A stretch of DNA of 64,000 bases, from assembly GCA_016204045.1 (NCBI GenBank), contig JACQLQ010000001.1, positions 321,792 through 385,791 on the forward strand, in the 5' to 3' direction. The notes beneath the pieces were generated by a model. The model was not told the origin of the DNA. It saw only the letters and a list, made by a program, of their open reading frames with translations, and ran no database searches. Both the position numbers and the translations under genes were made by a program. Shown one piece after another: positions 1 to 64,000 of the stretch (within the stretch, counting starts at the first letter, position 1; each line of letters begins with the position of its first letter). The stretch comes from Parcubacteria group bacterium (lineage in GTDB: Bacteria; Patescibacteriota; Minisyncoccia; Phycocordibacterales; UBA2135).

Positions 1-506
1 TCCATGTGATTAACGGGGATGATTGGGAGATCCCAAATGGTTGCCAGGGCCTTGGCAAAGTTGATGCCGACCCAAAGTGTCGGCTCAAGTCCGGGTCCGG
101 AGGTTACTGCAACGGCATCAATGTCGGGCTTCCTCACTCCCGGGACAAAGGCCAAAAACTGTTCTCGTAAGATTTGTTCGCGTTCCAAAATGGAATTTAG
201 AATTTCGAATTTATCCCTCGAGTTCCTCGGGATCCTGAGCGAAGTCGAAGGAGAATTTTGCGCGTTCGGCTCCAGATGTAGCATACCAGCCTCTTCTAGA
301 GATTTCTTCAAAACAGGTACCAAGCTCTTGCTGTGCTCACGCACGGCGAGGGAGGGGAAGACACCGCCATATTCCGCATGTTTTGCTACCTGCGAGAGCA
401 CGACATTAGAAAGGACCCGGATGAGGGCACCGGGTTTGAATTCGTCCGCTTCTATAATGCTTATTGCCGTTTCGTCACACGACGTCTCGATTGCAAGAAT
501 GCGCAT
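1..506 (-). CDS. tsaD: tRNA N6-adenosine threonylcarbamoyltransferase TsaD (Kae1/Gcp family), N-terminal 168 aa; continues beyond left window edge
   Basis: Manual minus-strand translation from ATG at 504-506 gives [18 protein letters not shown]...[22 protein letters not shown]...[42 protein letters not shown]. This matches the TsaD N-terminus. GAGG sits just upstream of the ATG. The frame is open to position 1. The ORF track omitted it because it is edge-truncated. Confidence 0.8.
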   Translation of the reverse strand, partial: [168 protein letters not shown]

Positions 507-579
507 TGCCTCGAGTATAGCATACAAAAAAGCGCAGGGATCTTGTCCCGACGCTCTGTTATTTCTCGATTAAAAATGA

Positions 580-900
580 TTACGCGACGCGAATGGTTCC
601 GCCCTTGAAGAAGAGGCCAGTGCAGACGAAGACCTCCACCTGTCTGCCTGTAGGGTTCGTCGCGCGCGCGGTGAACCGCGCGGCATCATTGCCGTCGCAT
701 CCGCGTAACCCAATGGCGAACCACACATGGTCGACGATTTCGATGTTGCTAAAGCCCTGCGCCTCAAGCGCTCTCACCGCAACCCCTTGGTCAGCGAAGG
801 CGCCCCGTCCAAGTCCGATTGCCGCAGCGATGAGGAAAAGAATAATCGTAATCCACCCGCCGCCGCTACTGTCTCTCCCGCCGCCGTAGTTCCGTCGCAT
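580..900 (-). CDS. hypothetical small membrane-anchored protein (Gly/Arg-rich N-terminus, one TM helix)
   Basis: A 106-aa ORF with hydrophobic segment WITIILFLIAAAIGLG. Sits upstream of tsaD on the same strand. No recognisable family. Confidence 0.3.
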   Translation of the reverse strand: MRRNYGGGRDSSGGGWITIILFLIAAAIGLGRGAFADQGVAVRALEAQGFSNIEIVDHVWFAIGLRGCDGNDAARFTARATNPTGRQVEVFVCTGLFFKGGTIRVA

Positions 901-994
901 GTCCGGCTCTCCTCGTCCGAGGGGAAGGGCTCACAGTGCCGTCTTCCTGAAACTGTTAAAAACATAGCCATTTATACTACAAAAGTCAAGGATT

Positions 995-1033
995 GTTACG
1001 TTTTACAAAATAAAACCCGCTTATGAAGCGGGG
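995..1033 (-). terminator. rho-independent terminator after CDS 1037..1903
   Basis: Hairpin cccgctt-atga-agcggg, followed on the minus strand by a T-rich tract (ttttattttgtaaaa). Confidence 0.5.
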
Positions 1034-1036
1034 TAA

Positions 1037-1903
1037 CTAGGAAGGAAAGGGAAAACTTCCTGCAGCGTATCCTCGTTTAGGGACGCCGTAGATGTCGACG
1101 AGTCCATGGGCAGGAGCCCAAACTTTCATGAAGTGCTCGATGACCCGAGGGGACGCATCGCCGTTCAGCATGATCTTTTCGCGCGACTCACTCGGCGCGT
1201 CCCTGTATTTGCAGAGGTATATGCGTCGTGAGCTCATCGCGGCGGTGCGTAAGGCAAGATATTCTGGTGTGTACCCACCTTCTCCGAGGTATTCGGAGGT
1301 CATGTCAGAGACGCGTACGTCACCCATAGAAATGGTGCGGGCTTTTTTCAAAATCCGAGCATATGACCAAATAAGGAGTTTAACAACACCAATGCGGATT
1401 CCGGTTGCTTCGGCGATGTTATTAACCACCAAGCGGTGAAGTCGGTCTACATCAATACCCGGGCACTTTCCTTTGTAGGCTACTGCGAGACAATGATCTG
1501 CTGCGGCGATGTGATGCAGCTTAACTTCTGCAGAAGCAAAATCAAACTTAGCAAATACATCGGGCATTTCTGTTTGCAGAAACTGGATCAACTGCCCCAA
1601 GCTTGATGCTTCCCAATACTGGGTTGCCCCAAGATCGTACCCCGGATCTCCTTCTCGGTGATGATCAATGACGACTAGCTCCAAAGAAGGGCCAGTCTGG
1701 AGAAACATCGGGCGGCACTCAACACATACGAGCCTCCCTACATTTGAAAGATCAGGAAGATCGGCTGTGTATGCCGTGTGTGGGCTAACCCGCTCTTTCC
1801 CATTACGCGCGAAGGCGAATGTGAGGCCGCAGGCCTTGAGGATTGCCGCGATGTGGTCCATTTCCGGATCAGCGGCACCAAGCATGAAGAGCGTGTTCTT
1901 CAT
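1037..1903 (-). CDS. hypothetical protein with DHH-like motif (VVIDHH)
   Basis: ORF with GGGAGAG Shine-Dalgarno 4 nt before ATG at 1903 (MKNTLFMLGAADPE...). Family not recognised confidently. Confidence 0.5.
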   Translation of the reverse strand: MKNTLFMLGAADPEMDHIAAILKACGLTFAFARNGKERVSPHTAYTADLPDLSNVGRLVCVECRPMFLQTGPSLELVVIDHHREGDPGYDLGATQYWEASSLGQLIQFLQTEMPDVFAKFDFASAEVKLHHIAAADHCLAVAYKGKCPGIDVDRLHRLVVNNIAEATGIRIGVVKLLIWSYARILKKARTISMGDVRVSDMTSEYLGEGGYTPEYLALRTAAMSSRRIYLCKYRDAPSESREKIMLNGDASPRVIEHFMKVWAPAHGLVDIYGVPKRGYAAGSFPFPS

Positions 1904-2033
1904 CAGACTCTCCCGAGCTCTGTTTTTACAATACAATCTTTATAGTAAATTGGCAAGTTTTTATAGAGACACCCGTGTTAGCTGTGCTACAATTATTTGA
2001 GTGCCGAAAGCTCGCAAAACAAGGAATAAGGTG

Positions 2034-2594
2034 ATGGAGGCGCTCAGGGTTCTGATACCCATCGGACTCGTCGTGTTCTTCGCGGGAATGTTATGTGCCT
2101 GCGCGCTTCCCGAGAAGACCAAAACACTCACTGCTCCGTACGAAGAGAATGCCTTGGCAACGTCTCACCGATTTGTCCCGCTTGAGGAGGGGGTGCTCTA
2201 CACAAGTCGCGAACCGAATGAAGCGTTTATCCGCTGGCTCGTAGCAGAGAAGGGCGTGCGGACCTTCATTAGCCTCAGGGGAGACATTCCTCAATGGAAG
2301 GAAGATTTGATTGAACAAAGCGGCTCGGAATTGCTGATGTTTAGCTGGAGTGCCCATCGAGTTCCTCCTCAGGGAGAGTTAGAGCAAGTCTTGCGCTTCA
2401 TGCGCGAGCGCTCAAATGGCCCCGTCCTTGTCTTCTGCCGAGCGGGGGTAGATAGGACCGGACTCGTTCGTGCATGGTGGCGGTTCTTTGAGCAGGGGTG
2501 GTCGGAGGAAGAAGCTCTAGCAGAGTTCCGCGGAATGGGGCATATACCGAACGTCCTAGATACATTTTTGGAAAAGGAGTTTGCAAAACATTAA
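2034..2594 (+). CDS. protein-tyrosine / dual-specificity phosphatase-like protein
   Basis: CX5R P-loop VLVFCRAGVDRTG. N-terminal hydrophobic anchor. AAGGAA Shine-Dalgarno before ATG at 2034. Confidence 0.6.
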   Translation: MEALRVLIPIGLVVFFAGMLCACALPEKTKTLTAPYEENALATSHRFVPLEEGVLYTSREPNEAFIRWLVAEKGVRTFISLRGDIPQWKEDLIEQSGSELLMFSWSAHRVPPQGELEQVLRFMRERSNGPVLVFCRAGVDRTGLVRAWWRFFEQGWSEEEALAEFRGMGHIPNVLDTFLEKEFAKH

Positions 2595-2620
2595 AATCCA
2601 CCGTCAGGTGGATTTTTAAA
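2593..2620. terminator. bidirectional rho-independent terminator
   Basis: aaaatccacc-gtca-ggtggatttttaaaa: a perfect hairpin flanked by A-run and T-run. Confidence 0.6.
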
Positions 2621-2685
2621 ATTGCCACGAACCCCCCGTATTTAAAAAGGGCGTGACGAGTTTGTTCTCGTGCACGTCCAATGTA

Positions 2686-2877
2686 TCATTCAAATCTTTT
2701 TTTTGAAAAATGAGGCAGGAAGACATCGCCCTTAGCAACACGCCGTGCATCTCGCGGCAGCATTCGGGCGAGTAGTCGCTCTTTCTCCCAGAAGGGAAGA
2801 AATGGATCGTCGCGATATCTGCGCTCTGCTTCCCAAAATGGGGGGAACGGGTCTTCATCGTCATCTCGGGTGCTCAT
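2686..2877 (-). CDS. hypothetical small protein with internal repeat DPFPPFWEAER / DPFLPFWEKER
   Basis: 63-aa ORF (MSTRDDDEDPFPPFWEAERRYRDDPFLPFWEKER...). GGAGAAA lies 11 nt upstream of the ATG. A competing antisense ORF exists. Confidence 0.3.
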   Translation of the reverse strand: MSTRDDDEDPFPPFWEAERRYRDDPFLPFWEKERLLARMLPRDARRVAKGDVFLPHFSKKRFE

Positions 2878-3073
2878 CTCTGTTGGAGTTTCTCCCGGGA
2901 GCCTCGAGAATTGTGGCTTTCCACAATATATCACATCTTTTTTAATTCGTCAATTTCTCATAGAAGAAAGTTCGGTCTGCGGTGTTCGTTTGAATATATC
3001 TTCTATAAAAATCTTGTTTTCGGGTAACTGTGTGCTACTCTTTATGAAGGTAGCCTCTTTATGAAGGGTCCAA

Positions 3074-3229
3074 ATGAAGGAGATGGTCGCACTAGTCATC
3101 TGGGGTATTGTCGGATACTTTATTACCGGGTTTACTGTCGGGTTACTGTTTCCTAATTTGTCCCCAACGGTAATCGTAGGGATTGCCACGCTTGGAGCAT
3201 TCGTTACAATGTGGTTTATAAAGGAGTGA
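3074..3229 (+). CDS. hypothetical 51-aa two-TM membrane protein
   Basis: MKEMVALVIWGIVGYFITGFTVGLLFPNLSPTVIVGIATLGAFVTMWFIKE. GAAGGG Shine-Dalgarno. Under the 60-aa ORF-track cutoff. Confidence 0.3.
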   Translation: MKEMVALVIWGIVGYFITGFTVGLLFPNLSPTVIVGIATLGAFVTMWFIKE

Positions 3230-3274
3230 TTTTGATAAACACTAGTCGTCTCGCACGACCGGTGTTTTTAAAAA

Positions 3275-3361
3275 CGGAGGGAGTGAGATTCGAACTCACG
3301 AGAGGATTCCTCCTCTACTGGTTTTCGAAACCAGCGCCTTCGGCCGCTCAGCCATCCCTCC
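3275..3361 (-). tRNA. tRNA-Ser(CGA)
   Basis: Cloverleaf read on the reverse complement. Acceptor GGAGGGA/TCCCTCC. Anticodon loop TT-CGA-AA. Long variable arm. T-loop GTTCGAATC. Confidence 0.9.
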
Positions 3362-3420
3362 AACGTCACACACTATAGCATTTTTTGATTTTTCCCACAA
3401 AAATGCTATAGTAATTTTCT

Positions 3421-3493
3421 GGCCCTATCGTCTAGAGGCCTAGGACAGCGGGTTTTCAATCCGTTAACCCGGGTTCGAATCCCGGTGGGGCCG
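3421..3493 (+). tRNA. tRNA-Glu(TTC)
   Basis: GGCCCTATCGTCTAGAGGCCTAGGACAGCGGGTTTTCAATCCGT...GGTTCGAATCCCGGTGGGGCCG. Anticodon loop tt-TTC-aa. Confidence 0.9.
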
Positions 3494-3498
3494 TTAAA

Positions 3499-3537
3499 GA
3501 AAAAGGCGGGCCGACTATAGTCGGCCCGCCTTTTTCT
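3499..3537. terminator. bidirectional terminator between tRNA-Glu and efp
   Basis: aaaaaggcgggccgac-tata-gtcggcccgcctttttct. Confidence 0.7.
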
Positions 3538-3549
3538 GTGGTGTTGATG

Positions 3550-4143
3550 TTATGCTTTGTTTATGCGTTCCATGTATTCTCCGGTTTCGGTATTAACCGC
3601 TATGACGTCATTTATATTAATGAAGAGGGGAGTTGAGACTACGGCGCCCGTCTCGAGCGTTACCTTCTTGTTACCACCTTGGGCGGTGTTGCCGCGCATT
3701 GATGGGGGAGCTTCAACCACCTTGAGCTCCATCTTGGGTGGGATTTTGATGCCAATGACCTTCTCATCGAATTTCATTGCCTCAATCGGCGTGTTTGCTT
3801 TGAGATAGTCTGCCCTAGAACCAATGAGTTCCCGATCCAACTTGAAGCGATTTTTGGGATTTCCCTCCTCGCAAAACCAGTACTCGCCACGGTTGTGATA
3901 AATGAATGTGATGTTCTGATATTCGAGCTCTGCTTCTTTGACGGTCTCGCTCTGGCGGAAGGTGTTTTCGATCACCTTTCCATTTTTGAGGTTTCGGAGT
4001 TTTGTCTGGTTCACCGGCCGGCGCATTTGCATGTTGAAAACGTGAGAACTCACGACCTCGTAGGGATCCCCATTAAAAAGGATGATTTTCTTAGGCTCTA
4101 TTTCGCTGTAGGACAGGACGGACATAGATGGGTTTAGAAACAT
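3550..4143 (-). CDS. efp: elongation factor P
   Basis: GDPYEVV...KLRNLKNG...RGNTAQGG: EF-P-like sequence. Start may be the internal MSVLSYS (4125). Confidence 0.9.
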   Translation of the reverse strand: MFLNPSMSVLSYSEIEPKKIILFNGDPYEVVSSHVFNMQMRRPVNQTKLRNLKNGKVIENTFRQSETVKEAELEYQNITFIYHNRGEYWFCEEGNPKNRFKLDRELIGSRADYLKANTPIEAMKFDEKVIGIKIPPKMELKVVEAPPSMRGNTAQGGNKKVTLETGAVVSTPLFININDVIAVNTETGEYMERINKA

Positions 4144-4186
4144 AGCTAGAGTACACTATTTTCCTGGAAATTGCTACTATGCTTGT

Positions 4187-4930
4187 ATGAAAATACGGAA
4201 CAAAAACGCTATACTCGAACTGCTCAAAGAGGATGTTGCTTTCGATAAGATATCGGTTGTTGAGGGCCTCGACCAAGACGAGATGACCAAGGAGATACTC
4301 TCCGTTGCTAGTAAGCGGGGGGTGTCCATCGAGACAAAACCACTGAGCAGCATGGCGCGAAGGCGGACAGGAAGCACCCACGAGGTCATTGTCGGATTCT
4401 TGAGCCCCATACATATCTGGAAGTTCGATGAACTCCTCGAGAATCTCTATCAGAGCAATCGAACACCCTTTTTTCTTCTCATCAACAAAGTCGAGTTCGC
4501 CAGCAACGTCGGCATCATTGCTCGCACGGCATTTGCCGCAGGTGTTACCGGGCTCATATTCCAAGGAGACGAGCACCAGTTTCTGAATGAAGACACGGTA
4601 CACTTCTCAACAGGCGCCATTGCGCGCGTTCCTCTCGTTAAGATGGGCGTGTTTGAGGCGATGGAGCAGTTGCAGAAGAACGGCATACCCACATATGCAC
4701 TGCATATGGGAGGGGTGGAATATTCAAGTGAGGACCTCAGGGGCCCTGCGGCGTTTGTGCTTGGTGCGGAGGGGGAGGGGCTATCGGACACTGTTTTAAA
4801 ACGTTGCGACAAGAAACTATCTATCCCGATGCGCGAGGGTATCGATTCACTTAATGTAGGCACGAGTGCGGCAATCCTCCTCTTCGAAAAAGTGCGGCAA
4901 GAAGGAGGTGATTTCTTGGGGAAACAATAA
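4187..4930 (+). CDS. SpoU/TrmH-family RNA 2'-O-methyltransferase (RlmB-like)
   Basis: SPOUT motifs: NVGIIARTAFAAG, GAEGEGLS, SLNVGTSAAILLFE. Confidence 0.75.
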   Translation: MKIRNKNAILELLKEDVAFDKISVVEGLDQDEMTKEILSVASKRGVSIETKPLSSMARRRTGSTHEVIVGFLSPIHIWKFDELLENLYQSNRTPFFLLINKVEFASNVGIIARTAFAAGVTGLIFQGDEHQFLNEDTVHFSTGAIARVPLVKMGVFEAMEQLQKNGIPTYALHMGGVEYSSEDLRGPAAFVLGAEGEGLSDTVLKRCDKKLSIPMREGIDSLNVGTSAAILLFEKVRQEGGDFLGKQ

Positions 4931-4981
4931 TCCAGGAGTGTTTTTGCCCGACACAACAATTCCTGCTACCATGGGTTCCAT

Positions 4982-5058
4982 GGGCGGTTAGCTCAGCTGG
5001 TTAGAGCGCAGCATTGACATTGCTGAGGTCAGAGGTTCGAATCCTCTACCGCCCACCA
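4982..5058 (+). tRNA. tRNA-Val(GAC), CCA encoded
   Basis: GGGCGGTTAGCTCAGCTGGTTAGAGCGCAGCATTGACATTGCTG...GGTTCGAATCCTCTACCGCCCACCA. Confidence 0.9.
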
Positions 5059-5083
5059 ATTTGTCGTAAAAAGCCCAGTAGTA

Positions 5084-6130
5084 TTACTGGGCTTGATTGT
5101 GCCGCGGCCCCTCTAAAAGTTTAGGAGGCGGACTCAAGAGCTTTTGCTTCCCTCTCGACTTCTGGCCGAGCATTGTCGCTACACGTTCCGGGTTTCTGTC
5201 CGCAACATAGAACAAGAGTGTTGAAATAAGCGCCTGTATGATCATTTCCGACTTCTGCAACTCCTCAATGCTCCAGCATGATGGGCGACCATCCTGAGCG
5301 GTGCCACCAATGTCCCACGCGATTTTTATGTGTGCTTTTACACCATCTTCAGTTGGGAGGGAGGAGATAAGTGTTTCCCATCGTTCTCCCGCTTGGTCTC
5401 TGAAGTACGTCGCCTTGTCCCACCATGAGGATGCCACTGTTTCGAAGATATCCTTCACCACCTCGAAGGGCATGCCGAATTCAGATGCGAGCTCGTGAAG
5501 TTTGTCATCTGAAAGGGGCGACTTCTTTTTGCGCTTTCGTGAAGAGTCCTTGCTGTTATAGCTATCCTCTATGGTTGCTTGGGTATAGGCCAACCCCTCG
5601 CACTCGAGGAGAACTGCATGCTCGGCCAAGGTTCTCAACATGCCTTCGGGCACATGAGTCAGCGGGCGACTATTGTAAGGAGCCTCTGAAAGAGTCTCCA
5701 CAATGTGAGAAAGCCACTCAATAGTGCCTTCTATATCGCGTCCGTCCCGCGCAGCTTTCTCAAGGACACCGAGAAGAGTAAAGAGAATCTCTGTGGCCAT
5801 TCCGGCGACTTGGGGAAGGGCCTCGGGGCACACCGGGACTTTTTCTCTTGGATGGGAGCGGTGCGCAGCAGCAGACGCCAGGACCGCTGCTGGACTTTCG
5901 CCAAAGGCAGATACATTTGCTGCCCAAGAAAGGCCGCTTCTCCGCAATAACTTTGCACGGCCCTTCAACTCGTACGCGATTCGCAACAGTTCTTCTTTAC
6001 GATTGAGCGACCAAGTGTGCCAGAGATGTGAACCTGCAAGTAACAGTGCTCCCGCTTCTTCTAAAAATGGGGCAATGGAATAGAGGAAAATCCTCGTATC
6101 CCGCATCTGCGCTTCCCAGAAGTTAAGCAT
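5084..6130 (-). CDS. hypothetical protein
   Basis: Long ORF. Start chosen at ATG 6130 with GAGAGA Shine-Dalgarno. No family recognised. Confidence 0.5.
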   Translation of the reverse strand: MLNFWEAQMRDTRIFLYSIAPFLEEAGALLLAGSHLWHTWSLNRKEELLRIAYELKGRAKLLRRSGLSWAANVSAFGESPAAVLASAAAHRSHPREKVPVCPEALPQVAGMATEILFTLLGVLEKAARDGRDIEGTIEWLSHIVETLSEAPYNSRPLTHVPEGMLRTLAEHAVLLECEGLAYTQATIEDSYNSKDSSRKRKKKSPLSDDKLHELASEFGMPFEVVKDIFETVASSWWDKATYFRDQAGERWETLISSLPTEDGVKAHIKIAWDIGGTAQDGRPSCWSIEELQKSEMIIQALISTLLFYVADRNPERVATMLGQKSRGKQKLLSPPPKLLEGPRHNQAQ

Positions 6131-6232
6131 TATTCTCTCGAGTCGGATTTCTCCCGTTACCGTAACAGAGCTATAAGGAGAAAGCAATCCAACAAAAAAG
6201 GCCGAATGAATTCGGCCACACCAAAGTTCTTA

Positions 6233-7267
6233 TTATGCTTTCTTGAAAGATGTTACTGCAGAGGCGATGTCATTCGGGAGAAGGCACGCATCCGGACTCT
6301 TGTCGTCACGAGTACGGAGGAAGACGGGGGAGCGCAGTGCGCAGTGTATCTTGCCCTTACTCACCATCCTCGGCTTTTGACGTTTCTCGAACTTGATCTG
6401 CGCGACCAAGGGATATTCTGCCTTGGTAAGGGCTCCGCGTTCTTTATCGCTTACGCCTGTGCCGACCTCACCGCATGGAACAAGAACACCGGTAAGGGGA
6501 TGCCTCTGGGCAAGGAATAATTTACCGACCCTGTCTGCATTTTTACCGCTACCCTTCTCCCACCCAGTGACGATAAAATCATCTTCGGAAAAAGGTTTCC
6601 GCTTCCAGGACCCAGTGGGGCGTGGAGGGCGATCCTCATTTCCATCAAGGTGATATTTCGTCGTCCCCAGGGCATCGTAGAGAACTAGGCCTTCCCACTT
6701 ATTCCTAACCACTTCTCTCTCTGCTTCAGCGAGTGTCCCAGGAAGCACCTCGACAGGGAGCACATAATTTGCCCCCGGAGCGACTGTCCTTTGGACAAGC
6801 TCCAGACGTTCTCTGTTTGTGCGGGAAGTAATATCTTCGCCGCCAAACACCAGGGCGTTGAAGACTCGCAAACGTGCGAGGCCTTGCTCTAGTTGGAGAT
6901 GTTGAGCAACTTCGGCTTGCGACTTAACAAGTCGACCGACAGCATGCAAGTCATCGTGTCCCTCGTAGTCGAACATCAGTAGTTCCGCACAAAGGAGCGT
7001 AACTCCTCGCAGAGACTGGTTCCCACGGAGCTCTTCAACGAGGTGCGGAAACTTTGCCGTGATATCCTCGACTGTGCCACGGGTATAGATTCGAACACGA
7101 CCGCCCATGACGACAACAGAAACATAATTACCATCATATTTTCTCGTTATGATGAGTCGTCCGGCTCGCTCGAGCTTCCTTACAACATCATCTTTGATAC
7201 TGTTGATTGGCTTCGGTGGGACAAAGGTTGTATCTAGCGGATTCAGTGCAAATGGCAGTTTCGCCAT
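6233..7267 (-). CDS. ATP-dependent DNA ligase (minimal LigC/LigD-ligase-domain type)
   Basis: Adenylation motif I ITRKYDGNYVSVV (KxDG). Motif IV EGLVL. Motif V WKRKP. OB-fold tail. Confidence 0.8.
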   Translation of the reverse strand: MAKLPFALNPLDTTFVPPKPINSIKDDVVRKLERAGRLIITRKYDGNYVSVVVMGGRVRIYTRGTVEDITAKFPHLVEELRGNQSLRGVTLLCAELLMFDYEGHDDLHAVGRLVKSQAEVAQHLQLEQGLARLRVFNALVFGGEDITSRTNRERLELVQRTVAPGANYVLPVEVLPGTLAEAEREVVRNKWEGLVLYDALGTTKYHLDGNEDRPPRPTGSWKRKPFSEDDFIVTGWEKGSGKNADRVGKLFLAQRHPLTGVLVPCGEVGTGVSDKERGALTKAEYPLVAQIKFEKRQKPRMVSKGKIHCALRSPVFLRTRDDKSPDACLLPNDIASAVTSFKKA

Positions 7268-7357
7268 CAGCAGTCTCCCTTCTCTCAACGTTGTTAGGGT
7301 TCAGGATCTGTCAGCACCGTAGCATATTAATATGAATACGTCAAATTAAGTATTCAA

Positions 7358-7384
7358 TAAAAAACCTCGGTATATACCGAGGTA
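7358..7384 (-). terminator. terminator of CDS 7402..9135
   Basis: cctcggtatataccgagg hairpin with a T-run on the minus strand. Confidence 0.6.
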
Positions 7385-7401
7385 CTTTGATGAGAAATCT
7401 T

Positions 7402-9135
7402 TTACACTAAATCGCGTCCGAAATGAGCCTTAAGTTTCTCGAGCCGTTCATGCACCAAGTCGTGCCAGCTCATTAGCCCCGGCTGAGGGTCGTTGAGAAG
7501 GGCAAGCAACTTCTCTGCCTCATCAATGAGCGCAGTGATGGGTATTGACTGATTTAACTGAGGCTTCTGATCCTTGAGAACAGCAATGATGCGCATCACC
7601 TTTGTTTTGAGTTCTTCAAGGCTGATCTTTTTCTCCTCAACGCCGCTTTCCTTGGCAAGAAGAGCCATCATTCTATCAAGGTCATACGCCAGTGTGTCTG
7701 CCTTGATCACGCGCTTTGTGGTGTCTGCCTCAGCTCTATAGAATTGGACCATACAGGTTTGATGCGTGGGGTTTCCACCAGACCACTCATTCTGCGGTTC
7801 GCTGACGAAAACGTATGCGTTTGCACTAGCGGGAGCGATAGCCTGCACCTCATTGATACCGAACTTGAAGAAACCATGATAGCCACCAACTGTCGTCCGG
7901 AAGAGGACCGGATCACCCACTTTTTCCAATGACGTGACTACATATTCTGGTTCGTACGTATCCATCCTCTCGCCCATCTTCAAGTATTGCGTGAACCATT
8001 GGTCGCCCATCTGCATCAGTGCGCGGAAACCAACACCAGGTTCTGCGTCCGGTGGGAATACGGGAACAAGCAAATCCCGCCAATATTTGTGAACGAGAGC
8101 GCGTGGCTCTGGTCCCGCGTGTACTCCCGATTCCAAATTAGCGCTTTCCTTGATGCCTACTAACCGAACGCCATTTCCCCATTCATGGCAGTGTAGATCT
8201 GAGGTGAGGCTTTCGTGGATGCCATGGTGAAGGTGGCATAAGGCGCCCGTGGTGATGAGGTGTGCAAGCGCGTATCCGTCTTCGATTTCCCGGTGTCCGT
8301 GGAAGGGGACGAATGTATAGGCACAATTTGCCGGGTCGTTTACCTGGAGAATGTGAGGATCGGAATCACGGCGCCCGTCTATCCAATGTTGCGCGCGTCT
8401 GCGGTTGAGGAAACGATCAAAGTCTGGCTGGGGTGTCTGAAATCTATTTTCTGGATCAAACCCATTCTGTTCCCTGTGCCACTCTCTCGCTGCGGCGACA
8501 TGAATACGGATGTATTCTGCGTGTCGAGGTCCATGCCTCGCCTTGAGGACTGGATCCAAGAGCGCTTGCGATGCTCGAAGGGTGCCGCCAAACGGGTATT
8601 CGTATCGTTTGCAATATGCATCAAAGTCGATGATGCAGACTGGGCCATAGTTGCCCGCCTCTAGCTTCAAAAACTCTTGTTGCGTAATTCGTCCGCCGCG
8701 ACGGTTACGGCCTTTGTCCTTGTATTCCCAACTATACGCCTTCTGAATGCCCGCAAGTGTGCTCATGGGACCAATGCCGTGCGCGACAATCAAAATACGG
8801 GAGCCATCCTTAGATATACCGAGGTATTCTGCAGTCAGGGTGGTGAAATACGTCTCCCAGGCAGGATCACCAGGCTTGCTGTTGATACGTGCTGCAATGA
8901 TATCGGGCATGGTTGCAAGACGTCCGTTCGGGCCAGCAAACTTTGTTGCCTGTTGCCACGCCGCCGGCAATCCATCCTGGTGATAGAAGGCCATCACTCC
9001 AGGAGAAACACCTTGTTTCCTTGATGTCACTTTACCGCTCCTTCCCCGACTAAGGGGTTTTGGGGGTTGCGTTTCAAAGAGCTCGGGACCATCCCAAGCC
9101 AAACTTATCTTGGAGCAAAGTCTCCACCGTGTCAA
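7402..9135 (-). CDS. large hypothetical protein, histidine-rich motifs (FHGHREIEDGY, CHLHHGIHE, HCHEW)
   Basis: 577-aa ORF (possible start at MAFYHQDG, 8997). Coiled C-terminal tail. No confident family. Lies directly upstream of the DNA ligase but has its own terminator. Confidence 0.55.
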   Translation of the reverse strand: MTRWRLCSKISLAWDGPELFETQPPKPLSRGRSGKVTSRKQGVSPGVMAFYHQDGLPAAWQQATKFAGPNGRLATMPDIIAARINSKPGDPAWETYFTTLTAEYLGISKDGSRILIVAHGIGPMSTLAGIQKAYSWEYKDKGRNRRGGRITQQEFLKLEAGNYGPVCIIDFDAYCKRYEYPFGGTLRASQALLDPVLKARHGPRHAEYIRIHVAAAREWHREQNGFDPENRFQTPQPDFDRFLNRRRAQHWIDGRRDSDPHILQVNDPANCAYTFVPFHGHREIEDGYALAHLITTGALCHLHHGIHESLTSDLHCHEWGNGVRLVGIKESANLESGVHAGPEPRALVHKYWRDLLVPVFPPDAEPGVGFRALMQMGDQWFTQYLKMGERMDTYEPEYVVTSLEKVGDPVLFRTTVGGYHGFFKFGINEVQAIAPASANAYVFVSEPQNEWSGGNPTHQTCMVQFYRAEADTTKRVIKADTLAYDLDRMMALLAKESGVEEKKISLEELKTKVMRIIAVLKDQKPQLNQSIPITALIDEAEKLLALLNDPQPGLMSWHDLVHERLEKLKAHFGRDLV

Positions 9136-9197
9136 TTTGCTTATAAACGTGGTAATTAAAAAACAAACCCCTGATGGGGGGATTTGTTTTTAGGGTT

Positions 9198-10388
9198 CTA
9201 CTTCTTCCTACGGAGGAATGCTGGTATTGCGGCGTTCCAGTCTTCTTCACCCTCTTCAACTCCATTTACTCCGTTCTTGCGCTGTAGGGGTTGCGGTTGC
9301 TTTGAGCCGTTTGGAATGTTGCTCGTCATGTTGCCGTTGTTGAATGCCTCGATGACATCTGCGGCGGTCTTTGGTTTTCTCTCCTCGTCGCGTTCTTTAC
9401 GGTTACTGTCAAAAAGTTGGTGTGCGACGGGCACGTCGGGGAAACCCGTTGCGATAACAGTGACTTTGACGGTGCCCTTGTCGAGGCGAGTATCGTTGAT
9501 TGCACCAAAGATAACCTTTGCGTCCTTGTCGATGGATTCGGTCACGATCTTTGCCGCTTCTTGGATCTCGTGCATGGTCATGTCTGCACCACCTGCGATT
9601 GCGAAGAGAACTCCCTTGGCGCCATTAATCGAGAGGTCAAGGAGGGGAGAGTTGATGGCCATTCTCGCGGCTTCTTCCGCGCGCTTCTCGCCACCGGAGT
9701 GTCCGATACCCATGAGCGCCGAGCCTGCGTTAGCCATAACCGCCTTGATGTCTGCAAAGTCCACGTTGATGATACCTGTTGTCGTAATGAGGTCCGAGAT
9801 GCCTTCTACCGCTTGGCGTAAAATCTCATCGGACATGGCAAATGCTGTCTGGGCGGTTACTTCTTTTTTGACGATGGAGAGCAAGCGGTCGTTGGGGATG
9901 ACGATAAGGGCGTCAACTTCGTTTCGAAGTTCTTCCAATCCCTGCTGCGCTATCTTTGCTCGCTGTGTTCCTTCGAAGAAGAATGGGCGTGTAACCACCG
10001 CAACGGTGAGTGCGCCGTTTTCTTTTGCGGTGCGCGCGACGATAGGGGCCGCGCCAGTTCCGGTGCCGCCACCCATACCTGCCGCTATGAAGACCATGTC
10101 AGCACCCTTGAGTGCGTCTTGAATCTCAGCCTTTGTTTCCTCCGCGGCACGCTTGCCAATATCCGGGTTCATCCCTGCTCCCAATCCCTTGGTGAGGTTC
10201 TTGCCCATGTGCACTTTTTTCTTTGCCTGGGATTTGTGGAGATCCTGACCGTCAGTATTCATTGCAACAAACTCAACACCGCGGACGCGCGAGTTGATCA
10301 TGTGGTTTACCGCATTACCGCCGGCACCTCCGACGCCAATGACGTTTATCCGTGCGAATGCTTCTACTTCTGGTTCAACTTTAGGCAT
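9198..10388 (-). CDS. ftsZ: cell division protein FtsZ
   Basis: GVGGAGGNAVNHM, AGMGGGTGTGAAP tubulin signature. Confidence 0.95.
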   Translation of the reverse strand: MPKVEPEVEAFARINVIGVGGAGGNAVNHMINSRVRGVEFVAMNTDGQDLHKSQAKKKVHMGKNLTKGLGAGMNPDIGKRAAEETKAEIQDALKGADMVFIAAGMGGGTGTGAAPIVARTAKENGALTVAVVTRPFFFEGTQRAKIAQQGLEELRNEVDALIVIPNDRLLSIVKKEVTAQTAFAMSDEILRQAVEGISDLITTTGIINVDFADIKAVMANAGSALMGIGHSGGEKRAEEAARMAINSPLLDLSINGAKGVLFAIAGGADMTMHEIQEAAKIVTESIDKDAKVIFGAINDTRLDKGTVKVTVIATGFPDVPVAHQLFDSNRKERDEERKPKTAADVIEAFNNGNMTSNIPNGSKQPQPLQRKNGVNGVEEGEEDWNAAIPAFLRRKK

Positions 10389-10605
10389 GCGAAAATAAGA
10401 AATTATGAGCGAAGTGAATAATGATTATATTTTTTGAGCACCAGACCACATACCACCAGAGATTGTATGTGCTCGGTCTCGTAAAACATACTCGCGCCGC
10501 TCGTTGTTTTACGGAACTTTAGTACCACCACGATAGCAGAAGAAAGACAGTGGTGGCAATATTGACACAGCGTTCATCTGTTTCACTCTGTGCCCTTCAT
10601 CTCGA

Positions 10606-10646
10606 TTTTTTAAAAAAGCCGGGATGACTTCAGTCAAACCGGCTTT
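10606..10646 (-). terminator. terminator after ftsA
   Basis: aagccgg...ccggctttt hairpin with T-run on the minus strand. ftsA and ftsZ appear separately transcribed. Confidence 0.5.
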
Positions 10647-10667
10647 TCAGGAGAATTACACTGCGTT

Positions 10668-11840
10668 TTATGGGTAGAATTGTCGCAACCACGCTCGGAA
10701 GGTCCGGAAGAGGCTCTGCGCTTCAAAGCGGGATGTGCTAAAGAGATCACTTTGGAATGATGGCTCAAAACCAAGCACGCACAACCCAACTGCCACGGCC
10801 CACTCTGCCTCGAGTGCTTCTTTCTTTGTATCGGTAAACGTGCGCGGGGCCACGACTCGTGCAGGGAGTCGGAGAGCCGATTTGGCAAGATCTTCGATAC
10901 CAGCGATGCCGGCCCCGGCCCCGGTGAGAATGATACCTGCTGGGAGGAGCTCGTTCTTCCCGAGTTTCTTCAGATGGTTCTCAATCAGTTCAAAAATATC
11001 GTTCAAGCGCGCCCCAATAATCTCGTCGAGTTTCTTTTTGGGGTAGTCAGAGGCGGAGCGCTCCCCGTTTTTTACCTCCTCTGCTTCTTCAAGGGGGATT
11101 TTGAGTCCGAGCGCAATGTCATTTGTGATGTCCGTCGAACCGATGGGGAACACCTCGAGAGATATAAGGCGGTCGTTCTCGAATACAGCGATTGAAACAG
11201 TTTCTGCCCCGATATTTGCGAGCACACAGCCAGCCGTGCGTTGAGCTTTGGTGAGTGTGACCAAACTTGCGGCAATGGGCGCGGCTACGACGTCGTCAAC
11301 TTCAATCCCAGCATTTTCTACAATGCGAATGAGGTCAGAGAGGTGTTGTTCTAGCGCGACCACAAAGACCACACGAGCTTCGAGTTTTACCCCACGCATC
11401 CCGATTGGTCGCCCAAGCACTTCTTTGTTGTCCAGTCTGAACCCGAGCGGGATTCGGTGGAGAACACTTTTGTTCGCGAGCTTGAGGCTCTCTTCGCATA
11501 CCTCGACGACACGACTTACGTCAGCTTCAGTGATCTCCCCATCGATACGGGAGATCATAATTGAGGCAGTTCCCGTAACCGACTCAAGGCTCAATCCACC
11601 GATCGCGACGAGCGCATGCCTCAAGGGTGTGTCTCCTTGTTTTTGTGCGCGACGGATAGCCTGTTTCAGACTCTGTGTCGCTTCTTCTTCGTTTACAACA
11701 TAGCCATGACGTATACCGCGCGATTCGGCCTTGCCCCTTGCCACGACAGAAAATCCGGAGTCTTTATCTCCATGTTCGAGAACAGCCACACGTGTTGTGT
11801 GGCTTCCGATATCAATGCCGACAGAAAGGTTGCGAGCCAC
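10668..11840 (-). CDS. ftsA: cell division protein FtsA
   Basis: Actin-like ATPase. VGIDIGSHTTRVAV. Typical FtsA length. Confidence 0.9.
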   Translation of the reverse strand: MARNLSVGIDIGSHTTRVAVLEHGDKDSGFSVVARGKAESRGIRHGYVVNEEEATQSLKQAIRRAQKQGDTPLRHALVAIGGLSLESVTGTASIMISRIDGEITEADVSRVVEVCEESLKLANKSVLHRIPLGFRLDNKEVLGRPIGMRGVKLEARVVFVVALEQHLSDLIRIVENAGIEVDDVVAAPIAASLVTLTKAQRTAGCVLANIGAETVSIAVFENDRLISLEVFPIGSTDITNDIALGLKIPLEEAEEVKNGERSASDYPKKKLDEIIGARLNDIFELIENHLKKLGKNELLPAGIILTGAGAGIAGIEDLAKSALRLPARVVAPRTFTDTKKEALEAEWAVAVGLCVLGFEPSFQSDLFSTSRFEAQSLFRTFRAWLRQFYP

Positions 11841-11860
11841 AAGAAAAGAGGAGGAGAATC

Positions 11861-12247
11861 TTACATGAGACCAAAACGGCGCATGTATTTACGTTCCTCT
11901 TTTTCCATTGTACTACCGTGTCTCTCTCCTTTCAAATGAAGGAGGCCGTGGATAAACAGAAAGGCGAGGTGGTTTCTGTAAGTGAGGCCATACTCGGGGG
12001 CTTCTCTCTTTGCCCGACTGGTATTGATACATATCTCTCCCTCGTCATCTGCAAGGGGGAATGCGAGCACATTTGCCGGCGTACTTTTCTTTCTGTACAC
12101 CTGGTTGAACCTCTGGGCGCTCGTGTCATTGATGAAGACCAGGCTTAGGGTGTACGAAGCACCGAGAACTGCCTTTTTCATCTCCGAAAAAGGCAGGCGT
12201 GGTAACCTGCCCTTTGTCGCGTTGGTAATGGAGAACGTCTTTTCCAT
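11861..12247 (-). CDS. ybeY: rRNA maturation RNase YbeY
   Basis: HGLLHLKGERH zinc-binding motif. Confidence 0.85.
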   Translation of the reverse strand: MEKTFSITNATKGRLPRLPFSEMKKAVLGASYTLSLVFINDTSAQRFNQVYRKKSTPANVLAFPLADDEGEICINTSRAKREAPEYGLTYRNHLAFLFIHGLLHLKGERHGSTMEKEERKYMRRFGLM

Positions 12248-12259
12248 GAGAACCTTACC

Positions 12260-12484
12260 TTACACTATCTTTCCGAGCTTCTTCAGTTTCTCGTACTTTT
12301 TTTGTTTATCGATACGCTTGAGCGCCCACCTTTTTTTCTTGAATTGAGATTCTTCACGGGTGTAGAAACGGATCTTTTTTGCTGCGTTCAAGATACCTGT
12401 GCCGCGAAGGCGCTTTGAAAAACGTCGAACGAGGCTAATGTTCGTTTCGTTTTGGTTTTTGGTTACTTCGGCATTCACGGTCAT
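12260..12484 (-). CDS. rpsU: 30S ribosomal protein S21
   Basis: SLVRRFSKRLRGTGIL...KIRFYTREESQFKKKRWALKR, S21-like. Start at MTVNAEV. Confidence 0.7.
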   Translation of the reverse strand: MTVNAEVTKNQNETNISLVRRFSKRLRGTGILNAAKKIRFYTREESQFKKKRWALKRIDKQKKYEKLKKLGKIV

Positions 12485-12603
12485 ATGTTGAGACACTATA
12501 TACAATCTGAGGTAGTTTGGCAACCCCCAATAGTGTTGCGGCCTCTCTTTGGGAAGCCGTTAGCCGCCTTCGGCGGGCTAGCACTAGTCAGGGTAGGGCC
12601 CGG

Positions 12604-14076
12604 CTATTCCCGCATCTTCTTCTTGAGATAATCGGCGAACTTTTCAATAGGTACTGTTTCTTGAGACCGCGATCCCATGTCGCGCACGATGACTGTTCCG
12701 TCAACCGACTCCTTCTGTCCGATAATGATGACAAAAGGAATAGCGAGTTTCTCTGCTGTGCTCAGCTGGAGAGAGAGTTTGTCCTTTGAGAGCGCGTGGG
12801 CGATTGGTATGTGGGCCTTCCGCAGCAGTTCGATGACTTCCAAGCTTTTCAGTTTTGCCTCGGCGCCGAGCTGAATGAAGTATACCTTTGGCTTTTTAAT
12901 AATGCGGGGAGAGTGAGGCGAGAATTCAGGAGATTCGATGACGCGGTCGACGCCAATCGTGGCGCCCACAGCAGGGACATCGCGCTTTGCGTTAAATCGT
13001 TTCGCAAGATCGTCATATCGTCCGCCACCAGCGAGGGCAAGGCGAGGAGGAACCGCCACTTCTTTTGCGGGAGGAGTGTCTTCAGGGGGCGTCTCTGTCT
13101 TTGCCTCGGGATCCGCCTCTGTGCTTTCATCTGTTTTCTCAGCATCCTTCTTTGGCTCTTGAACGGGAGCGACGGGTGCGCCGCCATCAGTGACAATCTC
13201 AAAGACAGTACGCGTGTAATAGTCGAGACCGCGGACTAATGTGTGGTCAATGTGGTAGGGGATTCCCATCGCGTCCAAGTATTCGAGTACGCCAGCAAAG
13301 TGACCCTTGCAGGCTTCGCAAAGGTGCGCCACCGCCTCGGGTGCTTCGGCGTTAATCTCGCGTGTCTCCTCCTCTTTTGAGTCGAGAATGCGAAGGGGGT
13401 TTGTCTTGAGCCGTTCTTTGTCAATTGGACTCAATTTCTGAATGTGTCGTCGATAATAGGTGGTTAGTTCACGCACATAGACAGTACGGCACGAACGGCA
13501 TCCAATACTGTTGATCAAGACCGAGAGATGCTTCAACCCTGACTCGACGAGCATCTTGTGCATGAGCCCAATCGTCATTGCGTCTGCAATATTGTGAGAG
13601 GTGCCGAGAATCTCGATCCCAAACTGGTAAAACTGCCGATAACGCCCTCCCTGCGGTCGGTCGTGCCGGAAAAACGGCCCGTAGTAGTAGAGCATGACGG
13701 GTTGAGGCAGTGTGTGCATGCCGTGTTCCAGATAGGCGCGCATTACTGGCGCTGTTCCTTCAGGGCGCATAACCAAGGCGTCGCCCCCTCTGGTCTTGAG
13801 TGAATACATCTCTTTCTCAACAATATCGGTGTGTTCTCCAACCCCTGCAGTGAACACTTCCTCGCGTTCCAGTATCGGTGTTTCTATCGGTCTGAAGCCA
13901 TAGTACACTGCAATTTCTGCAGCTTTTTCAAAAAAGCCCTGGTAATGATAGAACGTATCGTTCTTAATATCACGCATACCGCGTGGGTGTGCGAAGTTTC
14001 CCTCCTTTTTCTTTTTTGCCGAGGGAGTTTCGGCGGACTTCTTCATCTTTTTAGTTGTCGGTTTTTTGTTGGGCAT
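12604..14076 (-). CDS. hisS: histidine--tRNA ligase
   Basis: Class II motifs. GMRDI, FYQFGIEILG. Lysine-rich N-terminal extension and an internal low-complexity insert. Confidence 0.9.
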   Translation of the reverse strand: MPNKKPTTKKMKKSAETPSAKKKKEGNFAHPRGMRDIKNDTFYHYQGFFEKAAEIAVYYGFRPIETPILEREEVFTAGVGEHTDIVEKEMYSLKTRGGDALVMRPEGTAPVMRAYLEHGMHTLPQPVMLYYYGPFFRHDRPQGGRYRQFYQFGIEILGTSHNIADAMTIGLMHKMLVESGLKHLSVLINSIGCRSCRTVYVRELTTYYRRHIQKLSPIDKERLKTNPLRILDSKEEETREINAEAPEAVAHLCEACKGHFAGVLEYLDAMGIPYHIDHTLVRGLDYYTRTVFEIVTDGGAPVAPVQEPKKDAEKTDESTEADPEAKTETPPEDTPPAKEVAVPPRLALAGGGRYDDLAKRFNAKRDVPAVGATIGVDRVIESPEFSPHSPRIIKKPKVYFIQLGAEAKLKSLEVIELLRKAHIPIAHALSKDKLSLQLSTAEKLAIPFVIIIGQKESVDGTVIVRDMGSRSQETVPIEKFADYLKKKMRE

Positions 14077-14078
14077 AG

Positions 14079-14687
14079 TTAGGGTGTTATTTCTTCGAAA
14101 CTATGTCTTCCTGGATGGAGCGCCATGTCATTGAGCGGGAAGAGGGCAAAAAATGCTTCACCGATTATGTTTTCCTGCGGAAGTGGACCCCAGATGCGTG
14201 AGTCCAAACTTTCGGGTCGGTTGTCTCCCATCACGAAGTACTCCGTGTCTTTGAGGGTTTTTATTCGGATGTCCATGAAGTTGTCTGGAACGACATAGGG
14301 CTCAGCAAGGGTGAAAGGCTCTGTTCCGGGTTTGGTAATGGTTACCTCACCTTGCGTGATTTTGACAGTTTCTCCTGGCAGTCCGATGACACGCTTAATC
14401 AAAAACTTTGAAGGATCTTGCGGGAGGCGAAAGATGATGACGTCGCCACGCTCAGGTTCATCAAAGCGATACGTGAACTGGTCAACAATGAGATACGTGC
14501 CGCTTTTAAATGTTTCCTCCATTGAGGCACCGCTTACAATGTAGGGTTGTGCGATGTAAATGCGAAAGGGGATAACAATGAGGAGGGCAATGACGGCAAA
14601 CTTTACTGTTTCAAAGAGAAATGTAAAAAGACTAAATTGTTCTTTAGATGTTTTTTCTTCCGCCTGTGCTTCTTTTTCCTCAACCAT
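14079..14687 (-). CDS. lepB: signal peptidase I
   Basis: SGASMEETF (catalytic Ser), KRVIGLPGETV, GDNRPESLDSR. Confidence 0.85.
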   Translation of the reverse strand: MVEEKEAQAEEKTSKEQFSLFTFLFETVKFAVIALLIVIPFRIYIAQPYIVSGASMEETFKSGTYLIVDQFTYRFDEPERGDVIIFRLPQDPSKFLIKRVIGLPGETVKITQGEVTITKPGTEPFTLAEPYVVPDNFMDIRIKTLKDTEYFVMGDNRPESLDSRIWGPLPQENIIGEAFFALFPLNDMALHPGRHSFEEITP

Positions 14688-14768
14688 TGGGGCATTATAC
14701 TATGATAGTAACAAAAAACAAAAACATACAATCTATACAACACGGATGATACTCGATAGTATATAGAT

Positions 14769-15356
14769 ATGTTTTACATCGTCGGTCTGGGAAATCCGGG
14801 AACAGAGTATGAGAAAACTCGGCACAATATTGGCCGCGCTGTTGTGGAGCGCGTGCGTGAGCACAATGACTTTCCTGAATGGAAGCACGACAAAAAGGCC
14901 GGAGCGCTCGTTTCAAAAGGCGTGCTAGGTACTGATGCTGTTACTTTAGTTTTACCCGAGACGTATATGAACAAGTCAGGGAGTGCCGTTTCCTACTTTG
15001 TTAAGAGCAAGAAAGCTGCAGAAAAGGCGGTTGTCGTCCATGATGATCTCGATTTGCCTATCGGCACCCTCAAACTTGTCTTCAACCGCGGCTCCGCGGG
15101 CCACAAAGGCGTCGAATCGGTCAAGCGTGCGCTCGGGACGGAAGCGTTTGTTCGTCTTCGTATCGGGGTCTCTCCTCTCGGCAAGGATGGCAATGCTAAG
15201 AAACCAAAAGGGGAAGATGCCGTGAATACTTTTGTCTTAAAAACGTTTACTCCCGGCGAGCAGTCGAAAATCAAAGATGCCGTGATTCGGGGAGAGGGAG
15301 CGCTCCATGCGGTTCTCACACTTGGGCGCGAACGCGCGATGAATGAGTTTAATTGA
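14769..15356 (+). CDS. pth: peptidyl-tRNA hydrolase
   Basis: MFYIVGLGNPGTEYEKTRHNIG N-terminus. Confidence 0.9.
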   Translation: MFYIVGLGNPGTEYEKTRHNIGRAVVERVREHNDFPEWKHDKKAGALVSKGVLGTDAVTLVLPETYMNKSGSAVSYFVKSKKAAEKAVVVHDDLDLPIGTLKLVFNRGSAGHKGVESVKRALGTEAFVRLRIGVSPLGKDGNAKKPKGEDAVNTFVLKTFTPGEQSKIKDAVIRGEGALHAVLTLGRERAMNEFN

Positions 15357-15364
15357 TTAATCAA

Positions 15365-15403
15365 ACAAAAGCGGCCCGACTCAAGTCGGGCCGCTTTTGT
15401 TTA
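15365..15403. terminator. bidirectional terminator between pth and rpsA
   Basis: aaacaaaagcggcccgac-tcaa-gtcgggccgcttttgttt. Confidence 0.7.
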
Positions 15404-15408
15404 TGCTT

Positions 15409-16668
15409 TTATTTTTTAGCTTCTTTTTGTGCTTCGGCGTATGAGAGTGTCATGCGCTGTGCCTTGGGATCGAAGAGTGTAATCTTCACCGGGTACGCTT
15501 TTCCTAGCTCGAGCGCTTCGCGGAGCTTTGCTTCATCTCCGAACTCCGAGATGTGGACCAAGCCGGCAACTCCTTCCTCAATAGAGATGAGGGCGCCGTG
15601 TTTGTTGTACTTAATTACAACACCGGTAACCATGCTTCCTGTTTTGTATTTCTTTTCTGCATCCACCCATGGGTTCTCCTTGAGTGCCTTAATGGAGAGC
15701 GAAATCTTGCCATCCTTAATCTCTATGACCTGTACCTTCACTTTCTCACCGACTTTGGCAAAGGTGCGTGGGTTCTCAACGAGTCCCCAGTCCATCTCCG
15801 AGATGTGGACCAACCCCTCGAGGCCGTCCTCGATTTTAACAAAGAGGCCGAAGTCGACGATGCCAGTAATCTCTCCCTCAAGAATGTCGCCAACTTTATA
15901 TCGCTCTACTAATTCTGTTTTTTCCTTTTCCTCTAGTCCCTTTTCGCTAAAGATAAGTTTTCCCTCTTTGGGGTCAACAGAAAGAATGCAGACAGCAAGT
16001 GGTTTGCCCACAAACTTCTGGAGTTCGGAAAGGATTTCGTCTTTGTTGCCGTCGAGCACACGAGGATAGTGCTCTGCCTTGAGTTGAGAAGCGGGGAGGA
16101 ATCCTTGTATGCCCTGCCATTCGAGAATAAGACCGCCCTTGTTTGCGTCTTTGACGCTGAGTTCAAAGACACTCTTGCCACGCATGGCGTCTTCTGCCTC
16201 GCTCCAGATGAGCGCTTGCCGAGCTTCTTTGAGTGACAGCTCTATATAACCGTCTTCGTTCTCTGCTTCAACTACTTTTGCCGTGATGATATCACCAATG
16301 TTTATTTTCTTGATGATCTCGCGCGCGTTTAGGAATTCCCTTCCGTAGATAATACCTGTGCCGAAGGGGACGAGATCAATATAAAGGGCGCCCTTCTCAA
16401 GGGTTAGTACACGTCCTTCGACGAGGTCACCGTCTTCTGGGTGCTTGGGTGCCGCCTCGAGAATAGAGGTCATCGGATGCATTGCTGCATTTACCTCTTT
16501 TACGGGTTGCTCCAGCTCGTCCGACATGGGTCGCGCTTTCTTTGTACGAGATACTGCCGCGGTCTTTTTGATTTTAGTAGTTGGCTCTACGGCAACTTCT
16601 TTAGATTCATCCGTCTCGGCCTCTCCTTTGCGAGACGGCTCAGCTTTCGCTTTTTTAAGTAAAAACAT
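15409..16668 (-). CDS. rpsA: 30S ribosomal protein S1 (four S1 domains, Lys-rich N-terminal extension)
   Basis: Repeated S1 OB-fold motifs (GDIITAKVV..., GDILEGEITGIVDFGLFVKI, VKVQVIEIKDGKISLS). The N-terminal roughly 50 aa may be an extension, or the true start may be internal. Confidence 0.85.
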   Translation of the reverse strand: MFLLKKAKAEPSRKGEAETDESKEVAVEPTTKIKKTAAVSRTKKARPMSDELEQPVKEVNAAMHPMTSILEAAPKHPEDGDLVEGRVLTLEKGALYIDLVPFGTGIIYGREFLNAREIIKKINIGDIITAKVVEAENEDGYIELSLKEARQALIWSEAEDAMRGKSVFELSVKDANKGGLILEWQGIQGFLPASQLKAEHYPRVLDGNKDEILSELQKFVGKPLAVCILSVDPKEGKLIFSEKGLEEKEKTELVERYKVGDILEGEITGIVDFGLFVKIEDGLEGLVHISEMDWGLVENPRTFAKVGEKVKVQVIEIKDGKISLSIKALKENPWVDAEKKYKTGSMVTGVVIKYNKHGALISIEEGVAGLVHISEFGDEAKLREALELGKAYPVKITLFDPKAQRMTLSYAEAQKEAKK

Positions 16669-16831
16669 GTGTATGGTGCTTTGGGGCTCGCATGGTTTTC
16701 ATACATTGCAACCGATCCTTTGAAAACCGACCATGTCGAGGTTACCCCCTCGGCGTTATTAATAATGTATAAGCAAGAAGTCTATATGAGTTAGTCAAAT
16801 TTTGCAATCTCCCGCATTGCGGTCTCCCATA

Positions 16832-17316
16832 CAAACAAACAGACCACCTAAAAGGCGGTCCGAACTTCTGGGAACTAAAACTTTATGAAAGAAAGAACGT
16901 GGGTGGAAGCGGCACCTGTTGCCGCCCCCACCCCTTGTCTCTCGAGGTTCGTGGGAGAACCTCAAGAGCGGGTACGCGGGTGTGCCCACGACGGAGAAGG
17001 CCGTCCACACCCTTGCCCCTTCAGCCCCGTCCGTGGCCGAACCACGCGACGGGACTGTTGTTGAAGGGAGAAGTCATTGCCCTAACCTTGAGCTGCTGCG
17101 TCGCGGCGTACGCAACTGACTTCCGACACATGGCCGCGCTGAGGCTGGCGTGCGGTGGTTACTCGTCGTGCGGCTCGCCGGCGATGGCGAGTGTCGCGTC
17201 GGCGGCGAAGCCGGCGGCGGTCGTAAGGATCGTTTCGGTCGCAGTCGTCGTCGGATCGTGCTTGTTCACGGCGTGTCTCCTCGGCGGGTGGCGTGCGGTC
17301 GGTCGATCGTCTAGCG
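16832..17316 (-). other. candidate independent transcript: small ORF plus roughly 300-nt GC-rich structured RNA
   Basis: Bounded by a consensus-like promoter (17324-17351) and a hairpin plus T-run (gaccgcc-tttta-ggtggtc-tgtttgtttgt, about 16832-16862). Contains long perfect hairpins (gtgggtggaagcggcacctgttgccgcccccacc, gaggttcgtgggagaacctc). The plus strand is GT-rich and A-poor. Confidence 0.4.
17159..17269 (-). CDS. 36-aa Thr/Ala-rich small ORF (MNKHDPTTTATETILTTAAGFAADATLAIAGEPHDE), GTG start
   Basis: GAGGAGA Shine-Dalgarno 6 nt upstream of GTG. TAA stop. Ten codons lie upstream of the GTG before an in-frame stop. Not in the ORF track (under 60 aa). Confidence 0.4.
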   Translation of the reverse strand: MNKHDPTTTATETILTTAAGFAADATLAIAGEPHDE

Positions 17317-17323
17317 TCTATAC

Positions 17324-17351
17324 ATTATACACCCTACAGTTTTTTTGTCAA
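17324..17351 (-). promoter_or_regulatory. sigma70-like promoter TTGACA-N16-TATAAT driving the sORF transcript
   Basis: Minus strand reads cTTGACAaaaaaactgtagggtgTATAATg. Confidence 0.55.
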
Positions 17352-17421
17352 GACCCCCTCAAAAGGGCCCAAGAAATGAAGCTATTTTGAACCTCTTGGA
17401 GTTTTTGCTAGAATTGTAAGC

Positions 17422-18084
17422 ATGATCATTACCTACTACGGTCTACAATTCTTCAAACTTCAAGTGGGCGACCTTGTTATTGCCGTGAACCCGATTGCGA
17501 AGGGATCAAAAGAGAAGACCGCGCGCTTTGGAGCAAATATTGCGCTTATCACTACCAACCATCCCGATATGAACGGGGCGGAGCAAGTAACCCATGGCGA
17601 CAAGAAGCCGTTTGTTGCGAATGGCCCAGGTGAATATGAAGTTGAGGGGGTTCCAATACGTGGGTTTCTTACCAAAACAAAATACGGTTCGGCAGCCTCA
17701 CCACAGGGAGGCAAGGGAGAGCGCCCCAACACCATCTATTTCTTTTCCATAGATTCGCTCGATGTATGTTTCTTGGGAGCATTAGATGATGCGACGATTC
17801 CTCCCGATGTATATGAAAAGATCTATAACGTCGATATTCTCTTTGTTCCTGTGGGGGGAGGGGAAGTCTTGACCCCTTCTGCCGCCTATAAATTGGCACT
17901 TTCGTTTGAACCGAAACTCATCATCCCTATGCATTATGGAGAGGCGTCTTCGAAGGAGCTCAAAACATTTCTCGATGAAGCAGGAGCAGAGAATGCGCGT
18001 CCTGAAGAGAAGCTTACGCTGAAGAAAAAAGACGTTGAAAGTAAAACAGGAGAGGTCGTAGTCTTGAAGCCCCTTACTTCCTAG
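17422..18084 (+). CDS. MBL-fold metal-dependent hydrolase-like protein (UPF0173-like)
   Basis: MIITYYGLQFFKL...IIPMHYG: beta-lactamase-fold architecture with a degenerate His motif. Confidence 0.65.
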   Translation: MIITYYGLQFFKLQVGDLVIAVNPIAKGSKEKTARFGANIALITTNHPDMNGAEQVTHGDKKPFVANGPGEYEVEGVPIRGFLTKTKYGSAASPQGGKGERPNTIYFFSIDSLDVCFLGALDDATIPPDVYEKIYNVDILFVPVGGGEVLTPSAAYKLALSFEPKLIIPMHYGEASSKELKTFLDEAGAENARPEEKLTLKKKDVESKTGEVVVLKPLTS

Positions 18085-18089
18085 TAAAC

Positions 18090-18323
18090 ATGTTTGCACT
18101 CCTTGAGAGTCTTAAGAAAAAACCCATCACGGTGCGTTTGCGCATTGCCTTTGGGGGAGCGCTCTTAATTACGCTTATCCTCGCGATTGTGTGGGGATTT
18201 GGTTTGACAAGACAGCTTGCGGAGGTCGGAAGTGTTACAAGTGCGTCAGACGAAGAGGTGGGGACCATGAGCCCCTTCGAGATGATTAAAAGCGAGTTTG
18301 AGGATGTCCTCGAGCGATACTGA
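18090..18323 (+). CDS. hypothetical small membrane protein
   Basis: 77-aa ORF with one TM helix (ALLITLILAIVWGFGL). Confidence 0.35.
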   Translation: MFALLESLKKKPITVRLRIAFGGALLITLILAIVWGFGLTRQLAEVGSVTSASDEEVGTMSPFEMIKSEFEDVLERY

Positions 18324-18407
18324 AGCGGCCAAGGAATGGGAGCCCACACTCCTTGAGTAGAGAGGTGTTTTTTGGTAGTATAGAAGCAACAGCAAGGACG
18401 TTTTGCT

Positions 18408-20870
18408 ATGGCAAATGAAAAGGAAAACATAAAGGAAAGCGCTGAAGAGCGCATTGTCCCTCGCAAGATTGTTACCGAGATGCGCGAGTCATATCTCGAC
18501 TACGCGATGTCGGTCATTACCTCCCGCGCACTTCCAGACGTGCGCGATGGCATGAAGCCGGTCCACCGGCGTATTTTGTATGCCATGCATGACATGGGGC
18601 TCTCGTCCGGCGGAAGGTTCCGCAAGTCTGCCGCCATCGTCGGTGAGGTGCTTGGTAAGTACCACCCACACGGCGACACGGCCGTGTATGACTCTCTGGT
18701 CAAAATGGCGCAGACGTTTTCTTCGCGCTACCCCCTTGTCCTGGGCCAGGGAAACTTCGGCTCTGTCGACGGAGACTCGGCAGCCGCTATGCGTTATACC
18801 GAGGCAAAGCTCTCGAGAAGTTCGAGCGAAATGCTTCGTGATATTGAGAAAGAGACAGTACCCTTTCGTCCCAACTATGATGGCACACACAAAGAACCGG
18901 AAGTATTGCCTGCAGCGCTACCAAACGTCCTCTTGAACGGCGCTTTGGGTATTGCCGTCGGTATGGCAACCAACATGCCTCCGCATAACCTGCGCGAAGT
19001 GGTCAACGCCACCATACACTTGATTGGCGACAAAGACGCGACAACGGAGGACTTGCTCCAGCACGTCCAAGGTCCCGATTTTCCAACAGGGGGCCTCGTT
19101 TTCAACGCCAAAGACATTGCTCACGCTTATGCGACTGGTCGCGGAGGTGTAGTGACGCGCGGAGAGGCAGAAATTGTCGAGGGCAAAAGCGGCGGTTTCC
19201 AGGTTATCATTACCTCGCTCCCGTATCGCGTGAACAAAGCAGAGTTTGTTGCGCGCATTGCCGAGCTTGTCCGCGAGAAGAAACTCGAAGGCGTTAAGGC
19301 GCTCCGCGACGAATCCTCACGAGGAGAGACGCGTGTTGCGGTGGATGTGAAGCAGGGTGCCCAGCCGCAATCTATTTTAAATTACCTCTACAAACACACT
19401 GACCTAGAGACGATGTTCCACTACAACATGCTTGCGCTGGTGGACGGCGTTCCGCGCACGCTTTCTTTGAAGAGCATTCTCCAGGAGTTCATCAAACACC
19501 GTGAAGTTGTTGTTCGCAAAAGGACCGAGTTTGACCTTGCGAAGGCAGAGGAGCGCGCACACATTTTGGAAGGGCTCAAAAAGGCGCTCGACAACATCGA
19601 CAAGATAATCACCCTCATCAAGAAGTCCAAGGATACGAAGGATGCACACGACAATTTGCAAAAACAGTTCAAGTTTTCTGACCGACAAGCCACGGCCATC
19701 CTTGAGATGCGGCTGTCAAAGCTCGCCGGTCTCGAGCGTAGGGCGGTTGAGGACGAACTCAAAGAAAAACTCGAGCTCATTAAGGAATTGAAGTCGATTT
19801 TGGGAAGTCAGGCAAAGATCCGCGACATCATCAAAAAGGAGCTTAAAGAAGTATGCGACAAATACGGTGATGAACGAAGAACCAAGGTAGTAAGGGGCGG
19901 GGTGAAGATGCTCTCCGCAGAAGATCTTGTCCCCGAAGAGGAGACGGTCTTGGTGCTTTCGCAAGGAGGCTATCTTAAGCGGACAAACCCGAAAGAATAC
20001 CGTCGCCAAAAGCGAGGAGGTGTTGGCGTGATGGACCTCTCTACCAAAGAGGAGGACTTTATTTCGATTTTCCTTACGGCCTCCACCCACGCAAGCGTGC
20101 TCTTCTTCACCAACCGCGGCAAAGCGTATCAAACAAAGATGTACGAGATCCCTGAAGGAAAGCGCGCAACTAAGGGCAAGTCCATCATGAACTTCTTGCC
20201 GCTCTCGGAGGGGGAGTTTGTTACCTCCGTTCTCCCGGTACCAAAGGAAGCGCGACAAATGAAAGACCTTTCGCTCACGATGGTGACCACAGGCGGGACC
20301 GTTAAGAAGGTGAGCGCGGATTCCTTCCTCGATGTCCGTCGGAGCGGCATCATCGCCATAAAGCTCAAGGGCGCTGATACACTTTTCTCCTCATTCTTTG
20401 TCGGGAAAGATGATGATATCATTATAGTAACAGCGAAGGGGCAGTCGATTCGCTTCAAATCTTCGCAAACGCGCGAGATGGGGCGCGCAGCGTCCGGCGT
20501 CCGGGCAGTCCGGTTCAAGAAGAACGATTCTGTTGTTGGTGCAAATGCCGTAAAGAAGAGCGAGAAAGACCCAATGCTCCTCGTCATGAGTTCTAAGGGC
20601 TATGGCAAGAGAACAGCACTCGCTGAGTACAAAGTTCAAGGACGCGGTGGTTCTGGTATTAAGACCGCAAACGTTACTCCTAAAACCGGTTCTGTCATCG
20701 GTGCTCGAGTAGTCACAGAAGACCTCGAAGAAATAATAGCCATTTCCAAGAACGGTACAGTGATCCGCACATCGCTCGCCGAGATACCAAAGCTTGGTCG
20801 CGCGACTCAAGGGGTCCGCGTGATGAAACTCCGTGAGGGAGATGAGGTTGCGACGTTTATTACACTGTAG
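18408..20870 (+). CDS. gyrA: DNA gyrase subunit A
   Basis: [20 protein letters not shown], active-site Tyr region, C-terminal beta-pinwheel repeats. AAGGA Shine-Dalgarno. Confidence 0.95.
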
Positions 20871-20888
20871 ACATATCGCCGCGCACAT

Positions 20889-21419
20889 ATGCCTTTCTCC
20901 AACCCGCAAACAATCATAGAATCGTGTCACTTTGGAATGGGATGGCATGTGGCGGAGTTTGGTGTTGGAAGTGGCGCCTATACACGCGCTATTCTCAAGG
21001 TTATAGGGAAAGAGGGCTTTGTGTACGCCGTCGATATCCAAAAGAATCTCTTGAATCGCGTACTTCGCGAAGCGAATGACGCAGGGTATTCCAACATCTC
21101 GATTGTGCACGGAGACCTGGAGCAATCGAGCGGCTCTAAGCTTGGCACCGAAAGCATGGACGCTGTCGTCATTGCAAACTTACTCTTCCAAACAAAGAAC
21201 AAAAATGGAGTTGTGGCAGAGGCGAGGCGCGTTTTGAAGCCCAAGGGGAAAGTGCTTGTTGTCGACTGGTCTGCCTCTTTTGCTGGCATTGGGCCACGTG
21301 AGGAAGACGTCATTTCCGGCGCTGAAACGGAAAAGCTCTTTACCGCCGCTGGATTTGTAGCAGAGAAGACGGTTAACGCGGGGGAGCATCACTATGGTAT
21401 CCTGTTTAAGAAGGGATAG
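20889..21419 (+). CDS. class I SAM-dependent methyltransferase
   Basis: Motif I VAEFGVGSGAYT. Acidic residue after beta-2 (VDIQ). Confidence 0.75.
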   Translation: MPFSNPQTIIESCHFGMGWHVAEFGVGSGAYTRAILKVIGKEGFVYAVDIQKNLLNRVLREANDAGYSNISIVHGDLEQSSGSKLGTESMDAVVIANLLFQTKNKNGVVAEARRVLKPKGKVLVVDWSASFAGIGPREEDVISGAETEKLFTAAGFVAEKTVNAGEHHYGILFKKG

Positions 21420-21431
21420 CCTCTCATTCGC

Positions 21432-22742
21432 ATGCAGTTTAATGCATTTCAATACACACTACTCGGCATCTTCGGCGCTTTTTTGATTTTGGGCATTGTC
21501 ATTTTCTCGGGACTTATTCCGCTTGGAAGTGATGCACCACAAGGCGTTGGCGGTACAGTCGTCGTATGGGGGACTGTCTCCGCGGCTCGTTTGAGTGAAC
21601 CGCTTGTTGCCCTAAACAACAAAAACAAAGGTTTGTTCGAGGTGCAGTATGTCGAAAAGGACTCGCGCTTCTTCGACCTAGAACTCATCGAAGCCCTTGC
21701 GGCAGATCGGGGACCTGACCTCATTTTGCTCCCACACGATTTGACCCTTCGACACCGAGACAAAATACTTCCGATTCCCTACGAAACGTTTTCGGAGCGC
21801 AGTTTTCGTGACGCATATGTAGACGCCGGTGATCTCTACTTTTCGAGCGATGGAATATTGGCGCTTCCCTTCACCATTGATCCCTTGGTCATGTACTACA
21901 ACCGCTCGCTTTTGTCGGGGGCGGGTGTCGTTAAGGCTCCCGCGTATTGGGATGAGTTCTTTATCCTCGGGGAGGAACTGACAAAGAAGGATGCTGCAGG
22001 CAACATCGAAACAAGCGCGGTCTCCTTGGGGGAGTATCGGAACATCAGGAACACGAAAGACATCCTCTCACTCCTCATGATCCAAAGCGGGAACCCCATT
22101 GTTGAAGACGAAAACGGTGTGTACCGCGTTTTACTCTCGGAGCGTCTCGGCTTGGTTGTGCCTCCGGCCGAGAGTGCACTTCGTTTCTTCACCGAGTTTT
22201 CCAACCCGACAAAGCCCATGTACTCGTGGAATCGCTCACTCTCGGAAGCGCAAGATCTCTTTGCGGCGAATGATTTGGTAATATATTTTGGGTATGCGAG
22301 CGAGAGAGCGCAGATTGAGGCAAAGAGTCCCCGGCTCAATTTTGACGTCGCCCCAATACCACAAGTGAGGAATGTGGCCACCATTGCGACATCGGGCAAG
22401 ATGACGGGGATTGCGGTTCTCAAGCGTTCGAAAAATATAACAACCGCATTTTATGCGGCGTACGCGCTTGCGGGAAGCGAATTCCTGCAAGCGGTCTTGG
22501 CACGTGACACGCTTCCGCCCGTACGTCGCGATCTCTTAGTTCACAAGCCGACAGACTCTTTTGGACGTGTCTTTTATGACGCCGCGCTCATTGTGCGCTT
22601 GTGGCCCGACCCAAATCCGGAAGCGACAGGGCGTATTTTCCAAGACATGATTGAGACGGTTGTCTCGGGAAGGCGTACCGTGGCTGAAGCAGTCGGTCGG
22701 GCGGCAATAGAACTCACGGAACTCTATCCTTCTAATCCGTAA
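21432..22742 (+). CDS. membrane-anchored extracellular solute-binding protein, family 1 (orphan, no adjacent permease/ATPase)
   Basis: N-terminal TM. GPDLILLPHD...ALPFTIDPLVMYYNRSLL...APAYWDEF aligns with MalE-type family-1 substrate-binding proteins. Confidence 0.55.
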   Translation: MQFNAFQYTLLGIFGAFLILGIVIFSGLIPLGSDAPQGVGGTVVVWGTVSAARLSEPLVALNNKNKGLFEVQYVEKDSRFFDLELIEALAADRGPDLILLPHDLTLRHRDKILPIPYETFSERSFRDAYVDAGDLYFSSDGILALPFTIDPLVMYYNRSLLSGAGVVKAPAYWDEFFILGEELTKKDAAGNIETSAVSLGEYRNIRNTKDILSLLMIQSGNPIVEDENGVYRVLLSERLGLVVPPAESALRFFTEFSNPTKPMYSWNRSLSEAQDLFAANDLVIYFGYASERAQIEAKSPRLNFDVAPIPQVRNVATIATSGKMTGIAVLKRSKNITTAFYAAYALAGSEFLQAVLARDTLPPVRRDLLVHKPTDSFGRVFYDAALIVRLWPDPNPEATGRIFQDMIETVVSGRRTVAEAVGRAAIELTELYPSNP

Positions 22743-22765
22743 CACTTCGTACTCGGTACCTCTTT

Positions 22766-23155
22766 ATGACTTTCTCAAAATTTTTCTTTCTCATACTTAT
22801 CGTAGCGCTTATCGTGCCTTTTGCCGTGTTTGGACAAGGCGTTACCCAAGAGAGGGGAATCGTGCCATGTGAAGGCACAGTAGAGAGCCCGTGCAATTTT
22901 GATGCTTTCGTCCTATTGATACAGCAGGTGATCGATTTTCTTCTCACGAGTATTGCTATGCCCGTTGCGGCACTTTCGTTTGCGTATGCGGGGTATCTGT
23001 ATCTCACCGCCGCTGGTAATGAGGGTCAGGCGAAAAAAGCTATCGGGATTTTTACCACAGTGGCGTACGGGATCATCTTTGCTCTCGCGGCATGGCTCTT
23101 GATCAACCTCATTGTCAACACACTACTTAGACCCGGCCTCTCGCTCCTGGGCTAA
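22766..23155 (+). CDS. VirB2/TrbC-like pilin-type small membrane protein (paralog 1 of 5)
   Basis: Signal peptide, then two hydrophobic helices separated by a KK-containing loop (PVAALSFAYAGYLYLTAAGNEGQAKKAIGIF...AAWLLINL). Confidence 0.5.
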   Translation: MTFSKFFFLILIVALIVPFAVFGQGVTQERGIVPCEGTVESPCNFDAFVLLIQQVIDFLLTSIAMPVAALSFAYAGYLYLTAAGNEGQAKKAIGIFTTVAYGIIFALAAWLLINLIVNTLLRPGLSLLG

Positions 23156-23273
23156 ATCGGGACCTTTGATGGATCACCCGATCGCGCCGCAGGCGGGGCC
23201 CAAGAGGAAACCCCGTGTTTGTTTATCCACAATCATTCTATCCCCGCGCTCATTTGGGCGATATAATACACCT

Positions 23274-23630
23274 ATGAGTAGACTCTCTCTAATTGTGTGG
23301 AGGTTGGCCGCCCTCGCTTTATGTTTGCCGTATATTGCGGAGGCGCAAACGCGACGACTCCAAAATCCGCTCCAGAGTGATATCAATACCCTCCCGAAAC
23401 TCGTGGAAGCGATTCTTGAAGTGGTGGTTTTGATTGGTACTCCTGTTGCGGCACTCTTCATCATCTACTCTGGCTTCCTCTTTGTTACGGCGCGCGGAGA
23501 TGAGACAAGGCTAAAGACAGCCAAAAAAGCTTTTTACTACTCAGTCATCGGTACTGCACTCCTCCTCGGTGCGTGGGCGCTTGCACAGGCAATTGGCGCC
23601 ACGATTGAGCAAGTAGTTCGTCCCCGTTAA
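23274..23630 (+). CDS. VirB2/TrbC-like pilin-type small membrane protein (paralog 2)
   Basis: MSRLSLIVWRLAALALCLPYIAEAQ signal peptide. PVAALFIIYSGFLFVTARGDETRLKTAKKAFYYSVIGTALLLGAWALA. Closest to paralog 1. Confidence 0.5.
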   Translation: MSRLSLIVWRLAALALCLPYIAEAQTRRLQNPLQSDINTLPKLVEAILEVVVLIGTPVAALFIIYSGFLFVTARGDETRLKTAKKAFYYSVIGTALLLGAWALAQAIGATIEQVVRPR

Positions 23631-23651
23631 CATCCTCAAGCATAGGTGATT

Positions 23652-24122
23652 ATGAACTACAAACTTTTTCTTCTTCTCGCGTTCGTGGCGCCTCTCTTTC
23701 TAAGCGCCCAGGGGAGAATCGGGCAAGAGCCGCAAAACGTGGGGGAACTCATCTCTCTGTTCCTCCAGATTCTTGGCCTACTCATCCCCCTAATTGTCAC
23801 TATCGCACTCATTGCGTTCCTCTGGGGTGTCTTTCGTTATGTCATTGCGAAGGGCCCTGAAGACAAAAAAGAAGCGATCAATGTAATTGCGTGGGGTCTT
23901 ATTGGTCTTTTTGTCATGGTGTCAGTCTGGGGGCTTGTTTCTGTGCTATCAAATACGTTTGGCGTACGCGGGGGTTTCCCGTTCTTTCCCACACGCGGAA
24001 CTTCTGTCGGAAATACAGTGAACACAAACAACTACACAAATACGTATGAACCCAATATTGATGAGATACCAAATCCGCCCTATGTGCCGCCACCGCAGCA
24101 AATTGACTCGCAAAGTCCGTAA
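23652..24122 (+). CDS. VirB2/TrbC-like pilin-type small membrane protein (paralog 3, Pro/Asn-rich C-terminal tail)
   Basis: Signal peptide ending LSAQG. LIPLIVTIALIAFLWGVFRYVIAKGPEDKKEAINVIAWGLIGLFVMVSVWGLVSVLSNTFGV. Confidence 0.55.
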   Translation: MNYKLFLLLAFVAPLFLSAQGRIGQEPQNVGELISLFLQILGLLIPLIVTIALIAFLWGVFRYVIAKGPEDKKEAINVIAWGLIGLFVMVSVWGLVSVLSNTFGVRGGFPFFPTRGTSVGNTVNTNNYTNTYEPNIDEIPNPPYVPPPQQIDSQSP

Positions 24123-24272
24123 CCCCCTGCGTCCAACCCACGTCCCTCCAGGCAGGGGTGTGAATAAACCCCATAGCAATCAAGCGCCGCTTACATTACA
24201 ATGTAGATAAAGTCAAAGCATTGCAAAACTACCAAGGTCGTACCTCATTATAAGTTTTAAAAACATTACTAT

Positions 24273-24629
24273 ATGAAAAAATTTCTTGTACCAGCGAGTC
24301 TTTTTGTCTTCCCACTTGTCGCAGCCGCGCAACAGACCGTTACGAGCATTCTTGCGCGCGTGATGGCAATCTTGAACCTCATTATCCCGATTGTTATTAC
24401 CTTTGCGCTCATCACGTTCCTCTGGGGTGTCTTTAAGTACGTGACAGCAGGCGAGAGTGATGACAAGAAGAAAGCCATTGAACTCATTGCATATGGTTTG
24501 GTTGCCCTCTTTGTCATGGTTGCCGTTTGGGGATTGGTCGCGATCGTTGGCAACACGTTTGGTGTTCAGCCGGGGGGAGCAGCACCAGGAGTTCCCGGCA
24601 TACCTGGGTATACAGGTGGTGGATTCTAG
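24273..24629 (+). CDS. VirB2/TrbC-like pilin-type small membrane protein (paralog 4, Gly/Pro-rich tail)
   Basis: Signal peptide ending AAAQQ. IIPIVITFALITFLWGVFKYVTAGESDDKKKAIELIAYGLVALFVMVAVWGLVAIVGNTFGV. Confidence 0.55.
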   Translation: MKKFLVPASLFVFPLVAAAQQTVTSILARVMAILNLIIPIVITFALITFLWGVFKYVTAGESDDKKKAIELIAYGLVALFVMVAVWGLVAIVGNTFGVQPGGAAPGVPGIPGYTGGGF

Positions 24630-24644
24630 TAACTTTAGAGAATC

Positions 24645-24956
24645 ATGCCCCCAGTTACTTCAGGATCAGAACAAACTGCACAAACGGCACTCGGCTCTGC
24701 TCGAGAGCTTATCTTCAGAATAAATGAGTTTATTCTGAATCCTATTATCGCGATTTTGTTCGGAATCGCACTCGTCGTCTTTCTGTGGGGAGTTGTGGAG
24801 TTTATCTGGAAGTCCAACGAAGAAACCGCGCGTGAGCGAGGTCAGCAGCACATTATGTGGGGGCTTATCGGCATGTTCATTATGGTTGCCGTGTTCTCGA
24901 TCATCCACATCATTGCTCGCACCTTTGGACTCGATATTCCTGCGACAATACGTTAA
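24645..24956 (+). CDS. VirB2/TrbC-like pilin-type small membrane protein (paralog 5, no classic signal peptide)
   Basis: IIAILFGIALVVFLWGVVEFIWKSNEETARERGQQHIMWGLIGMFIMVAVFSIIHIIARTFGL shares the FLWGV...GL..VMVAV...TFG core. Confidence 0.5.
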   Translation: MPPVTSGSEQTAQTALGSARELIFRINEFILNPIIAILFGIALVVFLWGVVEFIWKSNEETARERGQQHIMWGLIGMFIMVAVFSIIHIIARTFGLDIPATIR

Positions 24957-25097
24957 GTAAAAGTGCTAAAGAAAAGCTGGTCCCGCCCGGGCCAGCTTTT
25001 CTTTTTGAGATGTATGTGGCGTAACAATAAAAAGGCGTGATTGTAGGGCCCTCAGTTTGCTATCCTTATTGGAGATTTTAGTTGAGAGAGAAGACTG

Positions 25098-26045
25098 ATG
25101 CGTCTCCGTGGGACTGATTTCGGTGATGTATTTGGTGCTTCTGGTGTGCAAGGCTTCTTTGGAGAGGGGTACTGGTTTCATACACCCCTTCGTCCGTTTG
25201 GTCTCGACTTTGAAGGCATGACTCTCGTCTCAAAGACGGCGACACTTGAGGCAAACGTGGGGAACATGCCGCTCACAGAGTTCTATACACCACGAGATCT
25301 CTTTCCTGACTGTATTAAAATACAGCCATGGCGTGGTGCAGCGCTCAATGCCGTCAGGCTGAGTAATCCAGGGCTCAGGGCTCTCCTCGATACTGGTTTG
25401 TGGCAAATGCGAACCGAACCGTTCCTCATTTCATTTATGTCGCTCGCGGATACTCCCGAGAAGCGACTCGACGAGTTTCGTGCCGCAGTGGATATGCTCG
25501 GTCCTGCAAAAGATGATTTCTGCGCACCGTTTGGATTCCAACCCAATCTGTCATGTCCGAACACCGGGCATAAACCGAGCGAACTCATTGGTGAGTCTGC
25601 AAAAGTTCTTGAGGTTGCGGCAAAGCTTGGTGTGCCCGTAGTGCCGAAGTACAGCATTGCGTCAGCCCCAGTAGAAGCCGTTCTCGAACTCAACCAAAAT
25701 CCCAATTGTGATGCAATATGCATCTCGAACACTGTACCGTGGGGATGGCATGGGATCAATTGGGAAGGTGTTTGGGGGAGCAAGAACTCACCCCTCGCAA
25801 AGCTAGGGGGCGGTGGATTCTCGGGGGCGACACTCAAACCCTTTGTGTGTGAGTGGGTGAGCAAGTTGCGTAAGGCTGGCTTTACGAAACCCATTAATGG
25901 CGGTGGCGGCATTTTCTCCCGCAATGATATTTGGGATTATCGCTCTGCTGGCGCTTCGTCTGTTTTCTTGGGCTCTGTCGCCATGCTTCGTCCGTGGCGC
26001 GTACGCGGACTTATCAAAGAAGCCAATCGTCTGGTTTGGGAATAA
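25098..26045 (+). CDS. dihydroorotate dehydrogenase-like flavoprotein (class 1 family)
   Basis: NLSCPNTGHKP matches the class-1 DHODH NLSCPN motif. VSKTATLEANVGN substrate loop. C-terminal GGGGIFS FMN-binding glycine motif. Confidence 0.6.
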   Translation: MRLRGTDFGDVFGASGVQGFFGEGYWFHTPLRPFGLDFEGMTLVSKTATLEANVGNMPLTEFYTPRDLFPDCIKIQPWRGAALNAVRLSNPGLRALLDTGLWQMRTEPFLISFMSLADTPEKRLDEFRAAVDMLGPAKDDFCAPFGFQPNLSCPNTGHKPSELIGESAKVLEVAAKLGVPVVPKYSIASAPVEAVLELNQNPNCDAICISNTVPWGWHGINWEGVWGSKNSPLAKLGGGGFSGATLKPFVCEWVSKLRKAGFTKPINGGGGIFSRNDIWDYRSAGASSVFLGSVAMLRPWRVRGLIKEANRLVWE

Positions 26046-26048
26046 CAA

Positions 26049-26078
26049 CAACCGATCGCTATCCGCGGTCGGTTTTTA
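26049..26078 (+). terminator. terminator after pyrD-like gene
   Basis: aaccgatcgc-tatcc-gcggtcggttttt. Confidence 0.55.
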
Positions 26079-26179
26079 TTTCGTCGAGCGAGTGGGCAAA
26101 ATAAAAATGTTTCAATTTTTATTTTCTCCGAGCGAAGCGAGCCACCTCCGATACCTCGGAACAAGTCCCGAGGTCACCT

Positions 26180-27019
26180 TTACAAGTGTAGTTCTTTTGT
26201 CGTGAGTCGCCAGTCTCGCTGTGTCGTCCGCTCCTCAAGGCGTTCAATCCACGCCTCGTCAAAACTATATTGTTTCGCGATCATTTCTGGAGTCAGATGT
26301 TTTTCAGTGAGGAGATAGAGCATTTTGTCGAGCGTGTCGTAGGTGACTCCGAACGTATCCTCGTCATACCATGTGTCCACACCGCCAGGCTTCCGAGCAA
26401 TGATTTCTTCTGGCACATTGAGCACCCGCGCAAGGTCAAAGATTTCACTCTTGAAAAGTGGAGCGAGCGGTGCCACATGCCCGTAGAAATGTTCCATGAG
26501 CCGACCTGTAAGGATCTCACTTTTGTTGATTGTCGAAAGGACGGCGTAGTTTTTCTCATCGGCGACCTGGAATAAGATGTTCTGCACGACACGGGTGGAA
26601 ATGTTCACATCCGTAAAGGGCCCACGCTCTTTGACGAGCGCCTGGAAGGCCCCGTATATCTTTGAAGCGTCGAATACTTCGTACTCGACCCCGAGTGCTT
26701 CTGCGCTCGCAATAGCTAGCGCTTCTTGTTCACGGTGTTCGGGTATGTCTCCAAGGTTCACGATTACAGCTAGAACACGTTCTTTCCCAAGGGCTTTGAG
26801 AGCAAGCGCCCCCGTAGTTGCCCCATCCAAACCGTCAGAGATTCCAACAACTGCCCCAGCCCAATAATCGGGGACGGTGATGTTGTCGCGCAGGAAGTCG
26901 CACACTTTCTCGACCATTGCTTCATCTGTAACTTTTTTGTATGTAAAATTAAGCGGACCAGTTTTCTTCGGTTTTCCCGGGTAATAGCTTTCGACGTTTT
27001 GTGTGCGATCTTTCGCCAT
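26180..27019 (-). CDS. nadE: NH3-dependent NAD+ synthetase
   Basis: PP-loop GISDGLDGATT (SGGxDS variant). N-type ATP pyrophosphatase family. Confidence 0.85.
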   Translation of the reverse strand: MAKDRTQNVESYYPGKPKKTGPLNFTYKKVTDEAMVEKVCDFLRDNITVPDYWAGAVVGISDGLDGATTGALALKALGKERVLAVIVNLGDIPEHREQEALAIASAEALGVEYEVFDASKIYGAFQALVKERGPFTDVNISTRVVQNILFQVADEKNYAVLSTINKSEILTGRLMEHFYGHVAPLAPLFKSEIFDLARVLNVPEEIIARKPGGVDTWYDEDTFGVTYDTLDKMLYLLTEKHLTPEMIAKQYSFDEAWIERLEERTTQRDWRLTTKELHL

Positions 27020-27092
27020 GTATAAAAGTATACCAACTTCAAATAAAAAAGCCGAGGTGTCTCGGCTTATGTGTCACCAAGGTGGATTAGCC

Positions 27093-27683
27093 CTACGCTA
27101 AGCTTGGAATGTGAGAATTACGTGTACGCAATATCTCTACTATCCTCCGTGTATTTCGATTCCACAAGAGCGGGGGAATGCAAAAGAGCATGACAGCGAT
27201 AACCAAAGCAACCAAGCCGCTATAAGGCTCAAGATTATTTGTGAAGGAAGACACAAGCAAGAATATTGCGGTCACTGCCGAAACAATTCCTGAAATCAGC
27301 ACACGCCAGTGGCTTTTCCAAGACCATGGCACAGCCTTGCGTTGGCCCGCCTCAATGAGTGAGTATTTAGGAATGCTACCAAGTGTGACAATACTCCCCG
27401 AGAGGTCGTACCACGTTTCTTGGCCCTCGTCTCTCTCTACACCCACAAGATGGAAGTTTTCTTTGAGCGCGCCCGATTCGTCGGGGTTCGACACTACATA
27501 GAGGCGCAGGAAGACGTAGTTATTGATCTCTTTCGCAATAGCTATGCGAATAGCGTCTGGTAGCCGTGCGAAAAAGGCTCCACTTGGTGGGTCCCACCCG
27601 CGAGGCGATAATGTTGCTCTGTACCTGGCTACTCTCCGAAGAATATCGATCGCTTGATTCGAAAGGGCGGTGTAAGGAGTCAC
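27093..27683 (-). CDS. hypothetical membrane protein
   Basis: 196-aa ORF with C-terminal TM helices. No family recognised. Confidence 0.5.
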   Translation of the reverse strand: MTPYTALSNQAIDILRRVARYRATLSPRGWDPPSGAFFARLPDAIRIAIAKEINNYVFLRLYVVSNPDESGALKENFHLVGVERDEGQETWYDLSGSIVTLGSIPKYSLIEAGQRKAVPWSWKSHWRVLISGIVSAVTAIFLLVSSFTNNLEPYSGLVALVIAVMLFCIPPLLWNRNTRRIVEILRTRNSHIPSLA

Positions 27684-27752
27684 ATCTGTCTCCCTTGGGG
27701 CTACCTCTCAAAAAATAAAATCACTTTTCTGCAGAAAAGTCAAGAGCTGTAG

Positions 27753-27837
27753 TTGGTGCTCCCGAGAGGACTCGAACCTCTAACCCTTGCGGGACATGGT
27801 TCTAAGCCATGCGCGTATACCAATTCCGCCACGGGAG
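27753..27837 (-). tRNA. tRNA-Leu(TAG), CCA encoded
   Basis: Reverse complement GCTCCCGTGGCGGAATTGGTA...CATGGCTTAGAACCATG...long variable arm...GGTTCGAGTCCTCTCGGGAGCACCA. Confidence 0.9.
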
Positions 27838-28023
27838 CATTTTGCAAAATTAATACAGGAACACGAAATAACCGTCAATGAAAAAGCCCACAAACCCAAT
27901 TACTGCGCGCAGATACGTGCGCCATGTTGCATGTCCCTCGCGCGCCTCAAACATTGCATCGGCGAAAATAAATGCAAAGACGAGTATCCCAATCGCATCA
28001 AAATATTGAAAGGCTTGCATTGG

Positions 28024-28096
28024 ATCCGCTCAGTAGGAGTCGAACCTACAACCAACTGCTTAAGAGGCAGCTGCTCTACCATTGAGCTATGAGCGG
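28024..28096 (-). tRNA. tRNA-Lys(CTT)
   Basis: Reverse complement CCGCTCATAGCTCAATGGTAGAGCAGCTGCCTCTTAAGCAGT...GTAGGTTCGACTCCTACTGAGCGGA. Anticodon loop ct-CTT-aa. Confidence 0.8.
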
Positions 28097-28213
28097 GTGA
28101 AAGGTGCTTTGTGTCTAGTACAATAGCTTCTTTTTGCTACTTTCTCAAGTGTACCAAAAGAAAAGGGGAGCCGCGATTGCGAACTCCCCACAGCAAGCAG
28201 AGCATTACCCGGA

Positions 28214-28983
28214 TTACTGTGCCCTACTGCTGGATTGTGCCCTGATGTACTCTTCAAGGGTGACCGGAGTAAATGAGGCAATCAGCCAATAGTTGAGGCC
28301 ATCGTATCCTACCGCGAGTAGTTTTCCATCAGGTCTTAATGTTCCCGCCTGCTTGGGCTCCCAACGCGGCACTTCGGCAATGACGAAGATCTCGGTGAAT
28401 TCGCCGCGGAGTCGAGCAATCTCCTTCTTCACGTCTGGTGGGATGAGCATCGTGAATTGCGTGCGGACCCTCTAGCCGTCTTCTTGGTTTTCTTCGCAAT
28501 TGCAGACAGGTTTTGAAGAACATCCTTGTAGCACTTCAGCACATCTCGTGGGAGTTTCGGGTCAACTTTCTGGCGCCATCTGCGCCGACTGTCCCAATCA
28601 CGACTATCGACAACAGCGAATTCTGAATTTGGTGATTTGAGACTAAACACCGCAAGACGGGGAAACCCTTGCTTATTACGCCAGGTCAGAGGCTCAAGGC
28701 TAAATAGTGCGTACTGGCCCAGCTTGTTCAGCGACTTAAGTTGCTTAGCTTTCTTCTCAGCAGCGCTTTTCCTGGAACGGATTGCTTGAAGTAAACCACG
28801 TTCAATAGGGAGTAGGCCAGACTTAATTCGATCAATTCTGCTTAGCATCCCGGCCGTAATTTCCCGTTCGGCAGGAGAATCGCCAGCCATTTCTTGTGTG
28901 GTCATTTGCCTGGAGAGGCGAATGGCTGCTTCTATTGGATTGCGAATTATCAAACCCTTCGAAACAGATGCTTGAGCTCCCAT
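28214..28983 (-). pseudogene. frameshifted gene of unknown function (two overlapping ORFs, 184 aa and 78 aa) between tRNA genes
   Basis: ORF 28429..28983 ends inside an A-rich stretch (aagaaaaccaagaag). ORF 28214..28450 continues in another frame with no Shine-Dalgarno before its ATG. Consistent with a single disrupted gene. Confidence 0.4.
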
Positions 28984-29064
28984 GCGAGTGCCCCCTTCCC
29001 ATGTCGGGGATCTATTAGATGTTTAGCAAACATAATCGTCCTCTGTCAACGCTTGTTCCTCGTG

Positions 29065-29082
29065 ATGCCGGAGGTGGGACTC
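29065..29082. repeat. 18-nt direct repeat of the 3' end of tRNA-Leu(TAA) (att-like scar)
   Basis: atgccggaggtgggactc is identical to 29207..29224. Flanks diverge immediately. Lies just beyond the tRNA-operon terminator. Confidence 0.5.
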
Positions 29083-29174
29083 AATTTACTTATGGCAAAT
29101 TCCGGGGAAGTCTCCCAGACTTCCCTTCGAGTCCCTCACGCGAGCAAAGCAGTTTGCTCGCTCTCCGTCATTCT

Positions 29175-29202
29175 ATAAAAACCACGCGAGTGCGTGGTTT
29201 TA
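29175..29202 (-). terminator. terminator of the tRNA-Cys/tRNA-Leu transcription unit (bidirectional hairpin)
   Basis: aaaaaccacgc-gagt-gcgtggttttta. Confidence 0.6.
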
Positions 29203-29207
29203 TATAA

Positions 29208-29289
29208 TGCCGGAGGTGGGACTCGAACCCACACGCCTTGCGGCACTCGATCTTAAGTCGAGCGTGTATGCCAATTCCACCACTCCGGC
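29208..29289 (-). tRNA. tRNA-Leu(TAA)
   Basis: Reverse complement GCCGGAGTGGTGGAATTGGCA...CTCGACTTAAGATCGAG...long variable arm...GGTTCGAGTCCCACCTCCGGCA. Confidence 0.9.
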
Positions 29290-29291
29290 AA

Positions 29292-29363
29292 AGGCACGGG
29301 CGGGAATCGAACCCGCGCATCGCGGTTTTGCAGACCGCTGCGTTACCACTTCGCCACCGTGCC
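29292..29363 (-). tRNA. tRNA-Cys(GCA)
   Basis: Reverse complement GGCACGGTGGCGAAGTGGTAACGCAGCGGTCTGCAAAACCGC...GGTTCGATTCCCGCCCGTGCCT. Two nt from tRNA-Leu. Confidence 0.9.
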
Positions 29364-29425
29364 ATTCGACTTCGCTCATGGCGAGCCGTCAAACAAACTA
29401 TACCAGACTTTCTCGTTTCTGGGAA

Positions 29426-29788
29426 TTAATCCTGGCTTAGGAGTTCGTCTATTCTTTGTCGGTTTCGTTCCCCGTGGTCAATTTCAAAGACCACTTTTGG
29501 CATATATTTAAAATCTGCCTGTTTAGCGATAAGTTCGTTTAACTCTCTGTAGTCAGCGTTCAGGAGTTTTGTTATCGATACGTCTCCTACATCAGGGTAC
29601 ACGCTCACAAACGCGACGATGTATCGCAGGTCCTGCGATACAGCAACATCAGTCACGGTAAGAAGCGTGTTTTTTGGCGCTCGCGCCTCGACAAAGTCAG
29701 CCACAATCTTTTGTAGTGCGGAGCTGGCCTTCTCTACCCGCTTTGATGGCCCGACTTTTTTTGTTTTTTCCCTCCTCTTCGGTTTCAT
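29426..29788 (-). CDS. rbfA: ribosome-binding factor A
   Basis: QKIVADFVEARAPKNTLLTVTDVAVSQDLRYIVAFVSV: RbfA KH-like fold signature. Confidence 0.8.
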   Translation of the reverse strand: MKPKRREKTKKVGPSKRVEKASSALQKIVADFVEARAPKNTLLTVTDVAVSQDLRYIVAFVSVYPDVGDVSITKLLNADYRELNELIAKQADFKYMPKVVFEIDHGERNRQRIDELLSQD

Positions 29789-29806
29789 GTTTAATTGCAG
29801 AATCCC

Positions 29807-31339
29807 CTATCGTTCTACTCGTTCGATGGCCTCTATCACATCTCCAGGAGCGATTTCGTGGCGCGATTCAATCATCGCGCCGAATTCAACACCCTCTAAC
29901 ACCTCGTTTGTTTTTTGTTTTTGTTGTTGGAGCTCCAGTATTCTCCCGTGTCCGATTGTATTCTCACGACGGATAACTCGAACTTCTTTGCTTGTCGTTA
30001 GGCGTCCTGTCTTCACGCGGCCACCCACTACTTGCTTGTCTTTTGTCCTACTGAATACTCGGATAATCTTTGCGCTACCGATGACGTCTTCAACCATGAC
30101 TTTGGGCCGGTGTTTGGTAAGCTCTTTCTCGAGCCACTCGATGAGTTCGTAAATGATAGTGAAAGTTCCGATCGAGACCTTTTCACGAGTCGCGAGTTCT
30201 TCTGCGCGTCGCTCAACTTTTGTATTGAAGGCGACTACGATGGCCTTTTCTTTACCAAGTGCTCGCGCCACGTCTGCTTCACCGACAGTGCCGATGCCCT
30301 TACCCAATATATATGGTCGCACACGCTCGGGGGAGAGCAACCCCACTTCCTTCTCAATCGCTTCCAGCGTACCCATTGTGTCCGCCTTGATAATAATGGG
30401 GACAACGGCGACATCCTCCGCCGTCTCTTCCCTCCTTGGCGCAGAGACAGGAGTTTTTGCCACCTCGTCCTTAAGGAGATTTGCCGCGGCAATTGCTTCT
30501 TCTTGAGATTCCGATGCCTTGAATGTTGCGCCAACGCTCGGTAATTCAGCGAAACCGTAGACATGAACCGGGGCAGAGAAGGTTGCTTCGTCCACCGTCT
30601 TGCCCAAAAAGTTCTCGACGCGCCTAGCGGGAGCGACGCTTCCCCCGATAGCAACGTACATACCTTTGCGCAAGATTCCGTTCTTGATGATGAGTGTTGC
30701 CGAGATGCCCACCCGTTCGTCGCGGTGCGCCTCAATGACAATACCTTCGGCGTTCGCCTCTGGGTCCCCCGTAAGCTCGCGCATGTCCGCGACCAAGAGG
30801 ACCATATCAAGAAGTTCGGGGATTCCGTCTCCTCGTTTCGCGGAAATTGGCACTAATGGGACATCCCCACCGTATCCTTCGACAAACACTTCTTTCTCGG
30901 CAAGCTCTTGTTTAACGCGCTCTGAGTTCGCACCTTCTTTGTCAATTTTGTTGAGCGCAACAATGAAGGGGACATTGTTACCGCGTATTGTCTTTAAGGC
31001 CTCAACCGTTTGCGCCTTTACTCCGTCATCTGCAGCGACCACCAAAATCGCTATGTCAGCCACCACGGCTCCTCGTTCGCGCATCAGAGAAAACGCTGCG
31101 TGGCCCGGAGTGTCGATAAACGTGATTTTGCGCTTTCCTCCACCCTCGCCCTGGTGTTCGATTTCGTAGGCGTACATATGTTGGGTGATACCCCCGGCTT
31201 CTCCGGCCGTAACGTTTGTTTTGCGTATGTAGTCGAGCAGAGAAGATTTCCCATGATCAATATGCCCCATAACGACAACGACAGGGGGGCGGGGGACAGA
31301 ACCACTTTGTATATTTGGTTTTTGGGAAGCGGGAGACAT
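29807..31339 (-). CDS. infB: translation initiation factor IF-2 (short form)
   Basis: G-domain VVVVMGHIDHGKSSLLD, DTPGH, NKID. Start set at MSPASQ (31339). The upstream ORF extension runs through AT-rich repeats and is unlikely to be coding. Confidence 0.9.
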   Translation of the reverse strand: MSPASQKPNIQSGSVPRPPVVVVMGHIDHGKSSLLDYIRKTNVTAGEAGGITQHMYAYEIEHQGEGGGKRKITFIDTPGHAAFSLMRERGAVVADIAILVVAADDGVKAQTVEALKTIRGNNVPFIVALNKIDKEGANSERVKQELAEKEVFVEGYGGDVPLVPISAKRGDGIPELLDMVLLVADMRELTGDPEANAEGIVIEAHRDERVGISATLIIKNGILRKGMYVAIGGSVAPARRVENFLGKTVDEATFSAPVHVYGFAELPSVGATFKASESQEEAIAAANLLKDEVAKTPVSAPRREETAEDVAVVPIIIKADTMGTLEAIEKEVGLLSPERVRPYILGKGIGTVGEADVARALGKEKAIVVAFNTKVERRAEELATREKVSIGTFTIIYELIEWLEKELTKHRPKVMVEDVIGSAKIIRVFSRTKDKQVVGGRVKTGRLTTSKEVRVIRRENTIGHGRILELQQQKQKTNEVLEGVEFGAMIESRHEIAPGDVIEAIERVER

Positions 31340-31364
31340 AGTAGTACTACAAATTTCTGACTCT

Positions 31365-31422
31365 AAATTTCTAATTTCTAATGAAATCCAAATACCAGTT
31401 ACCAATCGGCTTTAGAAATTAG
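31365..31422. promoter_or_regulatory. AT-rich direct and inverted repeats (aaatttcta x2 ... tagaaatta) upstream of infB
   Basis: taatttcta at 31372-31380 is inverted to tagaaatta at 31413-31421. aaatttct is repeated at 31351 and 31365. infB has no Shine-Dalgarno. Confidence 0.3.
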
Positions 31423-31432
31423 ATAGTAGGAA

Positions 31433-31906
31433 TTAGGGATTCCCGTGCGAGGCACGGGCGATAGCCTCTTTCTCCTCTTTAGACAGCTCGTACTCAGACT
31501 GCCCGTTTTTGAGGGGTTTTGCAAATACTGATACTTGCTCGCGGGAGTAGAGGGAGGAAATGATGGTGCCGTTGCCCTCCTCATTTATGAAGGCCGCGGC
31601 AAAGCTTTGGTTGCTACCCGATGTTCCCTTGAACGGGTTGAAGCGCACGACGCCAACTTCTCTAACACTTTTGCGCAGTCGTTCATCTAGGTTTTTGAGT
31701 TGGGCCTGTTGTTGCCTCTTGTTTTCATTGAGAAGGTCGAGCTCGTGTCCCACCTCCTTAAGTGTTTCCTCCAAATCTTTAGCATGTTTGCCTCGGAGAA
31801 GCCGCTTGAGTCGTAGTTCTGTGGCGATAAGGAGTCCAAACACGACAGCAAAGAGGAAGGCCACAGCGCCAAAGGCAAGAAGAACGGGGGTTTCGAGCGG
31901 AATCAT
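31433..31906 (-). CDS. hypothetical membrane-anchored protein (DUF4446-like)
   Basis: N-terminal TM, coiled segment, then VRFNPFKGTSGSNQSFAAAFINEEGNG block. Confidence 0.5.
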   Translation of the reverse strand: MIPLETPVLLAFGAVAFLFAVVFGLLIATELRLKRLLRGKHAKDLEETLKEVGHELDLLNENKRQQQAQLKNLDERLRKSVREVGVVRFNPFKGTSGSNQSFAAAFINEEGNGTIISSLYSREQVSVFAKPLKNGQSEYELSKEEKEAIARASHGNP

Positions 31907-32013
31907 ATGTTAAGAGTATAACAGTATAAGCACTTTTGTGCACAGTTCACTTGGATACGTTAACTTTTTATTGTATGATGCAGTTAAAGGAAGTAAGTAG
32001 AAGTAAGCGGCGT

Positions 32014-32937
32014 ATGGATCTAGAAAATCTCAATAAAAATCAACTCATACTACTCGCGCTCCTGGTCTCATTCGTGACGTCTATTGCGACTGGCATTGTG
32101 ACGGTCACGCTCATGGACCAAGCTCCTCCAGGTGTTACACAAACTATTAACAGAGTCGTCGAAAGGACAGAGCGGATCATTGTGCCGCAGAAATCAGAAC
32201 AGCCAGCACAAGTAAACAATATCGTCATCAAGGAAGAGGACTTCATCGTCAAGGCGGCAGAGAAGAATTCGGCCAACCTCGTCATTATTGGGTATCCGAA
32301 GAAAAAGTCGTCGCTACTGCAGGGTCTCGCTGGTGATGCTCAAAAAATCGAAATCGAAAATGTTGGAACCGGCTTCGTGATACAAGAAAGTCGCGTCGTG
32401 CTCGGTGATAAGTCGCAACTCCCAGAAGATCAGAACGAGTTCATCGTTACAACCCTAGGCGGGGTTGAGTTTACCGCTCGTCGGGCGACAACAACAGATG
32501 AGTCTTCGCCAATCACAGTTTTGGAAATTACCTCATCTACTCTCACCGAAGGTGCGACAGAGCCTTTCAGCTCGGTTTCGTTTGCAGATACTGCGGAAAC
32601 ACGCATTGGGCAAACAGCGATCGCGCTAGGTGCCGATGATGACCTCCAGCTTCTTTTGGGTGTTGTCTCTCGCCTTGAACGAGCCGCGGCGGGAGAGGGG
32701 GAAAACGGAAGTCGTATTGTTAAGATTCATACAACCATGGATGTAGACAGGCGGTATTCTGGTGGACCGCTCTTGAACACTGACGGCGCAGTTCTCGGCA
32801 TTACCATCGCGGCTGACGGGGCCCACTACGTGGTCCCGGCGCGCTACATTGAAGAACTTCTTAAGGGAAAGCAAAGTACGCACAAAGAAGGGGAGCCGCT
32901 TGTAAATAAAGGAGGAAAAGACCTTGACATTCAGTAA
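32014..32937 (+). CDS. trypsin-like serine protease (S1C/HtrA family, no PDZ domain)
   Basis: GTGFVI (His region) and YSGGPLLNTDGAVLGITIA (GDSGGP-like catalytic Ser motif). N-terminal TM anchor. Start approximate. Confidence 0.75.
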   Translation: MDLENLNKNQLILLALLVSFVTSIATGIVTVTLMDQAPPGVTQTINRVVERTERIIVPQKSEQPAQVNNIVIKEEDFIVKAAEKNSANLVIIGYPKKKSSLLQGLAGDAQKIEIENVGTGFVIQESRVVLGDKSQLPEDQNEFIVTTLGGVEFTARRATTTDESSPITVLEITSSTLTEGATEPFSSVSFADTAETRIGQTAIALGADDDLQLLLGVVSRLERAAAGEGENGSRIVKIHTTMDVDRRYSGGPLLNTDGAVLGITIAADGAHYVVPARYIEELLKGKQSTHKEGEPLVNKGGKDLDIQ

Positions 32938-33001
32938 ACTAGCATGTAAAATAGTGGCATCTACTTTATACCTAATACCTAATTCTTGATACTATTAACG
33001 T

Positions 33002-35707
33002 ATGCCACCTTCTTTCGGGAATTTCACAACGAAAGCGCAAGAAGCGATTCGTCGTGCGCATGAACTTGCCATTGAGCGGGGTCAACAGCATGTTACCCCT
33101 GTGCATCTTTTGACTGCACTCGTCCTCCAAGAAGAGTCCATGGTGCTCTCTGTGCTGGATCGACTCGAGGTGGACACTATTCTTCTCGCCGACTCTCTCC
33201 TCGAAGCGATCGAGGCACCAGAAGGGTCAAACGTCCTTGCGCCGTCATACCAGATTTACCTCACTCCGGAGCTTGCCCAGATTTTGGAAAAAAGCGTTCG
33301 TGTTGCACAAGGCCTTGGAGACGAGTTTGTATCGACCGAACATTTGTTCTTGGCGACTTTTGATGTGCCTGGTCAGTCACGCGAGATCCTCGCGCGGTTT
33401 CGCATTACACGAGAGCGAGTACTCGAAGTCATTGAGGACTTGCGCTCTCACTCGGTTACAGATGCGACGCCCCAGAAGAAGTTTCGTTCGCTCGAAAAGT
33501 ATACGCGCAATCTGACCAAACTCGCAGCTGAAGACAAGATCGACCCAGTCATCGGTCGTGACAGCGAAATCAATCGCATGATCCAGATCCTCTCGCGCCG
33601 GACCAAAAACAATCCGATTTTGATCGGTGACCCGGGAGTGGGGAAGACAGCGATTGCCGAGGGGCTCGCGGTTCGTATGGCAAAAGGGGAAGTGCCGGAA
33701 TCTTTGAAGAACAAAGAACTTGTTTCCTTGGACCTCGGCTTACTCATTGCAGGCACAAAATACCGCGGCGAATTTGAAGAACGTTTGAAGGCAATCATGA
33801 AGGAGATTGAGCGAGCCGAAGGAAAGGTTGTTCTCTTTATTGACGAGATTCACACCATTGTAGGTGCCGGAGCGGCCGAAGGTTCAGTTGATGCCTCAAA
33901 CATGTTGAAGCCCGCACTTGCACGCGGAGAGTTACGCGCAATCGGTGCGACGACTCTCAAGGAATATCAAAAATATATCGAAAAAGATCCGGCGCTGACA
34001 CGTCGTTTTCAACCTATCTATATCAATGAACCCTCTCCCGAAGATGCAATCGCCATTCTTCGTGGCATTAAAGACAAATACGAGCTTTTCCACGGCGTCA
34101 GGATTACCGACAACGCTATTGTGGCCGCGGTAACACTCGGCAGTCGCTATATTAGTGATCGCTTTCTCCCAGACAAGGCGGTAGACCTTATCGACGAAGC
34201 GGCTTCAACTCTCCGCATGTCGCTTGAGAACAAGCCACAAGCTCTTGAAGAAACGCATCGAGCCATCATGCGTCTTCAGATTGAGAAAGAGGCGCTCAAG
34301 AACGAAGTGGACACATCAGTCGCGACCAGCGCCTCTGGTAAGCGCAAGGCCAAGTCGCGCATGAAGCAAATCGACAAAGAAATCGCTGACCTCAAAGAGA
34401 AGACACACGAACTCGAGCTTAAATGGCAAAACGAGAAGGGTCTTTTGGATGACATCAGTAAACTGAAGAAAGAATACGAGGCGCTCCGACTTGAAGGAGA
34501 GGCCGCCGAAATCAAAGCATCACTTACCCGTGCTGCAGAAATTCGTTATGGCAGAATGCCGGCAATTGAGCGCGATCTCAAGGAAAAGATGAAGCGTTTG
34601 AAGAAGCTTCAGAAGTCACGTCGAATTCTCAACGAAGAAGTGACCGAAGTCGAAATCGCAGACGTTGTCGCTCGTTGGACGGGTGTGCCCGTCATGCGCA
34701 TGCTCGAAGAAGAGGTTAGGAAGCTTGAGCGCATGGACGAAGTTTTGAAAAAGCGGATTGTCGGACAAGACGAGGCGGTTCGCATCGTTGCTGACGCCGT
34801 GAAGCGCTCGCGCGCGGGAATCGGAGACCCGAATCGTCCGATTGCCTCCTTTATGTTCTTGGGGCCCACAGGGGTTGGTAAGACCGAGCTCACCAAAGCG
34901 CTCGCCGAGTTCATGTTTGATGACGAGAAGGCGATGATTCGCGTTGACATGTCGGAGTTCATGGAAAAGCACTCTGTTTCGAAGATGATCGGTTCGCCGC
35001 CTGGCTATGTTGGCCACGAAGAAGGAGGTGTCTTTACCGAGCAGATACGTCACCGTCCGTATTCGGTTATCCTCTTTGACGAGATCGAGAAGGCCCACCC
35101 CGAGGTCTTCAACATCCTCCTTCAGGTGCTTGATGACGGTCGCTTGACCGACGCCAAGGGTCGGGTAGTTAACTTCAAAAACTCCATTATCATTCTGACA
35201 TCAAACGTGGGCTCCGAGCATATCAACCGTATGGAGAAAATCGGCTTTGGCGGCGGAGACGAGAAGAGTACCTTCGAGACACTTCGAGGAAACGTGCTTG
35301 AAAGTTTACGTTCGCACTTCCGCCCGGAATTCCTGAACCGCCTCGATGAGATCGTGGTCTTTAACTTGCTCTCACCAGACGCAATCAAGGAGATTGTAAA
35401 GATTCAAGTAGAGAATGTTCGCGCGCGGCTTCTTGAGAAAGAGATTAAGCTTGCGCTCGAGCCGGACGTGTTCGACTATCTTGCGAGGGTTGGGTATGAC
35501 ACCCAATATGGTGCTCGACCGCTCAAGAGGTTGATTCAAAACAAGATTTTGACCCCCGTCGCGACCTTTATGATCTCTCAAGGTGTGCGTGAAGGGGGGA
35601 CCGTCTTGGTCTCCATGAAGAAGGGTGAGATTGCGATTGATGTTGAGAAGAAGTCTCAACGCGTGCGAAAGCGAGCAACTCCTCCTAAAGAAAAAGCTAT
35701 GGCGTAA
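33002..35707 (+). CDS. clpB: chaperone ClpB (AAA+ disaggregase)
   Basis: Two AAA+ modules ([18 protein letters not shown]). Long coiled-coil M-domain. Clp N-domain. Confidence 0.95.
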
Positions 35708-35712
35708 GCCAC

Positions 35713-35753
35713 AAAAAAGACCGGCCCAATTACTATCGGGCCGGTCTTTTTTG
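35713..35753. terminator. bidirectional terminator after clpB
   Basis: aaaaaagaccggccc-aattactat-cgggccggtcttttttg. Confidence 0.7.
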
Positions 35754-35799
35754 TGCAACTAAAAACCCAGAGACGAATGTCTCTGGGTGCCCTCATGAA

Positions 35800-36066
35800 C
35801 TATACGTTAATGGGGAGTGTAATATCCTGTTGAACCGGTGGTTCTGGAGGTTTCTTGCTTCTTAGGCGCTTATCGCGTTCCGCGACGGTTGCCACCCAAG
35901 CTCCGGCAAGTGCTCCCAGAAATGAAGAACCTATCATTGCCGCAAGGAGGCGGAGGATGTGGTTCCAGTCGAGTTCATTGGAAATTGCCAAAATATTACC
36001 TCCGATACCGAAGACGAGAAAGGCGGCAAAGAGCCCACCGACGAGCATGTATCGTCCTATGGTCAC
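35800..36066 (-). CDS. hypothetical small two-TM membrane protein
   Basis: Last gene of the minus-strand export operon. LVGGLFAAFLVFGIGG and MIGSSFLGALAGAWVA helices. Confidence 0.4.
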   Translation of the reverse strand: MTIGRYMLVGGLFAAFLVFGIGGNILAISNELDWNHILRLLAAMIGSSFLGALAGAWVATVAERDKRLRSKKPPEPPVQQDITLPINV

Positions 36067-36296
36067 GCCCCCCTCCGTCTGCCAGGTAGGCTTGAGGCGG
36101 GAATGGATTCCGCTCCAATCCTGAGCGGCTCTGGCGAGTCATTCAAGAAATGTCGGCGAACTTCTGCACCAGTTACGGGGCCCGTGACGCCGGCTTGATT
36201 GAAAAGTGCTTTTGCTCCAGCAGGGCAGTCACACGGAAGGTCGTTATTCCCGGTGTCAATTGATCCGGTATCATTGCACGCTTTGCACTTCGGCAT
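36063..36296 (-). CDS. hypothetical small Cys-containing protein (candidate secreted or precursor peptide)
   Basis: MPKCKACNDTGSIDTGNNDLPCDCPAGAKALF.... AGGAGA Shine-Dalgarno 9 nt upstream of ATG at 36296. Overlaps neighbours by 4 nt. Confidence 0.45.
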   Translation of the reverse strand: MPKCKACNDTGSIDTGNNDLPCDCPAGAKALFNQAGVTGPVTGAEVRRHFLNDSPEPLRIGAESIPASSLPGRRRGA

Positions 36297-36309
36297 TGAG
36301 TGCTGTCTC

Positions 36310-36771
36310 CTAGCCGAGTCCCAAGTGCTGGGTTCGATAGGGCTCAAGTGCTTCATCGGTCATGTCAGGGTTCCACGCCTCGGCGGGAACACTGAAGGTC
36401 CCGTCCTTCCGCGCGATTGAGACGTTCCCAACAGGTTTCGCTTTGTGAAATGCGGCAAACTCTGCGCATATCGTCGAAAGACGCTTTCTTCCAAGCGGAG
36501 GCGCGTCTCTATAGACGTCCTTTAGCATAGCAATCCACTGCAAAGGGGTAACAGAACCGTCGAGGCTCCCGATATAGACACTCCGGAAACCCGGATCATC
36601 AGGGAAGACAATTGAGCTTGAACCCAAGGAGGGGATACGTCTTCCCTCGGGAGTGTCGAGCACATCGATGAGTGCCACGATTCCATCTCCCTCCTCAGGT
36701 CCAAATTCCTTGAAAAAAGCACGAAGTTCTGCCACATTTGGCGCTGCATTCGGCTGTGCCGACGTGTTCAT
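36310..36771 (-). CDS. hypothetical soluble protein (153 aa)
   Basis: GAGGTG Shine-Dalgarno before ATG 36771. No recognisable family. Confidence 0.5.
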   Translation of the reverse strand: MNTSAQPNAAPNVAELRAFFKEFGPEEGDGIVALIDVLDTPEGRRIPSLGSSSIVFPDDPGFRSVYIGSLDGSVTPLQWIAMLKDVYRDAPPLGRKRLSTICAEFAAFHKAKPVGNVSIARKDGTFSVPAEAWNPDMTDEALEPYRTQHLGLG

Positions 36772-36833
36772 GTGCCACCTCACTACGAGCAATCTGTTTT
36801 CTCAATACCACGAAATAGCACACATTGCAAGCC

Positions 36834-37499
36834 CTATTCTGAAATACGCCCGTTGTCGATACGGATGATACGCTCCGCCTCTTTCGCAAACTCTTCTTCG
36901 TGGGTGACCATGATGATTGTCTGTCCCTCGTTTTTGTGCAGGTCCTTAAATGCCTTCATCACGACCCTGGACGATTCGTTGTCGAGGTTTGCCGTCGGTT
37001 CATCGACAAAGAGAATCTTGGGTCTATGCGCCACCGCACGAGCAATAGAGACGCGTTGCTGTTCCCCGCCAGAAAGTTGACTCGGCAAATTTCGAAGTCG
37101 GTGGCCAAGACCGAGGCGCTCCAGGCTTTCTTTAGATTTTTCATATGCTTCTCCTGTGGTGTGTCCTTGCATAAGGAGGGGGAGTGCTACATTTTCAAGA
37201 GCAGAGAGTTCAGGAAGAAGCGCATAGTCTTGGAATACATACCCAAACTTGTGGAGCCGTATGCGTGACTTCTCTTTGGGAGTCATCGTATGCGCTTTCT
37301 CTCCCTCAATTAAGATTTCCCCGTCTGTGGGGTCGTCGAGCAAGCTCAATTGGTAGAGGAACGTGCTTTTGCCCGCCCCTGACCGACCCATGATTGCGAG
37401 GAATTCTCCTTGCTTCACTTCGAAATCGATCCCCTTGAGCACGTGGGTTTCGATGTCTCCGTTTTTAAACGACTTCGTGAGCTTTGTTGTTTTGATCAT
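36834..37499 (-). CDS. ABC transporter ATP-binding protein (MacB/LolD/FtsE type)
   Basis: Walker A GRSGAGKST. Signature LSGGEQQRVSIARA. Walker B ILFVDEPT. Confidence 0.9.
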   Translation of the reverse strand: MIKTTKLTKSFKNGDIETHVLKGIDFEVKQGEFLAIMGRSGAGKSTFLYQLSLLDDPTDGEILIEGEKAHTMTPKEKSRIRLHKFGYVFQDYALLPELSALENVALPLLMQGHTTGEAYEKSKESLERLGLGHRLRNLPSQLSGGEQQRVSIARAVAHRPKILFVDEPTANLDNESSRVVMKAFKDLHKNEGQTIIMVTHEEEFAKEAERIIRIDNGRISE

Positions 37500-37503
37500 G
37501 GTT

Positions 37504-38757
37504 TTAGTTGCGGCCTAGGATTGAGTCGAGTGTGTTTTTGCGGATAATCATCCACGCGGGGATATAACCGGCGACGATAGTGGCAAACACAAGGAGTCCC
37601 ACACGAAAAAGAGTCTCTCCAAGCGGGGCGACCAAGATTCCGTCACTAAAGGGGAAGTTAATGGGGTGGGCATCAATTGCCGGGACGAGAAGTGAATAGA
37701 CCAGTATTAGTCCGATCGCCGAGCCGACGACCGCGTAGAACATAGACTGGAAGATATACGAAATCATAACCGCCGAACCGTTCACGCCGATTCCTTTCAA
37801 GATGCCGATATACTTACGGCGTGTAATAGCATTGATAAAGACGACGATGAAAACAGTTATGGAGGCGACAATGAGACCAAGCGAGCTAAAGGCATTTCCC
37901 AGCATGTTGAAGGTAGCAATAATATCCTTCAAAAACTTGGGTTGCGCGTCAGCATATGTTTGCACTTTCGCGTATTGGTCGACCCCGCTTCTTTTAAGTG
38001 CTTCGCGGACACTCGTGGGGTCGACGCCTTCTTTAAGTTTTACAGCGAATTGATCGACGTTCCCGTCCGTTCGTCCAATCATGCTCCTATATTGCGAATC
38101 AACCATAAAGGCGTTCCTGTTTACGGCGTCTACCTTGCTTTTCAGAAGCCCCTTCACGACCACTTCGCGGGTCACTCCGGCGACGGTAATGCGAATTTTT
38201 GTTCCCACACCAACATCGTTTAATGCTGGGAAGTTAGGATCTTCAATCGGCACGTACTGTTTAAGGAGATAGGTGCCCAAAAGAATCTGGTCGTAATCAT
38301 TCGGAGAAAGATACGCCCCTTCTGAAATGGAACTTGCGAGATCTGTTACCGCATCCTCATCTGCTGGGCTGATTCCCATAATCTGCGTGCCGACGGTGTT
38401 GGGCTTGTCCGTATCCTTCCGTGTTTTGTAGTTTGCCTCTAGAGTCCCCCCTTCACTAAAACGCGGGGACACAGCCGAGACCTCCGGCATTGTCCTTATG
38501 AGCGCGAGAAGGTTAGGGCTGTTCTCGATATATTTCTTGTCATCGAGCGTTGTAATAAAAACATCACTTGTAAATTCAACTCTCCACGCGTTAATAGAGC
38601 CCTGGATCAAGCCAACCAAAATCCCTGAGACGACGACAAGATTCAAGAAGGTGAGCACCATAATGAATATGGTGAGCCCTGTCGTCCATGGAGAAGCGCG
38701 TCGCAATTGGCGCAATGCCAAAAAGAATCCTATGCGGATATTAAGTGGAGAAAACAT
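37504..38757 (-). CDS. ABC transporter permease, FtsX/MacB-like
   Basis: 417 aa. N-terminal TM, large extracytoplasmic domain, C-terminal three-helix FtsX module. Confidence 0.85.
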   Translation of the reverse strand: MFSPLNIRIGFFLALRQLRRASPWTTGLTIFIMVLTFLNLVVVSGILVGLIQGSINAWRVEFTSDVFITTLDDKKYIENSPNLLALIRTMPEVSAVSPRFSEGGTLEANYKTRKDTDKPNTVGTQIMGISPADEDAVTDLASSISEGAYLSPNDYDQILLGTYLLKQYVPIEDPNFPALNDVGVGTKIRITVAGVTREVVVKGLLKSKVDAVNRNAFMVDSQYRSMIGRTDGNVDQFAVKLKEGVDPTSVREALKRSGVDQYAKVQTYADAQPKFLKDIIATFNMLGNAFSSLGLIVASITVFIVVFINAITRRKYIGILKGIGVNGSAVMISYIFQSMFYAVVGSAIGLILVYSLLVPAIDAHPINFPFSDGILVAPLGETLFRVGLLVFATIVAGYIPAWMIIRKNTLDSILGRN

Positions 38758-38762
38758 GGTTT

Positions 38763-40337
38763 TTACTCCTCGTTCGGTAAGACGACGACGTCACCATCGC
38801 CAAGTCCAGAGAGGATTTCAATATTGCCAAGAGATGACACAAGTCCCGTCGTCACCTCCTGCTCAAACGGGTTGTTCTCTTTGAGAATTGTCACAAATTT
38901 CTTGCCGTCACGGCGTGTGATGACCCCCTGGGGTATGCTGACTACGTTTTGACGCTCTTCGGTGGTAATGACAATGTTCGCAGTCATGCCCGAACGGATG
39001 CGTGTGTCTCCGCCATCAAAGCGAAGCATTACTTTGTATGCTGAAACACCGTCGCGGACCGTACGTGCAGGGTCTATCGAAATGATCTTGCCGCCGAATG
39101 TAACATTCGGTCCGTACGCGTCAAGTGTTACCAGCGCAGGGTTCTCCGGCTTCAAGAGCGCTACGTTTACTTCTGGTACGTATCCTTCTATCTCAAGCGT
39201 TCCCTCGCCCATCATGGCAATGGGCGATGTCCCTGACGTGACGATTTCCCCCGGTCTAATGTCCATCTTCGTCAGAATGCCATTGAATGGCGCGATTACA
39301 AGTGTTTTTCGGAGTTGCGCCCGTACGTTCTCAAGGTCTGCTTGAGCGGCTTTAACACGGGCTTTCTGCGCGTTTATGTCCGACAGTGAACTCCCCGCAC
39401 GGTCCAGGGCAAGTTTCCGTTCGTTTTTTGCAAGCGCTGTTGCGGCGCTCTTTTCTGCCGTGACGGCGCTCGTCAAGGTGTCCATTGCAACGTTCAGATT
39501 TGTCCTTGCTCCAGCCACATCGCTTGTCCATTCCGCGAGCGACGCAGAAGTTACTTGTTCATTTCGCGTACTCTTGTTGAGAGCAGTGTTTGCTAGCGAC
39601 AGAAACCTAATACCCGCTTCAAGATCCGACTTCCCCTGTGTGTTTGCGGTAGAAAGTGATTCCCCTCCAAGTGTCGCCAGGGTACTCTCCCACCGTATAA
39701 GGACCTCTTCTAACGCGAGACGCGAAGATTCAAGCTTTTCTTTTATGGATTGGTCCGTCGTGACAAAGAGCAACTGCGGGTTCGCAGATCTCGGATTTTG
39801 TATGAATTGATCGACAGTGTTTCGTACGGCGTCATCAGTTTTCGTATACGCATTTTGCAGGGCGTTTATGACACCTTGTTTTGCTTGCATCAGCGTCGCT
39901 TCATCCATAGCCACCTGCGCTTCCGTAATGGCAATCTCTTCTGGGCGCAATCCTTGAACAAGCGAAGCAAGATTTGCTTCTTCTATTTCGAGTGCTGCCT
40001 CTTTCTGAAGCACGGCCGCACGCAGATCCCCATTTTCAAGCGAAGCTAGGATTGTGCCACGAGAGACGCGATCGCCAACCTTTGCATAAGTACCAGCAAT
40101 ACGGCCACCTTGGGTGAAGCCCAGGTCGGCATCGTCTGCGGCGACAACTGTTCCCGAGACAGAGATTTGCTGAAGAAAATCTGCTGGATGTAGAGCGAGT
40201 GTTTGGGCATCCCCGCCTCCTCCGTTCATTGCGAAGAGCGTTCCGCCAACAACGAGCATGCCGGTAATTCCTGCGATAATGAAGTGAGAGCGAATAAATG
40301 AGAGCGCGGCCTTTATGTGTGAGGTTATCGTAAGCAT
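38763..40337 (-). CDS. HlyD/MacA-family periplasmic adaptor (membrane fusion) protein
   Basis: N-terminal TM, biotinyl/lipoyl-like half-motifs, very long coiled-coil, C-terminal beta-barrel (GEIVTSG...). Confidence 0.8.
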   Translation of the reverse strand: MLTITSHIKAALSFIRSHFIIAGITGMLVVGGTLFAMNGGGGDAQTLALHPADFLQQISVSGTVVAADDADLGFTQGGRIAGTYAKVGDRVSRGTILASLENGDLRAAVLQKEAALEIEEANLASLVQGLRPEEIAITEAQVAMDEATLMQAKQGVINALQNAYTKTDDAVRNTVDQFIQNPRSANPQLLFVTTDQSIKEKLESSRLALEEVLIRWESTLATLGGESLSTANTQGKSDLEAGIRFLSLANTALNKSTRNEQVTSASLAEWTSDVAGARTNLNVAMDTLTSAVTAEKSAATALAKNERKLALDRAGSSLSDINAQKARVKAAQADLENVRAQLRKTLVIAPFNGILTKMDIRPGEIVTSGTSPIAMMGEGTLEIEGYVPEVNVALLKPENPALVTLDAYGPNVTFGGKIISIDPARTVRDGVSAYKVMLRFDGGDTRIRSGMTANIVITTEERQNVVSIPQGVITRRDGKKFVTILKENNPFEQEVTTGLVSSLGNIEILSGLGDGDVVVLPNEE

Positions 40338-40469
40338 GTGGAGACGCTAACATATTTTTCCCACTTTGTCACGTCTTACTTTGTGAGGTTTACTAGGCAT
40401 TCCGTATTCCCCTTTCGTTTTCGAGAAAGGTTTGTTAGACTGCCAAACAGTCCACTGTTCGAGGGACCC

Positions 40470-41114
40470 ATGGCGGAGACAATCGAAGAAACACCCATGA
40501 GCTTCTTTCAATCCGTACAAGCAGTGCTTGCCCTGCCAGACGCAGATGATAGGAAAGTTGTTATGGACAGAGTCGTGGCTCGCTGGAAGGAAAAGTCGCC
40601 ACTGGTCGCGGACGTCCTTGCTGGCAAGACTACGTTCGAAAACACAGTTAGGCCGCTTGTGGAACGCAATCTCACTGGGCTCGGAAGGTTTTTCTACAGT
40701 CGAAGGGCTTTCAAGACAGAAGCGTTCAAGAGGGTCGCGCAAGAAACTAGGGAAAAAGTCGGTGATACTCTGTCCTTTGGGGGTGAATACGCCATAGTTG
40801 GCCCAGGTTCCAGAACCAATTACAGAATATTCCTTACCGAACCCCTGCAGTCATTTTGGCCATCATTTTTTACAGCCCTGTCTATCATTCTCTTGATTAC
40901 CTCTGTGCTGTGGGTTCTCAGACTCATTTTTGTTGGCTTACCAGCATTTGCCAATCTTCCCTGGTTTCTGCTTTGGGGGTCTGGCATCGGAGCTTTCTTT
41001 GGAGTAATGTTCTCGTCGACTGAAATGGGTCTTCGTGTGGATAACCGGCGAGAGCTTGCCAAGAGTCTTCTTAGAGAAGCGCAGCTTCTCGACAAACAGG
41101 TCCGTAGCTTGTAA
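40470..41114 (+). CDS. hypothetical membrane protein
   Basis: Start chosen at MAETIEE with GAGGGA Shine-Dalgarno. The annotated ATG at 40338 would abut the divergent HlyD start. Two C-terminal TM helices. Confidence 0.45.
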   Translation: MAETIEETPMSFFQSVQAVLALPDADDRKVVMDRVVARWKEKSPLVADVLAGKTTFENTVRPLVERNLTGLGRFFYSRRAFKTEAFKRVAQETREKVGDTLSFGGEYAIVGPGSRTNYRIFLTEPLQSFWPSFFTALSIILLITSVLWVLRLIFVGLPAFANLPWFLLWGSGIGAFFGVMFSSTEMGLRVDNRRELAKSLLREAQLLDKQVRSL

Positions 41115-41181
41115 GGCACCCTTTGGGTGCTTTTTGTTGCGTCTTGAATCTAGACGTCAAAAATGGTAATTTCCCTGTTAG

Positions 41182-41266
41182 GGGCGTGTCGCATAGCGGC
41201 AATTGCACTTGGCTGTAAACCAAGCGGCTTCGGCCTACGGGGGTTCGAGTCCCTCCGCGCCCACCA
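41182..41266 (+). tRNA. tRNA-Tyr(GTA), long variable arm, CCA encoded
   Basis: GGGCGTGTCGCATAGCGGCAATTGCACTTGGCTGTAAACCAAG CGGCTTCGGCCTAC GGGGGTTCGAGTCCCTCCGCGCCCACCA. Confidence 0.9.
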
Positions 41267-41334
41267 AACAACGCGGCTTTGCCGCGTTTTGTATAGAGCG
41301 GAAGCGAAGTGCCTGCGCACTTCGCGTGGGACTC
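41247..41334 (+). repeat. 88-nt direct repeat copy A (tRNA-Tyr 3' half + terminator hairpin + gcgaagtgc/gcacttcgc hairpin)
   Basis: Identical to 41436..41523 except 2 mismatches. Period 189 nt. Confidence 0.8.
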
Positions 41335-41435
41335 GAACCGGCGGAGCCATGCCGAGTCCGCGAGGAGGGCGAGCCGCGTCCAACAGTACTTATGAACCCG
41401 AGCCTGTCGAGGGTGAATTAGTAACTGTGGGATCA

Positions 41436-41523
41436 GAGTCCCTCCGCGCCCACCAAACAACGCGGCTTTGCCGCGTTTTGTGTAGGGCGGAAGCGAAGTG
41501 CCTGCGCACTTCGCGTGGGACTC
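41436..41523 (+). repeat. 88-nt direct repeat copy B (partial tRNA-Tyr 3' end duplicate)
   Basis: gagtccctccgcgcccaccaaacaacgcggctttgccgcgttttgtgtagggcggaagcgaagtgcctgcgcacttcgcgtgggactc. Confidence 0.8.
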
Positions 41524-41571
41524 TCTGCGGTTGTATTTCAAACTTTGTTAGTTGTTCACTCGATTCCTTTG

Positions 41572-41927
41572 TGTTAGAACATGAGGAGAACACGTGCCCC
41601 GAGTTGCGTGTGGAAAAGGAATCCGTTGTGGCATCTCGGACTGGAGATGATGAACTCGTGGAGATCACAGACCCTTGGGGCGGTACTCTTGCCTCTGTTC
41701 CCATTACGTATCTCCGTACTGGGGAGACAGAACAGACGGTCATTATCGTTTGGGACATACGTTACAACCCAGAGCTTCAGGAGCATCATCGTATCCGGTA
41801 TCGCGATGCGCTGTGGCGAAAAATCTTAGTTAAATTCCGTGAACGAAAATGCCAGGCGATCTTCCGCTTCAATATGTCGGGGCTCGAGATATCTCGGGTG
41901 TACCCCCCAAGAGCAGTTTCGTCGTAA
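41572..41927 (+). CDS. hypothetical small protein (GTG start)
   Basis: 118-aa frame downstream of the repeats. Part of a longer spurious ORF that runs through the tRNA. Weak. Confidence 0.3.
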
Positions 41928-41999
41928 GCCCCGTCAAGGGCTTTTTCAATACAAGATAACTCCAGCCAATGCCGGAGTTATAACTCTAAATATCCAAAA

Positions 42000-42461
42000 C
42001 TATTCCTGCGCAGGAGTTGGGAGTGTTAGCTCGAAAACCCTTGAGGAAGTTTCCCTCCACCCACGCTTCCGATAAAATTTTTGCGCACCCTTTTTACTGC
42101 TGGTAAGGCGCGGACGGCCGATAAGACTTGCACGGACCTCTGCTTCTCCTAGTTTAAGGAGCTTAGTGCCTAGCCCGCGCCCTTCGTAATCAGGATGTGT
42201 TGCGACCTGTTCAATCCACCCCACATTTCGATTTTTGCCGCCACATGAAAGCAGATAGGTGTGAAGCGTTAAGGTGGCTACGATACGTCCAGTTCCGCTC
42301 TCCCTTGCAACAAAGAAATGCATACGCCCTTGTCCTAGGAATTCGTCGAATTCTTGAGCAGTCATCGGGGGTTGGGCGAACGCCGCCGCATTCAAAGCGT
42401 TGATGTCACTCAAATCGTGAGCTTTACCGCTAGGCTCGTACGGTCCTGTGTGGAAATCCAC
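42000..42461 (-). CDS. GNAT family N-acetyltransferase
   Basis: Acetyl-CoA binding motif VATHPDYEGRGLGTKLL. Confidence 0.8.
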   Translation of the reverse strand: MDFHTGPYEPSGKAHDLSDINALNAAAFAQPPMTAQEFDEFLGQGRMHFFVARESGTGRIVATLTLHTYLLSCGGKNRNVGWIEQVATHPDYEGRGLGTKLLKLGEAEVRASLIGRPRLTSSKKGAQKFYRKRGWRETSSRVFELTLPTPAQE

Positions 42462-42604
42462 AGAGCATCTCCGACTGCATATTCTAAGGCAAGGATATTG
42501 GTCAATATGGGCTTTGTCAATTTTGCCTATTATATAGAAAGCTTGCCTTTCTTGTCCGTTATGGTATCTTGGGAGGACACATATCTGCTTTTAAACCTTA
42601 TTCT

Positions 42605-42763
42605 ATGAGCCAAGACAGACTAATACGCATCGCCTGCACCAAGTGCAAAAGGATCAACTACTGGTCCCAAAAGAACAAGAAACTGGTCCAGCGCAAGATC
42701 GAGATCAAAAAGTATTGCAACTGGTGCCGCAAGCACATCCCCCACAAGGAGATAAAGAAGTAA
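42605..42763 (+). CDS. rpmG: 50S ribosomal protein L33
   Basis: MSQDRLIRIACTKCKRINYWSQKNKK...KKYCNWCRKHIPHKEIK: Cys4 zinc-ribbon L33. Confidence 0.85.
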   Translation: MSQDRLIRIACTKCKRINYWSQKNKKLVQRKIEIKKYCNWCRKHIPHKEIKK

Positions 42764-42790
42764 AAAGCGACCCCAAAATGGTCGCTTTTG
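42763..42790. terminator. bidirectional terminator after rpmG
   Basis: aaaagcgacc-ccaaaat-ggtcgcttttg. Confidence 0.6.
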
Positions 42791-42792
42791 CT

Positions 42793-42987
42793 TTAAGCAT
42801 CAACCAGCTTCTGGTCACCGAGAGTGATCTCAGTCCATGTGTAATACTCGCTATCCGCTCCGGGCCCGCTTCGTGCCGCAGCCACCAGCCGTGTTCCATC
42901 AGTGCACACCACACTCACTTCGCGCTTTGTTTCGTCGAAAGTTGCTTCTCTGATTGTCTTGCCTACCAATTGCGTGAGTTGGCGCAT
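42793..42987 (-). CDS. hypothetical small protein (64 aa)
   Basis: GGGAAAC Shine-Dalgarno before ATG 42987. Terminator downstream. Confidence 0.4.
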   Translation of the reverse strand: MRQLTQLVGKTIREATFDETKREVSVVCTDGTRLVAAARSGPGADSEYYTWTEITLGDQKLVDA

Positions 42988-43045
42988 TTAGGTTTCCCAC
43001 GAGTTTCTTTTTTAAACGTAGGGCATTACACGCAGTAGGTCAAGC

Positions 43046-43076
43046 AAAGAAAAAGGCGAGGTTGTTCCTCGCATGG
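43046..43076 (-). terminator. terminator of miaA/tRNA-Trp transcription unit
   Basis: Minus strand reads gcgagg-aacaa-cctcgc-ctttttcttt. Confidence 0.55.
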
Positions 43077-43079
43077 TTT

Positions 43080-43155
43080 TGGCAGGGGCGACAGGGATCG
43101 AACCTGCGGCCTTCGGTTTTGGAGACCGACGCTCTACCAACTGAGCTACGCCCCT
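43080..43155 (-). tRNA. tRNA-Trp(CCA), CCA encoded
   Basis: Reverse complement AGGGGCGTAGCTCAGTTGGTAGAGCGTCGGTCTCCAAAACCGA...GGTTCGATCCCTGTCGCCCCTGCCA. Confidence 0.9.
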
Positions 43156-43191
43156 ATCTAATAAAAAGGATATCACACATTTAACGTTCTT

Positions 43192-44100
43192 TCAATGGTC
43201 TTTGTTGAGGAGAAAAGTACGCACATGTTTCTCAATTTTTGAATATTCCTTTGGCGTAAACCATGCGATATCAAGATCGCGCTTGAACCAACGCATCTGC
43301 CGCTTTGCATAGTGGGAGATGGCGCTTCCCAATCCCTCCTCAAACTCTTTCTGCGTAAGTTTGCTCGTTAGGTAGTCAGCGAGGAATCGATATTCTAGTC
43401 CCAACTCTCGCATACGTTTCCACGAGAGCCCTTTTTTATGGAGTCGCTTTGCCTCCGCAATCATCCCTCCCCTAATTCGCGCGAATAAGCGAATGGTTAT
43501 CCTGCTCCTTAACTCCTGGTCGGGAAGTGTGAGCCCTATTTTAAGCGCATCATAATGCTCATCTTTTTTTCCGATGCGAGGTACCTTGCCGAGTGCTCGA
43601 GCAATTTCGATAGCACGTATAATGCGCCGCGGGTTTGCACGCTCAATCGTTTCCGCACGTTCTGGGTCGAGTGCTTCGAGTTTTTCTAATAATTCCAGAA
43701 GCGGCTTCGTCTCAAGCTCTTGGCGGAGCGTCGTGTCGGGGGGCACTTCGGGGAACGATATATTTCCGAGGACTGTGTCGATATAAAAACCGGTGCCACC
43801 GACCAAAATCGGGACCTTGCCGTGTGCAAGGATGTCCCGTATCGCGCGAGCCGCTTTTGTTCTGAATTGTGCGGCTGTGAATTGTTGTTTGGGAGATGCG
43901 ACATCAAGAAGGTGGTGGGGGATGCCCCGCATTTCTTTCTCGGTTACTTTACCAGTACCAATATCAAGACCTTTGTATACTTGCCTCGAATCGGCGGAGA
44001 TTACCTCACCACCAACTCTTTTTGCGAGCTTAACAGCGAGACTACTCTTGCCCGTAGCTGTGGGACCCACAATGACGATGACTTTTGGCTTCTGTAGCAT
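43192..44100 (-). CDS. miaA: tRNA dimethylallyltransferase
   Basis: P-loop GPTATGKS. DSRQVYKGLDIGTGK. Confidence 0.9.
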   Translation of the reverse strand: MLQKPKVIVIVGPTATGKSSLAVKLAKRVGGEVISADSRQVYKGLDIGTGKVTEKEMRGIPHHLLDVASPKQQFTAAQFRTKAARAIRDILAHGKVPILVGGTGFYIDTVLGNISFPEVPPDTTLRQELETKPLLELLEKLEALDPERAETIERANPRRIIRAIEIARALGKVPRIGKKDEHYDALKIGLTLPDQELRSRITIRLFARIRGGMIAEAKRLHKKGLSWKRMRELGLEYRFLADYLTSKLTQKEFEEGLGSAISHYAKRQMRWFKRDLDIAWFTPKEYSKIEKHVRTFLLNKDH

Positions 44101-44219
44101 AGATTATTTGTAACTGTACTACACGGGGCTTGCCAAGGCAAAAAGAGTGTTGTTTTCCCATTGCCCTCCCAAGGGTTCCTTGTTATTGTCTTTGCTAGAT
44201 TGGCAATCAGAGGAAAGAA

Positions 44220-44939
44220 ATGAAGGACGCACTTCCTAAGGACAGAACCTTTGTAGCAGTAGATGTCGATGAACTTCGCAAGGCAGAGCCTCTCGTCAAA
44301 ATGCTTGCTCCGCATGTGGGTTGTTTCAAGATCGGTCTGGAGCTCACGACAGCCGTGGGTGGCCCCCAGGCCGTAGAGTTTATCCACTCTCTCGGCGGAC
44401 AAGTCTTTTATGATGGCAAGTTCTGCGACATTCCTAATACGGTAGGCAGAGCAGCCAAAGCAGTTTCGGCGCTAGGAGTGAAGATGTTCAACGTTCATGC
44501 TTCTGCGGGAGTAGAAGCCATGGCTGCAGCAGTAAAAAACAAGGGGAACTCCCTTGTGCTGGCAGTAACGCTTCTCACGTCTCTGAATGAAGATGATATC
44601 AACGTCATCTTCGGTGGGCCAAGCAAGACCAAGGTTCTTCAGCTCGCACGGGATGCAATGCGCGCGGGTTGCGATGGTGTTATCTGTTCACCGCAAGAGC
44701 TCACCTTCCTTCGGAGTCACACGGATTTGCAGGATTTCTCACTCATTACACCTGGTGTTCGTCCTGCCGGCACAAGCAAGCAAGACCAGAAGCGAGTGAT
44801 GACACCGTATGAGGCTATCATGGCAGGTGCAGATGCACTTGTTATCGGCAGACCGATTACTGAAGATAAAGACCCCGTGTCTGCTGCGCAACGTATCGAA
44901 GAAGAAGTAAGGCGTGCGTGCCAGGAGAAGTCGGTATGA
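44220..44939 (+). CDS. pyrF: orotidine 5'-phosphate decarboxylase
   Basis: FVAVDV...FKIGLEL...DGKFCDIPNT motifs. 239 aa. Confidence 0.9.
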   Translation: MKDALPKDRTFVAVDVDELRKAEPLVKMLAPHVGCFKIGLELTTAVGGPQAVEFIHSLGGQVFYDGKFCDIPNTVGRAAKAVSALGVKMFNVHASAGVEAMAAAVKNKGNSLVLAVTLLTSLNEDDINVIFGGPSKTKVLQLARDAMRAGCDGVICSPQELTFLRSHTDLQDFSLITPGVRPAGTSKQDQKRVMTPYEAIMAGADALVIGRPITEDKDPVSAAQRIEEEVRRACQEKSV

Positions 44940-45619
44940 GCGCCGCAAAGGACTTTGTCCGTTACGCCCTCGCTCGGGAAGCAATCAAGATCATTCCCGG
45001 GGGCATGAAGCTCGTCAGTGGGCGTATTTCGCCCTACTACTTCAATTCCGGACCTTTTGACAAAGGAGCGTCTATTCGAGAGCTTGCAAAAGCATGTGCA
45101 GCCATTGCGCAGGATATGCAGACTGATGTTCTCTTTGGTCCGCCAATGAAAGGTATCCCACTTGCTGTTGCGACGGCTTACGAGCTCTACGAGCGTCACG
45201 ACATAAATGTCGGGTACGCTTTCAATCGACCAAAGGCAAAGGATCACGGTGATCAAGGCCTTATCCTGGGCCATCCTCTGAAGGGCAAACGTGTGTGCAT
45301 TATCGATAATGTCATTACGACAGGTGGCACACTCGATGAGACAGCACAACTCGTCCACAACGAAGGCGGTATTCTCGCCGGGGTCATCATTGCATTTGAC
45401 CGCCAAGAGCGGGTTACGGACGGAGCGAAGAGCGCGTCTGCGACTCAAGATTTTGAAGCACGTCACGGCGTTCCCGTCCGTGCTGCTGCGACTTGCGATG
45501 ACCTTATCGCCGTATTGGGAGATATCGCCGAAGGGTTTGGTCCCAACGAAGAAAAGGAGTGGGGGCGAAACGCTCTCGCACTCGTTCTCGAATACAAAAA
45601 GAAATACGGAGCAGTCTAA
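44936..45619 (+). CDS. pyrE: orotate phosphoribosyltransferase
   Basis: PRPP-binding VCIIDNVITTGGT. ATGA start-stop overlap with pyrF. Confidence 0.9.
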   Translation: MSAAKDFVRYALAREAIKIIPGGMKLVSGRISPYYFNSGPFDKGASIRELAKACAAIAQDMQTDVLFGPPMKGIPLAVATAYELYERHDINVGYAFNRPKAKDHGDQGLILGHPLKGKRVCIIDNVITTGGTLDETAQLVHNEGGILAGVIIAFDRQERVTDGAKSASATQDFEARHGVPVRAAATCDDLIAVLGDIAEGFGPNEEKEWGRNALALVLEYKKKYGAV

Positions 45620-45626
45620 ATGACGC

Positions 45627-45661
45627 AACCCGATCGCTTTAAGCGATCGGGTTTTTGTTTT
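45627..45661 (+). terminator. terminator after pyrE
   Basis: aacccgatcgc-tttaa-gcgatcgggtttttgtttt. Confidence 0.7.
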
Positions 45662-45676
45662 GAGAAAAGGAGATGG

Positions 45677-46939
45677 TTACCCCCTGTGTCGTACACGTGA
45701 GGGGCGTGAGGGGACGTGTACGGGAGAAACTTTCGGGTAGTAGCGCATAAGGAATTGGTAAGCAATCCACGTTCCGAAAATGAAGATAGCAGACGATGCG
45801 ATTGCCCACGAGGGGCCAACCCATCCATATGCAAGTGCTGCAAAAATCGGACCGACAGCCCACCCCAAATCTTGGGCGAGGGTAATGACGCTCGCGAGGA
45901 GGCCTTTTCCATCCTCGTCGTGAGAAAGGGTGTGGAGCCAAGACCAGAGCGAGATACTCGTCAGTTCATCGCCTGTTGTCGCGAGGAATCCAAAGATGAG
46001 GAAGAGCCAGCCAAAGTCAAACCCGATTAACGTTGCCGAAATTGAAAAGAGAAGGAGCCCGAAGAATACATACGTCCGCTTGTCCCCCCTTTCGACGATT
46101 TTCCCAAGCGCAAAACCCGTAACGACGATAGCGAGGTCGAAAATGCCAAGACCAAGGCTCAAAAGTCCGGAGCTTACCTGGTGTGCGATGACGAGGGGAA
46201 CGATAAACCAAACTACGGCATAAAATACGGAAGAACTGAACCCTAAAAGCATAAGCATAATGCTCGCCGGGTTTAGTTTTGGCAAGAAGCATAACGTCGT
46301 ACCCAAGGGGTTGCGTCGGACATAATAATCACATGTCGCTAGTTTCACCTCTTTTACAAACAACTTTTTGTCTGGCGGTGCGAAGAGTATGACGACAAGT
46401 GCTACCGCCATACTCATAGTAATAATGAGCCCCATAACCTTCACATCGAGAAGGAGCACGAAGCCCAAGATGGCACTTGCTAAAAAGACTCCCGTCGAGA
46501 TAGCAACATCGCGCATGGCAAAAAATCGCGAGGACCTTTCTTCCGGGGCGTGCGCAAGGACATAGGCATTTGTTGCGAGTGGAACCAAGAGCCAACTCAC
46601 TGTTGCGGCGACCATGCTTATCATGTAGGTAAGAATCGTCAGGTCAACCATGAAGGCAATGCCGGCGAAGAGAAAGGCGATTACCGAGATTTTAAGGAAG
46701 CGGAGATAGCCAAATCGGTCGAGGATGTATCCAGCTGGCACATCAAGAATCATTTGTACAAACGAACTCGTGCTGATGATTGCTCCGACGACCCAAAGAG
46801 GCATCAATTGCTCACCAAGGGGAGAGAGAATGGAGTAGTGAAGGCTTCCTCCAAGTTTGTACATGACGAGGAAGATCCACAAAGGGATGAAGGCAATGAA
46901 GAGATGACGTATCGAGGGGGAGTGCTTTTGATCTGTCAT
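45677..46939 (-). CDS. MFS transporter
   Basis: 12 predicted TM helices. ILDRFGYLRF motif A-like loop. Confidence 0.85.
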   Translation of the reverse strand: MTDQKHSPSIRHLFIAFIPLWIFLVMYKLGGSLHYSILSPLGEQLMPLWVVGAIISTSSFVQMILDVPAGYILDRFGYLRFLKISVIAFLFAGIAFMVDLTILTYMISMVAATVSWLLVPLATNAYVLAHAPEERSSRFFAMRDVAISTGVFLASAILGFVLLLDVKVMGLIITMSMAVALVVILFAPPDKKLFVKEVKLATCDYYVRRNPLGTTLCFLPKLNPASIMLMLLGFSSSVFYAVVWFIVPLVIAHQVSSGLLSLGLGIFDLAIVVTGFALGKIVERGDKRTYVFFGLLLFSISATLIGFDFGWLFLIFGFLATTGDELTSISLWSWLHTLSHDEDGKGLLASVITLAQDLGWAVGPIFAALAYGWVGPSWAIASSAIFIFGTWIAYQFLMRYYPKVSPVHVPSRPSRVRHRG

Positions 46940-47023
46940 AGTTCTCGAAAATTCTTTTTGCCCTTTAATTATACACTTTGCGCAAATTTTTTTCGAGAAG
47001 AGTTATGAAAAGTCCTGTCTTAG

Positions 47024-47105
47024 TGCCCGGGGGGAGACTCGAACTCCCAAGCCTTGCGGCACACGATTTTGAGTCGTGCGCGTATACCAATTCCGCCACC
47101 CGGGC
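47024..47105 (-). tRNA. tRNA-Leu(CAA)
   Basis: Reverse complement GCCCGGGTGGCGGAATTGGTATACGCGCACGACTCAAAATCGTG...long variable arm...GAGTTCGAGTCTCCCCCCGGGCA. Confidence 0.9.
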
Positions 47106-47158
47106 ATCGTTTTCAGTGTACTTCAATTTGCTGCTCCGATCAATTTTGATATAATGAA

Positions 47159-48184
47159 ATGACTTCCAAACTCTACACTCTAGATTTTAAATGTAAAACG
47201 TCACCTATGGACAAGCGACCCTATAACCAATCTATTTTCTGGGTGGAAACAGAGAAGATTAAACCGAACCCCTATCAACCTCGGCGGGAATTTGATGAAG
47301 CGAAGTTAAAGGACCTCTCCGAATCCATCCGTCAGTATGGTATCTTGCAGCCGCTCGTTGTAACGCGAAAAGAATTTGCTACAGACGATGGGCTTCGCAC
47401 CGAGTATGAGCTCATTGCTGGCGAGCGGCGTCTGCGCGCCGCTCGGCTCGCGGGTGTCTCTCAGGTCCCCGTCATCATCCGCGAAGGGGATACGGAAGAA
47501 GTCAACGAGCGGGTGAAACTCGAGATTGCGATCATAGAAAACGTCCAACGCGAGGACCTGAACCCCATTGATCGTGCCCGCGCATTCAAGCGTCTTGCTG
47601 AAGAGTTCAGATTTACCCACGCTCAAATTGCGACGAGAATCAGCAAAAGCCGTGAGTTTGTTTCAAACAGCATTCGCATGCTCGCTCTTCCTGAAGCAAT
47701 CTTGCAGGCAATAGTTGACCAACAGATCACCGAGGGACACACAAGGCCGCTTTTGATGCTTATCGAGAAGCCCGATGAGCAAATGACGCTCTTTAAAGAT
47801 ATTCTCTACAAGAAGCTCAATGTTCGCGAAGCAGAACGCATTTCGCGGCACATTGCGCACGAACGTGCACGCAAAAAGTCTCCGGATATGGATCCAGAAT
47901 TGCTCGAGATCGAACGTCAACTTGCTTCGAGCCTCGGGACACGTGTCCACATTGAGCGTCGCGAAGTCGGCGGCGGGCGTGTTGCGATTGACTTTGTTAC
48001 TACCGACGACCTTCGCGGACTCCTTGAGCGCATTGTTCGCCTAGAGGAAGCAGCAGAAGAAATTGCAAATGCCGCCGAGGGAGTGGCATTGCAAGCTCCG
48101 GAGGATTCTGCCGAGAAGATTATTGAGAATCCACCAACCGAGGGAGACGGAGATCTCTACTCAGTAAAGAATTTCACCATTTAG
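47159..48184 (+). CDS. parB: ParB/Spo0J-family partition protein
   Basis: ParB box LIAGERRLRAARLAG. HTH. C-terminal dimerisation region. Start may be ATG 47210. Confidence 0.85.
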   Translation: MTSKLYTLDFKCKTSPMDKRPYNQSIFWVETEKIKPNPYQPRREFDEAKLKDLSESIRQYGILQPLVVTRKEFATDDGLRTEYELIAGERRLRAARLAGVSQVPVIIREGDTEEVNERVKLEIAIIENVQREDLNPIDRARAFKRLAEEFRFTHAQIATRISKSREFVSNSIRMLALPEAILQAIVDQQITEGHTRPLLMLIEKPDEQMTLFKDILYKKLNVREAERISRHIAHERARKKSPDMDPELLEIERQLASSLGTRVHIERREVGGGRVAIDFVTTDDLRGLLERIVRLEEAAEEIANAAEGVALQAPEDSAEKIIENPPTEGDGDLYSVKNFTI

Positions 48185-48204
48185 AAATAGCCCGCGTGAT
48201 CGGG

Positions 48205-49644
48205 CTATTTCTTTGTGAGTGCAGCCTTAATGTGCTTCCTCGCAAGTCCTGTCTTTATGTATCCGAGCCATTTGTGTGAGGGCATGCTCGACTTCTTGGT
48301 CACAATCTCGACGATGTCTCCGTTGTGAAGTGGGGTGTCGAGAGACACCATGCGAGCGTTTACCCGAGCGGCAGAGGTGTGGTCCCCAATGTCCGAGTGT
48401 ATGGCGTAGGCAAAGTCGATGGGTGTCGAGTCTTGCGGGAGGTCGATAACGTCGCCATCGGGCGTGAAGACGAAGACCCGGTCAGAGAAGAAATCTTTTT
48501 TGAGTCGTTCGAGAAACTCTCCTGTCTCTGCAACATGCTTCTGCCATTCCGAAATCTCTCGAATCCACTCGAGCTTTTTCTTGAAGTCACGTTCTCCGCG
48601 TGTTTTCCCCTTACCGATTTCTTTGTAGGCGAGGTGAGAGGCGATACCGTACTCTGCCTCTTTGTGCATTTGCGTAGTTCTAATCTGAATCTCGACGATC
48701 CCGCCATCTCCAGTGAAGATGGTCGTGTGTATACTTTGGTAGCCGTTTAGTTTCGGTGCGGCAATATAGTCCTTGATTCGTCCCGGGAGTGGTCGCCACG
48801 CGCCGTGGATAATGCCGAGGACGCGGTAGCAGTCAGCGACAGAGTCGACGACAATACGAAGTGCCGCTATGTCGTAGACCTTGTCGATGTCCATGTCATA
48901 GCGTTGCAGTTTCTTGTACAAGCTGTAGAGATGCTTCACGCGGTAGTCGACCTCCACAGGCTTAATACCTTCTTTGTAGAGCTCTTTTTGAAGCGACCGA
49001 TACACCTTCTCTAGATGAGAGAGATTTTCCTTACTTTTTTGTTTCAGGAGTACAAGTGTTTCTTTGTGCGCGTCAGGATGTGCGTAGGGGAAGGCGAGGT
49101 CCTCGAGCGCACCCTTGATGCGTCCCATGCCGAGACGGTTTGCGATTGGTCCGTATATCTCGAGTGTCTCCACAGCAACACGCTTTTGCTTGTTTTCCTT
49201 AACGTACTTAAGTGTCTGCAAGTTGTGCAGGCGGTCGGCGAATTTGATGATGAGCACACGCGGGTCTTCTGCAACCGCAAGCAAAAAACGGCGCAAGCTT
49301 TCTGCATAGCGCTCGAGTCCCTTGTATTGGTATTTTTTGAGTTTGGTGACTCCTTGTATAAGAAAGGCTACTTCATCACCAAATTGTTTTGCCAACTCCG
49401 CCTCCGTTACCTCACTGTCCTCGATGACGTCGTGGAGGAGCCCCGCGGCAATCGTCTCCGCATCCATCTTGAAGTTCGCGAGCGTCTTTGCAACCTCGAA
49501 GACGTGCAGGGAATAGGGATCGCCCGACTCGCGTTGCTGATCTTTGTGGATTTCTTGGGCAAAGGTATATGCCCGAGTGATCAGGTCTTTGTCCCGGTTA
49601 CTTGCCGAGGGGAGGAGCGTTAGGATCTCATTGACCTCTTGCAT
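48205..49644 (-). CDS. rel: bifunctional (p)ppGpp synthetase/hydrolase Rel/SpoT (HD + synthetase + TGS)
   Basis: HD motif HDVIEDS. Synthetase domain (RIKDYIAAPKLNGYQSIHT). TGS (HNGDIVEIVT). Start at ATG 49644 (MQEVNEIL). Confidence 0.9.
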   Translation of the reverse strand: MQEVNEILTLLPSASNRDKDLITRAYTFAQEIHKDQQRESGDPYSLHVFEVAKTLANFKMDAETIAAGLLHDVIEDSEVTEAELAKQFGDEVAFLIQGVTKLKKYQYKGLERYAESLRRFLLAVAEDPRVLIIKFADRLHNLQTLKYVKENKQKRVAVETLEIYGPIANRLGMGRIKGALEDLAFPYAHPDAHKETLVLLKQKSKENLSHLEKVYRSLQKELYKEGIKPVEVDYRVKHLYSLYKKLQRYDMDIDKVYDIAALRIVVDSVADCYRVLGIIHGAWRPLPGRIKDYIAAPKLNGYQSIHTTIFTGDGGIVEIQIRTTQMHKEAEYGIASHLAYKEIGKGKTRGERDFKKKLEWIREISEWQKHVAETGEFLERLKKDFFSDRVFVFTPDGDVIDLPQDSTPIDFAYAIHSDIGDHTSAARVNARMVSLDTPLHNGDIVEIVTKKSSMPSHKWLGYIKTGLARKHIKAALTKK

Positions 49645-49689
49645 GTTTGCACTATACTTTGAAAAGAGCGATTTGTGAAGGGCAGAGCG

Positions 49690-49863
49690 ATGACCAAGAA
49701 AAGCCAAATCCGCAAGGGAAAGCAAAAGAAAAGCCCTAAGAATAAAGGGCGAAAAGCAGATACAAAGGTCTATCGCTGCGAGACGTGTGGTGACCGTGTG
49801 CCCGTTGAGGATGCCATGGTGCACGTCGCCGAATGCGACATGACCATTCCCCGAAGCGACTAA
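49690..49863 (+). CDS. hypothetical small zinc-ribbon protein
   Basis: CETCGDRV...HVAECD: Cys2-His-Cys. Lys-rich N-terminus. Confidence 0.4.
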   Translation: MTKKSQIRKGKQKKSPKNKGRKADTKVYRCETCGDRVPVEDAMVHVAECDMTIPRSD

Positions 49864-49866
49864 GGG

Positions 49867-49895
49867 TTGACTTTCACTGCTTTTTCATGTATAAT
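49867..49895 (+). promoter_or_regulatory. sigma70-like promoter TTGACT-N17-TATAAT
   Basis: ggTTGACTttcactgctttttcatgTATAATtaa. Followed by AAGGAGG Shine-Dalgarno and GTG start of 49943. Confidence 0.5.
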
Positions 49896-49942
49896 TAAAA
49901 GGTAAAGCTGGACCTTAACCTAAGAAACCAAGGAGGCGGTCT

Positions 49943-50212
49943 GTGCAGTACGACGACTTTCTTGCCTATCTCGGGATTTTCGTTTGCCTTGTGCTTGGTG
50001 TAATCGGGGGCATTTACCTGACAGTTACCGCCCTCATCATCCTCACCGCGATCCTCGTTCTCATCGCAGGTGTCTCATGGGACAGGTGCAGCGCCGGGAG
50101 CGACTTCACGGCCGCGCTCTTATTGGCATCGGTGGTCGCCCTCGTCTTCATGTGGGTGTCCTACGGCGTCTCGGTCAACTGGGACACGCTAAGTCCCTAC
50201 ATCCTGCGCTAA
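49943..50212 (+). CDS. hypothetical small membrane protein (tandem paralog A1)
   Basis: GTG start with AAGGAGG Shine-Dalgarno. Three TM helices. Ends ...VNWDTLSPYILR. Confidence 0.45.
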   Translation: MQYDDFLAYLGIFVCLVLGVIGGIYLTVTALIILTAILVLIAGVSWDRCSAGSDFTAALLLASVVALVFMWVSYGVSVNWDTLSPYILR

Positions 50213-50239
50213 CGCAGAGAACACAAGGAGACAGCCGCA

Positions 50240-50548
50240 ATGAGCAATGAAGATATTTCCATGTGGGTGGGGGGTGTGTTGGTTTGCTTGGCTTGCTTGA
50301 TTCTCGGAAGCGTCACCGGTGTCTACATGCAGACCGGAGCCATCATCATCACCACGGTGGTAGTCGGCATTGTCTGCTTCGCCGCATTCAAGCGGCTAAA
50401 CCAGGGAGCCATCAGCTATTTAATTGGGCTTTGCTTTTTTGGGTCCTTGGCGTTCCTGATTTCCACGTGGGCGGCGTACTTCATCCGCCTCGCCGTGGTC
50501 AACTGGAGTGCCATCGAGACCTTCGTCGTCACGCACATCCTGCGCTAA
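50240..50548 (+). CDS. hypothetical small membrane protein (tandem paralog A2)
   Basis: AAGGAGA Shine-Dalgarno. Ends ...VNWSAIETFVVTHILR. Shares the terminal catcctgcgctaacgc with A1. Confidence 0.45.
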   Translation: MSNEDISMWVGGVLVCLACLILGSVTGVYMQTGAIIITTVVVGIVCFAAFKRLNQGAISYLIGLCFFGSLAFLISTWAAYFIRLAVVNWSAIETFVVTHILR

Positions 50549-50561
50549 CGCGCAGAACCAA

Positions 50562-50594
50562 GCCTGGAGCGCACTCGCGCGCTCCAGGTTTTTA
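50562..50594 (+). terminator. terminator after the paralog pair
   Basis: agcctggagcgc-actc-gcgctccaggttttta. Confidence 0.7.
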
Positions 50595-50609
50595 AATTGT
50601 GTGATAAAC

Positions 50610-52805
50610 CTACTCCGGCTTTATCTTGTGGGGATTATGCATCGCGCACGCCTTGTTGCTGCAGCGTTCAGGTATGGTCTTGGTTCCCTCCATCATTAAG
50701 GAGCTACACTTAGGACAAATATTTCCTGTTGGCTTTGCTTTCATACTGAAGCGGCACTTTGGGTACGCCGTACAGGCGTAGAACATACCGAATCGCCCCT
50801 TCCTCTCTGCAAGTTCACCCTTGCCGCATTCAGGACATTTCACCCCCGTCGTGTTCACAAGGGGTTTCCCGTCGCTCGTTTCAACCTGTTTTACATACCG
50901 ACATTTTGGGTAGCCACTACACCCAATGAACTCACCGAAACGTCCGGCTCGCTTTACCAAAGGTTTGCTACACTCCGGACACTTTTCTCCCGTCTCCTCC
51001 GCCACTTCTTTTTTCATTATCGAGCCATCGAGCACACGCGCACCCTTACATTCAGGAAATCGCTTACAACTATAAAACTTGCCGATGCGCCCGAGCTTCA
51101 CTACCATGGCGCTGCTACATTCTGGACATCGTATATCATCTGGCGCAGGAGCGATGTCAGTTATCTTATCAATGTCTGCTTTGGCACCCACCGCCTCATG
51201 GAAGGGTCCGTAGAACTCTTTTAGTGTTGCTTCGTATGAGCGGTTACCTTCTGCAATCTGGTCGAGCTTGTCTTCCATTTCTGCGGTGAAGGTGTCGCTT
51301 ATATAATGAGTGAAATTCTTTTCGAGGAATTCGTTTACCACATCGCCCAAGTCTGTGGGGTAGAGTGTTCGGTTTTCTCGGCGCACATATTCACGATCAA
51401 CGAGCGTCTTCATAATTGACGCATATGTTGAAGGACGCCCAATGCCGCGCTTTTCGAGCTCTTTAATGAGTCCCGCTTCGGTGTAGCGGTTTGGTGGCTC
51501 GGTCGCTTTCTTTTCACTCGCCACGTCGACAAGGGAAAGGGGATCTTGCTCTCCAACCTTTGGTAATTCCACATCCTCACCACGCGCTCGGGGGTCTGCA
51601 CGCAGCCACCCTTCGAAGACGATTCTCGAGCCATTCGCGGCAAAGTCGGGGATGGTTTCTCCACCATCAATGTTCGCAGTAATCTTTGTCTTGAGCGCTT
51701 TCGCGTCCGTCATTTGAGAGGAAACAGCGCGTTGCCATATCAGTGCATAGAGCTTCTTGTGTGCTTCTGTCCTCCCAACCTCTTGCTTTTCAATATGTGT
51801 TGGGCGGATCGCCTCGTGTGCTTCTTGCGCCGACTTGCTCTTCGTCTTGTAGACATTGGCGCTCATGTATTCATTACCATATTCTTTTCTCACGAAAGCC
51901 AAAATACTCTTCTGCGCATCGGCGGCCATGTTGGTCGAGTCTGTGCGCATGTAGGTAATGTGCCCCTCTTCGTAGAGACCTTGCGCGAGGCGCATCGTCT
52001 GCGACGGGGAGATGCCGAGCCGTGAGCTCGCAGATTGCTGGAGTGTAGATGTGGTAAAGGGCGCACGTGGAGCGCGTCTCTGTTCCTTCTCTTCGACTGC
52101 CATCACTTTCCACGACCCCTTCTTTCCCGCCGCAACAATTCTCTCTGCCTCTTTCTCATCGCGCGGTTCTTGAACGCAGGTGAGCGTGAGCCCATCTCCT
52201 GACTTTGTTTTTGTCTCAGCGGTAATCACCCAGAAATTCTCTGGCTTGAAGGCCCTGATTTCTTTTTCCTGCTCCATCAATATACGAAGCGCGGGGGACT
52301 GCACGCGGCCTGCCGAAAGGCCGTATCGTAGTTTCTTCCAGATGAGCCCCGAGAGGTCATAGCCAAAGAGTCGGTCCAAGACACGGCGGGCTTCCTGCGC
52401 GCTCTTAAGATTCATATCAATACTGCGCGGGTTTTTGACCGCTTCTTGTACCGCCTTTTCTGTGATCTCATGGAAGACAATCCTTTTTACTTTCTCCGGA
52501 GTTTTATTGAGATTACAAATCTCCGCAATGTGCCAGGAGATAGCCTCACCCTCACGGTCAGGGTCAGTGGCGAGCACCACTTCGTCCGCCTTCTTGCATG
52601 CCGCGGCAAGTTCCTTAACCACCTTCTCTTTCCCGGGGATGATTTGATAATTGGGGACAAAACCCGCTTCAATATCGATAGCACCCTTGCTCGACTTCGG
52701 GATATCACGAATGTGACCAACGGATGATTTCACCACGTAGTCGTCTCCCAAATATTTGTTTATAGTCTTCGCCTTTGCAGGCGATTCGACGATGACGAGC
52801 TTCAT
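50610..52805 (-). CDS. topA: DNA topoisomerase I with C-terminal zinc ribbons
   Basis: Toprim MKLVIVESPAKAKTI. Active-site Tyr region. Multiple C4 zinc-ribbon repeats. Confidence 0.95.
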   Translation of the reverse strand: MKLVIVESPAKAKTINKYLGDDYVVKSSVGHIRDIPKSSKGAIDIEAGFVPNYQIIPGKEKVVKELAAACKKADEVVLATDPDREGEAISWHIAEICNLNKTPEKVKRIVFHEITEKAVQEAVKNPRSIDMNLKSAQEARRVLDRLFGYDLSGLIWKKLRYGLSAGRVQSPALRILMEQEKEIRAFKPENFWVITAETKTKSGDGLTLTCVQEPRDEKEAERIVAAGKKGSWKVMAVEEKEQRRAPRAPFTTSTLQQSASSRLGISPSQTMRLAQGLYEEGHITYMRTDSTNMAADAQKSILAFVRKEYGNEYMSANVYKTKSKSAQEAHEAIRPTHIEKQEVGRTEAHKKLYALIWQRAVSSQMTDAKALKTKITANIDGGETIPDFAANGSRIVFEGWLRADPRARGEDVELPKVGEQDPLSLVDVASEKKATEPPNRYTEAGLIKELEKRGIGRPSTYASIMKTLVDREYVRRENRTLYPTDLGDVVNEFLEKNFTHYISDTFTAEMEDKLDQIAEGNRSYEATLKEFYGPFHEAVGAKADIDKITDIAPAPDDIRCPECSSAMVVKLGRIGKFYSCKRFPECKGARVLDGSIMKKEVAEETGEKCPECSKPLVKRAGRFGEFIGCSGYPKCRYVKQVETSDGKPLVNTTGVKCPECGKGELAERKGRFGMFYACTAYPKCRFSMKAKPTGNICPKCSSLMMEGTKTIPERCSNKACAMHNPHKIKPE

Positions 52806-52894
52806 GACTTCACACTAATACTACATGTTTTAGCTTTTTGCAAATAATTAAGTGAAAAAACTCTTGATTTTGATACCGTTCTTTTGTATCTTCT

Positions 52895-53131
52895 TTGAAA
52901 GACGACTCGATGAGGAAAGGTTTAATGACCGGTCTTATCTCGCTCTTTTGGCTTTTCGTGTATTGGATAGTGGCGACGTTTGTGATGCTCGCGGCTGTGG
53001 CGGTCTACGTACTCATTATTAAGGATAGCGATGTGGGGGAAATAAAGCGAGAGCTAATGCATAAGTTTACATGGGCCGTCTGCATTTCGGGCGGGTTCAT
53101 ACTCGCAATCGTCGCCAAGTTCACTATGTAA
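52895..53131 (+). CDS. hypothetical small membrane protein
   Basis: Two TM helices. Confidence 0.35.
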   Translation: MKDDSMRKGLMTGLISLFWLFVYWIVATFVMLAAVAVYVLIIKDSDVGEIKRELMHKFTWAVCISGGFILAIVAKFTM

Positions 53132-53156
53132 TTGTCCCAAGCCCCTCAGGGCTTTT

Positions 53157-54047
53157 TTAAATGGCACGGTGCACCTCCCCAAGCGCTTCTTTTGTGAGTC
53201 CGCGCAATTCAAGTGTCGAGAGTCCAATGTTCACGTCGGTAATCGAAAGTCCGCTTTCACGGATGAGATCGTCTTTTGTCATGGGTTCGTCAAGGAGCTC
53301 GAGAAGCGTGCGCTCCACCTCAGTGCAATCGTGCGGCACGCCTGGTGTCTCCGCGGTTCCATCGGCAGCACTATCCATGTTCCATGCGGTAAGGATATCT
53401 TTTCCGGATGTCACCGGAGTTGCCCCGAGTTTCAAGAGTTGGTTCGCGCCCGCACTGTTGGCCGAAAAGATGGGTCCCGGTACGACGAAGACATCGCGGT
53501 TGTATTCTGTAGCGAGTCGTGCGGTGACAAGTGTACCCGAACGTTCTCCTGCCTCGATAATGAGAACTCCCCGCGCGATCCCCGCCATAATGCGATTTCG
53601 TTGTGGAAAAGAGTATGGCGTCGCACGGAAATCTGGTTCAAATTCCGAAACCAATGCACCCCCGCTTTGCACAATTGTTTCTGCAAGGCGTTGGTTTGTT
53701 CTCGGGTAGAGCACGTGTGCCCCAAGACCCGAACCGGGGACGGCAACCGTTGGCAACCCAGCATTAAGCGCTGCATTGTGAGCAATAGCGTCAATGCCGA
53801 GTGCTAGTCCAGAGACGATGACGACGGGTGTGCCACGCAGATCTGCAATAATTTTTTCACAGACCTCTCGCCCGTAGTTTGTGTATTTGCGGGAGCCGAC
53901 GACGGCAAGGTAGCCATAATCGAGAGGAGAAGGGAGAGCACCTTTTATATACAGTCTTTCGGGCACCTGTGGAATCTCGAGAAGCGCTTTTGGAAATTGC
54001 TCGCGCGCAAGTATTTGTATTTCCGCTGCAGTCATACTTGTTCCCAT
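53157..54047 (-). CDS. dprA: DNA-processing protein DprA (Smf)
   Basis: Rossmann-like GLALGIDAIAHNAAL, GSGLGAHVLYP. C-terminal winged helix. Confidence 0.85.
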   Translation of the reverse strand: MGTSMTAAEIQILAREQFPKALLEIPQVPERLYIKGALPSPLDYGYLAVVGSRKYTNYGREVCEKIIADLRGTPVVIVSGLALGIDAIAHNAALNAGLPTVAVPGSGLGAHVLYPRTNQRLAETIVQSGGALVSEFEPDFRATPYSFPQRNRIMAGIARGVLIIEAGERSGTLVTARLATEYNRDVFVVPGPIFSANSAGANQLLKLGATPVTSGKDILTAWNMDSAADGTAETPGVPHDCTEVERTLLELLDEPMTKDDLIRESGLSITDVNIGLSTLELRGLTKEALGEVHRAI

Positions 54048-54085
54048 TATTGTATACTAAATACCAAATACTATATACTAAAGCT

Positions 54086-55360
54086 ATGTTGGATATTAAC
54101 TTCATCCGCGAAAACCAGGAACTAATACGCGACGCCGCGCGGAAGAAACACATCAAGTTTGATATCGCAAAGCTCATCGAAGAGGACGACAAGCGTCGCT
54201 CACTCCTTCAAGGTGTCGAAGAAATACGCGCCCAACAAAACGCGGCGGGCGAAGAAATAGCTAAAGCAAAAGATGGCGATCGGGAAGCTCTGGTTCGGAG
54301 CATGAAGGGTCTCAAAGAGACGCTTCAGAAGAAAGAAGAGGAGCTCGAAAAGGTGATGAAAGCATGGCGTCTTCTGATGCTTCAAGTTCCCAACGTCCCC
54401 GATGTCTCTGTGCCAGAGGGAGAAGATGATTCCAAGAACCAAGAGATCAAAGCGTGGGGTCTCCAGCCACAGTTTGCCTTTACGCCCAAGAGTCACATCG
54501 AGCTCATGACGGCGCTCGACATGGCCGACTTCGAGCGTGGGGCAAAGGTGTCTGGTTTCCGCGGCTATTTCTTAAAGAACGACGGTGCACGACTTGCCTT
54601 CGCATTGTGGCGATTTGCACAAGACTTCTTCCTCGAAAGTAGCAAGGGCTTTACCCCCATTATTACTCCCTCCATCGTACGCCCCGAACCATTTTTTGGA
54701 ACCGGGTATTTGCCGCAAGGAGAAGAAGATCTCTACAAAACTCAAGACGGCGCGTATCTCACAGGGACATCCGAGGTTCCCATCATGGGGTACCACATGG
54801 ACGAGGTCATTCCAAAAGAGAAATTTCCGATCAAGTTTTTTGGTTTCTCTTCATGTTTCCGGCGCGAGGCGGGAAGTCATGGTAAGGACACCAAGGGTAT
54901 TGTGCGTGTCCATGAATTCTTTAAGTTCGAACAAGTGATACTCTGTGAAGCTGACCATCAGACGTCGGTCAAATACCACGAATGGATAAACAGGAACACC
55001 GAAGAGGCAATGGAGAAGCTTGGTATTCCGTACCACACCGTCATTAACGCCGGGGGCGACTTGGGGTTAGGCCAGGTCAAGAAGTACGACATCGAGCTCT
55101 GGGTTCCCTCGGAGAAAAGATATCGCGAGATAAGCTCGGCATCCTACTTTCATGATTTCCAAACACGCCGCCTGAATATTCGCTATCGTGGTGAAGACGG
55201 GAAACTCCGCTTCGCACACTCGTTGAACTCGACTGCAATCGCGACCCCGCGCCTGCTCGTCCCCTTGATCGAGAATAACCAAGAGGCAGACGGCTCGATC
55301 GTGATCCCAAAGGCGCTTCAACCCTACATGGGCAAAGAGCGGATTACGAAAGATCGCTAG
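54086..55360 (+). CDS. serS: serine--tRNA ligase
   Basis: N-terminal coiled-coil. Class II motifs (FRREAGSHG, TPRLLVPLIENNQ). Start at MLDINFIREN. Confidence 0.95.
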   Translation: MLDINFIRENQELIRDAARKKHIKFDIAKLIEEDDKRRSLLQGVEEIRAQQNAAGEEIAKAKDGDREALVRSMKGLKETLQKKEEELEKVMKAWRLLMLQVPNVPDVSVPEGEDDSKNQEIKAWGLQPQFAFTPKSHIELMTALDMADFERGAKVSGFRGYFLKNDGARLAFALWRFAQDFFLESSKGFTPIITPSIVRPEPFFGTGYLPQGEEDLYKTQDGAYLTGTSEVPIMGYHMDEVIPKEKFPIKFFGFSSCFRREAGSHGKDTKGIVRVHEFFKFEQVILCEADHQTSVKYHEWINRNTEEAMEKLGIPYHTVINAGGDLGLGQVKKYDIELWVPSEKRYREISSASYFHDFQTRRLNIRYRGEDGKLRFAHSLNSTAIATPRLLVPLIENNQEADGSIVIPKALQPYMGKERITKDR

Positions 55361-55361
55361 T

Positions 55362-56240
55362 ATGTTTGTCCCATCGAAAAGAAGTATTTTGAAGGGATCG
55401 TATAAAAGACCTCCCTCAAGAAGTCGCGCGCTCTTAATTGGCGCGTCTCTTTTTTTCATTACGCTCTCGGCCTTAACTGGACTGGCGGCGTGGAGCTCGG
55501 GGAATCCTCGGGTGACCATACAGACACTCCATATCTCCGGCACCGAGAAACTAGAAGTAGAGACACTGAAAGATTTTGTTACGCAGTCGCTCAAGGGGCG
55601 TTACGTGTATCTTTTTTCTCGTGCGAACATTTTCATCTACCCTGATCACACGATTGAGAAAAAGCTTTTGAGCACTTTCCTCGAGCTCAAGTCTGCCCGT
55701 CTATCACGCGATTCGTTCACAGCACTTTCTCTCACTGTTGCAGAACGTAAGCCTCGATATTTGTGGTGCGGAGAGGGGAGAGATCTCAAGACAGAGATTC
55801 CTGACCGATGTTATTTTGTCGACGAGGATGGTGTCATCTTCATGAACGCGCCGTACTTCTCGGGTCGTGTGTATTTTGAAATGTATGGTGTGCCCGAAGG
55901 CGAGCGACTTGCTGTCGAGGAGGGACGAGTAGAGCCGCTCGGAAGGCGCTTCCTTAGAGAAGACACTTTCACGCGAGTGACCAGTTTTATTGAAGCGGTA
56001 AAAGGGCTCGGTATTGAACCGGTGTTTCTCATGATGAAGGAGGAAGGGGACGAGCTCCTCCTTGAAAACGGAGTACGGCTCATTTTTAATCGGGACAACG
56101 CGCCGGAGGAGATGGCCAATACGCTTTCTAATGCGCTCCAAAGCGAAGTGCTTCCGCTTGTTGCATTGACCGATATTAATACAAAGTTAGAGTATGTGGA
56201 TCTCCGTTACCCAAAAAGGGTTTATTATAAATTTGAGTAG
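55362..56240 (+). CDS. FtsQ/DivIB-like cell-division protein (POTRA domain)
   Basis: N-terminal TM, then VTIQTLHISGTEKLEVETLKDFV... beta-alpha-beta POTRA-like block. Confidence 0.55.
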   Translation: MFVPSKRSILKGSYKRPPSRSRALLIGASLFFITLSALTGLAAWSSGNPRVTIQTLHISGTEKLEVETLKDFVTQSLKGRYVYLFSRANIFIYPDHTIEKKLLSTFLELKSARLSRDSFTALSLTVAERKPRYLWCGEGRDLKTEIPDRCYFVDEDGVIFMNAPYFSGRVYFEMYGVPEGERLAVEEGRVEPLGRRFLREDTFTRVTSFIEAVKGLGIEPVFLMMKEEGDELLLENGVRLIFNRDNAPEEMANTLSNALQSEVLPLVALTDINTKLEYVDLRYPKRVYYKFE

Positions 56241-56335
56241 AAATTGACTCGGCCGCATAAGTGTGATATAAACTTCTCCAGACCCCAACACTCTCCATGG
56301 CATTGTGCTGTAGGAGAGGCTCTCGAGGAGGAAAC

Positions 56336-56668
56336 ATGTTCTGGACGATACTCACAAGCTTGTGTACCGCCCTCGGCTTATTGTTTTTCTACATCTTGCC
56401 GGCACTTACCAAAGCTTCTGGTCGGTCGCCAGCACCACAGGCTGCATCTTTTGTGGTGGGCGTGATCTTCTTTGGAGTTACTGTTCTTTTCGCTCTCTTC
56501 ACCGGTTATGCATACGATTTCTTCGGAGTAATCGGCATCACAATTGGGTTCGTCTTAGGGGTCTGGTATTTTGCCCTCGCTACGTGGCCCGACTTACCGA
56601 AGCGCTACGTCGAGTGGCGCTCGCGATCTGGTGGGGGCGGTGGTCCGCACACGCCGAGGCCTGCCTAG
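56336..56668 (+). CDS. hypothetical small membrane protein (tandem paralog B1)
   Basis: GGAGGAAAC Shine-Dalgarno. ...TGYAYDFFGVIGITIGFVLGVWYFALATWPDLPKRYVEW. Confidence 0.45.
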   Translation: MFWTILTSLCTALGLLFFYILPALTKASGRSPAPQAASFVVGVIFFGVTVLFALFTGYAYDFFGVIGITIGFVLGVWYFALATWPDLPKRYVEWRSRSGGGGGPHTPRPA

Positions 56669-56682
56669 AGCCTTCGTATCGT

Positions 56683-56714
56683 CACGCCGTCCAGTCCAAC
56701 TGGCGGCTTTTTTA
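56683..56714 (+). terminator. terminator module copy 1 (cacgccgtccagtccaactggcggctttttt)
   Basis: 32-nt identical to 57155..57186. Confidence 0.7.
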
Positions 56715-56832
56715 TTTTCCAATTTTCGAGATCCACTTGACCTATTTTCTTAAAATGGTATAACTGCACCAGTACGAAGTAAACACTCCTTATGGCATGG
56801 GGCCGTTAAGGGTGAAACTTGAGGAGAAGACA

Positions 56833-57144
56833 ATGGTACTCATTTGGTGCTCATTTTGGTCCGTAATTCTTTTTGCGATAGCGGTCAGTGCATTCGTGTC
56901 CACCCCAGCGTTAGAGGTGGCAGCACAACGAGGCGCGTTATTCACCCTCGGCATTCTTTGCTCCATACTCGGTATCGTGATGGCAGTTCTCACTGGCTAC
57001 AAATATGACCCGCTCGGAATCGTCGGCCTTGTGAGCGCATTCGGCTTGAGTGTACTCTGCTTTGCCGCTACCGCTTGGCCTGATTTGCCGCAGCGATATG
57101 CTGCATGGTTACAGCGGATCAAGTATGTCACCCCTGCTCCCTAA
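56833..57144 (+). CDS. hypothetical small membrane protein (tandem paralog B2)
   Basis: GAGGAGAAG Shine-Dalgarno. ...TGYKYDPLGIVGLVSAFGLSVLCFAATAWPDLPQRYAAW. Confidence 0.45.
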   Translation: MVLIWCSFWSVILFAIAVSAFVSTPALEVAAQRGALFTLGILCSILGIVMAVLTGYKYDPLGIVGLVSAFGLSVLCFAATAWPDLPQRYAAWLQRIKYVTPAP

Positions 57145-57154
57145 TCATGTGTAT

Positions 57155-57186
57155 CACGCCGTCCAGTCCAACTGGCGGCTTTTTTG
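57155..57186 (+). terminator. terminator module copy 2
   Basis: cacgccgtccagtccaactggcggctttttt. Confidence 0.7.
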
Positions 57187-57214
57187 TTGACATAAAAACC
57201 CTTGCATGTTATGT
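57186..57214 (+). promoter_or_regulatory. putative promoter TTGACA-N17-TATGTT upstream of Nudix gene
   Basis: TTGACAtaaaaacccttgcatgtTATGTT. Confidence 0.35.
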
Positions 57215-57267
57215 TCGACACTTAACCAACGTCACGAAAACGTTGGAAAAAGCAACAGGAGACGAAA

Positions 57268-57666
57268 TTGACCGGGAGACCACAGACCGTTTCAGTCCTT
57301 CTCTTTACGCGCCACGGTATTCCTTTGTTGAAGGATGAGACGAAACCAGCCCCTCATTATTGGAAGCTACCTGGTGGTAAGGGCGGACCAGGAAATGAAA
57401 CTCCCCAAGGTATCGCCATCCGAAAGATCAAAGAAAAGGTCGGTATCTCACTCTCCGCAGGCGACCTAACACTTGTTCAGTCACAGGACAGAGGTGACCA
57501 CGATTTCTCGTTTTTTGTCGCGCGGCCCCATAGGGAAACAAAACCAAAAAACAGGGGAGAGGGTGGAGAGATAATTGAACTTTTCGACCCGCAAGAGATT
57601 CTCGACATAGGAGATCTTTTTCCGAATCACCGCTCTCTTGTTCAAGGTCAATTGTCTAAACGATAG
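57268..57666 (+). CDS. NUDIX hydrolase-like protein (TTG start)
   Basis: Degenerate Nudix box GGKGGPGNETPQGIAIRKIKEKVGI. AGGAGA Shine-Dalgarno before TTG. Confidence 0.55.
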   Translation: MTGRPQTVSVLLFTRHGIPLLKDETKPAPHYWKLPGGKGGPGNETPQGIAIRKIKEKVGISLSAGDLTLVQSQDRGDHDFSFFVARPHRETKPKNRGEGGEIIELFDPQEILDIGDLFPNHRSLVQGQLSKR

Positions 57667-57792
57667 TCTGTTGCTCATGCCACGCCCCGCGTGGTATTTT
57701 TGTTTCCTCAAATCCTATTGACAGGAAGCTTTTTTTAGTTTATATCATCTCTAGCACGCGCGGCGCAGACGACCCAATACGGAAGGCCCGCA

Positions 57793-58299
57793 ATGAGCAC
57801 TAGCACCATTGAGGCAGTTACAAGATTTCCCACTGAACAGCACGTACGAGAAGTGTGCAAGCTCGGTCAGGGCGAAAAAAGTTGCCGTTATCTGGCAATG
57901 GGTGGTCGTGGCGGATGGACGTGCCTTAGAGCGAAGCAGAAGGAGTATCTTGACGGGAGAGTTGCGAATGGCCAGTTACAAGCCAAGGGCGACAACTGCG
58001 AAGGGGTACTTGGGGAGCTTTTGAAAAACAAGGCATCGCTCGTTGGTAAGCGAGTACGCTACCAAGAGCAGATGCCGACGCTTGAGGTCGCCGGCGTTCT
58101 TAGGGATTTGAGAGTAGAGGGCGACATGCTCCACATCATCGCAGACTGGGAGGGCGAGACAATGGGCCAGGGTTGCACCATTAACATTGACTATCTCAAC
58201 CTTGATATCACACCGGCCTCCATCACAATGAGTATCTCCGGCCTCGGAAGTTTTGCCGGGATAACCACAATCTTTTTGGATCAAATCCGTTCTCGATAG
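57793..58299 (+). CDS. hypothetical protein (5 Cys)
   Basis: 168-aa ORF. No family recognised. Confidence 0.45.
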   Translation: MSTSTIEAVTRFPTEQHVREVCKLGQGEKSCRYLAMGGRGGWTCLRAKQKEYLDGRVANGQLQAKGDNCEGVLGELLKNKASLVGKRVRYQEQMPTLEVAGVLRDLRVEGDMLHIIADWEGETMGQGCTINIDYLNLDITPASITMSISGLGSFAGITTIFLDQIRSR

Positions 58300-58313
58300 G
58301 GGGGTGACAAGGG

Positions 58314-58754
58314 ATGTGGGGAAGCAATCATCTATACAAGCGTCCGACCAAAAAAACCCGGGAGAAGCGTAAAGTTCGGGCAAAGAAAAAGGGGGAATAT
58401 CGGACTCCTGACCGCATCAAGCGGCACGCTGACCGGCAATCGGAGCGCGGATACGCGAACGAAGAGCGCGTTGCTCGCATCCTTGCGAAAGCCGTGGAGC
58501 TAGGTCGCTACGCAAGCTTTCGGCAGACGGAGCACAACGGCTCCGAAGATACTCTCGGTATCGATTTCGTCGTCACCAAAGAGGTCTCTGACGCAAGCGT
58601 CGGGCGTGGGTTTGGCGTCACCATCTCGCACAAGAGTTGGATCGAGGCAAGGAAGATTCACCCCCGCGTCACCACGATTCTTGTCACTCCCGAGATGAAG
58701 GATGAGACGCTTCTCTCAAAGGTCGACGCCTTGTTTACGGAGAACGGGGTGTAG
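58314..58754 (+). CDS. hypothetical protein, Lys/Arg-rich N-terminus
   Basis: 146-aa ORF. GIDFVVTKEV could be a nuclease-like core, but this is weak. Confidence 0.45.
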   Translation: MWGSNHLYKRPTKKTREKRKVRAKKKGEYRTPDRIKRHADRQSERGYANEERVARILAKAVELGRYASFRQTEHNGSEDTLGIDFVVTKEVSDASVGRGFGVTISHKSWIEARKIHPRVTTILVTPEMKDETLLSKVDALFTENGV

Positions 58755-58764
58755 TATATCGTAT

Positions 58765-58792
58765 GCCGTCCAGCAAAACTGGCGGCTTTTTT
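58765..58792 (+). terminator. terminator module copy 3 (gccgtccagcaaaactggcggctttttt)
   Basis: Same stem as copies 1 and 2, with a variant loop. Confidence 0.65.
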
Positions 58793-58808
58793 ATGCTATA
58801 ATCCACCC

Positions 58809-59852
58809 ATGTCGCACGTCGTCCTCTATCGCAAACATCGTCCGCAGAGCTTTAAAGATGTATTGGGCCAAGACCACATCATCGGCCCACTCATGGAGGC
58901 GATAAAGAAAGGCACACCTGCACACTCCTACCTCTTTTTTGGTTCTCGCGGCACGGGGAAGACGAGCGTTGCGCGTATTCTCGCGCGCGAAGTCGGCTGC
59001 GCTCCCGAAGACCTGCACGAGATCGATGCCGCCTCAAACCGCGGCATCGATGACGTGCGCGAACTCCGCGAAGGTGTGCGCTCACTCCCATTTCGGTCTC
59101 CCTACAAGGTCTATATTGTCGACGAAGTGCACATGTTGACCAAGGAAGCCTTTAACGCACTTTTAAAAACCTTGGAAGAGCCGCCCGCACACGCCATTTT
59201 TATCCTCGCAACTACTGAAGTAGAGAAAGTGCCTGACACCGTGCTCTCCCGTTGCGAGACCTATACCTTCCGAAAGCCCACTGCGGCGCTACTCGCGGGT
59301 GCGATCAAAGATGTCGCAAAAAAAGAAGGGTATGCAATCGAGCCCGAGGCCGCAGAAGTTATCGCCATGCTTGGTGACGGTTCTTTCCGCGATGCGCTCG
59401 GCGTCTTACAACTTGTCATCTCCTCGACGAAAGACAAAAAGATTACCGAAGAAGCTGTTGCCAAGGTGACCAGTGTTCCATCAGGAGCTCTGGTGAACGA
59501 GGTCATCCAAGCACTCGCCGAGGGTGATGCCGCGAAAGCGCTTTCGGAGGTGCGGCGCGCCGCAGAAGCAAATGTCGACTTCACCATCTTTGTCCGCCTC
59601 CTTTTAAAAAAGCTTCGCTTCATCCTGCTCATTCGTCACGCGCCGGACATGAAGGAGAGCATTAAGGCAGAGCTTGGCGAAGACGATTTTGCCCGCCTTT
59701 CTACCCTTGCCGGTGTCGCGGGGAAAAACATCAAGTCGGGTACGATCCTCGCTCTTCTCGACGCGTATACACAAACGGGTCGAGCGCACATTCCCCAGCT
59801 CCCACTCGAGCTCGCATTGCTCAAACTCATCGGTGAACCCAGAGAAGAGTAG
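58809..59852 (+). CDS. dnaX: DNA polymerase III subunit gamma/tau (short form)
   Basis: YRKHRPQSFKDVLGQDHI, Walker A GSRGTGKTS, DEVHMLTKEAFNALLKTLEEPP, SRCETYTF sensor. Confidence 0.85.
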   Translation: MSHVVLYRKHRPQSFKDVLGQDHIIGPLMEAIKKGTPAHSYLFFGSRGTGKTSVARILAREVGCAPEDLHEIDAASNRGIDDVRELREGVRSLPFRSPYKVYIVDEVHMLTKEAFNALLKTLEEPPAHAIFILATTEVEKVPDTVLSRCETYTFRKPTAALLAGAIKDVAKKEGYAIEPEAAEVIAMLGDGSFRDALGVLQLVISSTKDKKITEEAVAKVTSVPSGALVNEVIQALAEGDAAKALSEVRRAAEANVDFTIFVRLLLKKLRFILLIRHAPDMKESIKAELGEDDFARLSTLAGVAGKNIKSGTILALLDAYTQTGRAHIPQLPLELALLKLIGEPREE

Positions 59853-59871
59853 TGTCACCCCACGACCCGTC

Positions 59872-60273
59872 ATGATCTCCCAAAAACTTAAAACTATTTT
59901 TTATATATCCATCCCACTCTTTATTGCGCATGGGCTGGAGGAATATGTTACTGGGTTTTATAACATCGATCCCATTTTCAAGTTTTTCTTCAGTTACTTT
60001 GACGCAATGAGTATTCCCCAGGCTACGTTTCTGCTCTTCCAGATTATGCTCTGGCTGACGCTCATCCTCCTTGCCCTCGTCATCACAAATGCGAAGTGGC
60101 AGCTCTGGCTCTTGGGGTTTGTCGGGCTCATCTATATCTTTGAACTCCACCATTTCTTCGAAGCGTTACGGTTTGGCGAGTATTACCCAGGCATGGTAAC
60201 AGCCACCGCGTTCCCCGTTATCGGTTTTCTATTTTGGAAAGAATTAATAAAGAATTTTAAGCATCAAGAATGA
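59872..60273 (+). CDS. HXXEE-domain membrane protein
   Basis: IAHGLEEY motif in first TM. Four TM helices. Confidence 0.6.
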   Translation: MISQKLKTIFYISIPLFIAHGLEEYVTGFYNIDPIFKFFFSYFDAMSIPQATFLLFQIMLWLTLILLALVITNAKWQLWLLGFVGLIYIFELHHFFEALRFGEYYPGMVTATAFPVIGFLFWKELIKNFKHQE

Positions 60274-60557
60274 GTCCCGTACGAAATCCTATGGTTATGT
60301 ATTATACTTATGTTTTAAAGAGCTCCAAAAACGGAAGGCTTTATACCGGACACACAAATGATTTACGGAAACGCTTTAAGGAGCACAACAGTGGCCAATC
60401 TGAATATACAAAGATGCGAGGACCATACAAACTTATATATTACGAAGCTTGTTGCGATAATGGCGATGCACAAGCACGAGAATTATATCTTAAATCAGGA
60501 AAGGGTAAGCGCTACCTTAAATCAAGGATAAAGCGTTTCCTATTTCGTACGGGATGA
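60270..60557 (+). CDS. GIY-YIG nuclease-domain protein
   Basis: YYTYVLKSSKNGRLYTGHTNDLRKRFKEHN. ATGA overlap with the upstream gene. Confidence 0.75.
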   Translation: MSPVRNPMVMYYTYVLKSSKNGRLYTGHTNDLRKRFKEHNSGQSEYTKMRGPYKLIYYEACCDNGDAQARELYLKSGKGKRYLKSRIKRFLFRTG

Positions 60558-61192
60558 AAAACGTCTACTTCGTACGTCACGGTGAGACCGGATCCAACAG
60601 GGACCGTACTCATCAAGGACCCAATGAACCGTTAACAGATCTCGGCAGGAAGCAGGCCGAGATTGTTGCAGATCGGCTCACACGCATCCCTTTTGATGTC
60701 ATTGTTGCAAGCGATCTCAAACGTGCCCACGAGACGTCCATGGCGATAAGCAAAAAGACGGGCAAGGAAGTAGTCGAGAGTCCGCTGTTTCGCGAACGGA
60801 AGATTGTTACCGAGCTCATCGGTCTTCCTCACAAAAGTCTCGAGGCCGAACAAATACGATCCAAGGTTCGTGCGCGGTATGACGACCCTCTGTGGCACTA
60901 TTCAGACGAAGAGAACTTCTTCGATCTTCGCGGACGGGCGAAAGAGGCGATTGCCTTTCTTGAGCACTATCCACAAGACAACATCGTCGTCGTAACGCAC
61001 GGCATGTTTCTTACTACGCTGATTGGCGTTTTGATCGAGCCCGACATGACTCCCACCTTTTGGCAGCATATTCATAATTTTCTTGTCACCACCAACACTG
61101 GCATCACCTGGTGCCAGAAGGGCCATCCCCATTCAGAGAAGCCCGACACGTGGCAGCTCATCTCGTGGAACGACCACGCGCATTTGGGATAA
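60554..61192 (+). CDS. histidine phosphatase family protein (phosphoglycerate-mutase-like)
   Basis: VYFVRHGETGSN catalytic RHG motif. 4-nt overlap with the GIY-YIG gene. Confidence 0.8.
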   Translation: MKNVYFVRHGETGSNRDRTHQGPNEPLTDLGRKQAEIVADRLTRIPFDVIVASDLKRAHETSMAISKKTGKEVVESPLFRERKIVTELIGLPHKSLEAEQIRSKVRARYDDPLWHYSDEENFFDLRGRAKEAIAFLEHYPQDNIVVVTHGMFLTTLIGVLIEPDMTPTFWQHIHNFLVTTNTGITWCQKGHPHSEKPDTWQLISWNDHAHLG

Positions 61193-61230
61193 TTTCCCCC
61201 ATATAAAAACCCCCGACTCAAATCGGGGGT

Positions 61231-62355
61231 TTACTCTGCGCTAAAAGAAAAAGCTTTCTGCCCTGCTTCTTCTACTTCTTCATCTGGTGCGGCAACCTTG
61301 GGCTCGCGCGCATGAGGTGGCAATATGAGCGGCGGCCTCTCGCGTTCCCAAAGCAGCAGTGTTCCTCTTCGGTAATACGGCTGTGAGGGAATAGCGTAGA
61401 CACATGTGTCCTGGAGTGGGCACGCTCCGCATGTCCTCATGAGGCGCTTCAGTTGCCCAGCACTCCATGCACTGTCTCCCGATCGTCCTTCATCACCCTC
61501 CGCAAAGAGCGGCAATATCTCCTTGGGCGCCCCATTCACGACTGTCGCGGGGGACTCTCCGCAGAGAAGGAGTGAGTAGAGCCAAATCGCGTCCGCGAGG
61601 TCGATCGGATCAGCTCCCGTCTTCTCCAAGTACTCAAGCGTCAGGTCACGGATGACACCCGACACTTTCTCGTGGTAGCGGATCTCTCGTCCTTCATCCA
61701 TGGTGACCATGACCGCCTCATTCGCAATGAAGAGGCGATAGTGGTGGAAGTCCGCAGGCGACGGATAGAGGAAGCGAGGCTTGAGCCATCCCTCCCAGTC
61801 ATAGAAGTAGATGAGGAGCGATGCCATCTTGTGCTGAAAGCCGATGAACCCTTCGTCATTCGGATCAAGCGAGAGTGGCTTCTTTGTGCTACTCGGCTTG
61901 TATGCGATCCGTCGGATTACTTCGTCGTAGGAAGTGAGGTTCTGAATGAGTGCTCGCGGGTCTCCACCCCAACCACGCTCCAATCGCTCGGCATTTATCC
62001 GCCAGAATCGTCCGGCATTATCCGCGTCCCAACCAATATACTCGCGTAAGATCGGCACAATAGCATCTTCTGTCATACGCATCGCTTCTCGTGGTATGAA
62101 AAGCTCTGGATGTGCTTCCCACATGCGTATGAGTTGGCGAAATGCAGTATGGCTTTCAATGCCACCGCGCATATACGTGCATACAAAGAACAGGAAGCGG
62201 CCGAGTGTCAGCGCATCATCCCGGATCGAAGGGGGAATGAGCTCCTGCGGCACGTATGCCGCAGGTAAGTTAAACGGAAATACCTTCTCCTTGTAGCGTC
62301 CGACGAGGACGTCAAGGAGGTGGTTCGCACGTCGTTTGTTGACGACAACCTCCAT
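61231..62355 (-). CDS. hypothetical protein with C-terminal CGACPLQDTC cysteine cluster
   Basis: GAGGGTG Shine-Dalgarno before ATG 62355. No family recognised. Confidence 0.5.
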   Translation of the reverse strand: MEVVVNKRRANHLLDVLVGRYKEKVFPFNLPAAYVPQELIPPSIRDDALTLGRFLFFVCTYMRGGIESHTAFRQLIRMWEAHPELFIPREAMRMTEDAIVPILREYIGWDADNAGRFWRINAERLERGWGGDPRALIQNLTSYDEVIRRIAYKPSSTKKPLSLDPNDEGFIGFQHKMASLLIYFYDWEGWLKPRFLYPSPADFHHYRLFIANEAVMVTMDEGREIRYHEKVSGVIRDLTLEYLEKTGADPIDLADAIWLYSLLLCGESPATVVNGAPKEILPLFAEGDEGRSGDSAWSAGQLKRLMRTCGACPLQDTCVYAIPSQPYYRRGTLLLWERERPPLILPPHAREPKVAAPDEEVEEAGQKAFSFSAE

Positions 62356-62472
62356 GACACCCTCGCACTGATGTTCTTGTGACGTTGTACATCTTTTTAC
62401 ACATGTGGTCAACATACTCACCAACTCTACAGAGTGCTATAAGAAGGGTAGACCTGCGACGGTGAGGACACG

Positions 62473-63636
62473 ATGGAGCACGAAAGGCTTCTCGCTCTCC
62501 TCGGCGGAGAGCAGACATTTGATAAGGCATCCTTTGAGCAAGTAGCACTCTCGGTCAAGGATCTTTCCACCATTAATATCCTTCCACAGCCGCGCAAGAC
62601 CTTCTCCGACGAGGAGCTCGAGGCGTTGCTACAGAGCATTGTGCATTCGGGACTTCTGAACCCCATCATTGTTGCCGAGCTCCAGGGCCGCGAGCATTGC
62701 GAGCGGTATGTGAGCGTCATCAACAAACTGTGGGGCACGACCTTTGAGGTGAAAAGTCTTCATTCGACCGTGCGCGATAGCAAGCGTGTGTGGCGTATCC
62801 TCGTCGCTGGCGAGCGGCGTATGCGCGCGATCAAAGAAGCGCGCAGGCGTCACCTCTATCGCGACGATTCAGTGCGTATTGCCGTTGCTAAGAACATTGA
62901 TCCGTTCCATGCGCTCCTGCTCCAGTGGCAAGAGAATACGCATCAGCGCGTGCCGATTCACGAAGATGCGCGGGCGACGGCACTTCTCTTCAAGTTGGTG
63001 CGCGAGGCAGATCCCAAGCTTTCGCAAGCCAAATTCGGCAAACACATTGGCCGTTCAGCCGAGATGGTTTCCCACTCGCTTCGTTTCGTTGATTTGCCGC
63101 CCGACATCCAAACGCTTACCGAAGAGGGGAAGATTCCCTACGGTGTGTCGCTCGAGCTCTCGCGGCTCCAAGTCTTTGGCGTTGCAGAACAGGACCTACT
63201 TTCTTGGGCGCGCAGAGCCATTGTTGATCGCTTGTCTGTCGAGAAAGTTCATAAACAGGTTTCAGAATACATTGAGCATCAGCGGAGCGGTCAGCAGTCG
63301 CTCATGGATATCTTTCAGACTGAAATGGCAGAAGGCGAGCGCATTCGTGAACGCGAGCTTCTTGCCACGAACACGGATCGTGCCCTTTGGATTGAAATCA
63401 AGTGGTGTCAGACCATCCTCACCCTATTTGAGAAGGGGATGTTCAAGCCAGAAGATTCTCCCTATCTGAAGAGACGTTCGCTTCGCTCTGTACTTGCGCT
63501 CGTCGACAAGCTCGAGCAACTGAACAAGCATTTGGAGTCGCTCCTTAGCCCCGCTCTCGGGAAACGACTCACCGAAGTTGTCGCAGAAACCAAGAAGAAT
63601 GCAGAGGCACTTCTCGCTCGTGCCACAAGAGAGTAA
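62473..63636 (+). CDS. ParB-like nuclease-domain protein (second ParB paralog)
   Basis: ParB/Srx N-domain with ILVAGERRMRAIKEA. HTH-like middle. Helical C-terminus. Divergent from 61231..62355. Confidence 0.7.
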   Translation: MEHERLLALLGGEQTFDKASFEQVALSVKDLSTINILPQPRKTFSDEELEALLQSIVHSGLLNPIIVAELQGREHCERYVSVINKLWGTTFEVKSLHSTVRDSKRVWRILVAGERRMRAIKEARRRHLYRDDSVRIAVAKNIDPFHALLLQWQENTHQRVPIHEDARATALLFKLVREADPKLSQAKFGKHIGRSAEMVSHSLRFVDLPPDIQTLTEEGKIPYGVSLELSRLQVFGVAEQDLLSWARRAIVDRLSVEKVHKQVSEYIEHQRSGQQSLMDIFQTEMAEGERIRERELLATNTDRALWIEIKWCQTILTLFEKGMFKPEDSPYLKRRSLRSVLALVDKLEQLNKHLESLLSPALGKRLTEVVAETKKNAEALLARATRE

Positions 63637-63692
63637 CCCAGTCTTCCTTGCCTCGCCGTAGCTTTGCGAAGGCGGGCGACTGGGTTTTTTTG
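63637..63692 (+). terminator. terminator after ParB-like gene
   Basis: cccagtc...gactgggttttttt long hairpin. Confidence 0.7.
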
Positions 63693-63759
63693 AGAGAGTT
63701 GACGCGAATTTAATCTTGTGGCATTGTAGCTTCAGACCACTGGCTGTGTAGGGGACACC

Positions 63760-63909
63760 ATGATTGACGAGGTGATCGGCGACGTCGTTGGCTCGATCGT
63801 AGGCGCACTCATTCCAACCTCAAAGGGTGCACTCATTGTTGCGGCTATTGTTCTTGTGCTGGTCATCGGTATTGTATGGTGGCTTGTTGCGTCTTCTCCA
63901 CCTGCATAG
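63760..63909 (+). CDS. hypothetical 49-aa membrane peptide
   Basis: MIDEVIGDVVGSIVGALIPTSKGALIVAAIVLVLVIGIVWWLVASSPPA. Followed by a terminator (63926..63952). Confidence 0.3.
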   Translation: MIDEVIGDVVGSIVGALIPTSKGALIVAAIVLVLVIGIVWWLVASSPPA

Positions 63910-63925
63910 TCACTCTTTGTTTGCC

Positions 63926-63952
63926 CGGCGCGGATTCTTCCGCGCTTTTTTG
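63926..63952 (+). terminator. rho-independent terminator
   Basis: gcgcgga-ttct-tccgcgc-tttttt. Confidence 0.6.
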
Positions 63953-64000
63953 TTGACTAATTCCTAGAGCGTGATACTTTCTTTTCAGTTGTTGGCGTGA

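Follow-up and report, generated by a model that had tools for sequence, protein, structure and literature searches.

What occupies the GC-rich gap between rpsA and the gene for an MBL-fold hydrolase in a Parcubacteria/Paceibacterota (CPR) genome, on which strand is it read, and what kind of product would it yield? This gap of 753 nt is the largest stretch without a credible gene in the window—that is, in the whole 64,000-nt stretch of DNA that was analyzed—and it contains, on the minus strand from about 17351 to about 16835, a promoter, a small ORF, a 3′ half with many hairpins, and two hairpins resembling terminators, together termed the element here (Table 1). An earlier reading made from the letters of the window (the sequence-only reading) had proposed an independent minus-strand transcription unit at this place, with a dual-function small RNA, a leader peptide rich in Thr codons, or an unclassified structured RNA as its possible roles. 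CPR bacteria, or Patescibacteria, are uncultured and have streamlined genomes in which the classical small-RNA machinery is largely absent, and to our knowledge almost nothing has been established about their regulatory or structural RNAs.

The composition of the element sets it apart from its surroundings. Its GC content was measured to be 0.645-0.69 in 200-nt windows, compared with 0.508 for the window as a whole, making it the most pronounced GC island of the window and placing it 17 points above the genome, in agreement with the GC richness reported in the sequence-only reading. That reading had further described the 3′ tail as GT-rich and A-poor; the low A content (0.17) was borne out, but the tail is not GT-rich, with G and C at 0.30 each and T at 0.23. 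The 5′ part, consisting of the leader and the ORF, is rich in C and A and very poor in U, with a U content of 0.08 in this element and 8-10% over this element and the homologue described below. Within the window, neither a second copy nor terminal repeats of the element were found, and a repeat, a mobile element, and the template of a diversity-generating retroelement were rejected on these grounds. A 163-aa ORF annotated as a hypothetical protein runs antisense to the element on the plus strand. Searches of Pfam and NCBIfam with the small ORFs and the plus-strand ORFs, this one included, yielded no match, and the 163-aa frame is not conserved at the homologous locus; having neither a family match nor conservation, it is therefore an annotation artifact and not a gene, consistent with its earlier dismissal as junk.

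Elsewhere in the window, the second-largest apparently non-coding gap (44101-44716, 616 nt) contains no ORF of at least 70 aa and showed no Rfam match. In the region 41182-41523, the 3′ end of tRNA-Tyr and a GC-rich hairpin downstream of it (95 nt in all) are duplicated 189 nt apart, in a manner that looks like the duplication of an attachment site by an integration event. In addition, a terminator-like hairpin, TCACGCCGTCCAGTCCAACTGGCGGCTTTTTT, occurs in three copies (56682-56716, 57154-57188, and 58761-58795), each following one of several consecutive small genes.

A homologue of the element was found in a single other genome, the Parcubacteria MAG JACQLS01 (L003), where it likewise lies between rpsA and the MBL-fold gene and has the same orientation. 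Homologous loci were fetched through the MBL-fold neighbor, 41 of them from species-representative genomes and 66 from metagenomes; when the MBL-fold protein was compared with 5.8 billion proteins, only one genome was found above 60% identity, the L003 protein being 86% identical and the next relatives no more than 60%. The gene order pth, rpsA (minus), MBL (plus), and gyrA is conserved throughout the group, and in most related genomes the rpsA-MBL gap is short, containing only an rpsA promoter and leader and no element. The flanking proteins of the window and L003 are 89-90% identical, whereas the 4-fold degenerate sites agree at only 31-42%. Since the latter sites are saturated, the features still shared within the element have been kept by selection. 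These features include five hairpins in the same order and the same terminal hairpin, with a longer linker in L003, as well as the GC peak itself, which reaches 0.69 in the window and 0.71 in L003 in genomes of 0.51. Judged from this comparison, the element is a genuine, selected RNA gene limited to a narrow Parcubacteria lineage and represents a new family of known general type with two members; its identification as a functional RNA is well supported by the conserved sequence features.

At its 5′ boundary, the element carries a sigma-70-type promoter, TTGACA-16-TATAAT, which is the sole 12/12 match on both strands of the 64 kb, with 11/12 being reached by two sites only. The L003 element has the same 12/12 promoter, and the promoter and start region are identical at 34 of 37 nt. 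In the leader, the blocks ACGATCGAACGACC and CCGAGGA-ACACG are kept in L003, the motif ACGATCGA(C/A)CGACC is common to both genomes, and GAGGAGA is located 6 nt upstream of the GTG start. The leader and ORF together show no excess structure relative to shuffled sequences (z = -0.2 in the window and +0.2 in L003). At the 3′ boundary, the stem of hairpin f was observed to have undergone compensatory changes, reading AGGUGGUC in the window and GGCGGUCU in L003. Each of the signals noticed in the sequence-only reading—promoter, Shine-Dalgarno (SD) motif and 36-aa ORF ending in TAA, and terminal hairpin with a T-run before rpsA—was recovered as described, and the conservation of promoter, SD and ORF, structured tail, and terminator in L003 despite saturated divergence points to a minus-strand unit transcribed independently, with a promoter and intrinsic terminators of its own. 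The predicted transcript would be about 430-480 nt long in the window and 550-600 nt long in L003. One feature expected of a dual-function small RNA, namely the signals of an independent unit (its own promoter and an intrinsic terminator), is present in both genomes.

Downstream of hairpin f, rpsA possesses its own conserved promoter-like box and leader, and in relatives without the element it is driven by a similar proximal promoter. In the region upstream of rpsA (16669-16830 in the window and 3141-3295 in L003), a box reading TTGCAAAAT is kept, as is the block TTATTAATAACGCC..GGGTAAC.TCGA, which includes a small hairpin, and related sequence also occurs in other Paceibacteria leaders. This conserved region may be an S1 autoregulatory leader.

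The ORF in L003 starts with ATG, is preceded by an SD motif, and is equivalent to that in the window in its place, SD spacing, start, and stop. The only motifs shared by the two peptides are K[HR][DE]P and [LI]AIAGE, located N- and C-terminally, respectively, and both in frame, and no significant alignment between the two 36-aa peptides was obtained with BLASTP. Nucleotide differences between the two ORFs are evenly spread over the three codon positions (20/23/19). The GC3-GC2 periodicity peaks on the ORF frame, lying within the top 1.4% of the windows of the element here and above all 322 other windows in L003, and the GC3 of the ORF (0.84 and 0.89 in the two genomes) is far above that of host genes (0.48-0.61). 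The identical block TCGCCATCGCCGGCGA near the end of the ORF is able to form the hairpin CUCGCC-AUCGCC-GGCGAG, and its identity includes third codon positions, suggesting that part of the constraint acts on the nucleotide level—that is, on the RNA. Because an SD-like motif precedes only 5 of the 46 longer genes of the window, the SD constitutes weaker evidence for the ORF than the sequence-only reading had assumed. Furthermore, the chance of a 36-codon open frame at the composition of the element was estimated by us to be about 0.46, and a pair of 71-aa ORFs, equal in length in both elements, reads a conserved block in different frames, showing that equal ORF length alone can be due to chance. 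Overall, translation of the small ORF appears somewhat more likely than not on sequence grounds, and its product is probably a fast-evolving, acidic peptide.

Many genes of the window have a -10-like box a few bases 5′ of the start codon, as in the case of the MBL-fold gene (TAGAAT at 17409-17414 and ATG at 17422), which suggests that leaderless translation is widespread in this genome.

In the 3′ half of the element, the 233 nt at the 3′ end fold far more stably than dinucleotide shuffles (z = -7.0), as does the 3′ domain of L003 (z = -7.3), and the long perfect hairpins previously remarked on are real. The linker preceding them gave z-scores of -0.3 in the window and -4.7 in L003. A covariance model of hairpins c, d, and e and the tail, for which only the window sequence was used, was found to detect L003 at E = 2.5e-6. 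In the alignment of the window and L003 to this model, 72 of 72 cells (100%) are standard pairs, both partners having changed in 16 of the 38 pairs and no pair being broken; in a control with the partners slid by 1-3 columns, 36-51% were paired and 0-2 double-sided changes were seen. With respect to individual helices, both sides have changed in 4 of 7 pairs in the outer stem of hairpin c and 6 of 12 in the stem of hairpin d, all of which are still paired, and in 5 of 14 pairs in hairpin e. Only two genomes being available, this covariation rests on a single pairwise comparison, and the alignment was fitted to the structure model. The comparison of homologous intergenic regions called for in the sequence-only reading, limited as it is to two sequences, thus shows promoter, ORF, and hairpins to be kept, and the helices appear to have been maintained by compensatory substitution on the minus strand, indicative of a structured RNA under selection.

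The choice of strand is also reflected in the folding energies, which were calculated to be -120.6 kcal/mol for the minus strand versus -103.3 kcal/mol for the plus strand in the window, and -139.6 versus -133.5 kcal/mol in L003. The number of G-U pairs is 8 and 7 on the minus strand versus 3 and 3 on the plus strand (window and L003, respectively), and two G-U pairs of hairpin e become A-C mismatches if read on the plus strand. By predicted stability, G-U pairs, promoter, and terminators, the functional strand is the minus strand.

Several unpaired segments of the 3′ domain are also conserved. The 10-nt loop block of hairpin d (in DNA form, TCTCCCACGA) is identical in L003, and the motif CGTTCTTTC(T/A)TTCA follows hairpin e in both genomes. 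In each of the two elements, CGUGGG in the bulge of hairpin c is perfectly complementary to CCCACG in the loop of hairpin d, and the two hairpins could form a 6-bp kissing contact through this bulge and loop; both segments being invariant, the pairing carries no covariation signal.

Table 1. Coordinates of the element, its neighbors, and other features named in the text (positions of the window, except where a locus handle is given).
Feature	Position	Strand	Remarks
rpsA	15409-16668	minus	3′ neighbor of the element, same orientation
MBL-fold hydrolase gene	17422-18084	plus	Other neighbor of the element
Sigma-70-type promoter, TTGACA-16-TATAAT	17324..17351	minus	12/12 match; predicted transcription start about 17317-17319
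5′ leader	17270..17319	minus	Conserved block ACGATCGACCGACC (17310-17297); SD-like GAGGAGA (17282-17276)
36-codon ORF, GTG to TAA	17159..17269	minus	Acidic peptide MNKHDPTTTATETILTTAAGFAADATLAIAGEPHDE; SD-preceded; 36 codons also in L003
Block TCGCCATCGCCGGCGA inside the ORF end	17175..17190	minus	Same 16 nt in L003, also at third codon positions
Variable linker	17069..17158	minus	90 nt here versus 178 nt in L003; poorly alignable
Hairpin b	17016..17068	minus	MFE and centroid folds of both genomes, same position
Hairpin c	16978..17012	minus	Conserved internal bulge CGUGGGC (16990-16984), identical in L003
Hairpin d	16939..16968	minus	Conserved C-rich apical loop region UCUCCCACGA (16958-16949)
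Hairpin e, first terminator-like hairpin	16901..16933	minus	14 bp; terminator scan
Pyrimidine tail	16881..16900	minus	Conserved CGUUCUUUCUUUCA (16899-16886); 13/14 nt identical in L003 (CGTTCTTTCATTCA)
Hairpin f and U-rich run, second terminator	16830..16862	minus	Terminator scan, both genomes
tRNA-Tyr 3′-end duplicate copies	41240-41334 and 41429-41523		95% identity
DHO_dh-like gene	25098-26045		Initiation region 25057-25118, with polypurine tract GAGAGAGAAGA
Other unit at MBL-rpsA site	L021 ~3886-3540	minus	Promoter and terminator
Other unit at MBL-rpsA site	L027 ~3857-3520	minus	Promoter and terminator
Other unit at MBL-rpsA site	L098/L079 ~2460-2100	minus	Promoter and terminator
Other unit at MBL-rpsA site	L004 ~3933-3430	minus	Promoter and terminator
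Other unit at MBL-rpsA site	L026 ~3605-2950	minus	Promoter and terminator
Other unit at MBL-rpsA site	L029 ~3683-3060	minus	Promoter and terminator
Other unit at MBL-rpsA site	L018 ~3250-2600	minus	Promoter and terminator

Searches for known RNA families did not place the element. A scan of the window against Rfam 15 at the gathering threshold returned only 10 tRNAs, all located elsewhere, and for the element region only sub-threshold, chance-level matches were obtained up to E = 10, with the same result for L003 and in either orientation; a scan of 31 related loci returned nothing relevant. The sequence-only reading had found no resemblance to RNase P, tmRNA, or SRP by eye and had raised the prospect of a known RNA in another orientation; the Rfam results for the window and L003 agree with the former and gave no instance of the latter, and, with all parts kept in L003, they favor its suggestion of an unclassified structured RNA, possibly of dual function. 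The one match of any note in the element region was to the NAD+ riboswitch class I (nadA motif, RF03013), with 24.8 bits at 17068-17017, within hairpin b. Assignment to this class was taken to need at least 37.5 bits, the gathering score, together with retention of the CAACA and CUGAA internal-loop nucleotides in homologues; L003 gave no nadA match and its hairpin b lacks CAACA, and the assignment was rejected.

A tRNA or tmRNA was excluded because ARAGORN was negative for the elements of both the window and L003 and neither a T-arm nor acceptor-like ends are present in the sequence, and a tmRNA also because the ORF has an SD and a GTG or ATG start. Intron-containing tRNAs of Patescibacteria are overlooked by standard tools, according to PMC13011429. 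An intron-bearing tRNA, in which tRNA halves would flank a group I intron core, was rejected, as no tRNA was detected by ARAGORN and no Intron_gpI match was found up to E = 10 at this site or in L003. Foreign DNA was rejected in the absence of phage or plasmid similarity. Two covariance models, R1 and R2, searched against about 0.7 Mb of related loci, matched only the window element and L003; a weak model match at 45456-45601 was discarded, since it falls within a gene and has no counterpart of hairpin d. A longer DNA pattern of the element found nothing in viral contigs, and of the four stretches found with a shorter pattern none was confirmed by the covariance model. Searches of the literature turned up no account of an RNA like this.

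The element has been interpreted here as a lineage-restricted dual-function RNA, in which a translated small ORF is combined with a structured regulatory or scaffold 3′ domain in an RNAIII-like layout, a reading to which about an even chance may be given on the sequence features and the analogy. In such an RNA, the strong constitutive promoter would produce an abundant transcript ending at hairpin e or f, the accessible, unstructured 5′ part would allow ribosomes to translate the 36-codon ORF, and the 3′ part, consisting of five stable stem-loops, would serve as a regulatory or scaffold RNA module. The unpaired motifs that would be at work are the C-rich loop UCUCCCACGA, the complementary bulge CGUGGGC, and the pyrimidine tail CGUUCUUUC, and they might pair with purine-rich (SD-like) sites in mRNAs, bind a protein, or stabilize a loop-bulge kissing fold. 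The two intrinsic terminators would insulate rpsA.

Alternatively, the element might be an ordinary mRNA for the acidic 36-aa protein, with 3′ hairpins that merely make up a stabilizing and terminating 3′ UTR. In favor of this, the SD, start, and stop are conserved, the codon-like periodicity does not extend beyond the ORF, structure is lacking in the coding part, and the 3′ part amounts to hairpins simply arranged in a row. However, 250-400 nt of hairpins compensated over saturated divergence in a tightly packed genome exceed the needs of stabilization, the conservation of the loop, bulge, and tail at the sequence level implies roles that depend on their sequence, and the peptide is barely conserved in comparison with the flanking proteins at 89-90% identity, making this explanation unlikely. 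The opposite proposal holds the structured RNA to be entirely non-coding, serving for example as an RNP scaffold or as a sponge for protein or RNA, and the ORF to be a by-product of GC-rich, stop-poor sequence; it gains from the estimated open-frame probability of about 0.46, the unalignable 36-aa peptides, the RNA-level constraint implied by the 16-nt identical block spanning third codon positions, the rarity of SD use in the host genome, and the chance control offered by the equal-length 71-aa ORF pair. This proposal is also rather improbable, given that the SD-like motif, its spacing, and the start codon are kept in both genomes, that the N- and C-terminal peptide motifs remain in frame, and that the GC3-GC2 periodicity peak coincides with the ORF in both elements.

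A role in cis for rpsA has also to be weighed. S1 binds pyrimidine-rich sequence, and the element, being co-oriented with and directly upstream of rpsA in both genomes and containing a pyrimidine-rich, S1-like binding sequence in its tail and two terminator-like hairpins, might be a long 5′ leader or attenuator in which translation of the ORF or binding of S1 to the tail sets read-through of hairpins e and f. Such a role is highly improbable: rpsA has a conserved promoter-like box and leader of its own 3′ of hairpin f, relatives without the element use a similar proximal rpsA promoter, an alternative antiterminator pairing is not evident, autonomous hairpins and a variable linker put 260-400 nt between the ORF stop and the terminators, and the element is absent from this site in most related genomes. 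The Thr-codon-rich leader peptide of the sequence-only reading fared no better, and a Thr-type attenuator was rejected, since the run of regulatory codons is not conserved (8 Thr in the window peptide versus 1 in that of L003) and the variable linker and the autonomous hairpins b-d intervene between the stop and terminators e and f. Finally, the GC content 17 points above the genome, an ORF GC3 far above that of host genes, and the tendency of standard tools to overlook intron-containing tRNAs in Patescibacteria (PMC13011429) might suggest that high-GC DNA was acquired horizontally and is now decaying, or that a known RNA (tmRNA, RNase P, SRP, or intron-bearing tRNA) was missed. This is scarcely probable either, in view of the high GC content and hairpins held in both lineages past saturating divergence, the lack of phage or plasmid similarity, the Rfam searches up to E = 10 that gave only the unconserved nadA-like match, and the ARAGORN result for this site and L003 of no tRNA or tmRNA, along with no T-arm or acceptor-like ends.

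With respect to possible targets of the proposed dual-function RNA, matches to the complement of the loop occur at chance level, and target prediction with the conserved motifs gave nothing credible beyond chance except for a polypurine outlier at a DHO_dh-like gene (Table 1). The start of this gene forms the best predicted duplex with the tail, at -24.7 kcal/mol and z = -4.0 among 70 gene starts; this duplex could be a chance low-complexity pairing.

The MBL-rpsA gap of other Paceibacteria was observed to contain different minus-strand units of 300-650 nt, each with a strong terminator and a promoter close to consensus, and often with a higher GC content than the genome (Table 1). These units do not match Rfam, their similarity to the window element is at chance level, and none is similar to another except in pairs of close relatives. 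In the unit of L026, a hairpin motif is internally repeated, as GGAUCCGGAAAUCCGGACCCUGACA and GGUUCCGCGAAAUCGGAACCCUGACA (~3330-3290 and ~3140-3100, minus strand). The units of L026, L029, and L018 resemble the element in motifs judged by eye but were rejected as its relatives, k-mer sharing being at chance level and BLAST finding nothing. The MBL-rpsA site has the look of a hot spot for small RNA or small-ORF genes that are specific to individual lineages. A bolder and decidedly unlikely proposal is that Paceibacteria have a hypervariable, highly expressed RNA locus fixed between the MBL-fold gene and rpsA, of which the element would be the form found in one lineage, namely a fast-evolving dual-function RNA in which peptide and kissing-loop domain co-evolve, for host interaction or phage defense. 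If true, this would make the element a member of a new class in episymbiotic bacteria, rather than a one-off small RNA. In any case, the element provides a concrete, clonable RNA candidate of 0.45-0.6 kb in a genome that has hardly any DNA to spare, and its promoter, being E. coli-like, makes it usable for studying how such organisms use RNA.

Comparison with known systems places the element among RNAs of a familiar general type. Like tmRNA (ssrA), it would be an abundant-type RNA of 350-450 nt with an internal short frame and many helices; unlike tmRNA, it has no acceptor or T-arm, and its ORF has an SD and a start and no Ala-rich degradation tag at its end. The thr, his, and trp attenuators likewise have a short ORF 5′ of terminator hairpins, and the window copy is Thr-rich, but in the element the regulatory codons are not conserved, no overlapping antiterminator is present, the spacing is long, and the downstream gene, rpsA, has its own promoter. 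Like OLE, GOLLD, ROOL, raiA, and HEARO, the element is an intergenic RNA several hundred nucleotides in length, with high GC content and extensive structure; it differs in that it matches no Rfam model, is a simple row of hairpins rather than a multi-junction fold, and occurs in only two genomes with a probable coding frame. In Staphylococcus aureus RNAIII, C-rich, UCCC-containing loops pair with SD or ribosome-binding regions. The element has no sequence or Rfam relationship to RNAIII-type small RNAs, its host is a CPR bacterium rarely using SD, and its peptide is acidic and not a hydrophobic toxin; in layout, however, it resembles RNAIII and other dual-function small RNAs (SgrS/SgrT and SR1/SR1P) in having its own promoter and terminator, a length of about 0.5 kb, a short ORF near the 5′ end, and a multi-hairpin 3′ domain with a C-rich, UCCC-containing apical loop.

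Follow-up and report, generated by a model that had tools for sequence, protein, structure and literature searches.

A tandem array of VirB2-like pilin-family genes behind an orphan solute-binding protein in a Parcubacteria group bacterium

Five tandem small-protein genes occupy positions 22766–24956 on the + strand of the window, the 64 kb stretch of DNA analysed here. The ORF listing and the sequence place them directly behind the gene for a solute-binding protein (SBP; 21432–22742, + strand). The SBP is a membrane-anchored, family-1 protein of 436 aa with a MalE-like fold, and it heads the SBP–pilin module. Pilin 1 (type A; 22766–23155, 129 aa) contains a signal peptide, a Cys-x-Cys region (C35...C43-N-F) and a two-helix core, and pilin 2 (type B; 23274–23630, 118 aa) contains a signal peptide, an NPL motif and a two-helix core. 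Pilin 3 (type C; 23652–24122) is 156 aa long, or 158 aa from an alternative GTG start at 23646, and ends in a Pro/Asn-rich tail of ~56 aa. Pilin 4 (type C; 24273–24629, 118 aa) is the last C copy, with a Gly/Pro-rich tail of ~24 aa, and pilin 5 (type D; 24645–24956, 103 aa) has an in-frame stop immediately 5′ of its start. Five consecutive genes behind the SBP, with low-complexity tails on the third and fourth, had also been described in an earlier note on this DNA. The 103 aa at the lower end of its size range (103–172 aa) is also correct. The upper value arises from an over-extended TTG start of pilin 2 at 23112; the start at 23274, giving 118 aa, is also the one called independently on a metagenome contig of identical sequence. 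The five ORFs are real genes rather than chance reading frames, since the same array is kept in all 75 informative related genomes.

Hydropathy profiles reveal an N-terminal h-region and two hydrophobic segments in pilins 1–4, and the two hydrophobic segments only in pilin 5, which has no signal peptide. In a charge count of the five pilins, the loop between the helices is the segment richest in lysine and arginine (2–5 K/R). An AlphaFold2 model of pilin 4 (mean pLDDT 74) is a helical hairpin, comprising a signal-peptide helix (residues 8–18), helices 20–58 and 62–95, and a disordered tail. Hydropathy and model thus bear out the signal peptide, two helices and basic loop that had been read from the letters, and the missing fifth leader. 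Pairwise core identity among the five pilins is 13–55%. Pilins 3 and 4 are mutual nearest relatives (55% identity over the core), and pilins 1 and 2 are 13–30% identical to pilins 3–5. The core motif FLWGV...KK...WGLV...NTFG, proposed for all five proteins, is present in genes 3–5 and does not extend to genes 1 and 2.

Profile searches supported assignment of the five proteins to the T4SS pilin family PF18895. Against a gathering score of 26.6 bits, pilins 1–4 scored 32.4, 34.1, 38.2 and 32.7 bits, respectively, and pilin 5 fell narrowly below the threshold at 25.7 bits, 0.9 bit short; its orthologues in two related loci (L086 and L088) are recorded as PF18895 matches. The build typical of the family, a leader, two hydrophobic helices and a short basic loop, is present throughout except for the leader of pilin 5. 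Among 38 homologues found for pilin 4, nearly all are PF18895 members, and pilin 4 also scored highest (130 bits) against a family profile built in the present analysis. The earlier note had named TrbC/VirB2 (PF04956; gathering score 27.9 bits) as a second family to search, and there the matches stay below the cut-off: pilin 2 is the nearest paralog (24.1 bits, E 4e-5), pilin 1 scored 12.8 bits and pilins 3–5 gave no match. The NCBIfam model NF045849 (Mbov_0395 pilin-like conjugal transfer protein) gave 16.4–31 bits for the five pilins, all under its threshold of 40 bits. In structure comparison, a two-helix hairpin is a non-discriminating fold, and Foldseek returned no PDB match at E <= 0.001 for the pilin 4 model, with an archaeal conjugative pilin (8dft) ranked 18th at E 5. 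The family profile, run against PDB sequences, placed the pKM101 pilin TraM (8cw4) first without significance (E 0.23).

As small, hydrophobic products of tandem duplicates that begin with a leader, the proteins might also call to mind secreted peptides (bacteriocins, holin-like proteins or bacteriocin immunity proteins), beside which the SBP would be an unrelated neighbour. The significant T4SS_pilin matches argue against such an origin, as does a housekeeping chromosomal context conserved class-wide with a fixed gene order. Furthermore, none of the proteins has a double-glycine leader, and the vicinity is free of phage genes, modification enzymes and peptidase-ABC exporters, which leaves this explanation close to refuted.

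When 383 pilin domains from 77 loci were clustered, four orthologous types emerged at fixed positions, in the order A-B-C(2–5 copies)-D, in which A, B and D are single-copy and C alone is multi-copy. Type A occupies position 1, once per genome, in 63 loci; it has at least two cysteines in 63/63 and the pattern C-x(2-14)-C-x(0-2)-[FWYL] in 54/63. Type B occurs once per genome at position 2 in 74 loci, with NP[LF] in 50 of the 74. Type D is found once per genome in 59 loci and takes the final position in 54 of 55 arrays with at least five genes; 50 of the 59 proteins have two hydrophobic segments, and the absent leader is a conserved trait of the type. Type C copies resemble one another more closely inside one genome (45%) than across genomes (36–39%). 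In place of the two diverging subfamilies (1–2 versus 3–5) under diversifying selection that had been suggested, the clusters thus describe an array in which type C alone duplicates within lineages, a pattern that is not one of free diversification. Genes 1, 2 and 5 are, by this fixed-position, single-copy orthology, old differentiated subunits and not recently diverged copies.

Several related loci carry elaborated versions of these genes. Some type A proteins bear N-terminal passenger domains, a subtilase (Peptidase_S8) in one locus (L008) and Fn3-like domains in two others (L029 and L031), and C-terminal tails of pilins reach 123 aa. Both the passengers and the variable tails point to exposure on the outside of the cell. 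Tandem pilin ORFs also occur as in-frame fusions of two, three and even six units, which likewise suits an N-out/C-out arrangement.

The SBP gave a score of 57 bits to SBP_bac_1 (PF01547; cut-off 26) and 44 bits to SBP_bac_8. Its AlphaFold2 model (mean pLDDT 88) contains a transmembrane helix at residues 5–25 and a low-confidence linker at residues 23–34. Foldseek matched it to SBPs for sucrose, maltotriose and cyclodextrin in the PDB (E ~1e-21; TM-score 0.67–0.83). It shares the whole two-lobe fold of carbohydrate ABC-importer SBPs such as MalE, Atu4361 and the cyclodextrin-binding protein, but differs from them in its N-terminal transmembrane anchor, in the lack of permease and ATPase genes and in having pilin genes invariably downstream of it. 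The protein is an orphan, as had been claimed: a Pfam scan of the 46 ORFs of at least 100 aa in the 64 kb window detected no ABC importer permease (BPD_transp_1-type) or importer ATPase. The only ABC genes there, at 36834–40337, form a MacB/FtsX-HlyD exporter set.

Relatives of the SBP that are 40–56% identical occur in more than 433 species genomes, and in each of the 75 informative species-level genomes the pilin array comes directly after the SBP. The median gap between them is 7 nt, with 11 overlapping stop/start pairs among related loci. Upstream in the window, outside the pilin module, lie + strand genes (17422–21419) for an MBL-fold protein, a small transmembrane protein, GyrA (18408–20870 in the ORF listing) and a class I methyltransferase (20889–21419). 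The order S1-MBL-GyrA-MTase-SBP is kept in most of 80 related loci. The upstream neighbour of the SBP in related loci is the methyltransferase or GyrA, and pilins follow on its other side. As the SBP–pilin adjacency sits within this larger GyrA-MTase-SBP synteny block, the linkage could partly be inherited gene order. In some loci the methyltransferase is absent or extra genes are inserted, and the adjacency nevertheless persists.

A complete sugar-SBP fold, translationally coupled to the first small membrane protein in a window without an importer permease or ATPase, would also suit unconventional solute uptake, in which the SBP passes an oligosaccharide to a pore of two-helix proteins that replaces the ABC permease. 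Such a system would have no energy-coupling component, and subtilase and Fn3 passengers or long disordered tails would make no sense on a permease. Moreover, solitary members of the pilin family exist without an SBP, and family members in Southlakia epibionticum sit in a T4SS cluster that likewise has none. Uptake through the array is accordingly considered very improbable.

Gaps within the array may contain regulatory signals. The gap between pilins 1 and 2 (23156–23273, + strand) spans 118 nt, unusually long against a median of 13 nt at the A–B junction of related loci. It contains TTATCCACA at 23223–23231, one of only three matches to TTATNCACA in the 64 kb window, and TATAAT at 23262–23267, 6 nt before the ATG; these elements may form a promoter. 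The gap before pilin 4 (24123–24272, + strand; 150 nt) contains a DnaA-box-like TGTGAATAA at 24159–24167, TACAAT at 24197–24202 and a GGTCGT leader motif at 24236–24241. In related loci the gap ahead of the final C copy has a median length of 106 nt, compared with 5–16 nt at other junctions. ATCCACA/TGTGGAT is present in 25 of 55 such gaps versus 0.65 in shuffles, at a density of 3.57 per kb versus 0.14 per kb overall, and GGTCG is present in 24 of the 55 versus 1.7 in shuffles. The gap before pilin 4 probably carries an internal promoter. The co-directional cluster is closed by a terminator-like hairpin of the intrinsic type with a T run (24968–25004, + strand; RNA fold −25.5 kcal/mol, z-score −5.4), and none of 200 shuffles was equally stable.

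Arrays of this kind are already known: tandem VirB2-like genes have been published for Patescibacteria, and the present locus adds a Parcubacteria member; the source and its relatives carry Parcubacteria or Patescibacteria names at NCBI. Quinonero-Coronel et al. (2025, Microb Genom, PMC12102498) described arrays of 2–11 tandem VirB2-like genes in 383 Patescibacteria assemblies, detected with PF18895 and PF04956, with a mean identity of ~25% and a maximum of 54%. Five tandem genes with 13–55% identity fit this description. The words 'solute', 'substrate-binding' and 'gyrA' do not occur in that paper, and the SBP, the gyrA linkage and positional subtypes go unmentioned; the fixed order of four pilin types, and their position directly behind a conserved sugar-binding-type protein, look to be unreported. 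Wang et al. (2023, Cell, PMC10633639) observed by Tn-seq that the six-gene pilin array of S. epibionticum ML1 (SEML1_0014-0019), whose products are PF18895 matches, is essential. Both arrays consist of five or six tandem, divergent PF18895 genes on the chromosome of a monoderm-type patescibacterium. They differ in that the S. epibionticum array lies inside a T4SS cluster (VirB4, PrgI, VirB6) with no SBP, whereas the present array has a MalE-like SBP ahead of it and no machinery within 64 kb; essentiality has been shown for the former.

A Pfam scan of the window's 46 ORFs (all of at least 100 aa) recovered no VirB4, VirB6 or VirD4, in agreement with the earlier note. A VirB4-like ATPase, which that note had proposed to look for by synteny, did not emerge either: no such large Walker-A ATPase recurs within 10 kb of the array in 80 related loci. 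What ties the array to a T4SS is consequently homology, together with genome surveys in the literature, one of which found VirB4 in 2,417 of 3,035 Patescibacteria assemblies (~80%; PMC12102498).

We lean, with moderate confidence, towards the interpretation that the locus is a Parcubacteria (Paceibacteria-type) patescibacterial VirB2-like pilin array, assembled by a T4SS into a surface filament or conduit and joined with its MalE-fold SBP in one operon-like module. A surface appendage or attachment module, as the earlier note envisaged, is plausible. Types A–C would be inserted by Sec and then cleaved after an A-x-A-like site, leaving an N-terminal Gln. In the membrane, every type would form a helical hairpin of N-out/C-out orientation, its Lys/Arg-rich loop facing the cytoplasm. 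A monoderm-type patescibacterial T4SS (VirB4, VirB6, PrgI/VirB3), with its genes at another place in the genome, would extract and assemble the pilins, and the product may serve as a filament or conduit for host-cell contact. Type C would be the bulk, surface-variable subunit, and A, B and D would be present in few copies with specialised tasks (tip or display, adaptor, base). For the SBP, which would be co-translated with type A, two roles are conceivable: it may recognise a host-derived oligosaccharide as a sensor or adhesin, or it may be an assembly partner of A and B.

A long homopolymer is not the only arrangement that this gene set suggests: subunits fixed at one copy, and ORFs with several covalently joined units, are at least as compatible with a complex of set composition. 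VirB2-family homologues could form a membrane-embedded hetero-oligomer of A, B, several C and D without an extended pilus, such as part of a T4SS membrane channel or stalk, or a cell-surface receptor complex with the membrane-anchored SBP. Strictly single-copy A, B and D in fixed order, a type D without a signal peptide and an SBP tethered to the membrane via a short linker agree with such a complex, and ORFs of two, three and six fused units are awkward for a helical homopolymer. Gram-positive-type (monoderm) T4SSs are, moreover, normally without pili (PMC10633639, PMC12857230), and neither of these papers demonstrates a T4SS pilus for any Patescibacterium. Nevertheless, the field's reviewers favour a pilus (PMC12857230), and T4SS pilins are reported among the most highly expressed genes of unknown function in Patescibacteria–methanogen enrichments (PMC10936435). 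The long, variable, low-complexity C-terminal tails speak for an abundant subunit exposed at the surface, as does the amplification of type C in particular lineages, and the subtilase/Fn3-like passengers point to type A being displayed at a distance from the membrane. The pilus-less hetero-oligomer is regarded as rather unlikely.

The preferred pilin-array interpretation can be set beside two better-known kinds of system. Diderm conjugative pilins (VirB2/TrbC/TraA/TraM) also combine a signal peptide, a two-helix hairpin and a basic loop, with weak sequence similarity to the present proteins. Their systems have one major pilin and VirB5, in contrast with the five paralogs of four types, without adjacent VirB machinery, at this monoderm locus. 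The major and minor pilins of type IV pili and of type II secretion systems are unrelated in fold and family, and the pilins here lack both an N-terminal class III signal peptide and the motif for a prepilin peptidase. As a working hypothesis, those sets nevertheless offer a parallel in organisation, as they likewise may pair one abundant variable subunit with several single-copy specialised ones, some with extra domains, whose genes lie together in a fixed order. The candidate for the major subunit at the present locus is pilin 4.

All supported genes between positions 21432 and 24956 lie on the plus strand in the ORF listing; the minus-strand ORFs across this region are short and unsupported. 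A membrane-anchored, MalE-like solute-binding protein (SBP; 21432–22742, +, 436 aa) is followed by five genes for small membrane proteins: gene 1 (22766–23155, +, 129 aa), gene 2 (23274–23630, +, 118 aa), gene 3 (23652–24122, +, 156 aa), gene 4 (24273–24629, +, 118 aa) and gene 5 (24645–24956, +, 103 aa). The ORFs and their hydropathy confirm the observation in an earlier note of a tandem pilin-type array behind an SBP. The same note gave gene 2 a length of 172 aa, counted from a TTG at 23112, the first one downstream of a stop codon; this is corrected to 118 aa, the gene being called from its ATG in an identical metagenome contig. Public annotation of the locus (NCBI 'Parcubacteria group bacterium' MAG, MBI4118296.1–MBI4118301.1) names the SBP and lists the pilins as 'hypothetical protein'.

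Hydropathy and charge counts indicate that the products of genes 1–4 carry an N-terminal hydrophobic leader and two hydrophobic segments. Hydropathy of gene 5 reveals the two segments only, and an in-frame stop lies immediately 5′ of its ATG. The inter-helix loop is the segment richest in Lys and Arg. The AlphaFold2 model of the gene 4 product (mean pLDDT 74) comprises a leader helix, long helices spanning residues 20–58 and 62–95, and a disordered tail; low-complexity tails occur in the products of genes 3 and 4.

The pilin-family claim of the earlier note is borne out by PF18895 (T4SS_pilin), which genes 1–4 match with 32.4, 34.1, 38.2 and 32.7 bits, above the gathering score of 26.6; gene 5 falls just under it at 25.7 bits. 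All matches to PF04956 (TrbC/VirB2) are sub-threshold, the best being gene 2 at 24.1 bits, as are those of all five genes to the NCBIfam Mycoplasma ICE pilin-like family. A Foldseek search of the PDB with the pilin model returned no significant match, the helical-hairpin fold being too simple to discriminate, and a comparison of the family profile with PDB sequences ranked TraM top, but with an E-value of 0.23. A search of 1.84 billion proteins with the type C profile (see below) yielded 16,569 cluster representatives at E ≤ 0.001, indicating a large family. Assignment of the locus to the patescibacterial VirB2-like pilin arrays, a known kind, is solid.

Clustering of 383 pilin domains from 77 related loci by profile-aligned pairwise scores resolved four types. 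Type A (63 loci; gene 1) stands first, type B (74 loci; gene 2) second and type D (59 loci; gene 5) last, each with one copy per genome, and type C (61 loci; genes 3 and 4) occupies the middle with 2–5 copies. The most frequent layout is A-B-C-C-D, found at 15 loci counting the present one, followed by A-B-C-C-C-D (11 loci) and A-B-C-C-C-C-D (8 loci). Identity between genomes is 36–41% within a type, and identity between types is 18–30%. The paralogs are thus four old types, not free-running duplicates. Type C copies from the same genome share a mean identity of 45% (maximum 89%), compared with 36–39% for copies from different genomes, and this closer relationship within genomes indicates lineage-specific duplication or conversion confined to type C. 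The interpretation in the earlier note is therefore partly supported, its suggestion of diversifying selection being wrong. A reading as recent diversifying duplicates survives solely for the two type C genes; genes 1, 2 and 5 belong to the old types A, B and D.

Each type has recognisable features. Type A proteins contain at least two Cys residues in 63 of 63 cases, usually as C-x(n)-C immediately N-terminal to helix 1, and type B is marked by an NP[LF] motif and a spacer rich in Gly and Pro. Helix 1 of types C and D carries [FLIV]W[GN][LVI]. Type C tails are variable and reach 123 aa, and type D proteins are leaderless, about 90 aa long and contain two hydrophobic segments in 50 of 59 cases. 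The predicted leader cleavage sites of pilins 1–4 (22766–24629) are VFG↓Q, AEA↓Q, LSA↓Q and AAA↓Q, with Gln following all four, and 'AQ' is almost invariant across the type C alignment, a pattern that would make a pyroglutamate N-terminus possible.

In some type A proteins, the leader and the Cys pair are separated by a large N-terminal domain, and the T4SS_pilin hairpin follows. These passengers include a Peptidase_S8 subtilase (locus L008, 4722–6347), Fn3/Pur_ac_phosph_N-like (purple-acid-phosphatase-N-like) domains (L029, 11318–12451; L031, 11258–12418) and about 360 aa of repeats (L021, 11299–12705). In L061 (7668–8465) and L065 (12290–13225), two type C units are joined in one ORF by a hydrophilic linker, and the second unit is leaderless. 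ORFs with two, three (many database proteins, P0163–P0173) and six units (P0294, 552 aa) were also recovered in the global search, and again the later units have no leader peptide. These fusions place both termini on the same, outer side of the membrane with the basic loop inside, which is the topology of VirB2-type pilins. Together with the sequence features, they suggest that the subunits enter the membrane as N-out/C-out hairpins.

Covalently fused units, fixed single-copy types and a leaderless type D agree well with the main rival explanation, in which the module forms a membrane-embedded complex of fixed composition instead of a filament. In the preferred reading, a surface structure, type C would be the abundant, variable subunit, and types A, B and D would be specialised single-copy subunits; these roles are suggested by copy number, gene order, the passenger domains and a candidate internal promoter. 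Pilin family membership and the passenger domains speak against a third explanation, an SBP-dependent transporter or permease, which is unlikely.

The SBP is a member of the SBP_bac_1 family (Pfam, 57 bits). In its structural model (mean pLDDT 88), a complete two-lobe fold is connected to an N-terminal transmembrane helix (residues 5–25) by a short linker of low model quality; the closest PDB structures belong to proteins that bind sucrose, maltotriose or cyclodextrin (E about 1e-21, TM-score up to 0.83). When an alignment of SBP homologues was scanned over 185,579 species genomes, relatives were detected in at least 433. The best 80 of these loci, 39–53% identical, were used for comparisons; their labels include Wolfe-, Taylor-, Yonath-, Kaiser-, Nomura-, Zambryski- and Adlerbacteria and Paceibacterota. 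Five of the 80 stop at a contig edge after the SBP, and in 75 of the 75 with sequence beyond it, pilin-family ORFs, usually 5–7, follow directly 3′ on the same strand. The median distance from the SBP stop to the first pilin ATG is 7 nt, and stop and start codons overlap in 11 loci.

The upstream order S1-MBL-GyrA-methyltransferase-SBP is also widely kept among the best 80 loci, so the SBP–pilin linkage is partly inherited gene order. The SBP–pilin junction is nonetheless intact where the methyltransferase is absent, or where other genes or a transposase have been inserted between gyrA and the SBP. Reduced modules retain the SBP with type A only (L023, 5809–6225) or with types A and B only (L042, 11333–12084; L054, 8010–8889), making the SBP–A(–B) association the most constant part of the module; these three loci continue straight into unrelated genes and have no type C or D. 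The SBP is a conserved, translationally coupled partner of the array. No described SBP–pilin link was found in the open-access literature searched. As to its role, a glycan sensor or adhesin, or an assembly factor, would be a guess.

A strong hairpin followed by a T run lies 3′ of gene 5 (24968–25004; −25.5 kcal/mol, z-score −5.4). It was identified by RNA folding; a consensus promoter and terminator scan of 17000–26200 did not rise above shuffled sequences and missed it. Genes for an MBL-fold protein, a small TM protein, GyrA, the methyltransferase, the SBP and the five pilins are co-directional across 17422–24956, and the short gaps and lone strong terminator suggest that the pilins may be partially co-transcribed with gyrA.

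Across related loci, the intergenic gap preceding the final type C gene (24123–24272 in the window) has a median length of 106 nt, compared with 5–16 nt at other array junctions. The gaps examined were 24123–24272, 23156–23273 and their equivalents in L006–L085. Those before the last type C gene carry TATAAT-like boxes, and about 35–45 nt upstream of these boxes is the motif (T)TATCCACA/TGTGGATAA, which fits the DnaA-box consensus TTATNCACA. This motif is present in 25 of the 55 gaps, compared with 0.65 in shuffles, at a density 25-fold above the locus-wide average. An A-rich GGTCG(T) leader motif about 44 nt 5′ of the ATG is found in 24 of 55 gaps, compared with 1.7 in shuffles. Two of the three matches to TTATNCACA in the 64 kb window fall within the two long gaps of the array (23223 and 24159). 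The arrangement reads as a putative internal promoter driving the last type C gene and type D, with a candidate DnaA-box-like site. A perfect TATAAT in the 23262–23276 region ends 6 nt upstream of the pilin 2 ATG; were it a promoter, the mRNA would be leaderless or nearly so.

No VirB4, VirB6, VirD4, relaxase or ABC importer permease was detected among the 46 window ORFs of at least 100 aa scanned against Pfam, in agreement with the earlier note as regards the first three, and the pilin profile built here found no further pilin genes in the window. Within 10 kb of the module, the best 80 loci contain no recurrent large Walker-A ATPase besides relatives of IF-2, ClpB and GyrA. The window is ordinary chromosome, encoding GyrA, HisRS, a short IF-2, ClpB, RelA/SpoT, TopA, SerRS, FtsZ, FtsA and DprA, as well as two ParB-like genes and ten tRNAs. 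A bacteriocin or holin cluster is unlikely at this locus, where exporter, modification and phage genes are missing and the housekeeping context is conserved. From homology and the prevalence of VirB4, the pilins would be assembled by a T4SS encoded elsewhere.

Patescibacteria account for a large part of the uncultivated bacteria, and a T4SS and pilin array are essential for epibiotic growth in their sole genetically tractable member. For Paceibacteria, presumably the largest patescibacterial class, the locus comparison offers three testable handles: an invariant SBP partner, four subunit types in fixed order and one amplified, tail-variable type with its own putative promoter region. Quinonero-Coronel et al. 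applied PF18895 and PF04956 to 3,035 Patescibacteria genomes and detected VirB4 in 2,417 assemblies. Of these VirB4-containing assemblies, 1,948 also encoded pilins, just 1,135 of them with a pilin near virB4 (2025; PMC12102498). They described 441 arrays of 2–11 pilin genes with a mean identity of about 25% and proposed adaptation to different hosts; solute-binding proteins and gyrA are not mentioned in that paper. In the S. epibionticum tables of Wang et al. (PMC10633639), SEML1_0014–0019 are PF18895 proteins encoded beside VirB4, PrgI and VirB6; that cluster lacks an SBP, whereas the present array has one directly upstream. According to a 2025 review, potential pili set the patescibacterial T4SS apart from all other monoderm systems (PMC12857230), and Kuroda et al. 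reported T4SS pilins among the top-expressed unknown genes of Patescibacteria in methanogen enrichments (2024; PMC10936435).

As VirB2-like arrays are already known, the locus does not represent a new kind of system. The details of the A-B-Cn-D architecture and its SBP coupling are apparently undescribed, and the searchable literature contains no description of minor-pilin-like differentiation of VirB2 homologues or of an SBP as a pilus-module component. It is possible, if doubtful, that the SBP and fixed A-B-Cn-D order constitute a distinct, class-wide Paceibacteria organelle module. It would form a T4SS-type filament that is heteromeric and includes dedicated minor subunits: type A, to which protease or Fn3 domains can be attached, would serve for display or as the tip, and leaderless type D would be the base. 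The MalE-fold protein would have been recruited for a non-transport job, as a host-glycan sensor, an adhesin or an assembly partner of A and B, and the major subunit would be expressed from its own internal promoter, possibly via the DnaA-box-like site. Should the SBP function within the structure, it would exemplify the re-use of a transporter component in a cell-surface appendage and be a candidate host-recognition determinant.

Solitary PF18895 genes without an SBP or array also occur (L089, 2276–2716; L090, 2638–3078; L002, 10001–10438). One adjoins rpsO (ribosomal protein S15), an arrangement shared with SEML1_0024/0025 in S. epibionticum, and another adjoins an AI-2E transporter family gene. 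A word-indexed homologue search with type A had 10 proteins among the matches listed, the most distant being a solitary pilin adjoining rpsO, which is uninformative about the SBP.

The sole ABC genes in the window are at 36834–40337 (−), where a MacB-type ABC ATPase, an FtsX/MacB permease and an HlyD-family membrane-fusion protein are encoded together, although Patescibacteria are not known to have an outer membrane. The ParB-like genes lie at 47159–48184 (+) and 62473–63636 (+), the latter being divergent with partial ParB_N and HTH_ParB matches only. At E ≤ 0.001, Pfam gave no match for six sizeable ORFs of 258–577 aa: 7402–9135 (−), 5084–6187 (−), 61231–62424 (−), 1037–1936 (−), 40338–41114 (+) and 55362–56240 (+). 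Those of 577 and 367 aa lie on either side of an ATP-dependent DNA ligase gene (6233–7288), near ftsZ and ftsA.
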